Assembly: GCA_022711115.1 (NCBI GenBank) | Contig: JAKLFP010000006.1 | Coordinates: 86,214-150,213, forward strand | From: Candidatus Omnitrophota bacterium | Lineage (GTDB): Bacteria; Omnitrophota; Omnitrophia; Omnitrophales; Aquincolibacteriaceae | Direction: 5' to 3' | Length of the DNA stretch: 64,000 nt | Shown here: positions 1-64,000 of the stretch, in pieces | Layout: the number at the start of each line of letters is the position of its first letter | Position numbering within the stretch: the first letter of the stretch is position 1 | Notes under the pieces: generated by a model | Told to the model about the DNA's origin: nothing | What the model saw: only the letters and a program-made list of their open reading frames with translations | Databases searched by the model: none | Translations under genes and position numbers: made by a program

Positions 1-3000
1 TAAAGTGTTTGCGCCCAGTTGTTTTTCCAAACGGTTCATCAAAATATCCATGGGATCCAGAAGAGCGCTTTGATTTTTAACTTTTCCGGCCGTCTCTTTT
101 TCTATTTGGGCTTTCCTTCCCGCCAAGTTAATCGCTTCTTCCAGTCTCTGCAGACCCAGAACAAATTCATCCATACCCGGGAAAATAGGTTGGGCTTTAG
201 CTGCCTCCAGTTTGCTTTTTGATTTTTTCAGATCGTCTTTTGCTAAAGCGCCTTCGACACCTGCCAAGAAACTTTTTAAAATCTCATTCCGCCGCGTCCA
301 TTCCTGTATGTCCTGCCCGTTTCGGACAAATTTTCCGAGTGCTTCAAGTTCTGTTTCTGAAAGAAGCGAAACCATGGCTTCATAAATTCTTCCGGCTTCA
401 TAAAGTTTTTTCTTTTTGGAATCGACATCCTGCAAGGCGCCCCGCTCCTCCATAAGGGCAACCAGCATCTCAAGTTTTTCAAGTACTAGAAGCTCCTTCG
501 CGCTCTGTTCTTTTGATGTCGCGAGAAAAACCTCGGCGATTCGTTCAACGGACGCAAGATATTCCTGAGAAGTGACCCATGGCAAAATCGTTTGCCGAAA
601 ATTTGCGGCAGAAGTTGCCTTTTTTGTTTTCAACATTTGGATCGTTGCGGCAAGCCGCCCCGCCGCGCCGCCATGTCCGCTCAACGCATCCTCCCACGAA
701 GCTTTGAAAAGAGCGCTACGGCCTTCTTTTTCTTCAGAGAAACCTATTTGGATCCACTCATCCGCATTGGGCCATTGGCCGCTTGGATCGAAATATTCTT
801 TGAGAAAATCAAAAAATTTTGTCCGCACAGCGGAAAGCCGGGTTTCCTTCACGGTCCTTTGATCATCCAGGCCCATGCGCTTGAAAAAAGCCACATTAAG
901 CGCGATCAGAAAACGGTTCTTTTCTCCGGCGTCCGGAATGGCATCGAGATAACTCTGCATCTTCTCTGTCGCGGGAACCATATCGTCAAGAACCTTTTTT
1001 AGCGGTGGAAAAAGAGACGTCCCGCTGGAAAAACGGCCGAAATCTTTCTGAGTGATCAGTGCTTGTCTTGGGTTCTCCTGCATAGCAAGGAATAGACCGA
1101 GTACCGGCATATAGATTTCACGCATTTGTTCTGGAATCTCAAAAAGCCTTTGCCTTTCCGGGGGAACCTTGCCGAACTCCTTTTGAAGCCGTTCCAAAAG
1201 ACTTCGCTTGGGACGCGCCGCTTCTGACAAAGATTGGACGGTACGCGCGACCTGTTTATGAGCTTGTATCAAGGGGTAGAGCACTGAACGCAGTTCCGGA
1301 AAATCTTCGCGCAAGGCTTCATAGGCCTGCGCCGAATCTTGCGGGGTGCCCGTTTCAAGGGCTTTACGAAAATCAATCAGCCGTTGGAATTGAGCAAGCC
1401 GCACGTTTAGATCTTCCACGACACTTCTTAATTCACTGCGCGGCGTTTTAGTTTGCACCCATTGAAAAATAGCCTCCACGCTTTGGACAAAAGCATCTTG
1501 TGAACTTAAATCGAAAGACGGCGGGCTGTTCATTCTTTTTATTTCGCTAAGCTCGATAAGCCGGCGAACCTGTCCTTGATAAATCTCAAAAGCCTGGGTT
1601 AATTCCTTTAAAATTTTATTGGCATAATCAGCCGCCGCCAGATTTTTAATCTTTTGTTCGAGACCGGCCAGATTTTTTTGTTTTTCAAATTCACGAACCG
1701 CGCCATGCCAAGTCTTATAAAAAACGGGCGTTTCTCCGGCGTCCGGGGCATACTTCATCATGAAATCGTCCAACCGGTCTCTCAGCACTTCGCCATCGGA
1801 TGTTTTAAAGGCATCATTGGAATCCATTCCAAGAGAGGTCAAGAAGGCCAGATTGAGGGCAACATACAATTCCCTTGCGGTTTCCGGCTTCGCTTGAAAA
1901 CGCTTTAAGATTTCAGAAGATGCCTTCTCGATCCATGGGTTGATAATGCGGAATTTGGAGCGGAATGCATGCATGTCTTGTGGCTGCAACAGGAAAACAA
2001 CTTTTCCGCTTGTTTTATCGAGATAAGTCGCAAGGAGAAGTCCGAGAACAGGAAAAAAGTGATCGGCTATTGAAATGTATTCCGTGAAGAATCCCATCCG
2101 GCCTTCAAGACCGGAATAACTTTTTGCGGGATCCAATCCGAACTCCCGCATCAGATTTTCTTTGGAAGCTAGGGGTTTAAGCGCGCGGCGGATCTGTGTT
2201 TCGGCTTGATGAAATGCTTGCAGGATCTGTTGGGTAGAACCTGCGGGGATCGTTTCCGGAGAGTGGAGTTTAAAAACACGCCGCTCATACTGTAATTCTA
2301 CTTTCATATGGTCATAGGTGGCCTGTTTCTCTTCTTCGGTCCGGGTGATTTGATGTGAATAAGCAACAATGGCCGGGGAGTTTCGCCCATGCTGGCGCGA
2401 CTCCGGAAAAAGACGCCCGTGCAGGGCGACTTCGGTAAGGAGTTTTTTCAGAGTATCAAATTTTTCATCTGTGTTCATCCCTTCATGAAACGCATATTTT
2501 TGAACCTCCGTATCCGCATAGACCATATTGGGAATCTCCTGAATGTCAACGCTGGGAGAACGAAGCGGCGATTCCAAAAACGCTACGATGAGCTCCTTCA
2601 TGAAACTTGCTTTGCTTTCATGGCCATGGGCCTCTGCCGGGGGGTCGACGATAGGCTGGTTGAAAACCAGTTTTAAACGGGGCGGATAATGGATCAAAGG
2701 TGAGAACTCTTTGCCCAGAGGATCCGCCGGAACGGACGGAATAAACTGGATGTCTACCACGTTCTTCAAGGCACGTGCAATTTCATATTCGGAACGTAGC
2801 ACCGGTCGAAAACCAAGATTGAGCATGACCCACAGCAAGATGATATTGGCTGCTCTGGGACTGGGTGGTGTGAAGCGGGGTTTTTCTGACGATGGAAGCG
2901 ATTCCGGAAAAAGATTCAAGAGACGATAGGCGAGAAGTTCATTGTCCCGGAACGCGCTAACAGTCGTGATTTCATTCGGAGGCTTGGGTTTGTCGCCAAG

Positions 3001-6000
3001 AGACGGCACCTTCGGATCGATGTCCGTGTCCAAATTAGCCAGGATCCGCCGAACCTTGAAGGCATCCCGAAGAAGGACCCAGATGGGATGGTTTTGATCT
3101 GCTAAGAGCAAATTATATTTTTTTCTTGCCCCGACAAGAACATGCATTAACTGAACTAGATTTCCGGTCTTTCCTTTCGTAAGATACTCCTGATAGTACA
3201 ATTTTCTGGCCATTTCTTCTGTGGTAAAAAGATTTTTCCCCGCATTGAGCCGTTCCAGATCTTTGAGAACATATTGGAAAAAGATTCTATGTTGTTCTTG
3301 CAATTCAGGAACGTCATGAGGTGAAAGCGCCACACCCGGTCGCGAATCAATATCAAACAAGCTGATATCTTGAAGCAATTTCCGGTACTGCAAGCCTTCC
3401 TGAACCCGATTCAGTTGGTCCATGACATCGGGATTGATCCGAGAAACTTCTTGAGCTTCGACATGACCTTCGGCATCCATACTTAAATAGGAAATACCAT
3501 GGGGCTCCGAAGGAGCTTGGACGGCCATATGAATGCTTTTGTCGGCTCCAAAAACAAACCCGAAAATATGTTCAATGGTATTTTCTTTCGCATTCGACTG
3601 CGTTGTGATTTTAAGCACACCCGCGCCACTGACAGAAAACACATAAAAGTTTTGATCCGGGAAATCACTTCGAATCTCATTTATCCGCCTCTGGAGGGCT
3701 TTGGAATCCATCACGATTTTTCCGTTTGCCGCCGGAGCTTGCGACATTTTCGAAGAGCCTTCCCCGCTGCGCACTTCAGAACGTACAGGACCATCTGCTC
3801 GTGATTTTTCTACAGCCTTTGAAACAGCATAGATGACCGGCTCCCAGCTCACCTGACCCGCTTTATCTTCCAAGATGCTTGTTAGCTGGGTATGGACGTA
3901 ACTGCTTATCGCATTGTAATGAGGCCGGACTTCACCGCTGCGAACTCTTGCAACAAAAAACTCCACCCATTTTTGTCCGGAACCTTCGCCAAAAGCTTTA
4001 TCGATTTTTTCAAAAGAAGAACGCACCTCCGCTCGATGTATAGACCTATGTTTCGGTTGTAAGATTATCGCGGTCGCTCCCCCATCATAGAGTTGCTCAA
4101 TTTTTTTAGACGCATACCATTGGCCTTCAGGGTCGAGATGCTCAAGATATCGGCGATAGCGGTCTTGCAGCATTTGCCTGAAATAGGTATGCCTGCTGAT
4201 GGTGTTATCCCACAATGGAATATCCGCGTCCTTTTCGACAGAGCTTTTTTCCAACAGCAAATGGGATCTTAAACTATTAGCAATCACGGCCGCCTTGGGC
4301 AATTGGGTTAAAGAATGAAGCGACGCTGTGGTGATCCTGACTGCATTATCAAACGGGTCTCCTTCTTCACTCCCCCCCAGCGATAAAACTCCACTATTGA
4401 GAATAAGATCGAATTTTTTCCCATGAAAATATCCTTTCGTATCCATCAGGCGCGCATCACCGTTTCGGGCATCTATTCCATTTTCTCTTTTACCATTCCA
4501 TCCTCCGACCGTAAGGGTCGACATAGCGCCACCGGCTTTTTTCAGAATATCATTGAGGAAATTCTCAAACACTCCGTCCGAGCCAATCTCTAAAATGTTT
4601 TTGATGCCATAATGCCTGAGGAGAAAGAGCAGCCGGTCCTCGGGATCCGATGGAAGCTCACCGTCAAAATCGTGCTCAAGATGATAAAAAATCATTGCTA
4701 AAAGATGCACATAATTGAATCTGGGAAGCTCAAAGCCTTCTTCGCCTTTCTTAATCAGCAAAGCTCTTGCCAAATAGTAATATTTTTTGGTTTTTGAATC
4801 CGGGAATTCTACGTAATTGAGAGGAACGACAGTTTTCGAATCATAGCGTTGTTGCATGTCCGACTGCAGTTTCTGCCATAGAGTAGGTTCAACAATATTG
4901 GGATGCGAAATAATGGACTGGGATTCTTGCTTGTACATCTGTGCCACAACGGTTTTGGATTGATCGAAAATGGGAGTCAACTGACCTTCAAAAGGTAAAG
5001 TTGCATTTCTTATTTCGGAACGATCAAAGGTAAGGCCTTGATTTGCAACAGTGAGACCGTGCTCTTCCAGGACAAGGGGATCAAGTGAACGGAGTAAAGC
5101 GGCAAACGGATGGTCGGCATCACCGACCTCGCGAAGACCTGTATTCAAACCCTCCAAATATTGAGTCCCCATTGCTTCGCTGAGCTGTGACTGAATAGCG
5201 CCTAACCCCATGAGGAGTGTAGGTTGGCGAATCGTTGACCCTGCCAAGACCCGGTCTTTGATCTCATGCGCACGAAGCTTAAGACCGGGTCTTGATTGTT
5301 CGGTCATAAGCTTGAGATAGCACTTGCCGTCGATTTTTTTCGAAATCCTTGGCGTAACGCGTATAAAAGAAATCTGGTGATCCTTGAAATATTGCGAAAG
5401 CCCTTCCGAGTGAAAGCCCCCGGTTACGAGAACCGCGTTTGGTTGATTGAGTGATTTCATCCGCCGCAGCATTTTTTCGAACATAATTTTTTCGCGTGCT
5501 TCCGCCAGCTCATAGAATCGCAAAGCGTCCACTACCCTGTCTTGGACGGTTCCGTTCCCTGGCGGATTATGCTCAGCGTTCAAAAGACGGTTTTGATCGT
5601 TGCCCGCTGACCGTTTTTCTTTGATTGTTCGATATTCTTCCCTGCTTAGTTCCAGAGCAAAGAGCTTCTTCAACAACAAATAATCTTGGTAACGATGGAT
5701 CACTTCTTTTTCAAAAGTTGTCTTCCCGAGCTTCTCCAGAACTTTTTCATTAAGTTGTTCGATTTCCTTAAATAGATCCGTCGCTTGAAGTTCGCTGGAA
5801 AGAATCGCCACGCCTATCCGACGCGTAAGGTTGGGATAATCTTCGAAACGAAAACCTTTCGGGGCAACGATACTATAAAATTCTTCAAAAAAACTTCGGG
5901 ACTCAAGACTCGGGGCTGGGGACTTGACTAAAAACGTTTCAAAACCATCTGCCATGGTGCCCAGTTTATGATCTATGAGCCATTTTTTCAGTTTTTGTAT

Positions 6001-6942
6001 TTCAGATTCAACAAGGGACGAGTTCCGGGCAACAAGTTTCTGTAAATTTTGGATTTTAAAAAATCGAACTAGCATGGGCCATTCAATCTGATGGCGAGTA
6101 TCGTTAAAATCGTGCCCTAAATAATCACGGGCATATTTCTCAAGAAGCGTTAAATGCGAAAGGATATCCTTGCCGGCTTCTTCTTGAAAAATCCAGGCTT
6201 TAAAAAAATCTTTTAGCTCTTTATTCAGAACCTTCGAGCTCTGCACCATAATCTTTCGGCGCATCTCATTCAAAAAACGATCCGTTTCGTTCTTGTGGCC
6301 GTAAACATCTCGAAAGACTTCAAGGTTCTTGCGATAGAGCACTTCGTCTTCAACTCCATAGACCACAGACTGAAGACTGGCGACTGAAACTTTAAAGTCT
6401 TTGGCCTGACGTCTTTGGCCGGCAGTCTGTTTTGAAAGAAACCGCTCCACGCCGCCAACGAACCCGAGTTTCGTCAATGCATCGATATATTTTTGATTCA
6501 GTTTTTCATCTTTGAAAAAAGCAAGTCTTTCCGGTTTTAACTCTCCGAAGCCGCCTTCTAAAAGAATCGTGTCGAACCCGTAACGGTCCTTCAGATGATT
6601 GAGAATGCGTTCTGTCTTGATCTGTGCTTCCTCACTGCCGTGGGCATCTTCGATATGGACAACCAGACTGGAGACTGAAAATGGAAGACCGAAGCGAGAG
6701 GTATTGCCAATTTCGGGTTTATAAATCTCGTTGATGATACCGATTTCGGAAGGAATAGCGATTTGATCGACCAATGAGGAGATGCTAGTCTCTAGTCTCT
6801 GGTCTACAGTCTGTAGTCTTGGAATTGAAAGATCCGCAGGCGCAGCTTGGGTGATGGTGGTGGTGGTGAAAATAAATACAATGATTCCCGCCACCAAGCG
6901 AATAGGAAAAGAGAATCTGGCACTTTTCTCGACGAAGCGCAT
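1..6942 (-). CDS. Multi-module giant-family protein, paralog A (5' end complete, 3' end beyond the window, more than 2,314 aa)
   Basis: Absent from the ORF track because no stop codon lies inside the window. Manual reverse-strand translation starts at ATG 6942..6940, with an in-frame stop upstream at 6976-6978. It gives MRFVEKSARFSFPIRLVAGIIVFIFTTTTITQAAPADL... The frame has codon ends at multiples of 3, and no competing minus-strand ORF is listed in it. I spot-checked the frame at 6942-5200, 4495-4620, 3922-4035, 3769-3783, 1402-1443 and 870-920. The N-terminal ~640 aa align with the N-termini of 25993..61080 and 61396..63573 (VVHIEDAHGSEEAQ, ILLEGG, VLVTGGFHSEGL, SFIRVTP). In-frame junction motifs are RSEIR 5008-5022, RAEVR 4021-4035, RSEVR 3769-3783 and RSELR 1426-1440. 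Confidence 0.8.
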   Translation of the reverse strand, partial: MRFVEKSARFSFPIRLVAGIIVFIFTTTTITQAAPADLSIPRLQTVDQRLETSISSLVDQIAIPSEIGIINEIYKPEIGNTSRFGLPFSVSSLVVHIEDAHGSEEAQIKTERILNHLKDRYGFDTILLEGGFGELKPERLAFFKDEKLNQKYIDALTKLGFVGGVERFLSKQTAGQRRQAKDFKVSVASLQSVVYGVEDEVLYRKNLEVFRDVYGHKNETDRFLNEMRRKIMVQSSKVLNKELKDFFKAWIFQEEAGKDILSHLTLLEKYARDYLGHDFNDTRHQIEWPMLVRFFKIQNLQKLVARNSSLVESEIQKLKKWLIDHKLGTMADGFETFLVKSPAPSLESRSFFEEFYSIVAPKGFRFEDYPNLTRRIGVAILSSELQATDLFKEIEQLNEKVLEKLGKTTFEKEVIHRYQDYLLLKKLFALELSREEYRTIKEKRSAGNDQNRLLNAEHNPPGNGTVQDRVVDALRFYELAEAREKIMFEKMLRRMKSLNQPNAVLVTGGFHSEGLSQYFKDHQISFIRVTPRISKKIDGKCYLKLMTEQSRPGLKLRAHEIKDRVLAGSTIRQPTLLMGLGAIQSQLSEAMGTQYLEGLNTGLREVGDADHPFAALLRSLDPLVLEEHGLTVANQGLTFDRSEIRNATLPFEGQLTPIFDQSKTVVAQMYKQESQSIISHPNIVEPTLWQKLQSDMQQRYDSKTVVPLNYVEFPDSKTKKYYYLARALLIKKGEEGFELPRFNYVHLLAMIFYHLEHDFDGELPSDPEDRLLFLLRHYGIKNILEIGSDGVFENFLNDILKKAGGAMSTLTVGGWNGKRENGIDARNGDARLMDTKGYFHGKKFDLILNSGVLSLGGSEEGDPFDNAVRITTASLHSLTQLPKAAVIANSLRSHLLLEKSSVEKDADIPLWDNTISRHTYFRQMLQDRYRRYLEHLDPEGQWYASKKIEQLYDGGATAIILQPKHRSIHRAEVRSSFEKIDKAFGEGSGQKWVEFFVARVRSGEVRPHYNAISSYVHTQLTSILEDKAGQVSWEPVIYAVSKAVEKSRADGPVRSEVRSGEGSSKMSQAPAANGKIVMDSKALQRRINEIRSDFPDQNFYVFSVSGAGVLKITTQSNAKENTIEHIFGFVFGADKSIHMAVQAPSEPHGISYLSMDAEGHVEAQEVSRINPDVMDQLNRVQEGLQYRKLLQDISLFDIDSRPGVALSPHDVPELQEQHRIFFQYVLKDLERLNAGKNLFTTEEMARKLYYQEYLTKGKTGNLVQLMHVLVGARKKYNLLLADQNHPIWVLLRDAFKVRRILANLDTDIDPKVPSLGDKPKPPNEITTVSAFRDNELLAYRLLNLFPESLPSSEKPRFTPPSPRAANIILLWVMLNLGFRPVLRSEYEIARALKNVVDIQFIPSVPADPLGKEFSPLIHYPPRLKLVFNQPIVDPPAEAHGHESKASFMKELIVAFLESPLRSPSVDIQEIPNMVYADTEVQKYAFHEGMNTDEKFDTLKKLLTEVALHGRLFPESRQHGRNSPAIVAYSHQITRTEEEKQATYDHMKVELQYERRVFKLHSPETIPAGSTQQILQAFHQAETQIRRALKPLASKENLMREFGLDPAKSYSGLEGRMGFFTEYISIADHFFPVLGLLLATYLDKTSGKVVFLLQPQDMHAFRSKFRIINPWIEKASSEILKRFQAKPETARELYVALNLAFLTSLGMDSNDAFKTSDGEVLRDRLDDFMMKYAPDAGETPVFYKTWHGAVREFEKQKNLAGLEQKIKNLAAADYANKILKELTQAFEIYQGQVRRLIELSEIKRMNSPPSFDLSSQDAFVQSVEAIFQWVQTKTPRSELRSVVEDLNVRLAQFQRLIDFRKALETGTPQDSAQAYEALREDFPELRSVLYPLIQAHKQVARTVQSLSEAARPKRSLLERLQKEFGKVPPERQRLFEIPEQMREIYMPVLGLFLAMQENPRQALITQKDFGRFSSGTSLFPPLKKVLDDMVPATEKMQSYLDAIPDAGEKNRFLIALNVAFFKRMGLDDQRTVKETRLSAVRTKFFDFLKEYFDPSGQWPNADEWIQIGFSEEKEGRSALFKASWEDALSGHGGAAGRLAATIQMLKTKKATSAANFRQTILPWVTSQEYLASVERIAEVFLATSKEQSAKELLVLEKLEMLVALMEERGALQDVDSKKKKLYEAGRIYEAMVSLLSETELEALGKFVRNGQDIQEWTRRNEILKSFLAGVEGALAKDDLKKSKSKLEAAKAQPIFPGMDEFVLGLQRLEEAINLAGRKAQIEKETAGKVKNQSALLDPMDILMNRLEKQLGANTL
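5023..6942 (-). other. Paralog A N-terminal signal anchor plus conserved family domain (aa 1-640)
   Basis: Hydrophobic segment LVAGIIVFIFTTTTITQA near the N-terminus. Conserved blocks are shared with the other two paralogs. The domain ends exactly at the first RSEIR motif (5008-5022). Confidence 0.7.
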
Positions 6943-7163
6943 CTTCTTTTTTGTAACTCCAATGAGGCTTGGTATTTAGAGCATGTAAAAGTTAACACAT
7001 GTTTTTAAGTCTTACAATGGACTTATAAAATTTATTTATAAAATATAACAAGCTTTGGATAAAAAAAACTATCTTAAAATAGCATTATTATTCATAAAAT
7101 CAGCAACCTGCTACCTGGAGTTATTTATGAAATCCTTGTGATTTTTAACAATATTTTTGAGAC

Positions 7164-7191
7164 TTTACGATGATTTTTGTCATGCTATAAT
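7164..7191 (+). promoter_or_regulatory. Sigma70-like promoter candidate upstream of the peroxiredoxin remnant and sodB
   Basis: Extended -10 element TGcTATAAT (TG 7183-7184, TATAAT 7186-7191). A -35-like TTTACG/TTACGA sits at 7164-7170 with a 15-16 nt spacer, in an AT-rich intergenic region. Confidence 0.35.
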
Positions 7192-7226
7192 GCCTCTTCT
7201 TGAAATTGTAAAGGGGGACCTGAGCC

Positions 7227-7360
7227 ATGCTGCAGATCGGCGAAACCGTTCCTGATTTTGAAATACCATTCATTTAAATGGGAACGAAGTCTTTCCGGCA
7301 GGCTGGCAACCCGATAAAAGGATATTTAGACTTAACCAAGCTTTGGTTAAAAAAATATAA
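7227..7360 (+). pseudogene. Peroxiredoxin (AhpC/Prx-type) gene remnant with an internal deletion and frameshift
   Basis: ATG 7227 follows an AAGGGGGA RBS and encodes MLQIGETVPDFEIPFI*, a Prx-like N-terminus of the G-x-x-x-PDF type. A different frame from 7271 encodes HLNGNEVFPAGWQPDKRIFRLNQALVKKI*. That resembles the 2-Cys Prx C-terminus (HGEVCPAGWKPG) with Cys replaced by Phe. The ~150 aa catalytic core between the two pieces is missing. Confidence 0.45.
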
Positions 7361-7442
7361 AACCCAGCGATTAATTTCAGGCCATTGCGGTAGAAAACTT
7401 TTTACGGCTGTGTTTTTATCGCTTACAAAATGAGAGGTATTT

Positions 7443-8021
7443 ATGCCATTTTCACTTCCTGAACTCCCTTACGCCATGGACGCTCTCGCGCCTCACATCA
7501 GCAAGGAAACCCTCGAATACCATTATGGGAAGCACCATAATGCCTATGTCACGAATCTCAACAAACTTACGGAGGGAAAACCTGCGGCTGGAAAAACCCT
7601 TGAAGAATTGATCAAGACTGCCAAGGGACCTGTTTTCAATAATGCCGCCCAGGTTTGGAACCACACCTTTTATTGGAATTGTTTGAAAGCGAACGGCGGC
7701 GGCATTCCCACCGGGCCGGTAGCCGAAGCCATCAACGCTTCTTTCGGTAGTTTTGAAGAATTTAAAACTCTTTTTACAAATATGTCGGTCGGACTTTTTG
7801 GCTCAGGCTGGACATGGCTTGTCAAAGACAGCGACGGCTCTCTCGGCGTCGAAGCGCTCTCCAATGCCGGAAATCCGCTGACCAATGACCAGAAACCCCT
7901 TCTCACCTGCGATGTCTGGGAACATGCCTATTACATCGATTACCGGAATGAGCGCGCGAAATACGTGGAAACTTTCTGGAATTTGGTGAATTGGGATTTT
8001 GTGAATCAGCAACTCAGCTGA
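7443..8021 (+). CDS. sodB: Fe/Mn-family superoxide dismutase (Fe-type signature)
   Basis: 192 aa. Motifs: LPELPYAMDALAPHISKETLEYHYGKHH, AQVWNHTFYW and DVWEHAYYIDYRN (metal ligands). RBS GAGAGG at 7432-7437. Confidence 0.95.
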   Translation: MPFSLPELPYAMDALAPHISKETLEYHYGKHHNAYVTNLNKLTEGKPAAGKTLEELIKTAKGPVFNNAAQVWNHTFYWNCLKANGGGIPTGPVAEAINASFGSFEEFKTLFTNMSVGLFGSGWTWLVKDSDGSLGVEALSNAGNPLTNDQKPLLTCDVWEHAYYIDYRNERAKYVETFWNLVNWDFVNQQLS

Positions 8022-8049
8022 GTCTGCAGGCTGAAGACTAGAGACTTAA

Positions 8050-8086
8050 GACTAAAACTGTGAAAAGCTTCAGTTTGTAGTCTTTG
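8050..8086. terminator. Hairpin between convergent sodB and the TPR gene (possible bidirectional terminator)
   Basis: GACTAAAACTG (8050-8060) pairs with CAGTTTGTAGTC (8071-8082), with a one-nt bulge and a 10-nt loop. An outer GAAGAC/GTCTTC pair lies at 8033-8038 and 8087-8092. A short T-run follows on the plus strand. Confidence 0.35.
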
Positions 8087-8095
8087 GTCTTCCGG

Positions 8096-8590
8096 CTAAT
8101 TGAGCATGGATTCCATACGACTGATCGCTTTCGCCGCCAAAGTGTATTCCGTGTTTTGTTGAAGGGCATGACGATAAGCTTCAAGCGCCTTGCTCCAATC
8201 ACCCTGATGCTCCCAAACTCTTCCCAAGTTATACCACGCATAGAACCGACCGTCATAACGTTCCGCAGTGGTCGCCTTTTCAAGCCAGGGAAGCGCTTCC
8301 TGCCAACGGCCTGTTTCGATCAGATAGGCTCCGATATCGTTATAAGGATTCCCATATTGCGGATCAATCCGAATCGCTCTCTCGCATTCCCTGATGGCAT
8401 CCCCGTAACGGCCTTTGACACTGTAGGCCCATCCTAAAAAGGTATGTGCCTCAGCGGTCGGCTGAGAGGCTATGGATTGGAGATACAATGTGACGGCCTC
8501 GTCGACTTTTCCGGCCATTTGTTTTTCATAACCTTCCTGAAGATAGCGATTTGCGGTTTCTTGAGGGTTCGGGATATCGAAGTTTTCCAT
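8096..8590 (-). CDS. TPR-repeat protein
   Basis: The ORF track gives 8096..8662. I prefer the start MENFDIP at 8590, which lies 1 nt after the stop of the upstream gene. Repeated TPR-like A/Y/W..G patterns are present (AEAHTFLGWAYSVKGRYGDAIRECERAIRIDP, YNDIGAYLIETGRWQEALPWLEKA, WYNLGRVWEHQGDWSKALEAYRHAL). Confidence 0.8.
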   Translation of the reverse strand: MENFDIPNPQETANRYLQEGYEKQMAGKVDEAVTLYLQSIASQPTAEAHTFLGWAYSVKGRYGDAIRECERAIRIDPQYGNPYNDIGAYLIETGRWQEALPWLEKATTAERYDGRFYAWYNLGRVWEHQGDWSKALEAYRHALQQNTEYTLAAKAISRMESMLN

Positions 8591-8591
8591 A

Positions 8592-9200
8592 TTAAAATCG
8601 CATAAAAGGGTTGGTTTTCTTTTCGTGACCCATCGTTGACTCCTCAGCATCGCCATAGGCATGGCCTGGAAAAACCTTGAGAGTTTCTTTCAAACCGGCT
8701 AGTCGCTTCAAACTTTCCCGCATTTTCAGTTCACTGCCTCCCGGAAGGTCACAACGCCCGCAAGCCCCGACAAAAAGTGTGTCCCCGGTCACCAGCCTAT
8801 CCTCGACAAGAATACATTGAGATCCTTCCGTATGACCCGGCGTGTGTATCAATATCAACTCCACATTGCCGATCTTCAGCAGAAAGCCTTCATAAGTTTC
8901 CAGAAGACGCTCTTTGATATCCTTGAGATGCCTTGCCTCTTTTTCGTGGACATAGACAGGACCCGCTATTTTTTGAATAAGATCGTTGACGCCGTTGCAG
9001 TGATCAAAATGCGTATGCGTCAAGACTCCGGCCACAACCTTCATTCCATCTTTCTCGGCTTCGCTCAAAACCGCATCCACATCCCAGGCCGGATCAACCA
9101 CAACGCATTCTTTTTTGCTTTTGTCCCCGATCAAATAGCAAAAATTCTGCATATAGCCAACCGGTATTTGTTTAAAATAAAGATTGCCGCTGTTACTCAC
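8592..9200 (-). CDS. MBL-fold metallo-hydrolase (glyoxalase II-like)
   Basis: 202 aa with the HxHxDH motif (THTHFDHCNG), a later HTPGHT, and a downstream D/H ligand pattern. Confidence 0.85.
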   Translation of the reverse strand: MSNSGNLYFKQIPVGYMQNFCYLIGDKSKKECVVVDPAWDVDAVLSEAEKDGMKVVAGVLTHTHFDHCNGVNDLIQKIAGPVYVHEKEARHLKDIKERLLETYEGFLLKIGNVELILIHTPGHTEGSQCILVEDRLVTGDTLFVGACGRCDLPGGSELKMRESLKRLAGLKETLKVFPGHAYGDAEESTMGHEKKTNPFMRF

Positions 9201-9684
9201 CGCATGGACACCTTTTCGTCTGGATACGTTCGTAATAAATACTTTCTATCTTAGGCTGGTCGCATAAATTCAAACGGGATTGTTCCGAAAAAGAAAACGG
9301 AAGCGGTGGATAAAAAACATCGCCGTCATAATTCTGATGAATCCGCGTCATATAGACCCCATCAATGAGAGAAAGTGTTTGCATGAAAAGATCCGCTCCC
9401 CCAAGGATAAAAGCCTTTTGTGTTTTGATTTGCCCAAGGGCATCTCCGAGCGTATCGAAGAATTGCGGATTGTCACCTCCTGAGGGAAGAGATTTGCTCA
9501 GAACAAAATTCTGACAATCCGGCAACGGTTTGCCGAGACCTTCATAGGTTTTGCGACCCATGATCACCGTGCTCCCAATGGTCAACTTACTGCGGTGTTC
9601 CCTGTCTTCTGGAAAACACCAAGGTATTTTCTGGTTCTTTCCGATAATATGATTTTGAGCGACCGTCACGATATGAAATAGCAT
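9193..9684 (-). CDS. folA: Dihydrofolate reductase, copy 1
   Basis: 163 aa. IIGKNQKIPW, VIMGRKTYEGLGKPLP and ILGGADLF match the DHFR layout. It overlaps the downstream MBL gene by 8 nt. Confidence 0.85.
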   Translation of the reverse strand: MLFHIVTVAQNHIIGKNQKIPWCFPEDREHRSKLTIGSTVIMGRKTYEGLGKPLPDCQNFVLSKSLPSGGDNPQFFDTLGDALGQIKTQKAFILGGADLFMQTLSLIDGVYMTRIHQNYDGDVFYPPLPFSFSEQSRLNLCDQPKIESIYYERIQTKRCPCGE

Positions 9685-9726
9685 AAGACCTTCCCTGCAG
9701 CAGCTACCTTAAAGAATTAAAAAGAC

Positions 9727-10221
9727 TCACGCTTGTTTCTCATAAAAAACAACTTCAAGCAAGGGATCGTCCTGCAGTTTTTCCCGTGATTTTTCTTTAA
9801 AGGCAGCCGGGATTTCCGGATAAAAAACATCGCCCTGGTAATCGGCGTGAATACGGGTGAGATAAATGCCGTGGGCTCGATTAATGGAAGTCCTGTAAAG
9901 CTCCGCACCCCCAATGATAAAAGCGCGCTCGGTCTTCACATTTTTCAAAGCGTCCTCGAGCGTGGAGAAATAGGTTTGACCTGGATAGGGATTTTGACCG
10001 CTCCGATCCAAAATAAAGTTTTGACGTCCCGGCAACGCCTTGCAACCAAGGCTTTCAAATGTCTTGAGGCCCATAATCACCGTCTGGCCTGTGGTCATTT
10101 TTTTGAAATGCTGCAGATCTTTTGAAAAATGCCAGGGGAGTTGATTCCCCTTCCCAATCACTCGGTTATTCGCAACAGCCACAATATGGTAAAGCACAAA
10201 ACCTCCAAACTTTTTGACCAA
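9727..10221 (-). CDS. folA: Dihydrofolate reductase, copy 2 (tandem paralog)
   Basis: 164 aa. VIGKGNQLPWHF, VIMGLKTFESLG, LPGRQNFIL and IIGGAELY are present. By eye it is roughly 45% identical to copy 1. Confidence 0.85.
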   Translation of the reverse strand: MVKKFGGFVLYHIVAVANNRVIGKGNQLPWHFSKDLQHFKKMTTGQTVIMGLKTFESLGCKALPGRQNFILDRSGQNPYPGQTYFSTLEDALKNVKTERAFIIGGAELYRTSINRAHGIYLTRIHADYQGDVFYPEIPAAFKEKSREKLQDDPLLEVVFYEKQA

Positions 10222-10277
10222 AGCTTATGGCTCATAGCTTAGAGCTAGCCGCTAGGGGCTATAGTCTATGGTCTGAT

Positions 10278-11072
10278 TTAAACAGCAACAGGTGCCTTGA
10301 TCGCCGGATGAGGGTCATAACCTTCCAGCTTAAAATCTTCGTATTTAAAATCAAAAATATTTTTTACCGAGGGATTCAGAACCATCTTCGGCAGAGTTTT
10401 CGGCTCGCGGCTCAACTGCAGCTGAACCTGTTCCCGATGATTCAGATAAATGTGCACGTCTCCAAACGTATGCACAAATTCGCCCGACTTCAGACCCGTC
10501 ACCTGTGCCATCATCATAGTCAGAAGCGCGTAAGAAGCAATATTGAAAGGCACCCCCAGAAAAACATCCGCGCTCCGCTGAAAAAGCTGGCAGGAAAGCT
10601 TCCCGTTCAGAACATAAAACTGGAAAAACGCATGGCAGGGCGGCAAAGCCATTCGGTCGATCTCCCCGGCGTTCCATGCGCTGACGATGATTCTCCGGCT
10701 GTCCGGATTGATTTTGATCATGTTAACCGCGTCCGAGATCTGGTCCACCGTCGTTCCGTCATTTTTTTTCCAAGACCGCCACTGAGCGCCATAAACCGGC
10801 CCAAGATCTCCGTTCGCGTCGGCCCACTCGTCCCAGATGGTCACACCGTTGTCTTTCAAAAATTTGATGTTCGTATCCCCTTTTAAAAGCCAAAGCAATT
10901 CATAGAAAATCGATTTGGTGTGGATTTTTTTGGTGGTCACTAGCGGAAACCCTTCCGCCAGATCAAACCGCATCTGATAACCGAAGGTGCTGATCGTCCC
11001 AACGCCCGTGCGGTCTTTTTTTTCGGTGCCGTTTTTGAGGATATGCCGTAGAAGATCAAGATACGGCTTCAT
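10278..11072 (-). CDS. thyA: Thymidylate synthase (ThyA type)
   Basis: 264 aa. [39 protein letters not shown] (catalytic Cys) and the C-terminus PAIKAPVAV. The start overlaps the stop of the upstream gene (ATGA at 11069-11072). Confidence 0.95.
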
Positions 11073-12142
11073 GAAGCCTGTCCGGCAGCATTGAGCTCTT
11101 GCATCTTTGTCTTCTGCGAATCTGCGGGCGGCTGAGACTCTTTGAAAAAATGAGTGTCATCGATATTAAGATCTCCGAAGTAATAACCATTCACAAGAAA
11201 AATCGAGGATGCATCGGAGATCTTCGCATAATAACCCCCTGCTTTTTCGTCATTCACCCCTAGACTGATCGCGGTTTCTTTCCCCCCTGCCGTCACAGCG
11301 ATTTCTAACACCGGTTTCTCAAGGCCATACCCTTTTCCGTCCGGGTCCACGACATTCTTCGCTTTAATGCTGTTCAAAGTCGCGATAAAACGTATGACCT
11401 TATCCGGATCAATGGAGGAAGAAAGATCCTGCCTTAAAAATTTCCAGGAGTTTTTCGTGGGATCTGATTTATCGGTGACTAATTCTATTCCGGCAGCGCC
11501 CGTTTTCGCGCCGTTCTTTAACTGGAATACTGTTATTTTTTGAACGTTTTCGGGTTGAAACTTAAAAAGAGTCAAATCCGCCCAATAATCACTTGAGGGT
11601 TTCCCTTCTTCAAGGGGCGTATAGATCCCAAGGAGATCCGCCATGTTCACATCGGAGAAGTAAACCTCATCGCTGGCCGTTTGGCGCAAAAAACACCCCT
11701 GCATCCCGGCCTGTTTCGTGCCCACCTTCAGATCTAAAAGAACCTTTCCTCCGTCCCCTGAAATCACCATGGAAAAAGCATCTTCATTTTTTATTTTAAA
11801 ATCCTCAAAAAGCTTTTTTTCATTCCCGCGCAATTCGCCTTTGGCCGTACTAAGTTTTTCCAAAAGATGATTCACCTTCGTAACATCTGCCGGAACATCC
11901 CAAAGGCTTTTGACTCTCCAAAGATCCTTTTCTTTGACAAGTTCGACAGGCGGCATGGCCACACCGCGGCCGATCAGGATCTTTTTCGCTTTCGTCGAAT
12001 CGAAATGAAACAGCCTAGTCCCCTCCGCTGACTTCAAGGATGCAACAGTCGTGTCACCGGACCGAACCCAGTATTTCGCTAAGATACCGAGCGAAAGAAT
12101 TCCAAGGATCAAAACCAAAACGATTATTTGTTTTTTTTCCAT
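11069..12142 (-). CDS. Membrane-anchored DUF4340-like protein (third gene of a GldG-type ABC cluster)
   Basis: 357 aa with an N-terminal TM ([17 protein letters not shown]). Its position directly after an ABC ATPase and a permease-GldG fusion is the usual context for DUF4340. The family call rests on context and general resemblance only. Confidence 0.55.
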
Positions 12143-12193
12143 AGCAAGAGAGGCGCCAGAAGTTTGTTCCGCTGACGCTCGGTCTGAGGTCCG

Positions 12194-14701
12194 TTAAGCT
12201 GTCAAACTTTTCAGATACACCTGTTTTGCTCGACGCCGCCAATAAGCCCGTCCAAAACCAAGGATCGCAATAAGCAGCGGTACAAGAAGCGTCGCAAAAA
12301 AACGCCAAAACATTTTTTGAGTTGCCGAGATCTTCGGCAACATCCGATCCACAGGCCCTTTGGAACGGATCCCGATCAGGGCATCCCCTAACGTCAATAT
12401 ATCCATGGCATTAATGAAAAAGTTGAGATGACCGCCCCCCTGCATCAATTGTTTTTGAAAAGGAATAGAAGCACCGATTAAAATGAGTTTCCCCGGTTTC
12501 GGCTGAAGAGGGGGCGCATTTTTTTCCGAAGTTGCATTCGGTTCAGGAGGTGTCGAAGGCGGCTGTGTGGGTGTCGATTCGGCCCATTCAGGGATTTTTT
12601 GGTCTTTAAATGCATCGGCGAATTGGCCTTCCGCCATCACTGCCAACGGAAATGGCCCTTTGGGACTCTTGGGCTGAGACGCGAGAGATGCCGCGCCCAT
12701 AGGCTCTTTTTTAAACGGTACTGTCCAGGAGTTCTTCGACGATGTCAACAAAGTCTCGAGCTTAAGCTGCTGCTCGTTGATTTTCTTGGTATCGATCTTT
12801 AAGGCGCTCCCCCACATATAGAAAAAAGTCGAAAGACGAGAAGTGATGGAAACGTTTAAATTCATCTCCGCATCAGACAAGCGTATCTGAACCGGCAGTT
12901 TGACGGGAATAGAAAGACCCAGGAGTTCGGCACGGGCGCCGCCGCCAAGACTGATCACTTCACTCTGTTCATCCGCCAGAATGTTTTCATCCACTTGGAA
13001 TCCCCAATGTGAAAGCAGGTCATTTACTTCAGGCTCTTTGTTTTTGGGAACAAGAGACAAAGACCCCGTTGCCGAAGGCCGGTAGCTGAATTCATAATTT
13101 TGAACGGCCATGAAAACGGACCCGCCCTGGTAAAGGAACCTGTTGATCTCGTATTTTTGGCGTTCGCTCAATTTGTGAGGTTCGATAACGGCGAGAGTTT
13201 TCATCCCGTCAGGAATCGGCGTCTCTTTATCAAGGGCAATCCGCGCCACAGAATAGCCCTCATACTGCAATCCCAACTGGAGGAATTCATAAGGATCGTC
13301 CCGGTAACTTGGCGGGATCTGACCGCCTCCGAGCTGCTGCAGCAAAGCCATCAGGTTCGGGTCCATGGAACGCTCTTCATAGGGTGCCACCAGTGCGATC
13401 TTGGGAATTTCCGGCAAGGTCATGCGGTAAAGTTTTGAAACAATGGTGTATTCGAGCTCGTTGAGATTCCCGGGATGAATACGCGGCAAAACCTCCTCGG
13501 GCTTTTCTTTATAGGAAAGCGTGATCCCTGAATAAATCAACCGGACGCCCATTTCATCGGACTGGATGGATTCCACCTGAAAAGGCTCAATGCCTTTTTT
13601 GGAAATTTTTTCTTCCATCGTCTCTTCTTTCTTACTTCCTTCGACCGCGTTCGCCGCATCCATATGGAACACCTTATACTGAAAACGGCCTTCAGATACG
13701 GCGCGCAATTCCTCGAGTTTGTCGCGGACATCCTGCTCCAGGGTTTTCATGGCAGTCGGCATCTTATCGGCGGAGGAAATATAGAATTTTGCGATCACGG
13801 GTGATTTAAGATCCCGCAGGATCTTTTTCGTTGCCGTTGAGATCGTGTACATTTTCCCTTCGCTCAAATCAAAACGGCCAAGCGGAATCTCCGCCACAAA
13901 CCAATTGCTCAAAAGAAAAATAGCGGTGCAGATTACCGTCGTTGTTGTAAATATCGATACCGCTTTCGGACGCATCCGTCCTTCGACCCAAAACCCGTTC
14001 AGCACAAGCGCCACCGCGCTACCGACCACAAAATAAAGCACATCCCGGTTATCAACCACTCCTTTGGCAAAAGAAGCATAATGGTCCGCGGCCCCCAGAA
14101 AATGCCTGAGAAACGTGCCCAAACCCGAGACCCAGCCGTCGAGTGATGTGGCGACAAATTCCGTCCCGATCAGGAACAGGCCGAAGCAGATCATCATCGA
14201 GAGAATAAAAGAAACAATCTGATCGCGAAAAAATCCTGAAATAAGAATGCCCATAGCGAGAAAAAAACCTCCCAGAAATGCCGCACCGACATAACCGCTT
14301 AAGATGGCCCCGGTATCCGGACGGCCGAGCGCTTGAAGCATGACCGGGACGGGAAAAGTAGCGACAAGGGCGATTAGATAAAAAAGGAAGCTTGCAAAAA
14401 ATTTCCCGAGTACAAGTTCTTGAGGCTGCATCGGGAAAGTCAGCAGAAGCTCCTGAGTGTTCCCTCGTTTTTCTTCGGACCAAAGCCGCATCGAAACCGC
14501 GGGAATAAACGCGGCCAGCAAGAACGGCAACATATAAAAGAAAGTCCGCATATCCACACGGCCGATCAAAAAGAACTGGGTCATAAAAAGACCGCCGTTC
14601 AGAAGCGTAAAAATGATCAGGAAGATATAAGCGATGGGAGAATTGAAATAGGTTGCCATTTCCCGCCGCAGAATAATGGAAAGATTCGAAAGCGTTTTCA
14701 T
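12194..14701 (-). CDS. ABC-2 type permease fused to a GldG-like auxiliary domain
   Basis: 835 aa. The N-terminal ~240 aa are polytopic (ABC-2/GldF-like). A large soluble region follows, then a C-terminal TM (FWRFFATLLVPLLIAILGF). The start overlaps the ATPase stop (ATGA at 14698-14701). Confidence 0.7.
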   Translation of the reverse strand: MKTLSNLSIILRREMATYFNSPIAYIFLIIFTLLNGGLFMTQFFLIGRVDMRTFFYMLPFLLAAFIPAVSMRLWSEEKRGNTQELLLTFPMQPQELVLGKFFASFLFYLIALVATFPVPVMLQALGRPDTGAILSGYVGAAFLGGFFLAMGILISGFFRDQIVSFILSMMICFGLFLIGTEFVATSLDGWVSGLGTFLRHFLGAADHYASFAKGVVDNRDVLYFVVGSAVALVLNGFWVEGRMRPKAVSIFTTTTVICTAIFLLSNWFVAEIPLGRFDLSEGKMYTISTATKKILRDLKSPVIAKFYISSADKMPTAMKTLEQDVRDKLEELRAVSEGRFQYKVFHMDAANAVEGSKKEETMEEKISKKGIEPFQVESIQSDEMGVRLIYSGITLSYKEKPEEVLPRIHPGNLNELEYTIVSKLYRMTLPEIPKIALVAPYEERSMDPNLMALLQQLGGGQIPPSYRDDPYEFLQLGLQYEGYSVARIALDKETPIPDGMKTLAVIEPHKLSERQKYEINRFLYQGGSVFMAVQNYEFSYRPSATGSLSLVPKNKEPEVNDLLSHWGFQVDENILADEQSEVISLGGGARAELLGLSIPVKLPVQIRLSDAEMNLNVSITSRLSTFFYMWGSALKIDTKKINEQQLKLETLLTSSKNSWTVPFKKEPMGAASLASQPKSPKGPFPLAVMAEGQFADAFKDQKIPEWAESTPTQPPSTPPEPNATSEKNAPPLQPKPGKLILIGASIPFQKQLMQGGGHLNFFINAMDILTLGDALIGIRSKGPVDRMLPKISATQKMFWRFFATLLVPLLIAILGFGRAYWRRRAKQVYLKSLTA

Positions 14702-15450
14702 GCATTCACCGTTTTCCGGGGGGCCAATAGCTGGATAAAAATATCTTCGAGGCTCAGCTCTTTTGCAGACTGACCTTGCGCTAAAACTTTTTCCGCCAGT
14801 TCTCTTTTCGTCCCCTGCGCCACCAATTTCCCTTCGTTGATGATCACAATCCGGTCCGCAAGAACTTCGACTTCTTGTAAAATGTGTGTGGAAAAAATAA
14901 TGGTCTTTTCTTTGGCAAGGCTTTTGATCAGGGAACGAATCCCGATGATCTGAATCGGATCCAGCCCGGAGGTCGGCTCATCAAGGATCAGAACTTTAGG
15001 GTCATGGATCAGCGCCTGCGCAAGCCCGACGCGCTGTCCATAGCCTTTGGATAACTCGCAAAGCAAATGTTTCCACACGGATTTCAGCTGACAAGCCTCT
15101 CTCACCCATCCGAGACGTTCCTGGAGACTCTTCGAAGAAAGTTCACGCGCCTTGCCGACAAAATTCAGATATTCCTCTACTTGCATATCGGCATAAAGCG
15201 GCAAGGTTTCCGGCAGATAGCCGATGCGTTTGCGGACTTCAAGCGGATTTTCCAGAATGTCGATCCCGTCGACCTTCGCGGTGCCCGAGGAAGGATAAAG
15301 GTAGGTCGTCAGAATTCTCATCGCCGTGGTTTTACCGGCACCATTCGGCCCCAAAAGACCGAGAATCTCTCCGGGATTTGCCTGAAAAGAAACCCCGTCA
15401 AGTGCGACCACGGGGCCGTACCGCATGGCTAAGGATTGAACATCTATCAT
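14698..15450 (-). CDS. ABC transporter ATP-binding protein
   Basis: 250 aa. Walker A GPNGAGKTT, signature LSKGYGQR, Walker B LILDEPTSGLD. Confidence 0.9.
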   Translation of the reverse strand: MIDVQSLAMRYGPVVALDGVSFQANPGEILGLLGPNGAGKTTAMRILTTYLYPSSGTAKVDGIDILENPLEVRKRIGYLPETLPLYADMQVEEYLNFVGKARELSSKSLQERLGWVREACQLKSVWKHLLCELSKGYGQRVGLAQALIHDPKVLILDEPTSGLDPIQIIGIRSLIKSLAKEKTIIFSTHILQEVEVLADRIVIINEGKLVAQGTKRELAEKVLAQGQSAKELSLEDIFIQLLAPRKTVNA

Positions 15451-15491
15451 AAAAAATAAAATTCCTTAAAAAATATAGATCAAAGTTAAAT

Positions 15492-16199
15492 TTACCGGCG
15501 CCGTCCAAAAAGCCGGAGGAGAAACAGAAACATATTAATGAAATCGAGATAAAGCCTCAAGGCGCCCATGATCGCAAGCTGTTCCGGCGCATGGGACCCG
15601 CTCTGGTGGATCGCTTTCAGTTTTTGAGTGTCATAAGCCGTGAGACCGATAAAAACCGCGACCCCGACATAAGAGAGGATCCAGTCAAAGACCGGCGAGT
15701 GAAAGAAAATATTTACAACACTGGCAAGGATCACTCCCCAGAGAGCCATCCCGCAAAAACTGCCGACTGAAGTTAAATCTTGTTTGGTCACCCATCCGTA
15801 CAAGCTCACCCCTGCGAAGGTCATGGCCGTGATAAAAAAAGTCGCAGAGATCGACGCCATGGTGTAAATAAGGAAAATAGTCGCCATGGTAATGCCATTC
15901 AGCGCGGAATAAATAAGAAACCCGAGTACGGCCGTTTGTGCGGAAATCCTTTGGATGCTCGCGGAAAGCCATAGGACGATTCCGAATTCCGCGATAAAGA
16001 AAAGCCAAATACCGCCTTTTAAGAGAAACCGAAGTAAGGGAACATTGCCTGCCGTAAAAAAAGCGATAAGCCCTGTCAGTGCAAGCCCCATGGCCATCCA
16101 CTGATAGACGCGTTGCATAAAAGTCGAAAAAACGGCTCCGTGGGAATAGGAAAATTGGTTCTGTTCATTCTGCTCCATAAAAAAATCCTCCTTTGACAT
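15492..16199 (-). CDS. Bax inhibitor-1/YccA family membrane protein
   Basis: 235 aa with about 7 TM segments. It has a typical BI-1 N-terminal FMQRVYQWMAMGLALTG and a basic C-terminus. The true start may be the internal MEQNEQ. Confidence 0.8.
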   Translation of the reverse strand: MSKEDFFMEQNEQNQFSYSHGAVFSTFMQRVYQWMAMGLALTGLIAFFTAGNVPLLRFLLKGGIWLFFIAEFGIVLWLSASIQRISAQTAVLGFLIYSALNGITMATIFLIYTMASISATFFITAMTFAGVSLYGWVTKQDLTSVGSFCGMALWGVILASVVNIFFHSPVFDWILSYVGVAVFIGLTAYDTQKLKAIHQSGSHAPEQLAIMGALRLYLDFINMFLFLLRLFGRRR

Positions 16200-16291
16200 T
16201 ACTGATGTGCGTGTATTGTAGCTAAAAAAACACTCTTTCTCAAGACAGATGCGAGACCCACCCGCATGGAAGGAATAAAAGCTTTTTCAGA

Positions 16292-16693
16292 TCAAGCAAC
16301 CGGCGGCACGTCTGAAGTAACAGGAGGCGCCAGAAATTCCCTGATCTTTTTGGCCGGTCTCGCCACAATGGCCTTATCCCCCTTTTCCACAATCGGTCTT
16401 TGAAGAAGATCCGGATAAATTGCTAAAAGATCCAGCCATTGGTTTTCGGTAAGTTTTTTCTGGTTCAATTTCAAGTCAAGATACAGCTGGTCCTTTTTCC
16501 GGATCAGTTCTTCGATGGGAAGTCCGATCTTCTGAATGAGTTCCTTAAGTTTTGATTTCGGGATCGGGTCTGTAAAATAATCCACCGCTTCAAAATCTAC
16601 ATTGGATTCTTTCAGGATCTGATGAACTTCCTTACAAGTCGTGCAGGTAGGTTTCTGATAAACTGTGATCTCTGACATGCTTACTCCTTCCAA
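16292..16693 (-). CDS. ArsC/Spx-family thioredoxin-fold protein
   Basis: 133 aa. ITVYQKPTCTTCKE near the N-terminus and LLQRPIV near the C-terminus are typical of the ArsC family. An alternative start at 16678 (MSEITVY) avoids overlap with the NUDIX gene. Confidence 0.7.
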   Translation of the reverse strand: MEGVSMSEITVYQKPTCTTCKEVHQILKESNVDFEAVDYFTDPIPKSKLKELIQKIGLPIEELIRKKDQLYLDLKLNQKKLTENQWLDLLAIYPDLLQRPIVEKGDKAIVARPAKKIREFLAPPVTSDVPPVA

Positions 16694-17280
16694 TCATTAG
16701 GCGGACGGATCTGACAGGAAGAAGGTCCTTGGTCAGGGTTTTGCTTTTCTTCCTTCACTTTGCGGTCCGCAAAGTAAATTTTTAAAAAATAGAGTCCTGT
16801 ATACACTTTCGGGTCCACAAGATAACCGTGTTTTTCCATGGTATGCAGCCACAAAGCCGCTCCCGTCAGAGGGACTTCATGGACGATGATGGATTCTGTC
16901 GCGTCCCCTCCGCCCGGCCCTTTTTTAACAACGCCGATGGCTTGATAGAATGTAATGATCTCGGAACTCAACCCGCTTGAAACAGGTCCCTCGACGATCA
17001 AGGAAAGATGTTCCGCTTCATAACCTGTTTCTTCCAAAAGCTCGCGCCGGGCCGCATCTTCCATGGTCTCGGGATCATGGGACAGCTTGTCATTGACGAG
17101 GCCGGCCGGGAATTCGATCACGTGAGATTTGACCGGTCGGCGAAACTGTTCGACAAAAAGAACCTTTTCTTCCCTCGTCACCGCCACAATGACCACGATA
17201 CCGCTGCAATTGGTCCTTTTGACGTACTCCCAGTTGTCTTCGCGAATCAAATCAAGATACTTCCCCTTAAAAAGAATCAT
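16681..17280 (-). CDS. NUDIX hydrolase (ADP-ribose pyrophosphatase-like)
   Basis: 199 aa. The Nudix box is G-x5-E-x7-REUxEExGU, seen here as GLVNDKLSHDPETMEDAARRELLEETGYEA. Confidence 0.85.
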   Translation of the reverse strand: MILFKGKYLDLIREDNWEYVKRTNCSGIVVIVAVTREEKVLFVEQFRRPVKSHVIEFPAGLVNDKLSHDPETMEDAARRELLEETGYEAEHLSLIVEGPVSSGLSSEIITFYQAIGVVKKGPGGGDATESIIVHEVPLTGAALWLHTMEKHGYLVDPKVYTGLYFLKIYFADRKVKEEKQNPDQGPSSCQIRPPNDWKE

Positions 17281-17318
17281 GCCTGGAATCTCCGTTTTCG
17301 ATGAATGGAAGCGGCTGC

Positions 17319-19085
17319 TTATAAAGTTTGCCGCGGATCACTTTCGCCCGCTATTTTACCAGAACTATCTTCAAAACAAATCATTTGTGCAGTACCGATC
17401 TTTTCCTTTTTCTCGATCTTATGGCCTAGAAGCTCAAGCTTGACCCGCATCGTCTCTTGCGCATAGATCCCCGGCTCCATCCATAAAATGCCCTCGCGAT
17501 CCAAAACACGTGAAGCCGCTATGGAATCAGCGCAGGTCCTGCCGAAATCGATCTTCTGGACAAAAAGATTCATCAGAACCGCCGCGGGATCTTCATCCCC
17601 ATAGGCATCCATCACAAGAAAAGGCTTCCCCTTTTCAAAGACCAGTGTCGAAACAACCGGAGCTCGCGGTCTCTGCCCGGGGGAAGGAATATTGACGGCC
17701 TCCCCCTTTTTGACAAGGTCGGGTGTGGCATTAAAATCTGTCAACTGGTTATTCAGGAAAAAACCATAACCGGGGACCATGACCGCAGAACCAAAGGCGT
17801 CTCCGAGCGTCATAGTTAATGCGGCGATATTCCCGTGAGTATCCGCAACAAGAACAGAAGACAGCATCTGTTTTCTGCCGGTCTCAGGGGTATTTTTTTG
17901 AGAATCTTTTAATCGGAGAACTTTATCAAATTTGATCGATTCCCTGAGTTCCTGAGCCCATTTTTCAGACAGAAGCTCCTCCAGAGGAACTTCAAAGACA
18001 TCCGGATCGGCAATGGCAAGGCCCCCGGTAAAAGCATGTTTTTGAGTTTCCTCCAAAATATGATAGGTCTCCGCGGTTTTTCCAAAACCCGCAAGTCCGA
18101 ACTGAGACAAAATATTGAGCGCACGAAAAAGCATGATACCGCCGGCCGCCGGAGGACTGACGCTGAAAACATCATACCCTTCATAGGTGATATGGATCGG
18201 GTCCCGCCTGGCTACACTGTAATCTTCAAGATCACGATAGTTTAGAAACCCCGGCCGAAAAGAATTTTTTTGGACCGTTTGCACTATCGCTTTGGCAATC
18301 TCTCCCTCGTAAAAAATCCGGATCCCTTTTGACTGTATGAGTCGAAAAGTTTTGGCAAGGTCGGGTTGAGAGATTTTGGATTCTGCGCTGACCGGTTGGT
18401 TGTTTTTTAAAAAAAGCCCGCGCCCCGCATCAAAAAGCGCCAGTCTTTCTTTGTGTTCCTGAATCGCTTGCGCCAACGATGCAGAAACAGCGGCCGCCCC
18501 ACCGGCTTCCTGGATGGCAGGATCAAAAAGTTTTGCAAAAGAAAATTTTTGAGTGCCATACCGCGCATGCACCTCCTCCAACAATTTCAGAAGCCCGGGC
18601 GTGCCGACAGGAAGTCCGCCGGTGTTCCGATCCGACCGATAAGGACGAAGTTCCCCTTTTTCATCAAAAAACATTTCCGCAAAGACCTCTGCCGGCGTTT
18701 GAACGCTGCCATCAAAAAAAAGGATCCGCCTTGTCCCGATATCATAAAAAAGGAGATACCCGCTTCCGCCAAGGCCGGACGACTGAGGCTGCACCACATT
18801 GAGAACCCAAGCCGCGGCTACCGCAGCATCAATCGCATTGCCTCCCTGCCCTAAAACTTCCGTGGCGGCTTTTGTCGCACGGAGATCTGAAGTCACAGCA
18901 ATAGCTTTATCACTCAGGGCTGCCTGAAGTACCGGAGAAAAAAGAAAGGTGAGAAAAAGGCTTCGTAAAACACAGGAAGCAACGGGGAAGGTATACTTTA
19001 GAAAAAACTTCATTTTAAGAGGCCCAGAACGCCGCACATCATGCGTTGGATAATTGAAAATTTTCATTCCGAAAATATTCTCCAC
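17319..19085 (-). CDS. ggt: Gamma-glutamyltransferase
   Basis: 588 aa. GGNAIDAAVAAAWVLNVVQPQSSGLGGSGYLL, plus a catalytic-Thr region DTHGNIAALTMTLGDAFGS. The signal-like start may be the internal MKFFLKY (19013). Confidence 0.85.
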   Translation of the reverse strand: MENIFGMKIFNYPTHDVRRSGPLKMKFFLKYTFPVASCVLRSLFLTFLFSPVLQAALSDKAIAVTSDLRATKAATEVLGQGGNAIDAAVAAAWVLNVVQPQSSGLGGSGYLLFYDIGTRRILFFDGSVQTPAEVFAEMFFDEKGELRPYRSDRNTGGLPVGTPGLLKLLEEVHARYGTQKFSFAKLFDPAIQEAGGAAAVSASLAQAIQEHKERLALFDAGRGLFLKNNQPVSAESKISQPDLAKTFRLIQSKGIRIFYEGEIAKAIVQTVQKNSFRPGFLNYRDLEDYSVARRDPIHITYEGYDVFSVSPPAAGGIMLFRALNILSQFGLAGFGKTAETYHILEETQKHAFTGGLAIADPDVFEVPLEELLSEKWAQELRESIKFDKVLRLKDSQKNTPETGRKQMLSSVLVADTHGNIAALTMTLGDAFGSAVMVPGYGFFLNNQLTDFNATPDLVKKGEAVNIPSPGQRPRAPVVSTLVFEKGKPFLVMDAYGDEDPAAVLMNLFVQKIDFGRTCADSIAASRVLDREGILWMEPGIYAQETMRVKLELLGHKIEKKEKIGTAQMICFEDSSGKIAGESDPRQTL

Positions 19086-19130
19086 CCAGGAAAAGTGTGA
19101 TCATCGGTACAAACCACGAGGGCCTAACGG

Positions 19131-20075
19131 TTATCGGCCAAGGATTTTTTTTGCAGTCTTGACAATATAAGGCGAAGTAAGATTGTATTTTTCCAAAAGC
19201 TCTTCGGGTTGACCGGATTCCGCGTAAGTATCCTGAATAGCCACAAATCCCACCTTGCAAGGATGTTTCCTGGCAAGCAATGTCGCAACCGCACTCCCGA
19301 GACCGCCCCAGATTTGATGTTCTTCCGCGACTACCACGTGCCCGGTCTTTTTAGCTTCTTCAAGGATCAGTTCGGCATCCAGGGGCTTTACAGTGTGCAT
19401 ATCAATGACGCTAGCTTGAATACCATCATCCTCGGCTAGTTTTTCTGCGGCGCATAGGGCTTCAAAAACAAGAAAACCGTTGGCGATAATCGTTAGGTCC
19501 TTTCCTTCGCGCATCCGAACGCCTTTACCGATTTTGAATGGGGTCGCGGCTTTATGAATGATCGGAGCTTTCGGCCGACCCGTACGGATATACACCGGAG
19601 CGGGATAATGAACCGCTTCCAAAACCAACGCGCGCGTTTCGACCTCATCGCTTGGAACCATGACCACAAAACCGGGCAGACTGGTCATCAAGGCAACGTC
19701 TTCGATGCTCATCTGCGAAGCCCCGTCTTCCCCCACCGTAATACCGCCATGGGAACCGACCACTTTGACATTGAGTTCTGAAAAAGCAACGCCCATGCGG
19801 AATTGGTCAAAACCCTTGCAAACCAAAAAAGACGCAAAACTGGAAATGAACGGGATCTTCCCGCAAGACGCAAGACCGGATGCAACACCGACCAGATTGG
19901 CTTCCTGGATTCCGACATTTAAAAAACGTTCCGGAAACACCTGGCTAAAAGCGTAGGATTTGGTGGATTTGGAAAGGTCTGCATCCAGCACCACCACATT
20001 CGGATTGGCTTTGCCGATCTCGACGATCGTTTCACCGTAAGCATCTCGTGTGGGCTTCCCGTATTTCTTTTCCAT
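19131..20075 (-). CDS. Transketolase, C-terminal (pyrimidine-binding) subunit
   Basis: 314 aa. It shows the layout of the split transketolase second half (ERFLNVGIQEANLVGVASGLA, GSHGGITVGEDGASQMSIEDV). Confidence 0.9.
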   Translation of the reverse strand: MEKKYGKPTRDAYGETIVEIGKANPNVVVLDADLSKSTKSYAFSQVFPERFLNVGIQEANLVGVASGLASCGKIPFISSFASFLVCKGFDQFRMGVAFSELNVKVVGSHGGITVGEDGASQMSIEDVALMTSLPGFVVMVPSDEVETRALVLEAVHYPAPVYIRTGRPKAPIIHKAATPFKIGKGVRMREGKDLTIIANGFLVFEALCAAEKLAEDDGIQASVIDMHTVKPLDAELILEEAKKTGHVVVAEEHQIWGGLGSAVATLLARKHPCKVGFVAIQDTYAESGQPEELLEKYNLTSPYIVKTAKKILGR

Positions 20076-20076
20076 T

Positions 20077-20895
20077 TTAAGTGAGTTCCTTCAAAGCTTT
20101 TTCCACTTCCGCCGGCGTCGGAGCCACCCCGTGATAATGATTATTCCCTTCCATGAATGAAACACCTTTGCCTTTAATCGTATGTGCCACGATCATTGCC
20201 GGTCGATCTTTGACCTTTTTGGCTTTTTCAACAGCGTTCAAAATCGCCTTGAGATCATGCCCGTCGATCTCCTGTACATGCCAGCAGAAAGATTCCCACT
20301 TTTTGATGACGGGTTCCATATCGCAGATCACGCGGGTGGCATCATCCAGCTGGAATTTATTATAGTCAAGGAACGCAATCAGATGATCCACCTTATGATG
20401 CGCAGCCATGGCCGCGGCTTCCCAGGTCTGGCCTTCATTCATCTCACCATCGCTTGTGACCACGTAGGTATAATAATTTTTTTTATCAAGACGCCGCGCA
20501 AGCGCCATCCCGATCCCCATCGATAATCCCTGTCCAAGAGACCCCGTGGAAGCTTCCACACCCGGTAGCTTCCGACGATCCGGATGCCCTTGAAGGGGGC
20601 TGCCAAATTTGCGAAAATCTTTTAACGTGCTAGGATCAAAATAGCCGGCCTCCGACAATACAGAATAAAGCGCCGGCGAGGCATGTCCTTTACTTAAAAT
20701 GCAGCGGTCACGGTCCGGCCAATGAGGATCCTGGGGGTTGTGGTCCATGAGGTTAAAATAGAGGGCGACCAGTATTTCAGTCGCGGAAAGCGAGCCGCCC
20801 GGATGACCGGAGGCTGCGGCACCCGTCATCTCGACGATATGTCGGCGAACCACTTTTGCCTTGGCCTTAAGCTGTTCTATCGAAAAATTTTCCAT
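20077..20895 (-). CDS. Transketolase, N-terminal (TPP-binding) subunit
   Basis: 272 aa. GHPGGSLS, SKGHASPALY and the GDGEMNEG-like TSDGEMNEGQTWEA. It sits 1 nt upstream of the C-terminal subunit. Confidence 0.9.
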   Translation of the reverse strand: MENFSIEQLKAKAKVVRRHIVEMTGAAASGHPGGSLSATEILVALYFNLMDHNPQDPHWPDRDRCILSKGHASPALYSVLSEAGYFDPSTLKDFRKFGSPLQGHPDRRKLPGVEASTGSLGQGLSMGIGMALARRLDKKNYYTYVVTSDGEMNEGQTWEAAAMAAHHKVDHLIAFLDYNKFQLDDATRVICDMEPVIKKWESFCWHVQEIDGHDLKAILNAVEKAKKVKDRPAMIVAHTIKGKGVSFMEGNNHYHGVAPTPAEVEKALKELT

Positions 20896-21044
20896 GAATA
20901 TAAGGACTGTCCTGACTGCTCATTAAAACACTTGTATAGGGGAATGAGGAATGAAGTTTAACGGCTTTCAGTGTTACCGTCAATGACTAAAAACCTGTGG
21001 TTTGTCCGTTGCGCGCCTTGCCCTCTGCGTGTTATTCTTACGAC

Positions 21045-22169
21045 ATGTCCAAACCAGCGGCTCTGATCATCGGCTCCAGCGAGAAAGATTCTGACCTTTT
21101 TTATGCAACAAAGTTCATCGCACCGGATCCTTTTATTTTTGTGGAGATCCGGAATAAAAAATATCTCCTCGCTAACGATCTTGAGATCGACCGTGCCAAA
21201 AAACAGGCCGCCGTTCATGCCGTGGTCTCAACCTCTGTTTTAAGCAAAGCCTACCGCGCAAAGTTCAAGAAAGCCGCACCCCTCGAGGAGAAGCTTTTCT
21301 GGTTCCTGAAAAAGCATCGGGTCAAGTCCTTGATCATTCCTGCGGATTTCCCAGTCCGGTATTACGAGCCTTTAAAGCGCGCGGGATTCCGGATTCGCTA
21401 CAAAAATCCTCCTTTTTATGAAAAGCGCAGCATCAAGAACCGCTATGAAATTGCGGCGATCAAACAAGCTCTTCGCGCCACGGAATATGCCGTCGCGAAA
21501 GCGATCCAGGTCCTGAAAAAAAGCGTCATCAAAAAAAACAGGCTTTATTACAAATCAAAGCTTCTCACCAGCGAATTTCTCAAAACGATCATCCATCAAT
21601 CTCTTCTGGAAAAAAGCTGCATCGGAGAACATACGATCGTTTCCTGCGGCCAGCAGACCATCGACCCGCATCACCGCGGCTCCGGCCCCCTTTACGCGCA
21701 CCAACCGATCATCATGGATGTCTTCCCCCGTCATGAGCAAACGCTTTATTACGCGGATTTCACGCGCACGGTTGTCCGCGGCAAAGCTTCGCCTGTGTTG
21801 AAAAGAATGTATGCTGCCGTCAAAGAGGGCCAGAAAATTGCCTTTCAAATGATCCGTGCGAGGATGGACGGGAAAAAAGTTCATGCCGCAATTCAAGAAA
21901 GATTCTCGCAATCCGGTTTCCAGACCGGAAACATGGGAGGTCGCATGCAAGGTTTTTTCCATAGCACAGGACACGGCCTCGGGTTGGATATCCACGAGCC
22001 GCCGCGCATCGGCGCCGCCACTGACCTCTTGAAGGCGGGGCAGGTGGTGACTGTGGAGCCCGGACTTTATTATAAGGGTATCGGCGGTGTACGTCTGGAA
22101 GATGTGGTGCTTGTCACAAAAAAAGGCTGCACCAACCTCACTAAATTTCCTAAATTCTTAGAACTCTAA
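21045..22169 (+). CDS. M24-family Xaa-Pro peptidase
   Basis: The ORF track starts at 20997. MSKPAALI at 21045 is the more likely start. HSTGHGLGLDIHEPP, VEPGLY and GGVRLED form the metal-ligand pattern of M24B. Confidence 0.85.
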   Translation: MSKPAALIIGSSEKDSDLFYATKFIAPDPFIFVEIRNKKYLLANDLEIDRAKKQAAVHAVVSTSVLSKAYRAKFKKAAPLEEKLFWFLKKHRVKSLIIPADFPVRYYEPLKRAGFRIRYKNPPFYEKRSIKNRYEIAAIKQALRATEYAVAKAIQVLKKSVIKKNRLYYKSKLLTSEFLKTIIHQSLLEKSCIGEHTIVSCGQQTIDPHHRGSGPLYAHQPIIMDVFPRHEQTLYYADFTRTVVRGKASPVLKRMYAAVKEGQKIAFQMIRARMDGKKVHAAIQERFSQSGFQTGNMGGRMQGFFHSTGHGLGLDIHEPPRIGAATDLLKAGQVVTVEPGLYYKGIGGVRLEDVVLVTKKGCTNLTKFPKFLEL

Positions 22170-22252
22170 AGGTTGTTGGTGCTGCACTAAATTCCTTATT
22201 CAAAAAAATTAATGGGAGTCAGTGCTGCACCAACCTTACTAAATTTCCTAAA
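22126..22252. repeat. 29-nt direct repeat duplicating the 3' end of the M24 peptidase gene, with a partial middle copy and an inverted partial copy
   Basis: GCTGCACCAACCTCACTAAATTTCCTAAA (22126-22154, inside the CDS) matches GCTGCACCAACCTTACTAAATTTCCTAAA (22224-22252) at 28 of 29 positions. A partial copy GCTGCACTAAATTCCTTA lies at 22181-22198. AGGTTGTTGGTGCTGC (22169-22184) is an imperfect inverted copy of the repeat's 5' part. Confidence 0.6.
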
Positions 22253-22298
22253 CATTTGGAAATTTAAGATCCTGGCAATGCCGGGTACTGCAGAAGCT

Positions 22299-22664
22299 TT
22301 ATCGACCGCCTCTCATGACACCAGAAACAAGCGCTTCTTTTTTCTTCCTCGGCCATTCTTTGACTTCACATTCACGGACAAGGGCCTGTGTCCTATCTCC
22401 GCATTTCTCATGGTAGACCATTTCTACCGGTCGATGCACCCGCGTGTAACGAGAGGCCTTGCCGGTCTGATGCATTTTGAGACGCCGTTCCAGATCTTTA
22501 GTGATCCCCGTATAGAATGAATCGTCGCAGCATTTGAGAATATAAAGAAACCAATCTCCGCGGGTTTTTTCCCTCCGGGAAATCTTCTTCTTTTTTTGAA
22601 GCCCTTGAAGCATTTTTTTATAGGTTGGATGCATCTTAGAATCCGATCCACGTGCAAGGCGCAA
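22299..22664 (-). CDS. GIY-YIG nuclease-domain protein (YhbQ/URI-like)
   Basis: WFLYILKCCDDSFYTGITKDLERRLKMHQTGKASRYT...VYHEKCGDRTQALVRECEVKEWPRKKKEAL matches the small GIY-YIG family. The start is uncertain (M1, M11 or M18). Confidence 0.8.
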   Translation of the reverse strand: MRLARGSDSKMHPTYKKMLQGLQKKKKISRREKTRGDWFLYILKCCDDSFYTGITKDLERRLKMHQTGKASRYTRVHRPVEMVYHEKCGDRTQALVRECEVKEWPRKKKEALVSGVMRGGR

Positions 22665-22693
22665 GGTTAGAAGGTCTTTTAGACACGCGTTGC

Positions 22694-22975
22694 TTATTGC
22701 TTTTTTGGGTCTTTAACGCGATGATGATACTTTATCGTTACAAAAACAACCGCGGTGAAAAATATCAGGTTGCTGTATCCAAACAGCCTGAAACTTAATT
22801 CCTTGGACGCGAAAGTCGCCGGCAACATCAAAAGGATGCAAGTCCAGACCCCCAAAAGCCACACCAGACTGATATCGTCCGAGGATTTGCGTTTGATGAT
22901 CCTGAGGATCATGGGGATGTTGAAAAGCGGCATGACAGCTCCCGCATAGATGGCGATATGCTGAAAGATCTCCAT
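22694..22975 (-). CDS. PQ-loop/SemiSWEET-like small 3-TM membrane protein
   Basis: The ORF track gives 22694..23146, but its first 57 codons overlap the azoR-like gene. Starting at MEIFQHI (22975) gives 93 aa and three TM segments. AGAVMPLFNIPMILRIIKRKSSDDISL resembles the PQ-loop motif, with P-M in place of P-Q. Confidence 0.5.
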   Translation of the reverse strand: MEIFQHIAIYAGAVMPLFNIPMILRIIKRKSSDDISLVWLLGVWTCILLMLPATFASKELSFRLFGYSNLIFFTAVVFVTIKYHHRVKDPKKQ

Positions 22976-22977
22976 TT

Positions 22978-23592
22978 TTACTTGTACCATTCCCTTGTGA
23001 TGGCTCTGACTTTTTCCTGAGCTTCCGCTACAATCTCCTCCGGCTGACGCTTCCCAGCGTTCATCCCCGACGCGGTCACGGCGCGAATGTCCGAAAATCC
23101 CATGAGTTGAAATTCCACTCTTGCCAGACTTACCGCGTGTTCCCAAGAGGCCATCGGCCCTTCATAAATCCCCCCGCTCGCCAAGAGAATCAGCGCTTTT
23201 TTCCCAGTCATAAGCCCTATGAATTTTCCGTCCTGGATATCCCAGGTCTCACTTTTGAGCAAAATAGAATCGAAATAAGTTTTAACGCATCCAGGCAAGG
23301 AGAAATTATGCATCGGTGTTGCCAGCACCACAATATCCGCCCCCTTGAACTGGGCGGTCATGCGGTCCATGGTTGCGATGGCCTTTTGATGAACGGCATC
23401 CAGCTTTTGTCCCATATAATTGCGTTGGATATAGGCCTCAAGACTTGTTTCCATGAAAAAGCCGGGGATATCTTTAAGAAGATCCAGAGATTCAATGGGT
23501 TGATTTTTTATGCCTTCCAAAAAAGCATCTGCTAACTTTTTTGTGTAGGATCGTTCTCCCCTTGGAAGATACGTCACCATCAGTGTTTTCAT
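22978..23592 (-). CDS. azoR: FMN-dependent NADH-azoreductase-like flavoprotein
   Basis: 204 aa. The N-terminal beta-strand with S/Y, ADIVVLATPMHNFSLPGCVKTYFD and GKKALILLASGG parallel the AzoR/flavodoxin-like fold family. Confidence 0.7.
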   Translation of the reverse strand: MKTLMVTYLPRGERSYTKKLADAFLEGIKNQPIESLDLLKDIPGFFMETSLEAYIQRNYMGQKLDAVHQKAIATMDRMTAQFKGADIVVLATPMHNFSLPGCVKTYFDSILLKSETWDIQDGKFIGLMTGKKALILLASGGIYEGPMASWEHAVSLARVEFQLMGFSDIRAVTASGMNAGKRQPEEIVAEAQEKVRAITREWYK

Positions 23593-23680
23593 GATCAGTC
23601 TCCTCTTCGAATCTCTGTTTGTTCAAGATCCAGTCTCAAACCAGTTTGCGACCGGATCTTAAAACGGGCCATCTGCAAAG

Positions 23681-24280
23681 TCACTCAAGTTGATCTGCTA
23701 ATTTCTGGGCCAAGGTATCCATTTGTTTTAGTAGGTAATCCGGTACAAGATCTTCTTCTTCGAGCTGACTTTTCGCTGAGTTAAGAAAACCTATTAACCG
23801 CTTCAAAACGCCGTTTCGTTTTTGCTCCTTGGCTTCCGGAGTGTCTTTGGGCTTATGGACTTCAAGGATCTTTTTGACCTGGGCCCGAACTTCCTTGGAT
23901 TCTTTGCCTTCGTTTAAAACATCGTTGCGAAGTTCCGCGAATTCATTGGTAGGAATATTTTTATTATTTTTGGCGAGCCGGAGCAAATTCACAGCTTCAT
24001 AATCCGGGATCTTTCTCGGCGTTTCTTCTTCCGTGTAATCCGGCTTTACAATCCGGGGCTCTTCTTTTTCAAGAAAAGAGTAAGATTTGATCAGTTTGGA
24101 GGCTGTGGCCTCTTTAACGCCTAATTCTTTATGACAATAAGTCTCAAACGCTTGATAGCCCCATTCTTTATAAAGCTTGTTCTTGTAGATCGAAAAAAGG
24201 TGCTGCCCGAGCTCGATCCAGGAAGCTTTGTGTTTTTTAGCCACTTCGACTGTTTTAGCTCTCAACTCATCGCTTCCCAT
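23681..24280 (-). CDS. Hypothetical protein (possible HTH, K/E-rich C-terminal half)
   Basis: 199-aa ORF with coding-like composition. I recognised no family. Confidence 0.55.
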   Translation of the reverse strand: MGSDELRAKTVEVAKKHKASWIELGQHLFSIYKNKLYKEWGYQAFETYCHKELGVKEATASKLIKSYSFLEKEEPRIVKPDYTEEETPRKIPDYEAVNLLRLAKNNKNIPTNEFAELRNDVLNEGKESKEVRAQVKKILEVHKPKDTPEAKEQKRNGVLKRLIGFLNSAKSQLEEEDLVPDYLLKQMDTLAQKLADQLE

Positions 24281-24317
24281 GTTTTCCTTTCATGTAACTT
24301 AAAATAACTTTAAACCT

Positions 24318-24944
24318 CTAATTGTTGATTAAAAAAGGCCGTTTTTTAAGCGCCTTTGCCAAAAAAAATCCTAAATTATTTTTAAATAATTTATAAAATC
24401 TGTCCTTCATAGTATTCTTCCTTGGAAAGGCAATCCTCGGAATGGGCTTGCCTAGAAAAGGGCACAACGTCTTCCACCCTTCGCCGTCACAAATCCGAAA
24501 GATCAATAATTGACTCGGTTTTTCCTTAAAATAATGCAACACGTCCGAAGTGTGGTTTAGATATAAATCTTCGCATTTTTCCTTGTCAATTTTTAAAAAA
24601 TCAAACTTATAAAAAGGATCTTTGCGGTTTACCCAGGCGTGCACTTGATTGCTTCGCATCCAAGATTCAAAATCGCGGCCCGTAAAGATAAACTGGCTGT
24701 CGGGATACTGCTGATCCAGGATCTTATAAAACTTTTTTACATTAAACCCCAGAAAGGCATCATATGTTTCAAGGCCGTCTAAAAGTTTTTTACCCTGATT
24801 CATATTTTCTTGAAATAAATCCATGAGGCGTTTGCCTTTAAAAACGTCATGAAGACTCCGATATCCCAAAAGAATCAGAGCCTCATGAAGCGATAAAGTC
24901 CCTGTTTTTCTAAGGCCGATACAAAATATTTTTTTATTTCCCAT
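24318..24944 (-). CDS. Sulfotransferase-family protein
   Basis: 208 aa. The N-terminal IFCIGLRKTGTLSLHEAL resembles the PAPS-binding P-loop-like motif (G-x-P-[RK]-T-G-T-T-S-L) of the Sulfotransfer_4-type family. Confidence 0.55.
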   Translation of the reverse strand: MGNKKIFCIGLRKTGTLSLHEALILLGYRSLHDVFKGKRLMDLFQENMNQGKKLLDGLETYDAFLGFNVKKFYKILDQQYPDSQFIFTGRDFESWMRSNQVHAWVNRKDPFYKFDFLKIDKEKCEDLYLNHTSDVLHYFKEKPSQLLIFRICDGEGWKTLCPFLGKPIPRIAFPRKNTMKDRFYKLFKNNLGFFLAKALKKRPFLINN

Positions 24945-25023
24945 AATTCCTTATCCAAAAAAACAGTTTTATGCTTCCGGTTTGTGCGTTTTTATTCTGA
25001 AAAATCTCCGCCTTGAACTAAAA

Positions 25024-25902
25024 TCAAATAAATTCCAAAAGGACTTTTCGGGGAATCATGCAACATTGATATGCTTCATCCATCAATCTCTGAAATCCCT
25101 CTTCCCCTTTTATGCCAAGTTCTAGCGTAAAATCGTTCACATACATGCCGACAAAACGATCATTCAGGTCTTCCGAAATACCGCGGCCGTACTGAAGCGC
25201 GTATGCTAAGGCTTCGCGACGGTGCGTCAATGCATACTGAATGCTTGTCTTGAAAAGTCTGGCGAAATCCCTGATTGTTTCTTTTCCCAGGTCGCGACGG
25301 ATAATATCGATGCCAAGCGGCAACGGAAGTTTTGTTTTTTCATGCCACCAGACACCCAGATCCACGGCCTTGTTCAGCCCATGCTTTTCATAAGTGATCT
25401 GCCCTTCATGAATGATCAAACCGTAATCTACTTCACCGTTTTTGACAGCATCAAGGATCTTGTCGAAAGGAACAAAAACAGGCGCAAAATTTTTTTCAAA
25501 AAGCTGGAGGACGAGAAATGCCGTAGTTAATTTACCGGGAATCGCTATTTTTTTATTCTTTAAATCGTGCCCCGGCGAACGAGGAGCATCCCCCTTGCAA
25601 ACCAGAATGGGTCCGTAACCATCGCCCACGCTCGCGCCGGAACGCATCACGATATATGGATCCGCCAGATAAGCGTAGGCGTGACAGGAAACGGCCGTCA
25701 CCTCAAGCTCCCCTTGGAGTGCTCGCTGGTTCAGACTTTCGATATCCTCGATCACATGCTCAACCTCGAACCCGCATATATCGATCTTTTTTTTAGCGAG
25801 CGCATAAAACATGAAGGCGTCGTCAGGATCGGGGCTGTGGCCGATGCGGATAAGTTGTTTGCCTGTGGTTTTCATAGGGAAGGCATTATAACGCAATTTC
25901 AA
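25024..25902 (-). CDS. MqnA/MqnD-family protein (futalosine-pathway, 1,4-dihydroxy-6-naphthoate synthase-like)
   Basis: 292 aa. IRIGHSPDPDDAFMFYAL, LEVTAVSCHAY and SGASVGDGYGPILV parallel the MqnD signature (GxSPCPNDTFxFxAL ...). The start may be the internal MKTTGKQ. Confidence 0.6.
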   Translation of the reverse strand: MKLRYNAFPMKTTGKQLIRIGHSPDPDDAFMFYALAKKKIDICGFEVEHVIEDIESLNQRALQGELEVTAVSCHAYAYLADPYIVMRSGASVGDGYGPILVCKGDAPRSPGHDLKNKKIAIPGKLTTAFLVLQLFEKNFAPVFVPFDKILDAVKNGEVDYGLIIHEGQITYEKHGLNKAVDLGVWWHEKTKLPLPLGIDIIRRDLGKETIRDFARLFKTSIQYALTHRREALAYALQYGRGISEDLNDRFVGMYVNDFTLELGIKGEEGFQRLMDEAYQCCMIPRKVLLEFI

Positions 25903-25992
25903 AAAAATCGGGACTAGTTCCTCGGATCTTGAAACTCTTTTTGGTTTTTTATTGAGACGAATCTCATGGAACGAAATCCGAATCCGTGCTTT

Positions 25993-28900
25993 TTACGCGC
26001 TTCTTGCCATCGCGAACTGCGCTTGGACTTCCGTCACAAGCGTATTGATGCGGTCCCCAGCAAGGGTGAGGAAATTCTTGAGCATTTTAGGCATCACCAG
26101 CATCGTATCCGGCCATTGCGCTTTCAGGGCCACGGCCAAAGGTTCGCTCGCATAGGCCAATGGCTTGAGATTTAAAGATAAAATACCGGTACTGCGCAGA
26201 CGCGCGGCTTCTATATCCAGGAGTTTTCTCGCTTCATCCAGATGATCGGCTGGAAGGATCGGCGGCCGATGGGCTTGGGCAAGCTGGATATTGATTTTTT
26301 CAAGGAAGCCGCGGTCTGCGGCATTACGTACTAATACGATAACAGGCGTATCGCCGAAAATCGGACGGATAGCCGCGATCAAGCCATGATCCAGCGCAAG
26401 TTCAGGAGCAAGGATCAAGGCATCGGAGGTGGAAATTGTTTTAATCCCAAGGGCTTTAAGCGCTTGGGTGAAACGAACTTTGTCCAGAACCTGTTGAGCC
26501 TTTTGCACCATAGAATCCGGCAAAAGCGATATGGCAAGTTCCGCCGCGTTAAAGGCATAAGCCTGAAGCGAAACAAGGCCATCAGTCAGCTTTTCCGTTA
26601 CTCCTTCGAAACCTTGCAGGTTCCCGCCACCTATTTTTCTGTTTTCCCTGATCAGGTCTTCGATAGTTTTCACGGCAACACGCTCTGGCGTAAAAGTCGT
26701 CAAAGTAACCGTAGGAAGCGGAACAGACAAAGGAACATTTCCAACAACGGCTGCTGTCATGGTGGGTGTTACCGTATGAATCGCCATGGTTTGCCGCACT
26801 TCCGAACGTGACGCCTTTCCTTTGTCTGCCTGTAATTCAGAATGGATAGGTTTAAGATGTAAAATTTGCGCATGATCCCCATCCCTGACCGGTACGCGAT
26901 GTTTCCAACCCGAAAGCAAGTTATCGCGTTCTCCATAGTTTTCCCAGGTTAACATATCCACTACTTGGTAACGGACGCCCGGGTCGATCATTCTTTCAAG
27001 ACCGTTTGTAAGTGTTGTCGATACTTTCCCGTCACCGGCTAATTCACCCTCCTGAATGCCGAAAATAATCGAGGCAAAAACCATTTGCCCAGAATCACTT
27101 TTCCTTGCGAAAACAAGAGAACTCTGATTGGAAGGATCAAAAACTGTCCATTGATGTCCTTCAGCATCGGAAAGATTGTCTCCAAAAACAGCTTTGATCT
27201 CTGTGACTGCCTTCCGAAGTTTTGAGTAATATCCCGGGTTCCAATGTGCAACTTCGGATTTTTCTAGAAGTTCCGGTCTAAAAAGAGCTATCAGGGTCAT
27301 TAAGGGCTTTATGTTTTCTCCAAAGTAATGGGCCGCATCTTTAGCCGAAAAACTGGCCATGATCGCCAATTGTTCAAAAAAGTGGTCCGACCGTACAACA
27401 CCGTCTGTTAAAGTGTACCCTCTGCCTTTTTGGCGGACGAGTTGTTTCATAAGCGCCATCGCAGAGGTTTCACGGTTTCGGATCTTTTCCGCAATATTGG
27501 CAACTTCCGGCAACTCAATGGCCTCCCATTCTTGGACTTCCACAGCGATGGGCATCGAGATCGACGCAGGAACTTCCGAAGCGACTTCATCGCTATGTTG
27601 AATGGTGTGCTTTTTCTCGTATTTGGGGTCCGAGATTCGAACAAGAGGAACATTGCCCGTTTTTCCGACCAACCCGGCAAAGATAGCCGGATCGATGGCG
27701 ATGGAAGTCCGAGACTTGAAAAGTTTCCCCCCGCTCGAGGGGACTTCTTCTCTCACAGGAGCACCTGTATTAATATTCACCTGAAGCGGTTTTCCTCCTC
27801 GTGGAGTAAAAATGAAAGATTGGATCTCGGTGCGCCGGCTCTTTAGGGGTTTGGCGGCCGGATGACCTTCAAGGTAACGCACAATATAAACAGCCCAAGG
27901 CTGATATTTGGGACTGACGTTTTGCGTCAATTCTTTTCTTAGTTTATGGGCTTCCGCGGGAGAAGCTTGCATGTAACGTTCAAACCAATCACCCGCCATA
28001 CGAAGCAACAGTTCTTCTGTCAGATCCAAAGCTTCCAAATTAAGCCGGATTCTTGTCTTTTCATCTGCCGTTTCCGCTTCCGCGGCTAATTGTCCGATCC
28101 GTTTTTTAAAGGGCTCCAATCCTGAAGAAAATTTGGTGAGGACTTGCTCGCGTAAATATCTGAAGATATCATCGTAATAAACATGATGCCGTAAGCTGTT
28201 TAAGGCTTCAACGCCGCGCGAAGAAGGGCTTCCCGTGGGCTGCCATGTTTTGATTTCTCGAAATGAACGGAACATCCCGAAAAGCCCCAAGCCTTCAGCT
28301 GAATGTTTTCGGAATCTGCTTAAACCCTCCCACACAAAATCAGGCGCCTGCACAGGAACCGCATAATCGGAAAACTGATATTGAAGCTGGCTAAATAACG
28401 CTTCCCGCTCTTCATTTTCCTTGAGCATATTTTCAAACAAATAGGCGTGCCCCATGGCCTGTCCTGTCACCATATCCACACGCCAGGCGGCCGCTACGGA
28501 TTGATACATACGTTCACGGCGGGTCGCAGGATCTTTTCTTAATGCTTTGACTGTTTTCAAGGCTTCAAAGAGACTGCGGGCCGAAGGGCGCCTCCCCCCG
28601 CCTTCCTGGCTACTTTTCTCGCTATCGTCATAGGCTACAAAAACACCGCTCAAAATCTCCCAGTCACCGCTTCTTAAACGTTCCCTCAAAATGTCCTGAG
28701 TGATCACTTTGGTGTTCGGTTCCCCTTTTTCATTCAAGACATCGATCATCGCCCCTGTTTTTCTGTCGCGGATCACCCAAACCTCGGGGTTGCTTCCGGC
28801 AAAAGGTCCGACAACTTCGCCTCCGTTGGCCATGACTTTCATCATGCTCGTGGCGGAAGCTTCCAGATCTTCATCGGACAGCATAACTCCTGCTTGGGCT

Positions 28901-31900
28901 CCTCGAAAAATAATTTGCGCTTCGTAATAGGTGTAATCTTCGAGAGTGGCTATCCGGTCTTCCAATCCGAGAAGTTCCGTCATAAAACGTATATAAAGAA
29001 AACGGTCATGCGCGTCGTCTGCAAAAGTACGCCCGCCGATCAACAGGCGAGACATGGTACGCCGCAAAACTTCAACTGCCGGCTGGTTTTTAAGACGTTC
29101 CCGAAGCCCTTCAAAATCATTTTTATAGCGTCCATGATTTTGATCCCTTCCATCTCTATACGCTTTCCAAAAAAGAAAAAGTTGATCGAAAGGCCTTGCA
29201 AAAGGGCCGGAAAATTCCACTTTAAGCCCGGCTTGAGTCACCGCTTCTTCCACTCTTCGTTTGAGCGTTTCTTCGGCTTCTACGGCTGTCATGATAGGTT
29301 TTTTTATCTTTTGGGCGGCTTCGTCTGCGGCTTTGGCAGCGGTGTCTTTCAATCTTTCTTCATATTTATCCGGACCTTTATAAGGTACCTGGCGTCTGAC
29401 ATTCGATGAAATAGGATCGCCAAGAAGCAGATCGCGGGCTTTCCCATAATTTTGTTCAAGTGTCGCCCAGTTTTCTGGTCGGTTTTCTTGAATCGCTGTC
29501 GAAAAAAGTTCCTGCATTTCTCTTAAATGTCCCGCCAGCTGCGTGTCATCTAAATGGCGTTCCGTTTGATAATCTCTAAACGTGCTCCCAAGCCAGTCGC
29601 TCGCGCCTTTGAAACCGCGTTTTTCGCGGAGCCAGATCAGAAGCTGGGCTGCATCGGCCGCGCTGACCCATTCATTTTGAATCTTGAATTGTTCGCGCAG
29701 ATCCGAATGTTTTTCAAGCTCCTGGAAAAATTGCCGGTCGTTGGCTTCTGAAGGAAGTCCGTTTTCCGGTTTTGGGATCTGAAGTTCTTGCTTAAAACGT
29801 TCGATCAAAAGCCTTCTTGCCGGAGACTGCCAACGCGGCAGAAAAACACCGTTCGTACTTCGAATACCTTTAGAAGGATCATAAAAACCTTTGACGCGAT
29901 GCCATGCGGCGCGAAAAATATTTTTTAGAAGCGCCGGTAAGTGTTCCACAAGATTGACGCCGGAAATGAGATGAAAAACCTCTGCCGTAAACCCGGCAAT
30001 ATCGATCATACCGTCATGAACCAGCGTGGAGCGCAACCATTCGGGGAATCCCAAAAGCTCGTAGTGACCTTCCCAGGCTTCAAAAAGACCCGGACGAAAA
30101 ACCGTATGGTTCAGTGTCACTCGCTTCGCACTCTTGAGATGCCGCACCGGGAGGCTCACGAACACTTCATGGTCCAGAAGAATGATGTTCTGGGGATTGT
30201 TTTGATTTTCAAGGATTTGGATCAGACGTTCGCTCGCGGCGCTGAAGAAAGCCATATCAATTTCGCGATTACCCGTATCGTCGTAAACCTCCAAAAAGGC
30301 CGGCGCTTCTTCTTGTCCATTCGGACCTTTGACATAGGCGTCCAGATAATACTGCGGTGATTTGTGAAATTGAAAATAAGTTTTGTAAACCCGGAAAGAG
30401 ACCGTTCTGGGAACTCCTCTCACGGGAAGTGTGACCTCCAAGGCAATATCGGTAGGATCTAAAAACTTTTTGATGATCTGACCGAGAAGTTTCCGCTGAT
30501 GATGATCATAACCTTTGCCGGGCTTATTTTTGATGAAGTTCCAAAGCGGATGAATCCCGGTTACATTCATCCCGAGCGCAGCCCAGGCTTCAAAAAGGTC
30601 CGGCATCAAAGCTCCAAGGCCGCCTGTCAAAGTTGTTTGGGAAGCTTCCCCTGCAGTCCAAGCGCTCATCTCCGCAGCGATTTTTTCCAGAACAGGCATC
30701 GGAAGACCGCATTCGAATTGCCGGCTATAAATATGCTGTTTATGAACTCGGGGCGTATTAACTTCGACCCACTTTGGCACCTTTTGCTCCCGCAATTCTG
30801 AACGTGGAAAAGACGGGGTTATCCCGAGTGTTTTGAAATCAATATTGATCAGGCGGGGATGGCTTAAAAAATCCAACGCGACATCCCAGGATTTCAGCGC
30901 AAGACCCGCTGCGACAAGATTTAAAACGGTCCTGCGGTACAACTCAAAATCCGGACGGTCGACAAGCTCATAAGCTTCCATGCCCTCATAGAAAGATCCA
31001 TGGCCTGCAGCGGCAAGCTTTTGGATCCCTGCCAGGAAATGGGTCTTGGTGTTTTCTTCGAAAATCTTTTTTCTGACCCAAACGATTGTTTTCCCTCTCA
31101 CACCGTAATACCAGCTTGTCTTCATATCCACTTCGACAAATTCATCTGGCTCCGACGGCCGCTCATAGGTCACAAGCCACTGAAGCATACCGGCTAAATA
31201 GTTCGGAGTAATAACGGAATGGTCTATCAAGCTTCGCACCTCGGATCGCCGGTAACGAATGGTTACTTTGGAATTGTTGATCACGGTGTTTTCCCAACCG
31301 CGGGAAGAAGCAGTGACCGATTGGGTTCCCCAGCTTACGGAAACAAACCGGTATCTATTCATATCTGAAATGCCCGCAGCCCTGATTCCGTCAGCACCTT
31401 CAAAATGATTGTCAATGAATTGCCTCACGGTCAGTCCGCGCGGCACATTGATAAAATTGATTGCGATCAGATTTGAAGCGGGCGCAGAAGGTTTCGGCAT
31501 CTCTTGTTGTTTAGGCGCCGGCGGAAGTATTCCCATAATCTTCGCCGCCATTGCTTCCCCGGCAGCTTTCGCTTTTGTTTCATCCGCCACAGTTAAAGGT
31601 ATTTCTTTTTGAACTGGTTCGACGGGTGTTGTTTTTACCGTTGGCACAGACGGTGTATTCCGGGAAGATAGCGCGGCAGCTTCTTCGGTTTTGGACAAAG
31701 CTTGTATGACAAAATGGAGCTCATTCGTCCACGGGTGATCAGGTCGACGGTCTAAAATAGTAAGCGCTTGGATCCGATGGAGAGGATAATGCTCAGGCTG
31801 GTCTCGAAGCATACGGCGCACCGCTTCAGCAATACGTTCCGGAGCTTCGCCCATGCCCACATGATGCACAAGCTTGCGATTGCTATAGCTTGTATCCGTG

Positions 31901-34900
31901 GACGTTTCAAAACTAATCTCATCAATCCTCATCTTCACCTGGAACATAAGCCGATACACAGCATCCCGGACCTCAGAAGGCGTACGTGCAAACACCTCCA
32001 TAGACTTGGATTCTGCTAATGTTTCCGAAACCTTTTTTGGGCTAATTTTCTCTGAAACAGTCATCACGTCGATCTTCTGCCCGATTTGAAACTCGGGTTT
32101 AGGCGCGACAGTCGGTTGAAGTGTGAGCGTGATCTCGCCTTTGTTGTTCTCGGCAGTCAATAAGAACCATCCGTATATTTCTTGGTGGGATGGCACATTC
32201 GCGAAAAAGTCGTTGCCCGTATCGTTCCAAAATGCTGAGGATTGAATCCGGCGACCTGCGCTTTGATAAATAACTTCAATGGCGTGGTCCCGCGCGATAT
32301 TCCACCGATCACCGATTTGGCGCAATGCGTCGGAAATCCGGTCAAATGTCAGCGGTTCAGAGGTCCACGTGTCTTTAGACGGAGCATAAGAAACGCTTAC
32401 AATGCGGTTCGCGTTATAACCGGTTGAACCGGCTTTCTCTTGGATATAAAGCGTCCCGCCTATCAATGCCTCGAATTTTCCTTCGTAAACAGTTCCATCC
32501 TGCATGGAAAGCTTCAACATCGTCCCCAAAGCGACATTTCCCGCTTGAGCATCCGTTTTAAATTGCGCGAACGGGACTTTGGCAAGCAACGTTTCCGCTA
32601 TGTTTTTGGCCATCCCTTCCGGCTTTGGTTGCTCTTCACCGCGCACTTCCGAGCGTTTGGAATCCACATAGGTTAGTGAGGGAGAGAGACGATCATCGGC
32701 AAAATGCAGCCAAAAAATTTCGCCTTTCTGAATAAGAATATCTCGCCATTCCATCGGACGGCTATAAGCATAACGCTGGCCTTTGCTAGAAACCTCTGCA
32801 CCGACCAGGGCCTTATCACTGAGCGAACGAAGACGGATAAGAGATTCCATCAGATCCGCGAGAGACGATTTCTTTAACGCCTTGACTTTTATGAGTGCTT
32901 CCGAGCCATGGATTATCTGGACAGCCTGCTGCGAAGCGCTAAGCCCGGAACCCGGACTCACTAGGCTTCTCAATTCCGAGCGGGACTCGGCGATGAGGAA
33001 GGAATCGCCGGCTCCGGCAATTTCGAAAGTTTTCAAATCCGGATTCAGAAAAGAGCGCCGGAACGCTTCGCCCAAGGACATCCGTCCCGCACTATCCAAT
33101 TCAATAAAAATGGCCCTGCGATGAATTTGATCCATATAGTCTCTTGCCGCAACCGGATCTTGAGGCGTTGTTTGCTCAACCATTTGCTGCCATGCTGTCG
33201 AAGGATAAACCCGCAAGGCTTTGCCTGCCTTTTCCGATACAGCGATAAGTTGAGTCTCCTCTCCTAACATGGTTCGGAAAGGTGCGGGAAGTTGGATCCT
33301 ATTTTTATCATCCACCTTGAAGGTATAAGAGCTGGTGAAGATCACCGGCGCCCGCACTTCAGAGCGGGAAATCACGGGTAAGAGACCTTTATATTTAAGA
33401 TCAGGTCTTTGTATGCCAAGAGAAAAATTTGAACTGCCATCCGCGTACCGGATCACCCATGGTTTTTCGGTTTTGCTTTGGGCTTCCAGCAGTTCAGAAA
33501 GCGATGGTAACTTCACCGGTTGGCCGTTCTTGAACCATTCCAAAACTCGGTTTTGCTGCGACGTATAGCCCAATTTTTTTGCTAGGGTCTCGCGAAGCGC
33601 TTGGGAATCCATGAACTTCATGGGCCAAGGAGCTTTAAGATCAGGCGGGAACCTTGGATTGGTGCGAATCCCGTATACTTGTTTAATTTCACCATCCTGG
33701 GTGATAAAAATTGCCTGGAGAGGGAAACGGCCGTCAAAGCTGCTTCGTAATTGGTCACCGTCAAAAAACCTGGTTTTAAACCGGCCAAAGTGAACGGAAA
33801 TGTTTTTGGCGCCGGTCCGATAAACGAGTTCATGGTCAGGTCCAAGATAAAATCCTTCGAATTCCGGGCTTCTCGGGTCCTGCGTTCCGTTGAACGCGAC
33901 AACTCCCTGCTCAACCGGCTGCTGATACTTCTGCGCCAAATCGAACAGGATTTGTTCTCCTTCAAAATAAGTGACATACGGATCAAGCGCCTGCGCGAGG
34001 TCCCTGTCCCCGAAAAGATTGCCGACGATTTTGACCGTAACGGGTTGCACTGCCTTTGCCCCTTCCGCTTGAGCAAGGCTGATGATCTCGATGCTGTTCG
34101 GATCCTTCGCAGGTTTAAAATCCACGCCCTCGATCAAATAAAGTTTGTCGCGCCAGGCCTGAAGCTGGCTAATCAATTCATTGATAGTGATCTGCGGTCC
34201 GGTTAATGGTTTCAACGTAATCCTCGATTGCCCGATCTGTATCCACCTTGTCGGGCTCGTCACGGACCGGCTGTAAAGAACTTGGGTTTCCGGTAACGCA
34301 ATGGCCGGTTCGGGTTTCTGTTCAACGGGTTCTGTTTTCTTGACTTCTTCTACAGGGGCTTGCGCTGTCTGAACCGGGGTCTTGGGAGAAGCAAATCCCT
34401 GCCGTTGCTGAGCCGCTTTCTCACGGAGTTCTTGCTCTTTCTGAGCTACTTTTGACACCCTGACATCCCACTGCCCGCTACGGCGGGCGTCGTCTTTATT
34501 CATTCGCACTTCAGAGCGGGAGGTAAGCTCGACAATTTGGACGGTAAGTCTTTTCATTTTCTCTTCAGCGGAAGTATTGAGTAATCGATAGGCCGTAAAC
34601 GGTCCCGCAAGCATTTCCGTCACTTCTTGAAAGCCATATTGCCTGACCTTCGGAATAGCGTAATTGAATTCCACAACCGTGACAGTTTGAGAAGCGCTAT
34701 CGACTTTAGCGATCACTCTTTTCCATGAAATGGAGCCGAGATTGGAATTGTCGATGCGCCAATCCTTAGAGATCAACACGCTATTTTCTAAAGTATCGAA
34801 GTCCCCTGCCGAGGTTTGAGAAGTGATCCTGCCGCTTGCCGTATTATTTTCAAGGAGCTTCAGAAGATCGCCATACGGGATGAATCTAACTTCCCCTTCC

Positions 34901-37900
34901 GCTTGCGAAATAACAAGATAAGATTTGTATGCGTCGTGTTCTTGTTCTGCGACAAAAAAGCTAAGATCGCCTGTGGTTTCATCTTTTTGGAAGTCAAGGA
35001 TCCGTTTCCCGGCAAGGAATGTTTCGATTTCTTTTTGAAGTTCCGCGGCAGAACGCCCATTCGCGGCCTCAAATTCAACCTGCCGTTCACCTTGCTTCAC
35101 GATTAATTTTTGTCCGGATTGTTCAATGATAATTGCCGGCGGCGCTGAGTAAGGCCCACCCCACGGAATGCGTCCTTTTCGGGACAGGCTGCGTACTTCC
35201 GAGCGCAACGCAGGTTTTTCCTGCGGTAATTTTCCCAAAACCGCTCTGGCCGCATCATGAACAAGGCTTTTTCCTTTTTCATCAAGACGATTTCCTGAAA
35301 CAAGCTGCTGGACAACATTGGTCACACGGGCATTTACAAAATCGATGAGATCCTGGACCGTCAAACCTGAAAATTCATAATAGGCCGGTTTGCTTTTGGC
35401 CTGCAAGGCGGCTTCATCCGTTTTTGTGATTTCGATGCCGAATCTTTCTTCGAGAGACTGCATCAGACTCATTTCATCCAGGGAATCCATGCCGAGATCT
35501 TCTACTAACCGATCCGTCAGACGAATTTCTTCCTCGATCGCGGGAGGTAAAACCTCTTTTAAAATATCGATGACCTCTTGATCAATATTTTCACTCACCG
35601 TTCCCCGCATTTCCGAGCGACTGGCCTTTCTTCTTTCATTGATGGCGTGCTGAAAGGCATTCGAAAGTATTTTGTAGGGATTTTGCGAATAAAAATAATT
35701 TTGCCACAACCAATGCGCCAGACCTGAAATCCCGATAAAAATCATGCTAAACGCAACCACGCGGGGGATCTGTTCCTCCGCCGGCAAGAAGAATGTTGCC
35801 GTCCCGATAAGAGGAAATATAATCCCCACCAGGACCTTCATAAAAGCACTGCTCCGTCGGAATTGGAGTTCAGCAAGAAAAGAGGTGGGGTTACCGTTTT
35901 CCGCTTTTTTGTAATTGTCGGCATATCGGTTTTTCATTTTTTCCCACAATTGTTCTAAGCGGTCTAAGGTTATCCGGTTTTTACTATTTGATCGGAGATA
36001 TGCTCTGACCGATTCATCAAGAGAGCGCAATTCAGACCTTGCTTCCGTAAAGAGAACAGGATTGATTAAGTCATGGCTTAAATTAAGGGCATCATATTTC
36101 AAAGCTTTTTTTTGCTGTAAAAGTTGAATGCTTTTTGAAGGAATAGTTCGAAACTCAATACGATCAAACTCTGGGACTGTTTCTGTCCTGACGTTTTTGG
36201 TCGGTTTGATGCCCATGGAAGATATCCAGCCTTCAAAGGTTGTTTCCCCTGCTTCTTCCTGAAAGAAGTAAAAACGAAGTTTGAACGGCCCTTGAACAAT
36301 GTCCTCGGGTCCCAATTCGCGGGACCGGATGGTCCCGGCAGCCCCCGCTAACCATGAAAACCACACAAGATGGGAAAATTGTGTCCTTGGCAAATGTTCG
36401 TGGTGGGAATTATAAAGTTTATCGGGAAGTGCGAGATAGTGCTGTACCGCCTTACGGTTCTTAAACAACGTGATCATAAGACCTAAGGATCCTTGCTCAT
36501 CACCTTCAAAGTCATGGGCATCCAACCGAAGCTCCCGCTCCCATCCGATGCCTCCATTTCTCATATTCCAAACAAGCGGTTGGTGGACCAGATCCGACAG
36601 TTTGAATAAAGGTCCCTGAACAGCCCGTACTTCGGAACGAGTTTCCAGCTTCCTTGGCATAAAGAAATTTCCCGCATCGTCCTTCGAATCCCCCATAGAA
36701 AGCTGCTCGATGCCTTTAAAAACTTCGGCAAAAAACTTTTTTGCTTCGGCCTGTCTTATAGATTTTGAAGCGATAGAAAATTCCACTGTGATATCACGGC
36801 CATAGCTATTCAGCATCGCCTGCGTGTGATAGTTCAAGCCTAAAAGGGTCATCTCGTCCCACGACAAAAGATTAAATCTCTGTCCGTCGCTGCGAATAAT
36901 GGCTGCTTGAAAACTCTTGTCTTGAACAAGATATTTTCTTTCGAGAAGATGTTTGGTTCTGGCGGTAGGCGCCGTGTGAAGCCCGAGAGCGTTTCCGATG
37001 CTGTATTTCTTTGCCGCGATCCAGCGATCTCCTATTTTTGTCAGCTTAAAATCAGTTTTTCTTAATTCGGAGCGCTGATCGTTCATGTAATTCGGCTTGC
37101 GGGTCACCGGAAAAGCAGGCTCGGCGGTTTTTCGGGCATATGCAAGCAGGTATTTCTGCATTTTTTCGTATTTTGTACCGACGTTGATCGGGCCTTCGAT
37201 CCCACGGATGGGCTCCGTCAGTGTGAATCCCGCGGCCCGAAGAAGTGTTTCGAAATAACTCGGCGTGACAGTAAAGACCCAGCCATTGAGAAGTCGATCG
37301 CCGCTTAATTTTTGATTTTTAGGCTTGAAGATATTTCCCCCCGGGGCCCATCGGACAAAAAGAGGCGCGTCTTTTTCGAGAAGGTCCCTGAGCGAAAGTA
37401 ATGCGTTTAGCTGTTCTTCGGGCGAAAAATAAAGGAGCACATCGCTGATAAAAATCCCTCCGAAAGTTTTCCCGTTGAAATCAGCCGTTCGGAAATCGGC
37501 GGTCATGAACCTGTCTTTAGACATGTCCCCGAAAGAGGGATCTTCGAGAGCGGCTTTGATAAGCGACGGCGAGATGTCCGTTCCCCAAAGGTCGGTAAAT
37601 CCCTGTTCCTTAAATTTCTTGAGCGCCCTTCCGATGCCCATACCCACATCAAGAATGCTTTTATCCTTGCCGGCCATCAACGCCAGGAACTGATCGATCG
37701 TTTCTTGATGCGGAGAAACGTTCCAATCGCGGAGCTTATGGCGTTCAAAATCAAGGGAGAATTCATCATCCGTCCAGTACCGGACATTGCTGATCGCCGG
37801 GTCGGGGGGTGATTTTCTGAAGGTTTCTACCGCCGCCTGGAATTCCGGAGAAGTTTCCATCAGCGTTGCCAAAACCCGGGCAAATTCCGGATGATGTCTT

Positions 37901-40900
37901 ATCTCGGAACGTTTTGGGGAAGCTGGGACTGCGGAAGATACAGGCAGCAACGGTATGAGCGGCTCATAATAATGTGGCGCCGGATTGTAGTAAGAAGAAA
38001 CGTCTTCTGTTTCTTGTGCGCGTAATTCATTGCGCGGTGGAGCAATGTAGATACCGTCAAAAACAAGTTTGCCAACCAGATTGGTCCCGGCGTATTCTCT
38101 TTTTACAATAAAATCTATCTGGGCAATGCCACCATCTAAATACAGTATTGGCACCTCTACTATTTGATTTGCATATACCCTGGGAATGTCTCTCCCATCA
38201 CTTCCATGCAGTTGTATTCTAAACTGGCTGGGCACATTAATTGTTTCAGCGCCAACATGAAGTCTCAGTATAGTATTAGTCGGCCAACTTGCCAGTGATA
38301 CGTAATTAATTTTCGCCCATGCCCCTTCCCAGTTGCCTTGCCTAAAATCAAAATTAATTGTCCATTTACCCCCTGAGATACTTTCAGTCACTCCGCTCCA
38401 AAGAATGCCATGACTGGTAACTAACGGGATCAGGGATATGTTTCCTGAGGCACTAAAAAATTCCTTCTCGAGCTCTGTGGAATTCAAAGGGCGGGTAAAG
38501 GATGCGTCTCCGTTTTTGCCGGGAACATTCGTAAGGACTGCGGAGGATCCCGTAAAATTAGCCGGATAAGTTCGTATGTCATAAGCGTTGTAATTGGTGG
38601 GGCCGGTAATATTCATCGTGACTTGATTTGTCGCAGGTCCTTTTCTGATCGACATCAGTATATTCGTCATCTGTGCCAGCGCGCTTTGCGCCTGAAGTCC
38701 GAGCACGAGCAGGCCGGTTATGACAAGTTTTGAGATCGCGCTCATCCGTACTTCAGAGCGGCCGGCGTTATTGTTGTCGTTCAGTATCTCCAGTAGTTTT
38801 AGAATGTTTGGCTGAAGAATATCTTCTGTTGAAACATACTTCCGAAGAATGGTTTCGACTTGAGCAACCCGTAAGGTCCTTTGAGCCGCTAAATCCCGTA
38901 TATCTCCGTAAAGAACACTTGCAACGCCCCCCAACCCAAAAGCAATAAGGAATGCTACTGCGCCAAATCCGAAAAGACCGATGCTCCCTATTCCTAAAGC
39001 CAACGCGAAAAGCTTATGACGTTTTAATTGGGATTCTGTTTTAAAGGAAAGCTCATTCATCCAAAACGTATATAAAACGGCTATCTGGGCAAAATCAACC
39101 TGCGCCTCCTCACCCTCCATTTGAGCCCATTTGTATATACTTTCCGCGATCTTATTCCATTCTTCTTCTTGATAAATCGTAAGCCGTTGTTTTACCCATT
39201 GAAGATCGACTTTCTCAATTGGTTTACGGGAAGCCGCCATAGATAGAATGTCATCAATAGCGCGCAAGGAATAAGGATGCGAAATTCTTCCTTTTTTGAT
39301 TGATTCGTTTAAAAAATTGATCCCCTTAAAAACTTCGGTTCTTCTTTCATCTATGAGAGGGGAAACTTCACCTGCAGGGAATGCCTCTCCACGCACCTCG
39401 GAACGTTTTTGAGAAACAGGAACTGTGGCAGGCATGAGTGATAGCCGATGACCGCTCCGGTTATAAATCACTCCATTGAGTGTTAGTGTTTGATCGTCAT
39501 TAAAATGGACGCTCTCAAGAGGAGCCTCTAAGGTTGCCCATTGGATTCCTAAATTGGGATAAGGATTGAACATGTCTATCAGATGGATCCCCGCCAAGTA
39601 ATTAGTCATACCTCCGGCGCGGACCCATTCTCCCCAAACTACCACCTTGCCATCCGGCGAAACATCCCAAACATTAGGAACCAATCCGCGATCTTCCGCT
39701 GAATCATGTAACTTAAACGTTCTCCAGGTATGCGAGCGCGGGTTTCGAAGATCAACCATTTGAAGCGTTTGAATGCCAGAGGGTAAACCTGGACCTACTT
39801 GCACCCATGTTCTAAGCTCAAAATCAGGATTGGAAGTAGCCCGGATAAAAGGTGTTGGCGAATATTGAATCAGTGGAAAAACCTGATCTGTTTTGACACG
39901 ATAAAAAGCCTCAGCCCAGTAAGGCGTCATATTCACTACGGTTTGGGTTGCTCCCACAATGCCGGCCTGTGCCGTGAACCAAGTCCCGGAAGCAAGATTG
40001 GTCGAGATCTGAACCCAGTAAGTACGGTTGGTGGAACTTTTAAAACCCATGCCCATGACTGAACCATTTTTTACAAAAGAAATTATTTCGACCAGATTCG
40101 TCATCTGTGCCAGCGCGCTTTGAGCCTGAAGTCCGAGCACAAGAAATCCAAGCAAGGCAATCTTGGAAATCGTCTTGGCGCGCATTTCGGAACGTGTCTT
40201 TGAATGATAAGTTCCGGGCAAATGATAAGTACCGGGTAATAGCTTTATATAAGTTTGCTGCCCCGGAGAAATAAAAGCCAGTTTCTCATCAAGTTTCGCC
40301 GTCACATCCACTATGTTTTCTTGCAAATTCCATGATGAGATAGCCTTAACAGTAAACAAAGGCCCTTCAGATTTCCAGGAGGGCGCACTCATCATCACAA
40401 ATCCCATCGCACTAAACGCTTCTATCGCATCCTTTTCGAATTCAGCCCTGGAATACGAACGGGCCGTCCGCGCCTCGGAACGCCGGATTCCGTTGCGGTC
40501 ATACGTCCTGTTGCCATTCAGAGTGATGGTTCCGTTTTCATTGAAGCGGATTGATTGCAACGGATCCGGAAGATCAAGAAAGATTCTTTGCTTGGTAGCT
40601 GGTTTATAAAAAACAGCACGATTGCCTAAGATTCCATAGACAACAATGACTCCATCCTGGGAAACATCCCATGGGAAAGCTGAAATACGCGCATAGTAAG
40701 CGTCATCAGAAATGATTGTCCATGTTCGATTACGCAAATTCATCATGTCAAAAAAGATATCCCATGATGTTCCCCCTGTCGTCCGCGGATCAATTCGAAA
40801 AGCGAAATCAGGGTTGGATGGGGCTCGGGTCCAACTAACAATAGATCCGGGTGATGAAGGCACAGCATACAAAGAACCGGCTTGTATTTTAAGAAACCCT

Positions 40901-43900
40901 TTCCCGGTAAAAGATCCGAACAACTGAACAGATGTTTGTGGGGTGCTAATGAAACCCGCCCAGGCAAAATTCCATGTGGGATTTGCCGTAAGATTCGTTG
41001 CAGTTAAAACGCGATGTGCGATATTGGTCCCGAAATTCGTTTCGCTGAGAAATCGTAGCCAAAGATTTGTCGGCGAGTAAGCAAACGAAGTGATCACCGG
41101 CGGGTTTATCTGCGGGATTGCGGGATACCCGATAGCACGGAAAAATCTCTGGCTTGGATTTAGAGCCAATCGATTTAAATAGAGGGCGACAGAATCCACA
41201 TAAGATTCTCGGCCGTAACCGCTGCCCATTACGTCAACTGACGTAACCGTATCGCCTTCCGCAAGTCCGAGCTCCTGAACCGTAAAAGTTCGGGTCACCC
41301 ACTGATTCTGCGGAACTAAAACAAAATTGGTATTGCTGGCTGAATTTTCATCATGCCTGTAATTAAAGTACCTGGCTACCTGATAGGCCGAGCCGTTGTT
41401 TCTCAAGCCATTCAATCGGAAATAAACTGGCGCTTCCCTCCCCGAACCGTCTCCAGTAAGTGGGGCTGAAACAATTTTGAAAGTTATATCAAATCGGCTG
41501 AAATTACTCAGCGTAATCGGTGTGTTATATTCCTGCATCATAAAACGGCCTTCACCGTAATCGGGAGGACGTGACAGGCTAACAACTCCTGTGCGTCCAT
41601 CGTAAGAAGAAAAATATCTGGGAACAGTTTCCGCATTAGTCGAATATGGGACCCAACTGTCTGGCAGGCTATTGGTAGATGATCTTTGAAGAAAATCCCC
41701 ATTGACGACCCCATCAACCACATCCGACGGAACCGTAAAGGTATAAGAAGCTGAACCATTCGTTGCCGCAACATTGGCAAAATGAAGAAAATTTGTGGCT
41801 GTCCCGTTGAAAAGCCGCTCAGCGCTTTGGATCTCATAGGTTTTGTTGGTCGCCGGCCCCGTGATGCCCAGCGTGAATTGATTGGTCGCAGGCCCTTTTC
41901 TGATCGACATCAATATGTTCTGCGCCCATCCTCCGACAGAGGACAGCATCAGGCCAATAAGAGCGGTAATCGCTAATTTGCCCCGCACTTCGGAGCGAGG
42001 TGCGACCGGAGCTGCGGAAGAAGTAGGCGGAGATTCTATTAGCGGCTCATAATAATGCGGCGTCGGGTTGTAGTAAGAAGAAACGTCTTCCGTTCCTTGT
42101 GCGCGCAATTCGTTGCGGCGTGGTGCGACATAGATGCCATCAAACACAATCCTCCCGACCATGTTGGTTCCCGCGTCTCTTTTGTCCAGAACAAAAGCAA
42201 GCTCGTTATGCGCAGTTGGCTTAAGCGGCAACTCTATAATCTGTCCCGCTTGTGGATTATGAACCCCTAGAATTTGCGTATTGGGCTTAAATTCGATTTT
42301 GATATAGGTCGGCAGATTTGTCGTACCGGCGCCAAAATGCAGCCTCAAAACCCTGTCGGCGGGAATGTACATTATATCTCCATACTTCAATCTCCCCCAC
42401 GCGCCGACTAAGCTGCTAATGTTAAAATCAAAGTCGATTGTCCATTTTTTGTCCGCTGAAATTCTCTCGACCACACCTGTCCAAATGATGCCATGGTAAT
42501 AAAATAACGGAATCCACGAGACATTCCCTACGGCACTAAAAAATTCGTGGTCTAATTGGCTCGAATTTAAAGGATGGACATAGGAGGCAATTCCACCCGT
42601 TGCGCGAATATTTGTTAAAACCATGGGTGAGCCTACGAAATTAGGGGGATAAGTTCGCAGATCATAAGCATTGTAACTTTTAGGACCAGTAATGTTCATC
42701 GTGACTTGATTTGTCGCAGGTCCTTTTCTGATCGACATCAAGATATTCGTCGCCTGCGCTAGCGCGCTTTGAACTTGAAGCCCGAGCGCAAGCAGTCCGG
42801 CCATGGCGAGTTTCGAAACCACTCCAACCCGCACTTCGAAGCGGGCGAAAGAAGTGATGAGTTGGCGGACTTCCCTGTGAACGGCAGGAGCCCCTAAAAG
42901 AGCTGAGAGGTTAAAGCGCGGAGAATTGACTTTTTTAAGATTGATATTGTCAAAACGCATCGGAAAGATTGGATCACCGTTCTCAAGAGTCGCTTCTCCA
43001 CCGGCCTTCAAGACCAGAAACGCTCCCTGAACAATATCCCAGATTGACGGAGTGGGTTTCATGTAAAAGATCTCAGGGTCTCCTTGGTTATAAACACCGC
43101 TTGAAATGACGCGCCCGATATTGATAAACCCGGATTCTCCTTTATTGAAGATCACTGAACGAGCCGCCGCCTGAACGGCCGCATAGTAAGGCGCCGGAGA
43201 AACTCCGGCTTTATCGGATTGATAAATAGCAACCCTGGCATTTGCAAGGGTACCGGCTGCAGGATCGATCCAAACGGGTTTTCCGTTCAATAAAACTCCG
43301 GGCCGATCCCGGGTGGCGGTCCACATCGAGCTGCCTGTTCCGTCAACATCGTATTCGGGAGCAAAAATAACTGAAAGGACCGGCATGCCGTCTTCAAGCA
43401 GAAGAAGCGCGGTATCATAGCCTTTCTTTTTTGTCTCATAAGCTTTAGTGCCATCAATAGGGTCCACGATCCAGACATGCTTCGCTTTCTTGGCATTCTC
43501 GATCAGCTGCCTGTTCGCTTCCAGATCGGCATCGTCCTGAGAAAAATTTTCTTCACCGAGGACCACAGAATCAGGCACGATCCTGGGAAGTTCAAGATTG
43601 AAGAGATTCTGAATGTCTCGATCAGCCTTTGTTTGCCCTGAGTTGTCACTTTTGACGACGCGATCCAGATCGGAAGACTGAAGGGCTTTTCGCATAATTT
43701 CACCGGCTTGTCTGGCTAGGCTTTCAACTTCACTCAGCGCTTTTTGAACTTCGCCCGGTGTTAAATCCCGCATTTCGGAACGAGATTTTGGTTTTCCGAG
43801 ACGGACGAAAAATTTATGATCCATGTGACCAATGGCGGTTGTCCGTGCTACCGGACGATCTCGATAAGTCTCATCGATCTTGTGCACCCGCAAACCTTTG

Positions 43901-46900
43901 GGAGCTTCCACGCTCAAGTTTGCCGTTTGAAGATCCGCCACTTGCCGCAAAGAAATCTTAACAACACCTTTTCCTGTCTCGATTACAAGCGGTTGGGACA
44001 ACGAAACCTCAAAAATTTGTCCGGCCAAAATCGCCACACCGCCTTTTGTGATCATCGAACCGTCCTTGATTAAAGGAATGGAAACCATCATCCTTTGCTG
44101 TTGTGAAGACAATGTATCGATCTGGACCCGGAAGATCCCGGGGCCGAAAACAAGTTTATGCCCGCGGGAAACGCGCATTGTCTCTGTGGTAAGGATAGTG
44201 GGCTTTTCCGGATTTCGCATTTCCGAACGATGCTTTTTTTCAATTCCTATTTCAGCATACAAAGGCTGCCCTGTGTCCTGGACTTTATGAAGATGAACAA
44301 TAATATCACCGACGGAAATGCTTTCTCCGGCAATCCGTCTGCCCTCTTGGATTACTTGGCCCTCCTTTAAAATTTGCAAAAAAGCGGCAGGCAGACTATC
44401 CCAACCATAACGACCGGGATAAGCTTCAACATCTACGGTCAAAGATAATCCATGGTCTAATTCGATAGTTTGCTGATCTTCAACACGTTTTAAGGATAGT
44501 TCTATTTCATTCGACACTTCAAGTTTTTGTCTTTGGGGACGGTTTTTATAAAGTTCTTTTATTCCTATCACGATCATCCCTAAGATCGCAGCCGGTGCAA
44601 CAATCCTGGCCAGAACAACCAGGGAATTGACCCAATCGATATCCATCCGCAATTCCGAGCGACGAAAATGAGGCGCTTCGTCCATTTCCGGGGCCAAAAG
44701 ATCTTGAGTTTGCTCCACCGCGGCCCTGACAACCGACATTTCATCAAGATAGCGGCGATAAGCGCGCGTGGTCACGGGATCGGCCGGCGATTCCTCGGAC
44801 AAAGATTCGATTTTCTTTTCCAGACCCTGAAGCCAGCTCGCCCATGCCGCAGAAGCCGCGTAGAGCCATCCCAGAGTTCTTACAAGATTTTCGACGTTTT
44901 CCGGTTTTGCGTTTTGACGGTCCGACAGAAGCCGTTCGGCCGCAGGATTGAATTTACGAACCAACGGATCCCGGATCTGGCTAAGCATGCTCGGTTGGTC
45001 CAGCCGGTTATCCTGGAGATGCCTTCCGATCTCTGTCTTGATCCTCACAGGGTCCGTGGAAGGATTCCCGTTGTGCGGCGCGAGCGCAAATAAAGCGTTG
45101 GAAACTTCTCGGAGCGCGGACAAAGCGTCGGCGTGAACCTGTTCCGGTAACAATTTATTTTGATAAATCTCTTCCAGACTCAACAGCCTGTCCATAAGAG
45201 ACGCGGTATTTGAACCGATAAAATCAAGCCCTTCCTCTCCGGCTACCGCCTCTTGTCCTTCTTTTTCAAGAAAACGCTGCGCTTCCCGTCTGCTCTGAAA
45301 GATCAAGGCCGTTTCATTTTCAATCCGCAACTCCGAGTGAGGCGTTTGGGAAGCCGTGTCCCCGCCCGTAAGCGAGAACAACCGCCCGCGCAACACCTCG
45401 AGCCGGCTCGATAAAACCTTCCGGCTACGTTCCAAATTTATCCGTTCTTGTAAAGAGGTTGCTTGGCGAAACTTTACAGCAAAAGATTTTGAGCTGGATT
45501 CCAAATTGGCGATCCTCAAACGAATCTCTTGTTCGTCAACTGGAATCCCCGGATCCGGATCTTCGGCACGCGCCTCCGACCGGGAGATCTTAGTCATGTC
45601 CGGAATATTCCCGAGCAGCTCTCCGACAGCACGGGCTATGCGAACCCGGGAATTGTTGGGATCATCACCGAAATTCCCGGCATTGCTCTGCACTATTCCG
45701 ATCAAGTCAGAGACAACTTCCGCTTGTTTACGGACAGCCTCGGGAAATCCTTCCGTGGAAATCACGTCGAACAGCCCGCCTTTATTTTCCGTAATAGCCA
45801 GGAAAAGTTCCTTCAGCTTTTCACGATCCCCTTTGAAATTTTCCTTGATGCCGGTCATGTCGGGATTAACGCTCCGGACCAAAAGCCTCAAAAGGATCTC
45901 GGCCTTGATTTCAGAAGTCAATGTCCGGTTGCTCATAATATCGTTCAGGACTTTTGCCCGCCGCTCCGCCTCAGAAAAACCCGTCATGGATTCAGGCAAT
46001 GATTCTCCGAGATTCAGAGCCTTGGATTTTTGTTCCTGCGCGTGAAACTCATAGGCCGAGGCCACGATCAGATCCAACCCACGCTGTGCCCGCCAAGCCA
46101 GTTTCCGCGTCGCCAATTCACTGCTGGCACGAAGAACATCCGGATCGCCCTGCCGGCGCGGACCGTAATCCACCACTAATTTGCCGCGCTCTGCCGCGGG
46201 AAGCACTTTCCTGAAACTTTCAACGATCTGATTATTGGAGGTTGGGGTTCCTGTCCCTAAGGTAAAGACTTCGCCTACTTTTTTATTCTCTGTCTTGGCT
46301 TGATAAGACAGTGACAAAGATTTCATAATCGCGTGACCAATGTCCAGAACATGGATATAATCCCGGATATTGGTGCCATCGGGCGTCTGATAATCTTTCC
46401 CAAAGATCTGGAACGGAACCTTTTCTTTTCCGTAAAGGAAATATTTGATGAGCCTCGGGATGAGGTGCGTCTCCGGACCGATATGCCCTTCCCCGACCCA
46501 CTCTCCGATCTCCTCCCAGTAAAACGCTCCTGCCAGATTGAAAAAACGCAGCGCCGCGAAATTAACGCCCTGCGCTTGATAGGCCTGCATCAGGCGTTCC
46601 ATCAGATATTTGGTCTCTCCGTAAGGGTTCATCGGTTTTGCCGGGATCTTTTCATCAAGCAATCCGTATTTATTGAAATTCTTTCCTTCAAAAACACCAG
46701 CGCTCGAGGCGAACGCCAGGGGGATCCCCAGTTCCTTCGCGACTTCTTCCACATCCAGCGTACCAACCACATTATTGTCAAAGTACGTCGCCGGAAAATT
46801 TCCGGAGACCCCAGCGGCAATGTAAGCCGCCAAATGAACAATGCTGTCCGCGTGATGTTCCATCGCGACCTGCTTCAAAAGATCGCGGCTTGCGATATTT

Positions 46901-49900
46901 CCTTCCACCACTGAAACTCTTCCAGGGTAGGCCGCCTGGACCTTCCGCAGATAGGCCTTCCGCTTGGGTGTGAGCATGTTGTCAAAAAGGACGACCCTGG
47001 ACCCGTTGGAAAGCGCTTCATACATGACCCCTGAGGCTACATAACCAAAACCTCCCGTGATCAAGACGGTCTTTCCTTCATGGATTTTAGGATCCACATT
47101 CGGAGCCACCGGGCTTTCGATCATGGATTTCTGCCAATTTAAAAAGTAGAGACGCTCGTCATCTTTAGGAAGGATCTCAAGTTCCCAGTTCTCTTTGATC
47201 AAAATTCCGCCGAGCTCATAAGATTTCTTGGAAGCCAGAAAGGCCGCGATCTTTTCAGGGATCCCTTTTTCCCGAAGTTTGCGTCCCAATTCTTCAGAAG
47301 ACATGTAAAAAGCTTCCTGGGCCGCGATCTCGACAGCGATATGATCGTCTTGCGTCACCTCCACGCCTCCGATGCTGCCAAGACTGGCCTGAAGACGTTT
47401 TTTCCAGTAATGAGACTGCGCCAGATACGAAGTAGCGACCGTTTCCACCACGGCTACGGCATCGGGCTTTTTGATCGGTTCGAAAGTATCTTCGCGCGTC
47501 AGCCCGACCAGAGGAGATTCCGGTCTGCGGGGCCTGTCATCGCTCGCACGTTCTAATTTTTTGACAGTTCTTGTATTCCCCTCGAAATCCACCTGCGGTT
47601 TGGTGTCAAGCCGCCACGGCGTTCGGCTGGACGCTTTGAGACTTTTTCTCCACAACACGCGAAAACTCGGGTCCCCCCACAGCACTGTGTCCTTAATGGC
47701 GTCCGTGGCGTTCCCGTAGCCGATATGGCGCCACTGCCCGTCGGAGGTTTTGATCTGGTTCCCAAGCCGGTCATCGCGATTATTTTTCTTCACAACACCC
47801 AATGCGATATGGGCTCGGTCATCCTGATTGCCGGGATTCCATGTCATTTGCCCGTAGCCGATCAATCGCTCATCCGCGATGGGGTTCAGCTGATTGTCCA
47901 CATTAAGGTACTGGACCACTTCAACGCCGAAGGAATCGAGAAAAGCGTTCACATCCTCCCGGAGAAGAACATCATCAAACGTATCCCCATGACCGGTTCC
48001 CCCTGTCGCGATCTCGCCGTTCTTGTTCAGAAAAGGCATTCCTGTTTTCGCGTCAAAAAGCGGCATCACGCCCTGTTGGGCGATAAAGATCCGGTCTTTC
48101 ATCCCGAACCACTGATTTTCCTCAAAGAACTGTATCGTTTTTTCATGGGTGATATCGCTTGTCATGATGATGACGGGAAAAGACGCGTCGTGACCGTAAT
48201 ATTTTGCTGCGGCCTGGATCTTCTTGATGATCCCGGCATAAAGCGGGAGCTGGCTCAAGGGTGTTCCGGGCAAAAATCCCTTGGGGTCAGGGCTCTTAAA
48301 CTCAGACCCCGAACCTCCGGCCGCCAGGACAAGCGCAAATCTTGATTTCCCGGGCATCGCCGGATCCGCCCGCAAAACTTTTTCCCGGGCCAGACGCTTT
48401 GCGGCGGCATCCTCCGCTGCTCCCGGTTCATGAACAGGAACGGTGAACGTTTCCGGAACTTCCGGCTTCGGCACTCCCGGCATCACAATCGTGTCCCGGA
48501 GTCGCTTGGCCTCTCTCCACAGAATTGTTTTAATCTGTCCGAGTATTTTTTTCTGCTGCTTTTCGCTTAAGGAATCCCACGGCGCCAGCAGGTGCTCCCA
48601 GCCGACTTCCTTGAGGCTTTTCATGGCCCAGGATGGGATTTCCGCGGCAACGCGTACTTCGGAACGTTTCTGCGAACCGCTTGCCGGAACAATCCCGCTA
48701 AGAATATCTTTTTCCCCCGCCGTCAGAACGGCATACGCTTGCGCGTGTTGTTCCGCAATGTCTCGCAAAACTTCTTCAGCGTAGTCTTCATCATCAACTT
48801 CCGGATCAAGACTTTGCATGACTTCTTTAAGAACGCTGGCGAATACTCTCGTGTTGAATTTCCCGTCGGCAAAAGTCTTCGGCAAAAGTTTCCCTTCCGC
48901 CAATTCCTCGGGAGAAAGGTCAAGTTTGGAGATCGCCTTTGCCGCGGCCTCTTCCATAACATGTAGTTTCAGGTCTTTCAGTGTCGGCACATCACGCAGC
49001 GCCCTGAAAATGGCCGGAAAACTGTAGCTGTTGTTCAAGGTGCTTCCCTGCGGGTATCCAAAAGCGCCTGTTGCGATAAAACGGATGTTCGGCATTTTTT
49101 TGAGTTCTGCCGGGTCCGCTTCGGGAGTCGGGTTCGAGCCCATAAAAGCACTGGCCTGGTCCTTCATGCCAGAAAAGATCGATTCCTTGCCCCACAAAAA
49201 CCCAGGCTCGGATAATCCTATAAAAGCATCCGCCCCTTGCAGTCCTTCCGCCAAACGCCCCTGATCGATCAAAGAAAGGACTATTTGGTTAATCTCGGGC
49301 ATAAGATCGCCGTATTTTTCGCTGAGAAATCCCGCGATGTTCTCCGGCAAACGGCCTTGTTTCTGCAGGGCCTCCATCGCGGCCAATCTTTCTGCCGCGG
49401 CATGGGCAACATGCTTTTTATCTCCTCCCTGCTCGACTTCGGCTAAAGCCAGTTCATGGGCCTTCGCAACCGAAAACTCCAGGCTTCCTTTAAATCCCTG
49501 AATGTTCAAAGCCGCCAGGTCATTTTTATGCTCTTCAAAGATTCCTTTTCGGCCCGAATAAAGAGGGCCCTTGGTGTCGTATACGATAATATTGCCACCC
49601 CCTGTTTTATCCATACCGAAACCGAGACGTTTCAGGAGAAGTGCTGTCGCGGTGGCAGAGGCCCCGGCGCCGGCGATCACCACTTTCATTTTAGAAATAT
49701 CACGGTTGGTTTCTTTCGCGGCCCGTAGAAGAGCTCCCGCAAAAACCATCGCGGTCCCGTGCTGATCGTCATGAATGGTCGTGATCCCTGTTTCGTTCAG
49801 TTCTCTTTCCAGCGGAAAACAGACCGGCGACCCGATATCCTCCAGCATCACCACAACCTCAAGTCCTTCCTCCTCGCGAACCTTGGTGACATAAGCCTGG

Positions 49901-52900
49901 ACTTGCTGTTTGATCTTTTCCTTAATCTCAAACGCTATTCGTTTTTTCGCCCCGGGATCTTTTTCTGCCTTGTATTTGAGCCACATGTCCCGCGTATCCA
50001 CAAACGCGATGTCCACGTTCACGCCGCCGAACCACTTCAGCAAAATCCTTTTCCCTTCCGATACCGCGCGCATCACGGCCGGCCACTGCAGTCCGATCCC
50101 AAGCACCGCGGAAGCGTCCGAAAAAATCACGATCTTTCTTTTTTGAGCCGGGAAAGACAAAGGCTTTTTGCCGTAAAGCGGCGTTTCAAGGTCCAGGCCT
50201 TTTTTCAGCGCGTCCGCGATCGCTTCACAAACGGCTCCCACGCCGGGGGTATAAACCGTCTTCATCGCTTCGATCACATCGACCGGGACAATGCCGTGCT
50301 TAAAAAATATGTCGATGAGTTTTTTGTAAGTCTGATATTCCGATGGGATCGCCGCCGGCAAGCTGTCCTCAGATGTCTCCCGAACTTCAGACCGGGGTCT
50401 GCTTTCCATACTAACCGCTACTTTGCAATTATTTGTGTCGGCCCGGGTCCTTACGCGGACATTTTCCCATCCCAATCGGGTAAGGTTTTTGAATGGAATA
50501 TCAAAGACAACCCAAGTTGTCCGATTTGAATCTACAATAAGCGAAGCTTCTTCTATCAATGCGTGGATATCTCCGTAGATATCAGCAGGCCTTTTCCCGG
50601 AAGGATCCACGTATAACCGCATAGGGATCCGGATCCGATCGTCCGGCTCAATGAGTTCGACTTGAAGTTGTTTGTGATCCTTAAAGAAGGATTGCTTAAC
50701 AAAAATATTGACGGCTTTGTCGTTTGTTTCGACGAAACCCGGAACCAAAAGGCTGATATCCTGTGCGGGTAAATGCCATTGGGGGCCTATGAAATCTCCC
50801 AGCGGCTCCCGAAAACTCCATGCCGTCAGCGCAAGAATTAACAACGCCATAGCCATACTTAGGTTTAAGAAAATAGCCCGTGAACTTAGGTTTGGATTCC
50901 ACCAGCGCCTTATCTGGGTGTCTGTGCGTGAAGCTTCTGGGATGGCAGCAACAGAACCGCCTTTCGGGGGCATGGTTCGTATTTCGGAACGGCGTCCAAA
51001 AGCTTTGGTAAGCGCTTCGGCAAGGGCTTTCGGATTGTCCCATGGAGCAAGATGTAATGAGGAATCTTTTTTGGGGTTTTTAAAAACAATTTTTTTCTGG
51101 AAAGGTTCAAGGCTTCGTTTTTCTCCTGACTGTATGACAGACACTTGTTTTGAGTTCAATCCAAGCGCCCGCTGTAATGTTAAAACAAGGTCTTCCGGAC
51201 TTTGCACAAAATCCAACGGGGCCATGTCAATGCCCACCCAAATACCGTTTCCAGCCTGATGAAAAGTTACCTCATACCCAAGTACTTTTGCCGTCTCACC
51301 CCGCATTTCGGAACGGCCCAGGTTTTGGCTTGGATCTGTTCTACCATTTGCGCGCTGATGAACGTTGATGATCGTTTGGGCGATCTCCATGGAGTTCATA
51401 ACAAAACCGTCTTTCATCACCGGTTTTACATTTTCGGTAACAAACTCCGAGGGACCCTGAGCGTAAACAAGCAACTGGCCGTCTTCGCTCTCAATAACAT
51501 GAATCCCATTCGGCAATGTCCTTCCCATACCTTGGATCAATCCTGCGAGCTGTTTTGCCGAGAAAACCGTGGTGTAATCACCGATGACCGCCGCAAGAGA
51601 TGTCGGATCTTTCCGGCTAGCGGCCCTCACTTCAGCCCGTTGAATGGCAGCAATTGCATTTTTTGCACTTAGGTGAACGGATGGATCTGAATCATTCAGC
51701 GCTGAGTAGAGCGCTGAAAGCGCTGGTTGGGCCTGGGGACCAATTTCCCCAAGTGTGATAATGGTCTGCTCACGAATCTCCGGAGAAGGGTCCCTCAATT
51801 GGGGCATTAACTGCCAAACTGCATCGCCCGCCTCAGAACCCAAGGCGCCAATAGCGGCAATGGCCTTTAAACGCACCTCTTTTTCCGGGTCGCCGATTAA
51901 ATGAAGCCAATCACTCACATTTTTCGGCATAGCCGTTTCAGACGTACTCCTCATTTCAGAGCGATTGTCCGCGGGATGTTTTCCTTCGAAGTGTGATGGT
52001 TTTTTGACAAAGGTGACTTTAGCGGTTGTCCCTTTAGGATAAGGATGTTTCAGGGTTTCGGGATTTTTTAAATCAACTGCTTTATGGCCGGGAGATGGAA
52101 TGATGCTGGCAATGTATTCACCGCCGCCTAGATTTTCACGTACCTCAACGGCTCGCTTGATAGCCTTGAGCGTCATGGTTGCCTCAAGTTTATAGATTTT
52201 AAAATGAAGGGCGTCGTCAGCTTTCACTTCCGTTAGCCCTTTGACCTTCGTCCTCATCTCGGACCTGGCAGAACGGCTTTTCAGGGTATCTATTTTTCTT
52301 TGACCCTCTTGATCTTCCGGTTGGATATAGCGGTGCAGAAAATGCCAAAGAAGAGATTCAGGAGTGAGAAGCGACTGGTCCCAAACCGGCATGTCTTTAA
52401 AAATCGTCTTGAATCGTTTCAGGACGTTGAATACAAAATCATTCTGCTTTCTCTGGAATTGCTGGGCATAGGCGATTTCGATTAACGGCCCCAAAAAACG
52501 GTTAAGAAACGGCAGTTCATAAGCAAGTTGTGTATTAATGGAACGATGCGCTTTTTTCATGGTTTTAAAGCTACGTTCCGTTTCTTCGAATCTCATCTTT
52601 TGCCATCTCCGGATCACCTCGGCAACCGTATGCTCCGGTCCCACCACCAAACTTGCGAGGATATCCCGCATCAAGCGGATGTCATAACCTGTCAGGATAT
52701 TATTGCCGTAAAGCAGCATATCAGGACTTGTATAAAGAAAGATCCCATAATGTGTTTCTTCAGGTTTCAAAACGGCCAACAACTCATCACTCAAAGCTTC
52801 AACCCCTGTCACAATCAAGGTCTCGTCCGGCGCAAGCTGCAAAAGCTGTTTTTCTCCTCGGTCGTCTTTAACGCGGATTTTCTTCCCGTCCAAAGCATTA

Positions 52901-55900
52901 CGGACATCCCACGGATTGGCAAATTCAAGGTCCAAATGTTTCAGCTTAAGACCTGCTTGAGCGAGCATTTCAGAGAGCTCTTCGGTGATTCCATGTTTGC
53001 CCGAAGCGCGCATGCCACCGATCAAGATCACCTTGGGTTTTTTCTCAAGGATCTCACGGATAACCTCCTCGGTCTGTTGCTTTTTGGATCGATCCACCTT
53101 TTCGACCAATGCTTTTCTTTCCTCTTCGGTTTTGATCGCTCGAAGTTCGTCGAGAGTTTCGGGCAGAAGTTCCAGGCTCATGCCTTCAAGGTCATAAGGT
53201 TTTTGGCCCTCAAGTTTTTTCGCCCATGCTTCGGGATGGCGCGCCAATTCCGCATTCATAATACGGATGACGGCCAAAATAAAGGCTGCTTTTCGAAGAC
53301 TTATTTTTTTCGCGTCGGCAATACGAACAACATTGTTAAAAGCGCTGATAATTTTATCTTCCATAATGCGGTTCACGGCATCTTCCGGCCATTGTTCACG
53401 AACAAGGTTCTGCCGCCATTCCAGGTAAGAAACGATCACGCCGCCCGCATTGGCAACCACATCCGGAACAACGATGACACCTTTTTGCTTCAAAATTCCG
53501 TCGGTTTCCTTGTTTTTGATCGGTCCGTTGGCTGCTTCAATCACCAATTTGACCCGGAGCAAACGGGCAATGCGTTCATCAATGGTATTTTCGAGTGCGG
53601 CAGGCACTAGGGTATGAACCTCGCTGGCCCAAAATTCTTCCTCGGAGATCACTTTCACTTCTTCGGGGTATTCTTTTGCATAATCCAAAATGGTTTTCCT
53701 GGGAAGCATGTTGCCGGCCGCGTCTTTCCTGGGTGCCAGGAATTCCAGAATCTTGGGAATGTTCAAACGTTCACCGGTTTTGGTCGCAATAGCGCCTTCT
53801 TTTTCTTTCACGGCCATAATCCTTGCTCCATTTTCATGAAAGATTTGCGCGCCATGCCCGCCCACATTGCCGAGTCCTTCAAACGCAACGGTTTGTTTTT
53901 CTATCTCTGTCCCGATGCCGAGCCGGGCTCCAAAAACTTTGACTGCTTCGCGCCAGACAAAAAACACCCCACGGCCTGTTGCTGCAGTCCGACCATGTGA
54001 ACCGCCTTTTTTCTCGGGCTTGGCGGTCACCACAGCAATGGGAGATCCTTCTACCATTGGAATTTTATGCTTTTCAGGATTTGCTAAATACGCGTCTAAA
54101 TAGGGTGTGTCGACATCTTTGGAATTGCTTAGTTTCCACCGAAATTCGATTGTTTTTTTGAATAATTTGTCATGCTTAATCTTTAAAAATTCATCTGCCA
54201 TCCATGCCATTTCCTTTTCTCCAGTGCCGACATCCGGAGCCGGAATATCATTCAAAGGACCGATCGCATCGGCATCTTTGGCAAGCAAAGCCTTCACATA
54301 ACCTCGAGTCAATCGTGCGAGCTCGCCTTCTGAAAGCTCGCGCGGATTCACGGCAATGCCTCCCTTGCCCCCTCCGTAAGGAAGCCCTGTGATGGCATTT
54401 TTGATGCTCATCCACATGGAAAGAGCCTGCACATCCTCAAGATCGACATTCGATTTATAGCGCACACCGCCTTTTCCCGCCCCCCGCGCATCATTGTGAT
54501 AGACGCGATAGCCTTTAAAGATCTTTGTGGTGCCATTATCCATACGCACCGGAATATTTACTTCAAGGATACGATAAAAGCTGAGGAGCCATTCAAGAAG
54601 TTGGGGATCAAGGTGGATCAGCTCTGCGACCTCCGAAACCTGACGCTTTGCATTATCAAGGGCCACCTGACCTTCGGATGCTTTTGCCTGTGCTTCTTTT
54701 TCTGCTCGCACTTCGGACCGTCCTTCAAGTTGGCCGGGCATGTCGGCCATCAAAATTCCCTCGTCATCTGACAGCAACGTCTGCTGACCGCCAGGCGCTA
54801 CATAGCGCGACACCGGCCTGCTGAGTTTTTTTCCTCCGCTGAAATTCAGGAAAGCGATCGGTTTCCGGTTGAATTTTTCAGAAAGTTTGGAAGCCCAAAA
54901 ATCAGCGCTAAACTGATCCGTTCCGGCCACTACCAAAATCTGGTCTGCTTCTGATAATTCGTTAAATAACCTGTCGGGAGGTGAAGTGATGTCGATGGCC
55001 CATTCACTCTCATTGCAGATGAGCAGTGCCAGTTTGAATTTTTGATTCAATAAAATGATTCGCGATTCTTGGTTATGAGCGTATTTCTTGAATTCTGTTT
55101 TTTGAACTCGACCCGTTCCATCGGAAAGGAAAAAGACATAGAAAGCCCTTAAGTACTCCAGCCCTTCGGGAGGGATCCTCTCCAAACCGTAGCCGACCGA
55201 AATTCCAAGACGCCGGACCGTTTCTGAGAGAATTCTTTCTCTTTCTTTTTCGCGTTCCGGAGTGTAGCTGTTCCAACCCACAACTTCATCCGGGCTTTCA
55301 GGGAAAACAACAAGATCGGGGGCATTTGTTCCGAATTTATCTTTGAGCCCTTGCAGAATCCCCGCCATTCTGGCTGTGCTCGCATCAAAATCATTTTCCT
55401 TCATTTGGACCCAAGCGATCCTTGGAGCGTCACTTTTTGCCTTTTCGTCAAGCCACACAATCTGTGCGGGTAACGCTTCTTCTTTTTTTCTCACTTCGGA
55501 ACGAGAAGAAACTTCGGGCGGCTGTTCTTCAAAAAGAAGATCAAGGGCCAACTGACCTTCTTGACCATAACCTTTCTGCCGAAACAGATCTTCTAAGCGA
55601 GGGCGTTGTACGAGGTCGCTGAAATCCGCATCTTCGGAAATTTGGTCTTGTATGGTCTTGCGAAGCAATTCCAGAATCCTTCCCGCGGATGAATAATCAG
55701 AACCACGTTGAGTCTTACGAATAAGAGAATCTGTTAACGCCGTAAAAATATTAGCGAGAAAAATAGTGTCTCGAGCTTCCTGAGAGATATTGGCAGGAAC
55801 ACGGCTGGCTGGTTTTTGATCCTGCATTTTTGCCCTCGCAATAGCACTTTGAATCCAGTCCATGACCGTTTTCTTGGTTTTGTTTTCAGTCCTCACTTCA

Positions 55901-58900
55901 GAACGAACTGTGGCAGAAACCGTCATCTTTTCAAGAAGCTTTTGAGGTACAGGACGGCCCTCCTCAAAAAAATTGGCTGTCGCCCAATCATAAATGGCAC
56001 CCCCTACGGATTTTTGGGCTTGGAAAAAGTTTTCTTCTTTATTGCCGGGAAATTTTGATAACGTTTCGCCGGCTACCTTTAAAAACTCACTTTCAAGAAA
56101 TGTTTGCATCTCCTTTTTTCGCTTGGATAAATCCTGAAAAAATTTTCTTTCTTCTGCACTTGCGGTTTCTTCTATGTTTTTGGGGCGTTCAAGGAGTCTT
56201 TCGATAAAAAGCTTGGCGTAGAATTGCGCCATTTCGAGGTTAATCTTGTCCCATTTTAAATTTTTAAGCTCTTCGAGGGCTTTCTGCGCTTGCTGCCCCG
56301 CCGTCGTCAAAGCATCTTTTTTGGATAGGGCCAATTTTTGCCAATATTCGGAAGGCATACTCGCGATCATTTCGGGCGTTAGGTCATCCGCGCGAGTTGC
56401 GTTTTTGATTTTTTCCCAAGCAGCTTCGTTTTGTGCTAGGAATGCAGCTTCAGCTTCTCTTTTTTCAGCTTCAACGGCTTCCAGCTCTTCGATCTCCTTG
56501 TTTGTCACATCGAGTAAGAGGCGGCTCTTTTTCTCTAGAGCTTTTTGTTTTAACTCAGGAGTCGGCAACGCTTCGATGATTTCTTTTGTGATTTCTCCTG
56601 GCTCTGTTGCGTTCTGAACTACGGTGAGAGCATTCTTTACAGCCTGTCGCTTATTTTGCTCAACAACGCGCATGTAGTCTGTTTGAACCTGACCCATTTG
56701 CTTTGCTGTCCTGGTTTCTCCTTCTTGCATCAGTTTGGCTGTCGCTAATGCCTTTTTTTTAGCCCTTGCTAATTCCTGCCAATATCCGGATGGCATCCTT
56801 GCGATCATGGCTGGGGTGATGCTTTTGCTGCTTGTGGCTGTCCGGATGGTTTCCCAAACTTTTTTATTTTTTTCTGCTTGGACATCACCGGATCTCCGGA
56901 CTTCAGCTTCTTCAGATTCCATCTTCGAAATTTCCGCAGCTGTTATCTCCGAGAAAAGACGGCTTTTTGTCGCGATGGCTTCCTGTTTCAACGCCTGCGT
57001 CGGCAGTGCGTCGATAATTTCTTGCGTGATTTCTCCGGGCTCCATGGCACGCCGCACTACTTCTAAGGCATTTTGGATGATTTGCCGATCGTGCGCCTGA
57101 AGTTCGCGAGTCTGTTGCTCAAGCAAGGCTGTCTGACGAGCTTCACCGGCCGCTATGACTTTCCCCCATGACAATTGAGAAGCTTTTATTGCCGCTTTTT
57201 GGGCCTTTTGAACAGCAGCTTCTTTTGCAGCTTTTTCATCGGCCTTTTTCTTCGGTAAGGCAGCTCCCTGGGCAAGTTTCGACTTTTGAGCTGCTTCTTT
57301 GGATTTCTGAGTTTCTTGTTTCTCCCTTTCTTTTTGTTCCTTGGCCAACAAAGTAGCTATCTTCAAGGCTTCTGCCTTTTGAGCCGCCTCCTTGGCTTTT
57401 TGAGCCGCTTTTTCTTCCTCTTCTCTTTGTTTTTTTTCTAAAGCAGCTATTTTCGCAGCTTCTGATTTTTGAGCTGCTCTTTCTTCTTTTTCTTTTTCCT
57501 TTTTTTCAAGAGCGGCTAATTGGGCTTCGGACAAGCTTGGCTTTGCCGGTCGCGAAGTAATAATCTTTGGCTCTCTCCTTTGAGCCCGTTCAACCAAATA
57601 AGTTTTAAGAACCTCGCTTTCGGGATACATCTGCTGCAACTGGGTCATGGCACCATGGATCTGCTCCATGGTTCCCGTTTTTTGGATCTGGCGCACGCGG
57701 GCTTCTACTGCATTCCGAACGGTTTGAATATACATGTCCCTGTCACGCCGCTGCCTTTGTTTGATCTGTTGCAGATCCAAAAGTTTTTCGGCTGTCTTTT
57801 TTAAATCAGGATGTTTCGCGACCCACTGAGCCAATGCTTCTTGGAAGCGCCGGCCAATAAACACATTTCTTTTGCCAAAAAAAACATCCGCATTCCCTTT
57901 CCCATAGATTTGATTGATCTTCCGTCCGATACTTGTTGTTTCGATGACGCGCAGTTCGTTGGCGAGTATTTCAAGAGGAACGGGCATATTTTTGAATTGC
58001 GGGTTTCCATAATCGCGGATTCTTTTCAAAGCGCTATCCACTAATTCTGTGAAATCTTTATTTTCACTCGGAAGATGCAGTCCCCAAACTCCCATCTCCC
58101 TGAAATCCACTTCAAAACGGTGGATCGTGGAAGCTACAATCCCCGTTGTTTTTTCAAGGGCTTCCTTCAAACGAAGAAGCGTCAGCTTTTGATCTTTCGC
58201 GAGTTCTTTTTCGAGGTCTTCGACAGTCTTTATCACGGTATCGAACGTCAGCGTGACATGGCCGAGATTGACCTTTGTTTCCTTTGCTTTCTTTGCTCTT
58301 ACCTCGGAGCGAGAATGCGAAAGAAAAAGTTCCTGGATAGCCGACTTCTGATAATTCATGTCGGCGGGCCAGTCCTTTCCAAGAACGCCGTGGGCCCATT
58401 CGTGAAGATCCGCAAGAATATCCAAGAAAAATGCTTCTTTGGGATGGAGATCCGCAAGCTCGTGCGCGTAACCGATAATAGAAAACCGTTTGAGTGAATC
58501 AAGAAAAGTCAGTGCGCCATGAAAATTTGTATCCGCCGTACCGGCCTCAAGCGCCAAAAAAAGATCTTCCGATTCCTGGATCAATCGCTCAAGAAGTGGC
58601 CGCCAAATTTGATGCGCGGGAGTAGAGCTCGAGAGATTCCATTGTTGCAGGACCTTTACAAGTCGATTGTTGGTCCGGTCTAAAAGGCTCTTCAGCTCCT
58701 TGATGGATTTTTCATCCGCAGGCGAAAAAGAAATATTCCTGGAAAAAACAACCCCATAGAAATTTTTATCCGGTATCGGAGAAATCCCAGGGACATGCTG
58801 CCTGGTGAACATATCCAATGCCTCAAGCCATAAACCTGAAAGCTGATAATAAACTGCTCCAAAATGCGCCAAAAGCACGTCACCCTCTTTGGCATTCCCT

Positions 58901-61080: not shown

Positions 61081-61188
61081 GAAATAGGTTGTCTTTCCTT
61101 ATTTCCGATCTGGATCTTTAGGTATGAGAAAACTCGCTGAAAGCGTAACATATTTTTTTATAATTTCAAGTTCTTGAAAAAGGATTTA

Positions 61189-61204
61189 TTAATGCATGCA
61201 TTAA
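61189..61204. promoter_or_regulatory. Perfect 16-bp palindrome in the divergent intergenic region (candidate operator)
   Basis: TTAATGCATGCATTAA at 61189-61204 is its own reverse complement. It lies in the AT-rich 315-bp gap between the giant gene start (61080) and the 725-aa paralog start (61396). Confidence 0.3.
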
Positions 61205-61395
61205 GATTTTAAATTTCGTTACTAATGACACTCCATTGCTATATACTGCTAGAATAAGAAAATTCATGGCAGGAGCTGTCTCTACTCCGTGTTGATTTTA
61301 GACACGATCTGGGCTATATATATTGTGCATTGCGCGAGAGTTCCAAGGTACACTGCAATAAAATTACGTAATGCTGTTTCCAAAATGAGGACACG

Positions 61396-63573
61396 ATGCG
61401 TCATCCTATTTCCTATAAAAGCGCTAGTGTGGCATTGGCTGCTATTTCAATGTTCCTTTTTTACAACTGGACTGCCACGGCGGAAACAACTCCTTCGTTA
61501 CCTTTAGAAAATCTTGCAATCCCTGAGTCCTTAGGCAAGGTTCAGGAACGTTTCGTCGGTTCCGGAAACCGCATCATTATTCAGATTCAGGATGTCCATG
61601 CACACGCCGCCGCACAGGAAAACATCGCGGCCATTCTGGAGCATCTTCAAATTGTCGGCAGGATCGATAAAGTCGCCTTGGAGGGTGCCTGGATCACAAC
61701 TGATTTGCCGAAAAGCCACGCTTTACCGACTTCCAGAGAAAAACAACTTCTCGCCAGATCCCTGCTGAGCGATGATCTTATTTCAGGCCCTGTCTACGCC
61801 TCCCTGATTGCCCCCTCCCCCTTGATGCTGATGGGGATGGAAGATGCGGAGTTGTATGAAAAAAACCGCGATCTTTTCATTAAACATCTTGAAGCCGCAC
61901 CAGCCATTGATTCGAAAGTTCGTGCTTATGGAGAAAGATTGCAAAACCTGCAAAAACAAGCCTGGAACCAGGATCTTCTGACTTTTGGAATTGCTTTTTC
62001 AAAATTTGAAGAAGCGATGGATTATGGAAAATTTTTTCCTTTCTTAATAGAAATTTCAGGTTCTCACAACGTTGATTTTTCAGACCTCGCTCAGATTGTT
62101 TTAACACGGGACATTATGGCTTTCGAAAAATCCATCTCGAAAGAACGCCTCGAGAAAGAGGCCAAACAGCTTATGCGTCAATTCAAGGACACTCCCTGGA
62201 CGCTGGAAGAATTGATTCGAGGCAATAAAATCCCGTCCGAACAGCTGGGTTTTTATCCGGAAATAAAAAAACTCCTCCACTTATTCAAACTTAGAGATCG
62301 GGTTTCTCTAACCGAGCTCATGTCTCAGACGGAAACCCTCATCAGTCGTATCCTCAAAATGCTTATTCAGACACCGGAAGAAGAGGCTTTGTGGGGAAAA
62401 AGTGAAAGATTTTTCCTGGCGAAACGGATTCTTCTTCTCAAGGCAGCGCCAGATGACCTCAAAACTTATGAGGATGAAAAAGCGGCTCTGGAGGCGGATC
62501 TTCAAGAGGCCGGACTTTCCGAGGGATTAGATCTTTCCTTGAAATTTTATGAAGTTGTTAAAAAACGCGATGAAATCTTTTATGACAAGATCGTTAATGG
62601 CCCCGCGTTCGCGGGTCCCCTTGCCGTCGTCACGGGGGGATTTCATACGGATGGTCTCTCCAAAAAATTTCGCGCCGCAGGAATCTCATATATCACGATT
62701 GCTCCCGAACTCGGGAACACTTCTATGGATGAAAAGCTTTATGTTGAGAGAATGCGTTCTTCAAAACCAGCGCAATACCAGGATTTGCCGCCCTTGGCAG
62801 ATCCCGGTATTGCCGAGGGTAAAACGGAAACTCTCTCGGAGCTTCGCAATGCTATTGCTTGGATCGACGAAAGATTTTTCGAGGCTTATGAGGTCTTGAT
62901 GCAAACCAAGGATGTACGAAAAGCCGTTGCTGCTTTTTCCGGAACAACCGTCACTATTTCTAACGCGCAAAAGATATCGTATGCCTATTCTGCGGGCAAA
63001 GTTGTTTCGGCAAGAAAGACAGGGGGAACCACCATTCCGGCCATTCATGAAGCTGAATTCCTAGCCAGCACGCGACAGGAACAATTAGCCGTTGTGCAAG
63101 GATGGCTTGATAAAGCTCCCCGCGTCGATCAAAAGGCCATGCTGGTCTCTTCTGTCAGTGTTCTTAAAAAATTGCTTTCGGACGAAAAAGTTCCAGGGCT
63201 GATCGAAAAAATCACTAAAAACGGGGATTTGCTTGTACTCCTGCAGGATATTCCCTTAACCGAAGTGCCTGAATCTTTGATGACAGCACGAGGGATCGAT
63301 CGTTTTGATGCGCCGGATTTCCAGCACTTGCTCCAAAATATGCCGCGTTTTCAAAGGCTTGCTAAAAAATATCCTTTTGCAATCATGAAAGAGGGCTACC
63401 GAAGCCAGGCCTATGTGGTGCTTCCGGAAGATCCGGCCTCATTAATCCTTTACCGAATCGTCACCTTAAGCCCAAGCCTTTATCAGGCTGCCAAAAACCC
63501 TCGCTTTCTTAATCTTTTGAAGGAGCTTGTTGCAGAGATCTTGTCCGAAGAGCTTCCTAAAAAATCCGTTTAG
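61396..63573 (+). CDS. Stand-alone paralog C of the giant-family N-terminal domain (725 aa, no junction motifs)
   Basis: RBS GAGGA at 61387-61391. Signal/anchor ALAAISMFLFYNWTATA, IIIQIQDVHAHAAAQENIAAILEHL, VALEGAW, LAVVTGGFHTDGL and SYITIAPEL align with the N-termini of the two multi-module genes. The C-terminal ~255 aa are unassigned. No R-S-E-x-R is present. Confidence 0.85.
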   Translation: MRHPISYKSASVALAAISMFLFYNWTATAETTPSLPLENLAIPESLGKVQERFVGSGNRIIIQIQDVHAHAAAQENIAAILEHLQIVGRIDKVALEGAWITTDLPKSHALPTSREKQLLARSLLSDDLISGPVYASLIAPSPLMLMGMEDAELYEKNRDLFIKHLEAAPAIDSKVRAYGERLQNLQKQAWNQDLLTFGIAFSKFEEAMDYGKFFPFLIEISGSHNVDFSDLAQIVLTRDIMAFEKSISKERLEKEAKQLMRQFKDTPWTLEELIRGNKIPSEQLGFYPEIKKLLHLFKLRDRVSLTELMSQTETLISRILKMLIQTPEEEALWGKSERFFLAKRILLLKAAPDDLKTYEDEKAALEADLQEAGLSEGLDLSLKFYEVVKKRDEIFYDKIVNGPAFAGPLAVVTGGFHTDGLSKKFRAAGISYITIAPELGNTSMDEKLYVERMRSSKPAQYQDLPPLADPGIAEGKTETLSELRNAIAWIDERFFEAYEVLMQTKDVRKAVAAFSGTTVTISNAQKISYAYSAGKVVSARKTGGTTIPAIHEAEFLASTRQEQLAVVQGWLDKAPRVDQKAMLVSSVSVLKKLLSDEKVPGLIEKITKNGDLLVLLQDIPLTEVPESLMTARGIDRFDAPDFQHLLQNMPRFQRLAKKYPFAIMKEGYRSQAYVVLPEDPASLILYRIVTLSPSLYQAAKNPRFLNLLKELVAEILSEELPKKSV

Positions 63574-64000
63574 ACTTTTTCCGCCAGTTCTTTCCAGTTT
63601 GCAAGCGTCGTTTCAAAGCTTTGTTCGAGAATGTCTCTGACCTTCTGCTCGCCGAGAATCATACCTGCAATCCCCAGATCCCAGGCCACTTCAATGGCAA
63701 CCTGAACACCGTCTGAAACCGGCTGAAAGTCGTGCGTTCTTTTCATGACACCATTCATCGGAAGCTTGCTCTGAATGACCGCATGGCGCATCGGTTCCCA
63801 AACCATCATTTCATGCTCAGCTTCGATATGCTGCCGGCCAAGTTCACAGGATTCGCGCCAGCACAGGCCTTTCCCTTCCACGATCTCACCCATCCGTTCG
63901 GTTTCCTTGACACCATCGATCCATTCGGGATACCGGCGGACATCGGCAAGCAGTCCCCAAACTTTGTCAAGAGACGCATTGATGAAAATTGATTTTTTAA
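63570..64000 (-). CDS. SRPBCC-superfamily (polyketide cyclase/START-like) protein, with the 5' end beyond the window
   Basis: The track lists 63570..63893, but the frame stays open to the window edge. Manual translation upstream gives ...KKSIFINASLDKVWGLLADVRRYPEWIDGVKETERMGEIVEG... This is the typical SRPBCC N-terminus (I-x-I-x-A-x-x-x-x-VW-x-x-L-x-D...P-x-W). It overlaps the convergent 725-aa gene by 4 nt. Confidence 0.75.
   Translation of the reverse strand, partial: KKSIFINASLDKVWGLLADVRRYPEWIDGVKETERMGEIVEGKGLCWRESCELGRQHIEAEHEMMVWEPMRHAVIQSKLPMNGVMKRTHDFQPVSDGVQVAIEVAWDLGIAGMILGEQKVRDILEQSFETTLANWKELAEKV

Follow-up and report, generated by a model that had tools for sequence, protein, structure and literature searches.

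Viral polyproteins are single open reading frames (ORFs) that yield many unrelated mature proteins. Their boundaries are each marked by a short, conserved motif for cleavage, and the numerous sites evolve in step with a single protease. At the flavivirus C-prM junction, a basic protease site faces the cytoplasm, and an internal signal sequence bearing a signal-peptidase site comes directly after it. The nucleus-encoded, plastid-targeted polyproteins of Euglena and dinoflagellates carry conserved decapeptide linkers, and a dedicated protease releases their units. In MARTX (multifunctional autoprocessing RTX) toxins, cuts are made after Leu in linkers and are not known to follow a strict 5-mer. 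These giant Vibrio proteins contain several unrelated domains that are freed by proteolysis between them, and one effector, RRSP, is a TIKI-fold sequence-specific endopeptidase (PMC6254334). The Omnitrophota encode giant 'multi-enzyme metabolic cluster' proteins, or 'Archaeovorins', whose product is described either as one polypeptide or as having unknown cleavage points (bioRxiv 10.64898/2026.06.07.730766; bioRxiv 10.1101/2023.11.21.568195; PMC10066038). One of these papers suppressed internal signal-peptide calls as artefacts and took the metabolic content to face the periplasm. Junction motifs, head and tail modules and lineage-specific motif variants appear in none of them; across the searchable literature, giant multi-enzyme ORFs are known and no junction motif is described.

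Here we describe a 35 kb Omnitrophota gene whose RSEVR-punctuated product is likely cut into separate proteins in the manner of a viral polyprotein, a reading undescribed for these genes. It forms one unbroken ORF, with no stop codons within, in the window (the whole 64,000-nucleotide stretch that was analysed; Table 1). The gene evidently belongs to the same class as the giant proteins already described from its phylum, sharing with them great length, tiling by distinct enzyme domains, an N-terminal signal peptide, and scattered transmembrane (TM) helices at a flat density of ∼2%. Its likeness to viral polyproteins lies in the many unrelated products predicted from one ORF, in a short conserved motif at every boundary whose many copies would co-evolve with one protease and, locally, in the flavivirus C-prM layout of a basic site and then an internal signal sequence. 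Unlike them, it is chromosomal and belongs to a cellular organism, its cleavage is predicted, it carries metabolism and envelope proteins of a housekeeping type rather than a replication and structural set, and it has ∼38 units where they have ∼10, with no protease module recognised. It resembles MARTX toxins as a bacterial giant protein with unrelated functional domains, proteolytically released there and putatively so here. However, neither RTX repeats nor a cysteine-protease (CPD) domain was found in the ORF, nor was any peptidase by Pfam or NCBIfam, and what MARTX carries is toxin effectors for delivery into host cells, whereas here bacterial Sec, Tat and lipoprotein signals accompany cytosolic enzymes. 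The Euglena and dinoflagellate polyproteins are likewise cellular, with units parted by a short conserved linker, but they are eukaryotic and repeat one or two proteins in tandem (LHC, RuBisCO small subunit) rather than combining dozens of unrelated bacterial ones.

Table 1. Features of the window (nt, nucleotide positions; aa, residues of the giant ORF; a slash marks a boundary)
Feature	Position (nt)	Strand	Remarks
Giant polyprotein ORF	25993-61080	-	11,695 aa; about 38 modules (M01-M38)
Head module M01	59188-61080	-	aa 1-631; ends at first junction
M06	52252-54705	-	complete glutamate dehydrogenase ∼10 aa past junction, plus ∼320-aa C-terminal extension
M10 TM/signal-anchor	50818-50877	-	aa 3402-3421; 34 aa past junction, near N-terminus
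M15 TM/signal-anchor	44557-44622	-	aa 5487-5508; N-terminal, 9 aa past junction RSELR/M...
M18 signal peptide	42751-42828	-	VGVVSKLAMAGLLALGLQVQSALA/QA; aa 6085-6110; directly after RFEVR
M20 signal peptide	41917-41982	-	GKLAITALIGLMLSSVGGWA/QN; aa 6367-6388; directly after RSEVR
M22 signal peptide	40102-40179	-	AKTISKIALLGFLVLGLQAQSALA/QM; aa 6968-6993; directly after RSEMR
M23 internal hydrophobic hairpin	38905-39012	-	aa 7357-7392; 36 residues
M24 signal peptide	38668-38745	-	MSAISKLVITGLLVLGLQAQSALA/QM; aa 7446-7471; directly after RSEVR
M29 internal pair of TM helices	35704-35847	-	aa 8412-8459
M30 acyl carrier protein	35191-35604	-	module residue 8 = residue 3 of free-standing ACPs
M33 MraZ module	32968-33351	-	
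Tail module M38	25996-26793	-	266 aa; ends ...FAMARSA*
Junction motifs, overall	26794-59202	-	37 x 15 nt, each checked by back-translation
Junctions 1-5	59188-59202, 58297-58311, 55891-55905, 55489-55503, 54706-54720	-	
Junctions 6-10	52252-52266, 51949-51963, 51301-51315, 50977-50991, 50380-50394	-	
Junctions 11-15	48652-48666, 45568-45582, 45325-45339, 44647-44661, 44215-44229	-	45325-45339, HSELR
Junctions 16-20	43768-43782, 42829-42843, 42103-42117, 41983-41997, 40468-40482	-	42829-42843, RFEVR; 42103-42117, RNELR
Junctions 21-25	40180-40194, 39391-39405, 38746-38760, 38020-38034, 37897-37911	-	38020-38034, RNELR
Junctions 26-30	37060-37074, 36625-36639, 36025-36039, 35605-35619, 35191-35205	-	
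Junctions 31-35	34504-34518, 33352-33366, 32968-32982, 32641-32655, 31234-31248	-	
Junctions 36-37	30790-30804, 26794-26808	-	
Second polyprotein ORF	1-6942	-	start codon 6942; runs off left edge; at least 2,314 aa
Second polyprotein junctions	5008-5022, 4021-4035, 3769-3783, 1426-1440		RSEIR, RAEVR, RSEVR, RSELR
Stand-alone head paralogue	61396-63573	+	725 aa; signal peptide, TIKI-like domain, C-terminal extension

The strict motif RSE[VMLIA]R occurs 33 times in the giant ORF, against 0.07 expected from composition, and together with four variants divides it into modules with a median length of 221 aa. It is essentially absent from the ordinary genes on either side. Junction flanks are rich in S, A, P, T and G, and in the head model the first junction falls where pLDDT is below 50. 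The modules resemble complete ordinary proteins, secreted and membrane proteins among them, and their catalytic and cofactor motifs are intact. An initial annotation had reported NAD(P)-, PLP- and SAM-dependent enzymes and an acyl carrier protein (ACP) interspersed among the modules with signal-peptide-like or TM segments. Glutamate dehydrogenase (GDH), malic enzyme, UDPGP and NAD-epimerase, inositol monophosphatase (IMPase), a SAM methyltransferase and the ACP are indeed present, as is MraZ; the PLP enzyme is a tentative call, M37 matching glycogen phosphorylase (E∼1e-4) over what we take to be the PLP-lysine region. Module N-termini coincide with those of free-standing proteins in the ACP and GDH alignments: residue 18 of the M06 GDH aligns with residues 6-11 of free-standing GDHs, and the match reaches the C-terminus.

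A genome scan by head alignment returned 150 confirmed hits, from which 80 loci were kept. Those with a named organism are all Omnitrophota MAGs, and the remainder carry just the label 'uncultured bacterium'. The related ORFs mostly exceed 3,900 aa, and 239 instances of R[ST]E[VMLIA]R were counted in their 198,354 aa. Homologous modules elsewhere occupy other positions beside other neighbours, yet are junction-bounded at the same offsets; modules shuffle as motif-bounded units. MraZ, for example, recurs at differing positions in loci L009, L013 and L022. Both flanking junctions lie at the same offsets in L009 and L022, and in L013 the module is a tandem duplicate with one junction ahead of the first copy and one behind the second. 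Junction position is conserved, with a motif at every module boundary, and the sequence drifts by lineage, other lineages using RPE[SA][RK], RAExR, (L)SDSR, RSESR and, as a weak candidate, possibly [AQ]SLG. Paralogous polyproteins of one genome have a common variant despite heads only ∼30% identical, and heads that are 46-50% identical but reside in other genomes go with different variants. The variant thus tracks the genome and not the head lineage, as would be expected if many sites co-evolved with one trans-acting reader.

The signal-peptide-like and TM segments of the initial annotation were all recovered in place. The four internal signal peptides, which are heuristic calls, begin 0-1 residue past the junction motif and have a basic n-region, an uncharged h-region of 11-13 residues and an A-x-A or G-x-A c-region ending in '...A/Q'; M24 retains a Met at +1. 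Six of the 13 uncharged hydrophobic stretches in the giant ORF are found no farther than 35 aa from a module start (11% expected, P=0.0016). Because four of these six are paralogues, independence is provided by a pooled test on 42 other Omnitrophota ORFs, in which 34 of 195 stretches start no more than 20 aa past a junction, where 6.6% would be expected (P=2e-7). Post-junction export signals in unrelated modules of other genomes fall into three classes, namely Sec, lipobox (L027, L055) and twin-arginine (L080, L030; Pfam TAT_signal E=0.004, module residues 5-21). The polarity of all four internal signal peptides is N-in/C-out, and no return helices lie between M18, M20 and M22; therefore, a single chain would set the M18/M22 paralogues opposite M20/M24. 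Left uncut, the chain would place GDH, IMPase, the methyltransferase, ACP, the DNA-binding MraZ and the phosphorylase-like enzyme outside the cytoplasm. This polarity and parity bear out the earlier view that the topology is incoherent for one polypeptide. The accompanying argument, that a buried signal peptide only makes sense if it becomes N-terminal, was too strong, since internal signal sequences function in flavivirus polyproteins and polytopic proteins. What the topology requires is cytoplasmic-side cleavage at each junction.

The same observations make it improbable that the product stays whole as a giant polytopic membrane protein, a multi-enzyme megaprotein anchored in the membrane with ordinary TM segments and a motif that is a mere favoured linker. 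Such is the reading of the current literature, the 2026 preprint describing SP+TM or TM-only single chains and downgrading internal signal-peptide calls; the ORF is continuous, and cleavage of its product is so far a prediction. Nonetheless, an intact chain would alternate in topology, with paralogues on opposite sides and MraZ, ACP and GDH outside the cytoplasm, and would have to absorb successive N-in/C-out signals with A-x-A sites as well as lipobox and Tat signals placed after junctions. Nor would a passive linker be expected to keep a strict 5-mer whose changes are concerted within each genome.

We consider it probable that the giant gene encodes a chromosomal polyprotein that undergoes proteolytic processing, with a dedicated site-specific endopeptidase cutting on the cytoplasmic side. 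About 38 independent proteins would be translated as one chain, and the endopeptidase would cut at or beside the RSE[VMLIA]R junctions during translation or shortly afterwards, each freed module then acting as an ordinary gene product. Most would remain cytoplasmic (GDH, malic enzyme, IMPase, methyltransferase, ACP, MraZ and others); M01, M18, M20, M22 and M24 would be exported by their own Sec signal peptides, cut at '...A/Q', and M10, M15, M23 and M29 would insert into the membrane. Module release at the junction motif, as first proposed from the sequence, gains support from the motif at every boundary and the post-junction export signals, from which we infer the cleavage itself; the exact scissile bond, compartment and protease are likewise predictions.

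The motif could instead be read by something other than a protease, as co-translational punctuation (a pause, or a chaperone or targeting-factor site) that allows folding or targeting of each module in a chain left intact or trimmed non-specifically. The motif is kept at the peptide level and its codons vary synonymously, at each third position and with all six Arg codons used at the last. Its 5′ half shows a CGY-TCN codon bias that could represent a translational-kinetics signal, and a nucleotide-level co-signal may conceivably accompany the peptide motif. Placement in flexible linkers would also suit punctuation. However, it leaves the topology problem unsolved, Tat substrates and lipoproteins require a free N-terminal signal region, and genome-specific motif drift still calls for a dedicated reader, so that we hold this alternative to be unlikely too. 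Protease-free separation at the ribosome, whether 2A-like skipping of a peptide bond or termination at the motif followed by re-initiation there, would yield stoichiometric separate products from a single ORF, and motif position 4 is an NTG codon in 24 of the 37 window junctions. It is very unlikely: no NPGP-type sequence, conserved upstream peptide or upstream Shine-Dalgarno-like conservation was found at the junctions, position 4 is frequently GCG, ACG or GTC in relatives, and the existence of unrelated variants (SDSR and possibly ASLG) does not sit easily with a conserved ribosomal peptidyl-transferase centre. More improbable still is an RNA processing site or ribozyme that cuts the mRNA into module-sized pieces: the 5′ nucleotide bias speaks for it, but the synonymous variation speaks against it, no Rfam family was found across the window, the lineage variants make peptide sense, and keeping all 38 modules in one stop-free frame would be needless and leave the pieces without stop codons. 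An assembly or annotation artefact, or a decaying pseudogene fusion, has only the unusual size in its favour and is effectively refuted by the 35 kb without a stop codon, structurally normal flanking genes, intact catalytic motifs, shuffled junction-bounded modules elsewhere, and recurrence of the same architecture at 80 or more independent loci drawn from many MAG projects.

If the giant gene is a processed polyprotein, its protease has perhaps an even chance of being a cytoplasmic enzyme other than the head or its stand-alone paralogue; no protease gene conserved beside these genes was found. Either of those two is a possible but rather doubtful protease, and other possibilities take up the remainder. 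Every such gene opens with a TIKI-superfamily head. In M01, a Sec-type signal peptide (aa ∼10-34, '...SYA/Q') precedes a TIKI/EreA/ChaN/TraB-superfamily domain with invariant D82-x-H84, E112, R475 and H503. Fold and catalytic motif of the head are shown here; RRSP is among its structural neighbours, and sequence models of the superfamily score below threshold on the head. Compared with that superfamily (the TIKI1/2 Wnt protease, RRSP, erythromycin esterases, PrgY/TraB), the head core is split by a ∼300-residue helical insertion. The head is the strongest candidate to have been named for the protease. Since it has its own Sec signal peptide, the head should act outside the cytoplasm, and as protease it would conflict with the topology argument, which needs cytoplasmic cleavage. 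Because the motif tracks genome rather than head lineage, a single separate protease also fits better than the heads.

Beyond the initial annotation, the locus offers conserved head and tail modules, a second polyprotein and lineage-specific motif variants. The head of the second polyprotein is 31% identical to M01. The stand-alone head paralogue lacks the junction motif, ends in KKSV and is transcribed divergently from the giant gene, a pairing kept in at least 18 related loci. Homologues of M38 are the final module in relatives as well, and all polyprotein genes with a visible end terminate in SA or AA.

On the minus strand of the window, a giant ORF runs for 11,695 codons without interruption and, with a second ORF of its kind, brings polyprotein-coding DNA to 66% of the sequence (42,030 of 64,000 bases). 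The best-supported reading of this ORF is a processed polyprotein, for which we infer cleavage at a short junction motif. The strict form, RSE[VMLIA]R, occurs 33 times against 0.07 expected from composition, and HSELR, RFEVR and two RNELR add four variants. Splitting at the motif gives 38 modules (M01-M38; median 221 aa, range 40-1332 aa). These include glutamate dehydrogenase (GDH), malic enzyme, UDPGP + NAD-epimerase, inositol monophosphatase (IMPase), a SAM methyltransferase, an ACP with its DSL motif, and MraZ. Pfam and PDB matches identify the GDH, ACP, MraZ, IMPase, malic enzyme and methyltransferase as whole units whose ends are module ends; the single ORF thus holds several unrelated, individually complete functional units. 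Searched against PDB sequences, the MraZ and IMPase modules had no match at the thresholds applied. In alignments, modules begin where free-standing proteins begin: residue 8 of the ACP module pairs with residue 3 of ACPs, and residues 18-19 of the GDH module pair with residues 6-11 of 415-424-aa GDHs, the match reaching their C-termini. The junctions of the second polyprotein ORF read RSEIR, RAEVR, RSEVR and RSELR.

Features of the window and of related loci (nucleotide positions in the window unless aa or a locus is given)
Feature	Position	Strand	Details
Second polyprotein ORF	1-6942	minus	truncated by the left edge; 2,314 aa or more; head 31% identical to M01
Tandem dihydrofolate reductase genes	9193-9684 and 9727-10221	minus	adjoin thymidylate synthase
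Thymidylate synthase	10278-11072	minus	
Transketolase, two adjacent genes	19131-20075 and 20077-20895	minus	
M24-family peptidase gene	20997-22169	plus	4 kb from the giant's end
Giant ORF	25993-61080	minus	
Modules M25, M24	37897-38019, 38020-38745		
Modules M19, M18	41983-42102, 42103-42828		
Module M12	45568-48651		1,028 aa
Low-complexity stretch in M03	aa ~1160-1300 (~57100-57600)		
Signal-peptide-like stretches in giant	start aa 6085, 6367, 6968, 7446		
TM-like stretches in giant	aa 3402-3421, 5487-5508, 7357-7392, 8412-8459		
Stand-alone head paralogue	61396-63573	plus	725 aa; divergent from the giant gene
S8 subtilase module	L007 ORF, aa 1240-1746		
UDPGP homologue	L021, aa 2771-3265		
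Epimerase homologue	L020, aa 660-1139		
Loci with divergent head paralogue	L003, L005-L011, L013-L017, L019, L021, L022, L024, L073		
SA/AA C-termini	giant (25993-26010); L002, L011, L013, L022, L025, L030, L034, L035, L046, L050, L070, L072, L078		

The motif is conserved at the peptide level, with variable third codon positions and all six Arg codons represented at its last residue. Among the 37 window junctions and 304 junctions in the related loci L002-L081, the first Arg is CGY in 79% and AGR in 4% (25% in background), and the Ser is TCN in 90% and AGY in 10% (32% in background), with no bias at the last Arg. S/P/A/T interchange at position 2 accounts for only part of this bias. The upstream flanks are enriched in S/A/P/T/G and the downstream flanks in E/G/S/T; the first junction lies in a segment of the head model (the predicted structure of M01) with pLDDT <50. 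Both properties are typical of an exposed linker. Comparing the residues before the motif with natural C-termini gave a likeness (small residues) too weak to place the scissile bond.

The head family is scarce in protein databases, with 13 matches in 5.8 billion sequences, several of them with downstream junction motifs. A genome scan raised this to 150 confirmed copies, more than one per genome in several cases. In the 80 loci kept, every organism-labelled record is an Omnitrophota MAG and the others are labelled 'uncultured bacterium'. Most of the ORFs extend past the 10-kb flank and exceed 3,900 aa; they contain R[ST]E[VMLIA]R 239 times in 198,354 aa, and the motif is essentially absent from ordinary flanking genes. 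Other lineages carry other motifs: RPE[SA][RK] (16 times in L004), RAExR (L021), (L)SDSR (11 times in L026), RSESR (L055) and, as a weaker variant, [AQ]SLG. Paralogous polyproteins of one genome have a common variant (RPE.[RK] in L004 and L058, an RSESR-rich set in L007 and L055, RAE.R in L063 and L064), yet their heads are just ~30% identical; heads that are 46-50% identical but sit in different genomes have different variants. The motif variant thus tracks the genome rather than the head lineage, and the motif co-evolves over all of a genome's sites. MraZ, M21, M26, M37 and both halves of M12 recur elsewhere at other positions and beside other neighbours, still junction-bounded at the same offsets, and the motif is kept at the boundaries of homologous modules.

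Junctions themselves can be lost or gained, as M12 illustrates. Here it is a fusion of UDP-glucose pyrophosphorylase and NAD-epimerase, junction-free between them; in L021 the UDPGP homologue starts 8 aa past a junction, and in L020 the epimerase homologue directly follows the head and terminates at a junction. Elsewhere in the giant, M03 contains a long Lys/Glu/Ala-rich low-complexity stretch with KEKEE..AAQK repeats, which coincides with a strong AT-skew anomaly (-0.358) at 56001-58000.

The initial annotation had drawn attention to signal-peptide-like and TM segments lying between cytosolic-type enzymes, and all of the segments were located in the giant ORF where it had placed them. Its account of the enzymes held for the NAD(P)- and SAM-type enzymes and the ACP, while the PLP enzyme came down to a weak phosphorylase match. 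In a heuristic scan, M18, M20, M22 and M24 each start with a basic n-region, a 10-15-residue uncharged h-region and small residues at -3/-1, the pattern of a predicted Sec-type cleavable signal peptide. The giant's own N-terminal signal peptide ends '...SYA|Q', with the same type of c-region as these four. M18+M19 and M24+M25 form a duplicated pair of secreted modules, each with an internal RNELR, perhaps a working junction, ahead of a 40-41-aa Pro/Ser-rich mini-module, and M20 and M22 have a common N-terminal region, 'NILMSIRKGPATNQ...'. For M24, a search of 1.84 billion representatives found only two weak free-standing homologues.

Within the giant, 6 of 13 uncharged hydrophobic stretches lie no more than 35 aa from a module start, against 11% expected (P=0.0016), counts that are not independent because M18, M20, M22 and M24 are paralogues. 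An independent test on 42 ORFs of other genomes (375 junctions, 117,463 aa) placed the start of 34 of 195 hydrophobic stretches 0-20 aa past a junction, against 6.6% expected (P=2e-7). The signals found there are diverse: Sec-type peptides (L017, L006, P0004), lipobox signals (L027, '...MMGFSGC'; L055, '...YLALGC') and twin-arginine signals (L080, '...FSRRHFLAGAG...'; L030, '...FSRRHLLQAAA...'). The L030 signal matches Pfam TAT_signal at module residues 5-21 (E=0.004, short of the cut-off). An S8 subtilase module in L007 bears a combined twin-arginine and lipobox signal, 'MNRRQFLAG...LGGC', with its own Met ~16 aa past a degenerate junction, LREAR.

Giant multi-enzyme ORFs of Omnitrophota were already known, with reported lengths of up to 147,155 aa. 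Cleavage had been raised as a speculation by West-Roberts et al. (2023), who called its positions unknown. A June 2026 preprint treats the products as single chains, marks down signal-peptide calls inside the chain as 'chunking artefacts' and concludes, awkwardly for its authors, that the metabolic content is periplasmic (bioRxiv 10.64898/2026.06.07.730766). Such an uncleaved megaprotein fails the topology test in the giant. Under a parity model of alternating segments, an intact chain would place GDH, IMPase, methyltransferase, ACP, MraZ and the phosphorylase-like enzyme all outside the cytoplasm, and would put M18 and M22 on the opposite side from their paralogues M20 and M24. Each of the four internal signal peptides is oriented N-in/C-out and has an A-x-A-type site, with no return helix between M18, M20 and M22; the giant lacks the coherent in/out alternation of a single polytopic chain. 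A megaprotein also leaves a concertedly evolving 5-mer unaccounted for. The same topology problem remains if the motif is a non-proteolytic punctuation signal.

It had been proposed that a buried signal peptide only makes sense if it becomes N-terminal. This was slightly overstated, since internal signal sequences work in flavivirus polyproteins; what stands is that the predicted topology map would be coherent only if every junction were cut on its cytoplasmic side. Flavivirus polyproteins have a cytosolic protease site just upstream of the signal sequence, and the giant's local layout is alike.

Severance might also occur by 2A-like ribosomal skipping at the motif, which is hard to square with the unrelated lineage variants. 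The 2A consensus D(V/I)ExNPGP is not seen, there being no Pro-Gly-Pro, and the upstream residues show just a small/polar enrichment and are otherwise not conserved. RNA-level processing at the motif is contradicted by its synonymous variation, the single reading frame and an Rfam scan of the window that, like the tRNA scan, found nothing. An artefactual ORF is excluded by the 80 independent loci.

In the processed-polyprotein reading, a dedicated sequence-specific endopeptidase would cut at or beside each junction on the cytoplasmic side, and the released modules would each obey their own targeting signals. Pfam and NCBIfam identify no peptidase in the giant ORF. Recurrent neighbours of the related loci are a polyketide-cyclase-like protein, an EEP nuclease/phosphatase, an ACT protein, the glycine-cleavage P protein and LplA, with no conserved protease gene adjoining the polyprotein genes. 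The nearby M24-family peptidase gene (Xaa-Pro or methionine aminopeptidase-like) belongs to an exopeptidase family; its product is therefore unlikely to cut junctions and could instead trim new N-termini. The S8 subtilase of L007 is predicted to be exported and so is no candidate for cytoplasmic junction cleavage. A search for a universal internal module as a possible protease left the head alone as common, with M37 in 13 loci, a partly circular test, head homology having been the basis for retrieving the loci.

Association and fold make the head the obvious candidate, a TIKI-fold protease candidate that nonetheless carries a Sec signal peptide. We stop short of naming it because that peptide predicts an extracytoplasmic location, and because motif drift that is genome-wide rather than head-specific fits a single separate enzyme better. 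That the head or its paralogue is the junction protease is a tentative proposal, somewhat on the doubtful side. The window holds three copies of the head (the first 631 aa of the giant): in the giant, in the second polyprotein and as a stand-alone gene. In each further motif-rich ORF whose N-terminus is visible, a head comes first. The stand-alone paralogues (~725-790 aa) have a signal peptide, a TIKI-like domain and a ~240-aa extension, carry no junction motif and keep all invariant catalytic-type residues; a divergent one adjoins the polyprotein gene in at least 18 related loci. The idea that they are head plus tail without cargo was ruled out, the extension not being homologous to the tail (hhalign probability 0.07%).

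H84, E112 and H503 are invariant in the head family, and position 82 is D/E/N. RRSP has a 2His/2Glu constellation (E3900, H3902, E3930, H4030) and Bcr135 an H85/E113 pair (PMC6254334); the 28-residue H-to-E spacing of the head equals that in RRSP (H3902 to E3930) and Bcr135 (H85 to E113), and in sequence pattern the head residues appear to reproduce both arrangements. The predicted head model has the parallel beta-sheet alpha/beta core of the TIKI/EreA/ChaN/TraB superfamily. No Pfam or NCBIfam model matched the head at E<=0.01, nor did NCBIfam match the tail or eight unannotated modules. PF04187 (ChaN, Tiki superfamily) matches 4 of 12 head members, the best at E 0.0046, short of the cut-off; Foldseek of the head against the PDB and its profile against PDB sequences gave no significant match. 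Sequence-level support for the superfamily is therefore weak.

At the other end, clade-A polyproteins close with the tail module, which has just two database relatives and an unusable AlphaFold model (mean pLDDT 39.5). Wherever a polyprotein's natural stop is visible (17 ORFs), the last two residues are SA or AA, an ending found in 2.1% of ordinary ORFs (P~3e-29); stand-alone head paralogues end in AA or SA (15/19) or SV (4/19). Such an ending may serve for recognition, in the manner of ssrA or of tail-specific-protease signals, or may mark a chain translated to completion.

A broader reading, speculative and on balance unlikely, is that much of the Omnitrophota proteome is made as chromosomal polyproteins in a self-contained system. 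The cargo would comprise cytosolic housekeeping enzymes, a transcription factor, Sec/Tat/lipoprotein substrates and membrane proteins; the universal TIKI-fold head or the divergent stand-alone paralogue would be the junction-specific endopeptidase, its specificity drifting by lineage with all junctions of a genome following; and the invariant SA/AA C-terminus would mark the fully translated precursor. If true, bacterial genes would be expressed in a third format, alongside single genes and operons.

Viruses are known to combine a polyprotein with a site-specific protease, and MARTX toxins do so to a limited extent. MARTX toxins have RTX repeats and an inositol-hexakisphosphate-activated cysteine protease, whereas no such Pfam families occur in the giant's 11,695 aa. 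Dozens of unrelated housekeeping-type proteins joined on a bacterial chromosome by a lineage-specific motif appear to have no prior description: neither the motif nor polyprotein processing features in West-Roberts et al. (2023), the June 2026 preprint or Seymour et al. (2023), and literature searches for 'RSEVR', or for Omnitrophota/Omnitrophica with polyprotein, returned nothing relevant. The giant Omnitrophota genes are an open puzzle that a conserved lineage-specific motif makes testable. It supplies exact positions at which these giants can be dissected in silico, their structures predicted and their parts annotated, accounts for their proteome-like mixture of signal peptides and TM helices, and implies a dedicated protease with fast-evolving specificity. 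Confirmation would make this the first polyprotein system on a cellular chromosome to carry dozens of unrelated housekeeping proteins, bearing on stoichiometry control with few promoters in ultra-small, host-dependent bacteria. It could also provide a natural bacterial fuse-and-cleave toolkit for synthetic biology.

The flanking genes have normal structure: ThyA, two DHFRs, an ABC transporter, a split transketolase, GGT, the M24 peptidase and a menaquinone gene. The transketolase is divided into an N-terminal TPP-binding part and a pyrimidine-binding plus C-terminal part, an ordinary split gene adjoining a genome region that fuses dozens of proteins.

Follow-up and report, generated by a model that had tools for sequence, protein, structure and literature searches.

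Our findings suggest that the product of a giant bacterial open reading frame (ORF) is cut in the cytoplasm at a recurring pentapeptide, R-x-E-x-R, and that four pre-proteins from its central cassette are then exported by Sec (rough probability 0.55). A cassette in which predicted leaders directly follow the motif provides unusually clear sequence evidence for giant bacterial genes being cut into proteins, some of them secreted.

Giant ORF and its boundary motif

The window, the whole 64,000-nucleotide stretch that was analysed, comes from the genome of an uncultivated Omnitrophota bacterium; the transketolase flanking the giant ORF is 80-84% identical to those of Omnitrophota MAGs. Residue numbers were converted by window = 61080 − 3 × (aa − 1).

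25993..61080, minus strand: host giant ORF, 11,695 aa, 38 R-x-E-x-R boundary motifs, ~38 modules

Whole-protein-sized modules of the giant ORF include GDH, malic enzyme, IMPase, a methyltransferase, ACP and MraZ. Further parts of it are HEAT repeats, CBM-like beta regions and stretches of transmembrane (TM) or signal-peptide type. Its Pfam domains fall between the motifs, and the IMPase module (313 aa) aligned to stand-alone IMPases (~268 aa) over up to 98% of its length; the inter-motif modules thus correspond to whole proteins.

R-x-E-x-R occurs 38 times in the giant ORF versus 3.4 times expected from composition, and not once in the 6,241 aa of the flanking genes. A second long ORF in the window carries four more, and one motif lines up exactly with its counterpart in a long ORF from another Omnitrophota MAG. 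The consensus is R-S-E-[V/L/M/I/A]-R. Position 2 is Ser in 36 of 41 sites and Asn only in two paralogous RNELR sites, with Phe or Ala at other boundaries (RFEVR before the A1 leader, RAEVR in a periodic array). Information content is limited to the five motif residues and a small P1' residue, the flanks being otherwise unconstrained. The motif is conserved as amino acids and not as DNA, with all Arg, Ser and Val codons used. Judged by this pattern, it is a protein-level signal that delimits modules.

Cassette layout and paralogy

Six consecutive modules, A1, B1, X, B2, Y and A2, form a cassette in the middle of the giant ORF. The features are listed below in protein order, with an arrow marking the predicted signal-peptidase site.

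42829..42879, minus: HREVR (aa 6068-6072), 7-aa spacer and RFEVR (aa 6080-6084), degenerate double boundary before A1
42754..42828, minus: A1 leader, aa 6085-6109, VGVVSK-LAMAGLLALGL-QVQSALA↓Q, signal-peptide-like
42118..42753, minus: A1 beta-rich domain, aa 6110-6321, 57% identical to A2, charged residues 16%
42103..42117, minus: RNELR-1, aa 6322-6326, motif variant at the end of the A1 domain
41998..42102, minus: tail-1, aa 6327-6361, AQGTEDVSSYYNPTPHYYEPLIESPPTSSAAPVAP
41983..41997, minus: RSEVR, aa 6362-6366, boundary after tail-1
41917..41982, minus: B1 leader, aa 6367-6388, GK-LAITALIGLMLSSV-GGWA↓Q
40483..41916, minus: B1 mature part, aa 6389-6866, three regions
40468..40482, minus: RSEAR, aa 6867-6871, boundary after B1
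40195..40467, minus: module X, aa 6872-6962, no leader, no family match
40180..40194, minus: RSEMR, aa 6963-6967, boundary before B2
40105..40179, minus: B2 leader, aa 6968-6992, AKTISK-IALLGFLVLGL-QAQSALA↓Q
39406..40104, minus: B2 mature part, aa 6993-7225, ~200 aa in common with the B1 C-terminus
39391..39405, minus: RSEVR, aa 7226-7230, boundary after B2
38761..39390, minus: module Y, aa 7231-7440, helical, no leader
38746..38760, minus: RSEVR, aa 7441-7445, boundary before A2
38671..38745, minus: A2 leader, aa 7446-7470, MSAISK-LVITGLLVLGL-QAQSALA↓Q, starting with Met next to the motif
38035..38670, minus: A2 beta-rich domain, aa 7471-7682, paralog of the A1 domain
38020..38034, minus: RNELR-2, aa 7683-7687
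37912..38019, minus: tail-2, aa 7688-7723, AQETEDVSSYYNPAPHYYEPLIPLLPVSSAVPASPK
37897..37911, minus: RSEIR, aa 7724-7728, boundary after tail-2, SAM-methyltransferase module next

All cassette features described in an earlier sequence-only reading were found where it had placed them, on the minus strand inside ORF 25993..61080. Several borders needed correction: the supposedly canonical site before A1 is RFEVR, which has HREVR 7 residues before it, and RSEMR stands in front of B2 and RSEAR behind B1. That reading had counted four modules, and two further ones, X (6872-6962) and Y (7231-7440), lie inside the cassette. Module Y contains a 37-residue hydrophobic stretch, aa 7356-7392 (hydrophobic hairpin). 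The position of A1 behind the non-canonical RFEVR is a counterpoint to cutting at the motif.

A1 (aa 6085-6366) and A2 (aa 7446-7728), proposed earlier as clear paralogs, share 163/287 identities by BLASTP (57%, E=1e-112), in an alignment spanning leader, beta domain, RNELR, tail and closing RSE[VI]R. B1 and B2 do share a C-terminal region (31% over 204 aa, E=9e-16), but it covers ~200 aa rather than the ~130 first proposed. The leader was thought to be all that B1 shares with the A modules; it is shared, and the likeness continues beyond it over ~90 N-terminal residues (43-48% identity to A1/A2, E about 1e-13). The mature part of B1 accordingly begins with ~70 A-like aa, continues as a central beta-sandwich and ends in a B-type region (~aa 6685-6866). 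The worry that such similarity might be merely compositional is answered by these pairwise alignments, which cover whole domains.

The proposed DNA-level conservation of the leader also held, with three copies at 38662-38738, 40096-40172 and 42745-42821 (75-81% identity). A NILMSIRKGPATNQ block likewise has three copies, at 38571-38665, 41826-41920 and 42654-42748. The A1 and A2 DNA blocks are 4083 nt apart and in frame, and the 3' half of the leader is identical at 44/45 nt between B2 and A2. The A1/A2 pair gave pS 0.61 and pN 0.27, from which the A duplication is judged to be old and, given the lower pN, both copies to be under purifying selection. Self-BLAST of all segments detected no paralogy in the giant protein beyond the cassette, and none of the collections searched yielded a homologue of an A or B module.

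Jelly-roll or lectin-like beta-sandwiches had been expected; structure models of the cassette modules do look like CBM-type jelly-rolls, but their confidence is low (mean pLDDT 48), which makes the fold no more than a lead. The beta modules matched no Pfam or NCBIfam family. Beta-sandwich (jelly-roll) CBMs (CBM30, CBM11, CBM86, CBM4) were compared with the cassette by these low-confidence models, in which binding-site residues are not assignable. We read the four modules as old intragenic duplicates of one putatively exported beta-sandwich family, probably CBM-like proteins for glycan binding or adhesion.

Leaders as predicted signal peptides

In each of the four leaders, a Lys-containing n-region precedes an h-region of 11-14 residues, and positions -3 to -1 read A-L-A or G-W-A. 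By the classical n/h/c and -3/-1 rules that were applied, they are predicted to be textbook Sec signal peptides. All four begin 0-2 residues past a boundary motif. Across the giant ORF, 5/13 hydrophobic segments begin at a distance of 0-6 residues behind a motif (permutation p=1e-5), and p=0.02 was obtained with paralogues collapsed to one event. Because the leaders are paralogous, independent support for a leader directly after a motif amounts to 2-3 events. Among the 38 inter-motif modules, the four that bear leaders contain the smallest share of charged residues (14.8-15.7% versus 19-33%), and Asn, Ser, Thr and aromatic side chains are abundant in them. Together with the old duplication, the leader rules, the position after the motif and the low charge agree with the earlier suggestion of a block of duplicated, putatively secreted or surface proteins. 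By these features, the four modules are complete predicted pre-proteins, each with a Sec-type signal peptide followed by one or more beta domains.

Proposed processing and the Tyr/Pro-rich tail

In the proposed scheme, the giant translation product would be cleaved at the motif or just beside it, on the cytoplasmic side and most probably C-terminal to it, creating new N-termini. Sec would export the four freed pre-proteins, and signal peptidase I would remove their leaders after ALA or GWA, leaving mature N-termini that begin with Gln. Since the B1 leader directly follows A1 without a stop-transfer segment, both would be exportable only if the chain were cut first. For the A-type proteins, either RNELR would also be cut and the tail released as a peptide, or the tail would stay as a C-terminal extension.

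The tail is 35-36 aa long, acidic and Tyr/Pro-rich. Its core, AQxTEDVSSYYNPxPHYYEPLI, is present in two copies, each between two versions of the recognition motif. With pN 0.10 versus pS 0.34 in the core, the tail does look to be under selection. A Sulfotransfer_4 gene is located close to the 3' end of the giant ORF, and nothing connects it to the tail.

RNELR fits the motif as R-x-E-aliphatic-R with a small P1' Ala, and it lies at the exact junction of folded domain and disordered tail. Both copies retain it despite synonymous changes (AAC/AAT, TTG/TTA). These points speak against a reading to which we give somewhat under even odds, namely that RNELR is no processing site and that the predicted exported A proteins are cut only at the following RSE[VI]R, keeping the tail, perhaps for anchoring or docking or as a linker. 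The tolerance of Phe and Ala at position 2 of other boundaries weakens it further. In its favor, Asn at position 2 is confined to two paralogous sites, so RNELR counts as one evolutionary event, and an R-x-E-x-R would turn up by chance in a 283-aa module with a probability of ~8%. The last ~12 tail residues also resemble the Pro/Ser/Ala-rich linkers ahead of other sites, and a similar linker (repeat family D6) is found at the end of B2.

Alternatives to cleavage and export

A different possibility for the whole cassette is that the giant protein stays uncut, in which case the leaders would be ordinary TM helices of one polytopic, membrane-anchored megaprotein with beta domains alternately inside and outside, and R-S-E-x-R would serve for linkage or docking. 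Published work on Omnitrophota giant proteins takes this as its working view: hydrophobic segments are treated as TM helices, many in number, of an intact protein and, in one of three papers, internal signal-peptide calls were discarded as chunking artefacts (West-Roberts et al. 2023, bioRxiv 10.1101/2023.11.21.568195; 2026 preprint 10.64898/2026.06.07.730766; Seymour et al. 2023, PMC10066038). It is also favored by hydrophobic segments that lie away from motifs (aa 3401, 7356, 8410) and by the failure to recognise a protease domain in the giant ORF or window. Neither a C39 or S8 peptidase domain nor a CPD or gingipain domain was detected in the giant ORF. Its N-terminal domain gave a weak match (E=0.05) to an erythromycin-esterase-like structure and is, speculatively, the sole protease candidate.

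We nevertheless consider an uncut protein unlikely. Counting hydrophobic segments between IMPase and methyltransferase, an intact chain would separate the 57%-identical A1 from A2, and B1 from B2, by the membrane and hence put them in different compartments, or alternatively leave the SAM-methyltransferase and ACP modules outside the cell. All four leaders keep A-x-A-type signal-peptidase sites and begin within 2 residues of a motif, and extracytoplasmic-type composition is restricted to leader-bearing modules. A strict five-residue motif in unconstrained flanks is typical of a recognition site and not of a structural linker.

Decay is improbable as an account of the cassette; in this reading, duplicated genes for secreted proteins were fused into the ORF and are degenerating, with leaders and RNELR as functionless relics. 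The degenerate boundary before A1 (HREVR, RFEVR), the Met lost from A1 and the lack of a homologue in the collections searched would suit decay. Against it, pN/pS is well below 1 for the whole A pair, for the leader plus N-terminal block and for the tail, the reading frame is intact, and the signal-peptidase motifs are retained in 4/4 copies. Internal translation initiation or separate genes without proteolysis, with the motif as a Shine-Dalgarno-like or start-codon nucleic-acid signal, is hardly credible: A2 does start with ATG directly after the motif, and V, L, M or I at position 4 could be encoded by NTG start codons, but 11/26 examined sites use GTA, GTT, TTA or ATA there, Glu is mostly GAA so that no GAGG-type Shine-Dalgarno sequence forms, an upstream SD-like tetramer precedes 0/4 leaders versus 12/17 real gene starts in the window, 3/4 leaders miss a start codon at the right place, and the 35 kb contain no stop codons.

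Comparison with known systems

The Omnitrophota "multi-enzyme metabolic cluster" giant ORFs of the three papers cited above likewise exceed 10,000 aa and combine many unrelated enzyme domains with HEAT repeats and CBM-like beta regions. As here, their sequences are essentially lineage-unique, and cleavage has been suspected with no cleavage points known (10.1101/2023.11.21.568195; 10.64898/2026.06.07.730766; PMC10066038). Unlike them, the present ORF has an explicit pentapeptide boundary, and complete predicted signal peptides come right behind it.

Cyanobactin precursors and Kex2-processed fungal repeat precursors carry conserved peptide copies flanked by protease recognition sites. The A tail resembles them as a repeated core bracketed by versions of the recognition motif, but it has only two copies, each on a 212-aa folded domain, and no linked modifying enzyme. 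Large precursors cut at defined short sites include MARTX toxins (cysteine protease domain) and the gingipain RgpA/Kgp polyproteins, and the Mycoplasma hyopneumoniae P97/P102 adhesin precursors are processed at an S/T-X-F↓X-D/E motif. These share with the proposed processing the short sites, the separate pieces and several surface or adhesion domains. They are, however, exported intact, with processing taking place extracellularly or within the host, and they lack cytoplasmic metabolic enzymes and internal signal peptides.

Flavivirus/pestivirus-type polyproteins encode cytosolic enzymes and exported proteins in one ORF; host signal peptidase cuts at their hydrophobic signals, and short sites with basic P1 and small P1' are cut on the cytosolic side. 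The giant ORF is similar in joining enzymes with predicted exported proteins, in its predicted hydrophobic signal sequences and in its basic-P1/small-P1' sites. It differs in lying on a cellular bacterial chromosome, in its ~38 modules and in having no protease found. Viral polyproteins are threaded co-translationally, whereas the A1-B1 tandem without a stop-transfer segment would need a cut before export.

A Paralogous Cassette Inside a Giant Gene

The cassette consists of modules A1, B1, X, B2, Y and A2 and is part of a giant open reading frame (ORF) on the minus strand, which spans 25993..61080 and has 11,695 codons; a residue number aa corresponds to window position 61080-3*(aa-1). The sequence-only reading had taken the A1 and A2 modules for clear paralogues, and this was borne out by 57% identity between A1 (aa 6085-6366) and A2 (aa 7446-7728) over 287 residues (E=1e-112), in an alignment that spans the signal-peptide-like leader, the domain, the RNELR pentapeptide, the Tyr/Pro-rich tail and the closing site. 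A common C-terminal region had also been proposed for B1 and B2. These regions are indeed paralogous (31%, E=9e-16), but they measure ~200 rather than ~130 residues. The leaders do repeat among the modules as described, but B1 has its first ~90 residues in common with the A modules, beyond the leader. The leaderless modules X and Y also lie inside the cassette and had to be added to it, and the sites were amended: A1 is preceded by RFEVR with HREVR just upstream, RSEMR stands before B2, and RSEAR follows B1. Similarity of composition only was ruled out, since the alignments span whole domains. Self-comparison of all segments identified the cassette as the sole internal paralogy in the giant protein.

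Conservation of the leader at the DNA level, another claim of that reading, was recovered in three copies. The two A copies are offset by exactly 4083 nt, in frame, and the NILMSIRKGPATNQ block is present three times. Over the 3' half of the leader, B2 and A2 are identical at 44 of 45 nt, which suggests that modules otherwise unlike one another have swapped leaders or undergone gene conversion.

Ordinary bacterial genes flank the giant ORF, encoding a MqnA-like protein (PF02621), a sulfotransferase, a split transketolase, a gamma-glutamyltranspeptidase and an ABC transporter. The transketolase subunit beside it has 80-84% identity to those of many Omnitrophota MAGs. Rfam gave no match over the whole window, which also holds no tRNAs. 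The ENA contig ERZ27257456:k141_390352 carries a call for the same 11,695-residue product; because this contig is identical to the window, the record is no independent confirmation of the giant ORF. Giant ORFs are an established trait of Omnitrophota, a hallmark of the phylum that spans 10,000 to 147,000 aa (West-Roberts 2023, 10.1101/2023.11.21.568195; 2026 preprint, 10.64898/2026.06.07.730766; Seymour 2023, PMC10066038). The multi-enzyme giant ORFs among them are defined by an Omnitrophota host, a minimum length of 10,000 aa, numerous distinct Pfam families with none dominant, and transmembrane or signal-peptide segments (2026 preprint, 10.64898/2026.06.07.730766). That preprint counts 5,761 Omnitrophota proteins that reach this length. 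All of these features are present here, and the host gene belongs to this described class.

A Five-Residue Motif at Unit Boundaries

The giant protein contains 38 copies of R-x-E-x-R, with 3.4 expected from composition, and 34 of these read R-S-E-[V/L/M/I/A]-R. Its codons are free to vary: every Arg codon family and four Ser codons are in use, and position 4 is encoded by GTG, GTA, GTT, TTG, TTA, ATA or ATG. What is conserved is therefore the amino-acid sequence and not the DNA, and this codon usage rules out a DNA repeat, a Shine-Dalgarno element or a start-codon signal. Only the five residues carry information content, together with a small residue favoured directly after them. Scanning the 6,241 residues of the flanking genes returned zero boundary motifs of the R-x-E-x-R type. 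The literature searched nowhere mentions 'RSEVR' as a motif.

Between the motifs lie unrelated complete enzymes and proteins recognized by Pfam, namely GDH, malic enzyme, UDPGP plus epimerase, IMPase, a SAM methyltransferase, an acyl-carrier domain and MraZ, as well as a glycogen-synthase-like region. Alignment of the IMPase unit to stand-alone IMPases (~268 aa) covers up to 98% of its length. Because the match runs end to end, the motif marks the border of protein-sized units. The giant ORF thus combines two of the features of a processed polyprotein, several units that are complete proteins and a short conserved sequence at the unit boundaries. A periodic array was also observed at 50977-52266 (aa 2939-3368), where successive motifs (aa 2939, 3040, 3148, 3256 and 3364) follow one another at intervals of 101-108 residues. 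The four units of ~103 aa so delimited, one of them with HEAT repeats, showed no mutual similarity by BLAST.

Leaders and Predicted Export Character

Four modules of the cassette begin with a leader, listed here in three parts separated by slashes and followed by Gln.

Leaders of the A and B modules
A1 leader, starts aa 6085: VGVVSK/LAMAGLLALGL/QVQSALA, then Q
A2 leader, starts aa 7446: MSAISK/LVITGLLVLGL/QAQSALA, then Q
B2 leader, starts aa 6968: AKTISK/IALLGFLVLGL/QAQSALA, then Q
B1 leader, starts aa 6367: GK/LAITALIGLMLSSV/GGWA, then Q

All four have Lys in the n-region, a hydrophobic core of 11-14 residues, and A-L-A or G-W-A before the Gln. In a rule-based check (positive n-region, h-region of 7-15 residues, polar c-region, small residues at -3/-1), these predicted signal peptides fit the classical signal-peptidase I pattern. 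They are internal to the giant ORF and start 0-2 residues past a putative cleavage motif, so that they would stand at the N-terminus of an exported chain only if the motif is cut. Across the giant protein, 5 of the 13 hydrophobic segments start no more than 6 residues after a motif. By permutation, this placement has p=1e-5, or p=0.02 when the paralogous leaders are counted as one event. The sole non-paralogous segment directly following a motif is MDIDWVNSLVVLARIVAPAAILGMIVIGIKELYKNRPQRQ, at 44572-44646 (aa 5479-5503), where the unit after an RSELR opens with Met, a 25-residue hydrophobic segment and then basic residues. It looks more like a membrane anchor than a cleavable signal peptide.

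Composition is an independent line of evidence for exported character. The four leader-bearing units have the lowest share of charged residues among the 38 inter-motif units (14.8-15.7% vs 19-33%) and are rich in Asn, Ser, Thr and aromatics, as in exported beta proteins. An excess of N-glycosylation sequons in the modules was accounted for by composition.

Proposed Cleavage Before Export

Most likely, the chain would be cleaved at the motif in the cytoplasm, and Sec would then export the released pre-proteins. The cut would probably lie C-terminal to the motif, a position favoured because the leader positions fit it and because three units, A2 among them, have Met directly after the motif. A stronger and more novel reading, to which we assign a probability of roughly 0.4, is that the giant ORF encodes a true cellular polyprotein, an operon-like single frame. 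Cuts by a dedicated protease at R-S-E-(aliphatic)-R would yield ~38 proteins, comprising cytoplasmic enzymes and Sec-exported pre-proteins with their own, formerly internal, signal peptides. The A units would also release an acidic, conserved Tyr/Pro-rich peptide of ~40 residues, which would have its own function.

The main alternative is a chain that stays uncut. No stop-transfer segment separates A1 from the B1 leader, which comes directly after it. In an uncut chain, the hydrophobic segments between the cytoplasmic IMPase and the SAM-dependent methyltransferase would put A1 and A2, and likewise B1 and B2, on opposite sides of the membrane; otherwise, the methyltransferase and ACP units would be pushed outside the cell. 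We infer that the four paralogues can reach one compartment only via a cut at the motif before export. Internal translation starts, which would make the leaders N-terminal with no cut, are unlikely: a Shine-Dalgarno-like element is missing at the leaders but present at 12 of the 17 real starts in the window, and a start codon is absent in three of the four leaders.

With regard to the protease of the polyprotein reading, Pfam detected no peptidase domain in the giant ORF, so a cognate protease was not found there. The only peptidases in the window are an M24 aminopeptidase and the gamma-glutamyltranspeptidase, both unlikely candidates.

RNELR and the Tail

Except for Asn at position 2, which occurs there nowhere else in the protein, RNELR agrees with the motif; Phe or Ala at this position is tolerated at other boundaries. 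It coincides with the end of the modelled domain and the start of a disordered tail in a low-confidence model, and both copies are kept through synonymous changes. The tail core AQxTEDVSSYYNPxPHYYEPLI has pN 0.10 and pS 0.34, and the domain core has pN 0.29 and pS 0.71. The tail values suggest selection on the protein sequence of the tail; the counts behind them are low, however, and earlier gene conversion may play a part. As in multi-core peptide precursors (RiPP-like or Kex2-like), there are two tail copies, each between RNELR and RSE[VI]R. Release of the tail as a separate peptide, proposed by the sequence-only reading, is a tentative idea that we consider somewhat doubtful.

Pro/Ser/Val-rich linkers before the sites closing A2 and B2 (37903-37937 and 39397-39431) have 80% DNA identity and form repeat family D6. 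Because of this identity, the tail may end in a linker common to such sites and not specific to the A modules. A Sulfotransfer_4 gene (24318-24944, minus strand) lies ~1 kb downstream of the giant ORF end. Sulfation of tail Tyr residues is conceivable, as the tail is acidic and Tyr-rich (EDVSSYYNPxPHYYEP), though the gene has no link to the tail.

Fold and Homologue Searches

Low-confidence AlphaFold models of the A and B modules are nearly all beta, with a mean pLDDT of 48 from alignments of only 2 and 4 sequences; a CBM-type jelly-roll beta-sandwich is a possible fold. No cassette module matched Pfam (E up to 5) or NCBIfam, and no curated CBM or lectin family was recognized in these searches. 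For the A module, no homologue was found in a word-indexed search of 5.8 billion clusters, nor in GTDB genomes, JGI metagenomes or IMG/VR. HMMER against 1.84 billion representatives returned just two weak matches for it; the better one, a protein here called P0001, is unsupported with an hhalign probability of 0.3, and its repeat matched no Pfam family. The B-type region had no homologue in the collections searched. Searches for an orthologous giant gene through the IMPase module found only stand-alone IMPases at ~30% identity, and those through GDH only stand-alone genes at up to 38% identity, none in an ORF of at least 1,500 aa. Related Omnitrophota loci were examined with 3 kb flanks, a span short of any orthologous giant gene.

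Comparison with Known Systems

In logic, viral polyproteins that contain internal signal sequences come closest. MARTX toxins, gingipains and mycoplasma adhesins are exported whole and have no cytoplasmic enzymes, unlike the giant ORF. An embedded cysteine protease of the MARTX or gingipain type (CPD or gingipain) had no Pfam match in the giant protein, which has just 5 Cys.

Whether an Omnitrophota giant protein is a megaprotein or is cut up has been a question since the first description. Cleavage has been suspected from C39 and S8 peptidase domains, the cleavage points have been stated as unknown, and one of these papers drops internal signal-peptide calls as artefacts (10.1101/2023.11.21.568195; 10.64898/2026.06.07.730766; PMC10066038). 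The cassette is the sharpest argument so far for cutting, because what appear to be complete signal peptides stand directly behind a strict five-residue motif, beside modules that have to remain cytoplasmic, and because the leader-bearing modules have an exported-type composition and, in low-confidence models, a matching predicted fold. It makes the question concrete by naming specific neo-N-termini to seek in proteomes. With the motif as a guide, giant proteins can be split into units before their structure or topology is predicted, and a protease hunt has a defined substrate. If the chain is indeed cut, many of the segments counted as 'transmembrane helices' in giant proteins may instead be signal peptides, each belonging to a separate product. 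The polyprotein reading, if true, would supply the long-sought cleavage points and mean that a free-living or predatory bacterium uses virus-like gene expression.

Motif and N-Terminal Domain Outside the Giant ORF

The motif and the N-terminal domain of the giant ORF recur in the following features.

Features sharing the motif or the ~500-aa domain
1-6942, minus strand: second long ORF of at least 2,314 aa, starting at 6942 and truncated by the left window edge; signal-peptide-like N-terminus
59380-60960, minus strand: ~500-aa shared domain, N-terminus of the giant ORF
5263-6831, minus strand: ~500-aa shared domain, N-terminus of the second long ORF
61396-62850, plus strand: ~500-aa shared domain, stand-alone 725-aa ORF
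L035, locus of another Omnitrophota MAG: ~500-aa shared domain, N-terminus of a long ORF

The second long ORF has four motifs (RSEIR 641, RAEVR 970, RSEVR 1054 and RSELR 1835) and is an independent second motif carrier in the same genome. Its RSEIR at aa 641 (5000-5030 region) aligns exactly with an RSELR of the L035 long ORF, one instance of motif conservation across species.

The copies of the ~500-aa domain match by BLASTP at E 1e-9 to 5e-16 and keep the invariant motifs I-x-D-x-H...AQ, EG and V-x-GGFH. In the giant, second and L035 ORFs, the first motif follows ~45-90 residues past this domain. The 725-aa ORF (61396-63573) is divergently transcribed relative to the giant gene and has no motif. 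A PDB profile search with the domain gave 2rad/3b55 as the best match, a weak one (E=0.05), which we take to be an erythromycin-esterase-like fold of the Tiki/TraB/ChaN superfamily. The domain is possibly a candidate processing enzyme, as a weak lead.

Cys is absent from the 725-aa paralogue, scarce in the second long ORF (1 in 2,314 residues), and strongly depleted in the giant ORF, which has 5 in 11,695 residues (0.04%) vs 52 in 6,241 (0.83%) in the flanking genes.

Follow-up and report, generated by a model that had tools for sequence, protein, structure and literature searches.

The pentapeptide R-S-E-x-R, which recurs along a giant open reading frame of an Omnitrophota bacterium, does not fall at every domain boundary. 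It brackets units that are likely final products, and two of these units are fusions with no motif at their internal boundary, one between a glutamate dehydrogenase (GDH) and a kinase-like domain and the other between a UDP-sugar pyrophosphorylase-like domain and a GalE-type epimerase. This reading, put forward in an initial annotation of the DNA, is supported by fusions that are kept whole in relatives. It is fairly probable that the giant gene encodes a polyprotein with R-[SA]-E-x-R as the junction signal between protein-equivalent units, at which the head of the protein, a candidate protease, may cut.

The giant open reading frame and its junction motif

The open reading frame (11,695 aa; 25993..61080, minus strand, from the list of open reading frames, with residue n starting at nucleotide 61080-3(n-1)) lies in a window of 64,000 nucleotides, the whole stretch of DNA that was analysed. 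It consists of a head domain and 33 motif-bounded modules, and many of these 34 segments equal whole free-standing proteins (MraZ, ACP, GDH-kinase, pyrophosphorylase-GalE). Residues 2126-5166, which include both fusion units, correspond to 45583-54705, exactly as initially annotated. Pfam scans of all modules returned GDH, malic enzyme, HEAT, UDPGP, epimerase, inositol monophosphatase, methyltransferase, PP-binding, MraZ and GT5-like matches. The protein belongs to the class of Omnitrophota multi-enzyme giants, defined by a length of at least 10,000 aa, a variety of Pfam families of which none dominates, and an Omnitrophota genome, the last seen in flanking proteins that are identical to those of a Candidatus Omnitrophota MAG; giant proteins of this phylum reach ~147,000 aa. 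The gene is chromosomal and its neighbours are ordinary genes. The window also holds a second head-plus-RSExR protein of at least 2,314 aa, which runs off the window (1..6942, minus strand; RSExR at 5008-5022, 3769-3783 and 1426-1440), and, next to the giant gene and divergent from it, a stand-alone head-domain paralogue without the motif (HOW59601.1, 725 aa; 61396..63573, plus strand).

R-S-E-[VMILA]-R occurs at 33 exact sites in the giant protein versus 0.23 expected from composition, and all of its RSE tripeptides belong to full R-S-E-x-R motifs. Apart from the two head-plus-RSExR proteins, RSExR is absent from the window's open reading frames of 250 codons or more. No published description of the motif or of the head was found in the literature. 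Among relatives the motif is conserved down to about 30% head identity (18 copies in L008, 11 in L010, 17 in P0016, 15 in P0017, and mostly RAExR in P0015), and module content differs strongly. This variable content, together with an x codon that is ATG, GTG or TTG at 21 of the 33 sites, would suit a motif acting at the level of nucleic acid or translation, as an internal start, a site of ribosome skipping or the recombination scar of cassette insertion. Such a role is highly improbable. The wobble positions of the motif vary freely, with Arg encoded by both CGN and AGR, Ser by TCN and Glu by GAA/GAG, and selection therefore acts on the peptide, not the DNA. No Shine-Dalgarno-like sequence was seen upstream in the aligned junction DNA, and x in relatives may also be T, N, S, K or R. 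Across 131 compared sites the information is restricted to the five core residues, with none of the flanking conservation that a 2A-like element would need.

Two fusion units without an internal motif

The GDH unit (minus strand, as are all features of the giant protein) is opened by an exact RSEVR (residues 2121-2125; 54706..54720) and closed by an exact RSEMR (residues 2939-2943; 52252..52266). Its GDH domain (residues 2170-2613; 53242..54573) matches ELFV_dehydrog_N and ELFV_dehydrog in Pfam at residues 50-493 of the module aa 2121-2938 (PF02812 and PF00208; 168 and 197 bits, above gathering score) and has a fold with TM ~0.9 to solved GDHs (Foldseek). Against the NCBIfam GdhA-type model it scores 346 bits, under the cut-off, and no NCBIfam equivalog cut-off is reached. 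A helical connector without the motif (residues 2614-2680; 53041..53241) leads to a divergent PRK/uridine-kinase-like P-loop domain (residues 2681-2918; 52327..53040). Taken alone, this domain finds nothing convincing in Pfam or PDB, and no PF00485 match even at E up to 10. An exhaustive HMMER search showed its relatives to be PF00485 PRK/uridine-kinase proteins, to which its profile A5 aligns collinearly (E 1e-27 to 1e-47); as judged from profile comparison, the tie to this family is transitive, running through A5. The initial annotation had suggested that both units would be bifunctional enzymes. The term is doubtful for the GDH unit because its kinase-like domain lacks the Walker-A Ser/Thr: the canonical GxxxxGK[ST] is replaced by GGMRASGKH here and by GK[P/M/L/V/Q/R] in GDH-fused relatives. 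The kinase-like domain may have a regulatory role.

The stretch joining the two domains had been annotated as an E/K-rich linker of ~65 aa, a description that does not hold. It is a connector of ~70 aa, conserved in the family consensus and helical in the AlphaFold model (pLDDT 70-93, model pTM 0.85), whereas the 20 residues just before the closing RSEMR have pLDDT <50; in the predicted structure, the internal connector is ordered and the motif flanks are disordered. The GDH + kinase-like pair is present in 32 representative proteins, either stand-alone or embedded, and a search for free-standing fusions recovered proteins of stand-alone size (750-935 aa), among them P0026, P0029, P0063, P0100 and P0041. 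On these comparisons the pair is an old, fixed evolutionary unit. It occurs in six giants, whose junction motifs are of three unrelated kinds, R[SA]ExR, [RH]FAE and an SPSG-like motif (R-x-SPSG), and it is tightly bracketed in each and split in none; R[SA]ExR likewise opens the homologous units of P0015, P0016 and P0017.

The second unit lies between an exact RSEVR (residues 4139-4143; 48652..48666) and an exact RSEAR (residues 5167-5171; 45568..45582). It comprises a UDP-sugar pyrophosphorylase-like domain (residues ~4150-4640; 47161..48633), a short conserved connector without the motif (residues 4641-4671; 47068..47160), a GalE-type SDR epimerase (residues 4672-5018; 46027..47067) and a C-terminal tail of ~150 aa (45583..46026). 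In the module aa 4139-5166, Pfam places UDPGP at module residues 108-315 and Epimerase at 534-785. The UDPGP match (PF01704) scores 44.3 bits against a gathering score of 22 and is partial, covering profile positions 52-245 of 413. The Epimerase match has an E-value of 7e-38, and galE TIGR01179 is the top NCBIfam model among those for SDRs, aligning over its full length at 233 bits against an equivalog cut-off of 262.3. The tail has no family match in Pfam and is co-conserved with GalE in P0001, a stand-alone gene of 1495 aa whose cargo is homologous almost end to end to this unit, module 11 (57% identity). This homology reaches residue 5152 of the giant, tail included; P0001 carries the whole pyrophosphorylase-GalE-tail combination as its cargo. 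The pyrophosphorylase domain is 57-61% identical to those of P0001-P0003, which have a variable linker where the giant has the opening RSEVR. The two enzymes had been described as joined in the same way as those of the GDH unit; their connector, conserved in P0001, spans only ~30 aa and is not rich in E/K. L008, a distant relative, has the pyrophosphorylase by itself between copies of RSEVR, one of which stands directly after the domain, at the point corresponding to this connector.

None of the 33 exact sites falls at either internal boundary, as the initial annotation had noted. It is very unlikely that this absence is trivial, in the sense of a degenerate motif, of second halves that are not separate enzymes, or of chance. 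Pfam does not recognise the kinase-like domain, which is too divergent, and the absence over the GDH-kinase span in one protein has P about 0.11 under uniform placement, which is not significant alone; the absence carries weight because relatives show the same pattern, in six giants. Relaxed patterns ([RK][SAGT][ED].[RK], R.E.R, R[SA]..R and [RK].E[VMILA][RK]) revealed no degenerate motif at either boundary, and their sole match in both modules was KTENK at residue 4929, within the epimerase domain. Both second halves are real domains, PRK-like by profile A5 and an epimerase by Pfam, with galE as the top NCBIfam model. The lack of a motif inside the two units is probably explained by their origin as single proteins, structurally integrated before the giant took them in. 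The predicted masses are 91.6 kDa for the GDH + PRK/Udk-like unit and 113.6 kDa for the pyrophosphorylase + GalE + tail unit; it is these product sizes that the motif predicts, not 54+38 or 56+58 kDa.

The head domain and the proposed release of units

The head (residues 1-626; 59203..61080) begins with an N-terminal signal/anchor and is an alpha/beta domain of ~600 aa with the TIKI/erythromycin-esterase/TraB/RRSP fold; the domain matches no Pfam family. Its key residues (D82-x-H84, E112 and H503; D/E at position 82 in the family) are each at least 90% conserved and make up an acid-x-His…Glu…His set. The spacing of 28 from H to E equals that of Bcr135 and RRSP, a likeness to the 2His/2Glu set that is one of spacing, not superposition. 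In all R[SA]ExR proteins with an available N-terminal region, a head either forms the start of the protein or is encoded immediately upstream of it, and the first motif invariably follows the head directly. In the giant protein this first RSEVR (residues 627-631; 59188..59202) abuts the head end, preceded by residues 612-626 with pLDDT <50, and its place relative to the head is the same in L008, P0005, P0015 and P0016. The head is proposed as the candidate junction endopeptidase. The N-terminal signal/anchor would place the head outside the cytoplasm; most of the cargo looks cytoplasmic.

Under the proposed mechanism, R-S-E-x-R, or more broadly R-[SA]-E-x-R, would be a five-residue junction signal in disordered linkers, and each unit would equal one gene product elsewhere, whether this is one domain (MraZ, ACP), an enzyme of several domains or an ancient fusion. 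A site-specific endopeptidase, for which the TIKI/Ere/TraB/RRSP-fold head is the best candidate, would cut the junctions and release the units, and on some of these a signal peptide or lipobox of their own would become exposed for export. We infer such cleavage and its place in the cell, along with the protease responsible and the biological role of the products; what the data show is the motif, its conservation as a peptide among relatives, the structure of the units, and the fold and conserved residues of the head. The points counted against a polyprotein were heads on giants that showed no recurrent motif, non-protease members of the TIKI superfamily, the topology of head and cargo, and the view of Nielsen & Lui.

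The junctions might be cut by a protease encoded elsewhere, such as an Arg-directed subtilisin or another serine or cysteine protease, leaving the head to ester hydrolysis, anchoring or secretion, for example. Heads do start giants in which no recurrent motif was found (P0022, P0035, P0040, P0043 and L011), and a TIKI-like fold is not proof of protease activity, since the superfamily has endopeptidases, esterases and haem binders. Moreover, S8 and C39 peptidase domains occur in other Omnitrophota giants (West-Roberts et al., 2023 preprint). Pfam scans found no endopeptidase domain in any module of the giant, however, and the only peptidase-type matches among the flanking genes scanned were an M24 aminopeptidase-type enzyme and a gamma-glutamyltranspeptidase. 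The constant pairing of head and motif and the fixed position of the first motif also speak for the head, as do P0031 and P0044, which have other junction motifs and no head. An outside protease is unlikely.

A further alternative is that the junctions stay uncut and the giant works whole as a membrane-anchored multi-enzyme scaffold, the motif being where a chaperone, translocon, modifying enzyme or partner docks or recognises it. A membrane anchor is predicted for most Omnitrophota giants, the literature treats them as single proteins, and the Ser of the motif could be modified. This arrangement is nevertheless doubtful. Signal-peptide or lipobox segments lie directly after 12 of 122 motifs versus a background of 2.7% (p = 1.2e-4); the signal peptides are canonical, with AxA sites, and these and the lipoboxes start 1-9 residues past the motifs. 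Elements of this kind should either require a free N-terminal region or give rise to one, which argues against an uncut scaffold. The units also match native termini of free-standing proteins, e.g. MraZ and ACP, and the unrelated junction motifs of other lineages suggest a co-evolving enzyme-substrate pair. The initial preference for a processing signal over a generic flexible linker is likewise borne out by the bracketing in relatives, the ordered connector and the signal peptides and lipoboxes after motifs.

The polyprotein reading extends, with chances a little short of even, to the proposal that true cellular polyproteins are produced by Omnitrophota and related bacteria, the TIKI head cutting at R-[SA]-E-x-R and different lineages relying on different codes ([RH]FAE, R-x-SPSG). 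If this is true, each giant 'gene' would resemble an operon in packaging many mature proteins, some of them exported by their own signal peptides, and the junction code would supply a computational rule for dividing giant proteins into products. Whether Omnitrophota giants function whole or are processed into smaller products becomes testable with a strict, conserved motif that respects protein-equivalent units and predicts exact product boundaries, and the proposal points to a candidate protease and to three of its residues as targets for mutation. Confirmation would mean that bacteria have a polyprotein strategy that is chromosomal and of housekeeping type, and that the TIKI superfamily has a substrate class new to it.

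Comparison with known systems

One close setting is that of the published Omnitrophota multi-enzyme giants (Nielsen & Lui, 2026 preprint; West-Roberts et al., 2023 preprint), with which the protein shares its phylum, a length of >10,000 aa, many Pfam families, a signal/TM anchor, and HEAT, starch-synthase-like and methyltransferase content. These giants have been read as intact, membrane-anchored proteins (Nielsen & Lui, 2026 preprint), and their cleavage points have been described as unknown, which blocked structure prediction (West-Roberts et al., 2023 preprint). Unlike the protein described here, they are reported in both studies with no junction motif and no TIKI-like head. The head itself differs from the TIKI / erythromycin esterase / ChaN / TraB / RRSP superfamily in a helical insertion of ~300 aa between its halves.

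The giant's context is chromosomal and housekeeping, with no mobile-element genes within the window. In this it is unlike the polyvalent proteins of phages and conjugative elements, which are likewise very large and reportedly string together many unrelated enzymatic domains, to be freed, as has been proposed, by peptidases embedded in them; to our knowledge, a defined pentapeptide junction is not part of their description. Viral polyproteins (e.g. those of Flaviviridae) have a cis-encoded protease that recognises a short conserved motif between units, and internal signal peptides that give host signal peptidase extra cuts. Unlike these, the giant is a chromosomal gene of a cellular organism, its cargo varies greatly between relatives, and its candidate protease is TIKI-like, not chymotrypsin- or papain-like.

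In MARTX toxins, a built-in protease frees effector or enzyme units, some of them multi-domain, at short sites in unstructured inter-unit linkers. The giant resembles them as one huge bacterial polypeptide with an array of unrelated units, their release here being a proposal, and the fold of its head is that of RRSP, a MARTX effector. It differs in that Pfam scans of all modules found no CPD (Peptidase_C80), RTX/glycine-rich repeats or toxin-type effectors. Its junction is a strict pentapeptide, whereas the MARTX site is a Leu in a loop; its cargo is of housekeeping-type metabolism, and its candidate protease is N-terminal and belongs to a different family.

The RSExR motif and the two enzyme units it brackets

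The 11,695-codon minus-strand ORF at 25993..61080, as listed among the ORFs of the window, encodes a giant protein in which the peptide R-S-E-x-R (RSExR) occurs 33 times, against 0.23 expected from composition; the x position is taken by V, M, L, I or A. All RSE tripeptides of the protein sit within complete motifs, and the variants [RK]SE.[RK], RS[ED].R and R[ST]E.R add no site to the 33. In 131 sites taken from ten proteins, only the five core residues carry information; the flanks show no more than a mild enrichment in small residues. In the giant's DNA, third codon positions of the motif vary and arginine is encoded by CGN as well as AGR, so it is the peptide that is under selection, not the DNA. 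The x codon is ATG, GTG or TTG at 21 of the 33 junctions, probably a by-product of the preference for V, M and L. A DNA-level motif combining a Shine-Dalgarno sequence with an internal start is ruled out by the varying wobble positions; no Shine-Dalgarno-like sequence was seen upstream in the aligned junction DNA, and x in relatives extends beyond start-like codons. Scanning the window for Rfam families and tRNAs gave no match. One further site, RAEVR in the middle of a HEAT-repeat module (aa 3040-3255), at 51625..51639 on the minus strand (aa 3148-3152), may be a 34th junction, because R-A-E-x-R is the main junction of the relative P0015; it would divide this module into 108 + 108 aa.

The region that drew the initial annotation's attention corresponds exactly to giant aa 2126-5166. 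Its claim that the motif is absent from two enzyme-enzyme boundaries was confirmed, as none of the 33 motifs is internal to either unit. Nor does a relaxed variant occur at either boundary; the lone relaxed match in the two modules, KTENK (aa 4929), lies inside the epimerase domain.

The first unit (module 5, aa 2121-2938) carries a glutamate dehydrogenase (GDH) at module residues 50-493 (Pfam) with a GdhA-type NCBIfam match, which superposes on solved GDHs with a TM of about 0.9 (Foldseek); these were also the sole matches returned for the whole module-5 model. In the AlphaFold model, built on an 8-sequence alignment (mean pLDDT 81.7, pTM 0.85), the connector between the GDH and the kinase-like domain is helical (pLDDT 70-93), and pLDDT falls below 50 at both ends of the module, in the 7 residues that follow the opening motif and the 20 that precede the next one. 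An insertion of ~55 aa between the two Pfam domains of the GDH (aa 2306-2359, about 54004-54165, minus strand) is modelled as disordered, with pLDDT 30-45.

The kinase-like domain has the Walker A sequence GGMRASGKH at about 52993-53019 on the minus strand (aa 2688-2696). Taken alone, it gave only weak P-loop matches in direct Pfam and PDB sequence searches, no match in a word-indexed protein search or in genome and metagenome scans, and only generic P-loop matches when its profile was compared with the PDB. Exhaustive HMMER was the sole search to succeed, with 192 relatives, and those sampled among the relatives of ~300 aa and ~550 aa are PRK/uridine-kinase proteins (PF00485). A profile of the GDH-fused P-loop domains aligns collinearly with PF00485 proteins over the P-loop and C-terminal half (E 1e-27 to 1e-47), and the earlier description as uridine-kinase-like is therefore right at superfamily level. 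Its reading as a second enzyme is in doubt: the whole GDH-fused clade has H, P, M, L, V, Q or R after GK in place of the Walker-A Ser/Thr, which suggests that the domain may be a non-canonical or regulatory nucleotide-binding domain.

The second unit (aa 4139-5166) consists of a UDP-sugar pyrophosphorylase-like domain of the UDPGP family, a GalE-type epimerase whose best NCBIfam model is galE (score just below the cut-off), and ~150 C-terminal residues that matched no Pfam family.

Conservation of the units in relatives

Among the 150 listed of the 192 relatives, at least 32 proteins have a GDH directly upstream of the kinase-like domain (checked with Pfam). The fusion occurs both in many giants and in proteins of stand-alone size, namely P0026 (800 aa), P0029 (852 aa), P0063 (839 aa), P0100 (752 aa) and P0041 (935 aa). 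In the giants P0016 (17 RSExR) and P0017 (15), the GDH-kinase unit (44% identity) is bracketed by the motif, with none inside; in P0015 the unit is bracketed likewise, by junctions that are mostly R-A-E-x-R. Two giants that use other recurrent junction peptides, P0044 ([RH]FAE, 17 times) and P0031 (R-x-SP[ST][GSA], 18 times), also bracket the unit tightly, with junctions no more than about 50 residues from the matched domains, and in neither is it split. With uniform placement, the probability of such a motif-free span is 0.02-0.13 per protein and 1.3e-8 jointly.

A free-standing counterpart of the second unit was also found. P0001 (locus L003), a stand-alone gene product of 1495 aa, shares 56-57% identity with giant aa 4113-5152, so that the homology spans the entire motif-bounded pyrophosphorylase-GalE module, connector and tail included; the position of the giant's RSEVR is occupied by a variable linker. 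P0002 and P0003 carry the pyrophosphorylase but no GalE. In L008, a relative's locus with an ORF open over 15.3 kb and 18 RSExR, the pyrophosphorylase (33% identity) has RSEVR on both sides and is followed by a Maf-like module. The motif is thus present there, where the pyrophosphorylase is its own unit, and absent where the fused cassette is the unit. A scan of the genome collection with the pyrophosphorylase alignment returned only an ELA163 fragment and one motif-less Planctomycetales giant.

The pyrophosphorylase also occurs in other settings. In the Planctomycetales MAG locus L005 (CAYVEC010000017.1), a frame at 2-21511 is open over the whole 21.5 kb (at least 7,170 aa); its pyrophosphorylase module is 33% identical, and RSExR and any obvious recurrent junction peptide are absent from the frame. 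Three tandem genes of L006 (2629-13332), P0001 (L003 10001-14488) and P0002 have in common a secreted N-domain of ~350 aa (46-48% identity). A C-terminal 'PGGIDL…' domain is shared by a pair of the L006 genes, of which the second is P0002, and the C-terminus of P0001 has a GGID-containing stretch; the enzyme cargo between the N-domain and the C-terminal part differs. These N-domain proteins are a further type of carrier for this pyrophosphorylase cargo.

Taken together, these arrangements uphold the earlier interpretation, as far as sequence analysis goes, that the motif delimits units and not domains. That it brackets protein-equivalent units can be stated with high confidence.

Leader segments and the candidate junction protease

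Several modules have features of independent proteins. The small MraZ and carrier-protein modules of the giant equal whole free-standing proteins. A signal-peptide-like segment begins within a few residues after 12 of 122 motifs (background 2.7%, p = 1.2e-4), and several of these segments have AxA sites (…ALAQ, …AKAQ) or lipoboxes (L-[AV]-G-C). In the giant, 4 of roughly ten TM-like segments, all four signal-peptide-like, begin 3-9 residues past the motifs at aa 5474, 6362, 6963 and 7441 (about 44647-44661, 41983-41997, 40180-40194 and 38746-38760, minus strand). The modules at aa 6963 and 7441 have near-identical leaders (…LGLQAQSALAQMTN…), those at aa 6362 and 7441 share ILMSIRKGPATN, and these modules look like paralogous exported units. 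A fifth TM-like segment, also signal-peptide-like (VGVVSKLAMAGLLALG), directly follows the near-motif RFEVR at 42829..42843 on the minus strand (aa 6080-6084, in module aa 5767-6361), which may be a degenerate junction.

The first 626 residues of the giant, the head, recur widely: in L008, P0004-P0009, P0015, P0016 and a second RSExR protein of the window (ORF 1..6942, minus strand, with its ATG at 6942; it runs off the window and has at least 2,314 aa). In these proteins the first motif always follows the head, at about aa 612-661. The head of ORF 1..6942 is 31% identical to giant aa 9-566, and its three RSExR lie at nt 5008-5022, 3769-3783 and 1426-1440. A stand-alone paralogue of 725 aa (HOW59601.1; 61396..63573, plus strand) lies upstream of the giant gene and divergent from it, with an N-terminal signal or anchor, no motif and the sequence …IQIQDVHAHAAAQ…ALEGAW…VVTGGFHTDG…. 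At L010, the gene calls give head P0004 a 582-aa gene of its own (721-2469) overlapping, in another frame, the start of ORF 2432-12469 (at least 3,346 aa, 11 RSExR); the split may be genuine or may come from a frameshift or an assembly error.

The head matched no Pfam family, and its paralogue had no Pfam or PDB sequence match. Enzymatically active members of its TIKI fold superfamily have a common 2His/2Glu site; among them are RRSP, a site-specific endopeptidase, and Tiki, a protease acting on Wnt (PMC6254334). Conserved in the head are [DE]82-x-H84, E112 and H503 in TGGFH, with E112 exactly 28 residues past the histidine, as in Bcr135 (H85/E113) and RRSP (H3902/E3930). The proposal is therefore that the junctions are cut by the head, either in cis or by way of its stand-alone paralogue. 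In the head model, pLDDT is below 50 in the 15 residues preceding the first motif. Several observations count against the head as junction protease: heads also begin giants in which no recurrent motif was found (P0022, P0035, P0040, P0043, L011), P0031 and P0044, with their other junction codes, have no head, and the fold family includes non-proteases. At its N-terminus the head bears a signal or anchor, whereas most of the cargo looks cytoplasmic.

The window derives from a Candidatus Omnitrophota MAG, whose proteins HOW59601, HOW59611 and HOW59617 are identical to proteins encoded beside the giant gene, and the same contig is present in two metagenome assemblies (JGI 3300009838 and ENA ERZ27257456). 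The neighbouring genes are of ordinary kinds (MqnA-like, sulfotransferase, flavodoxin-like, M24 peptidase, split transketolase, gamma-glutamyltranspeptidase, Bax1-I, ABC/GldG, ThyA, DHFR and SOD). None of those scanned is a dedicated endopeptidase, the only peptidase-type matches being the M24 peptidase and the gamma-glutamyltranspeptidase. Cleavage at the junctions, with the head as candidate protease, is plausible.

Comparison with known systems

Literature searches turned up no account, for Omnitrophota, of a bacterial polyprotein, of a junction motif or of a link to TIKI. The giant matches the 'multi-enzyme metabolic' class described for giants of Omnitrophota (Nielsen & Lui 2026 preprint), and cleavage points are stated to be unknown by West-Roberts et al. 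(2023); neither work mentions a junction motif, a TIKI-like head or a polyprotein model. The giant is not a MARTX toxin, since the CPD and RTX repeats are not present; MARTX toxins, together with viral polyproteins, are among its closest functional analogues.
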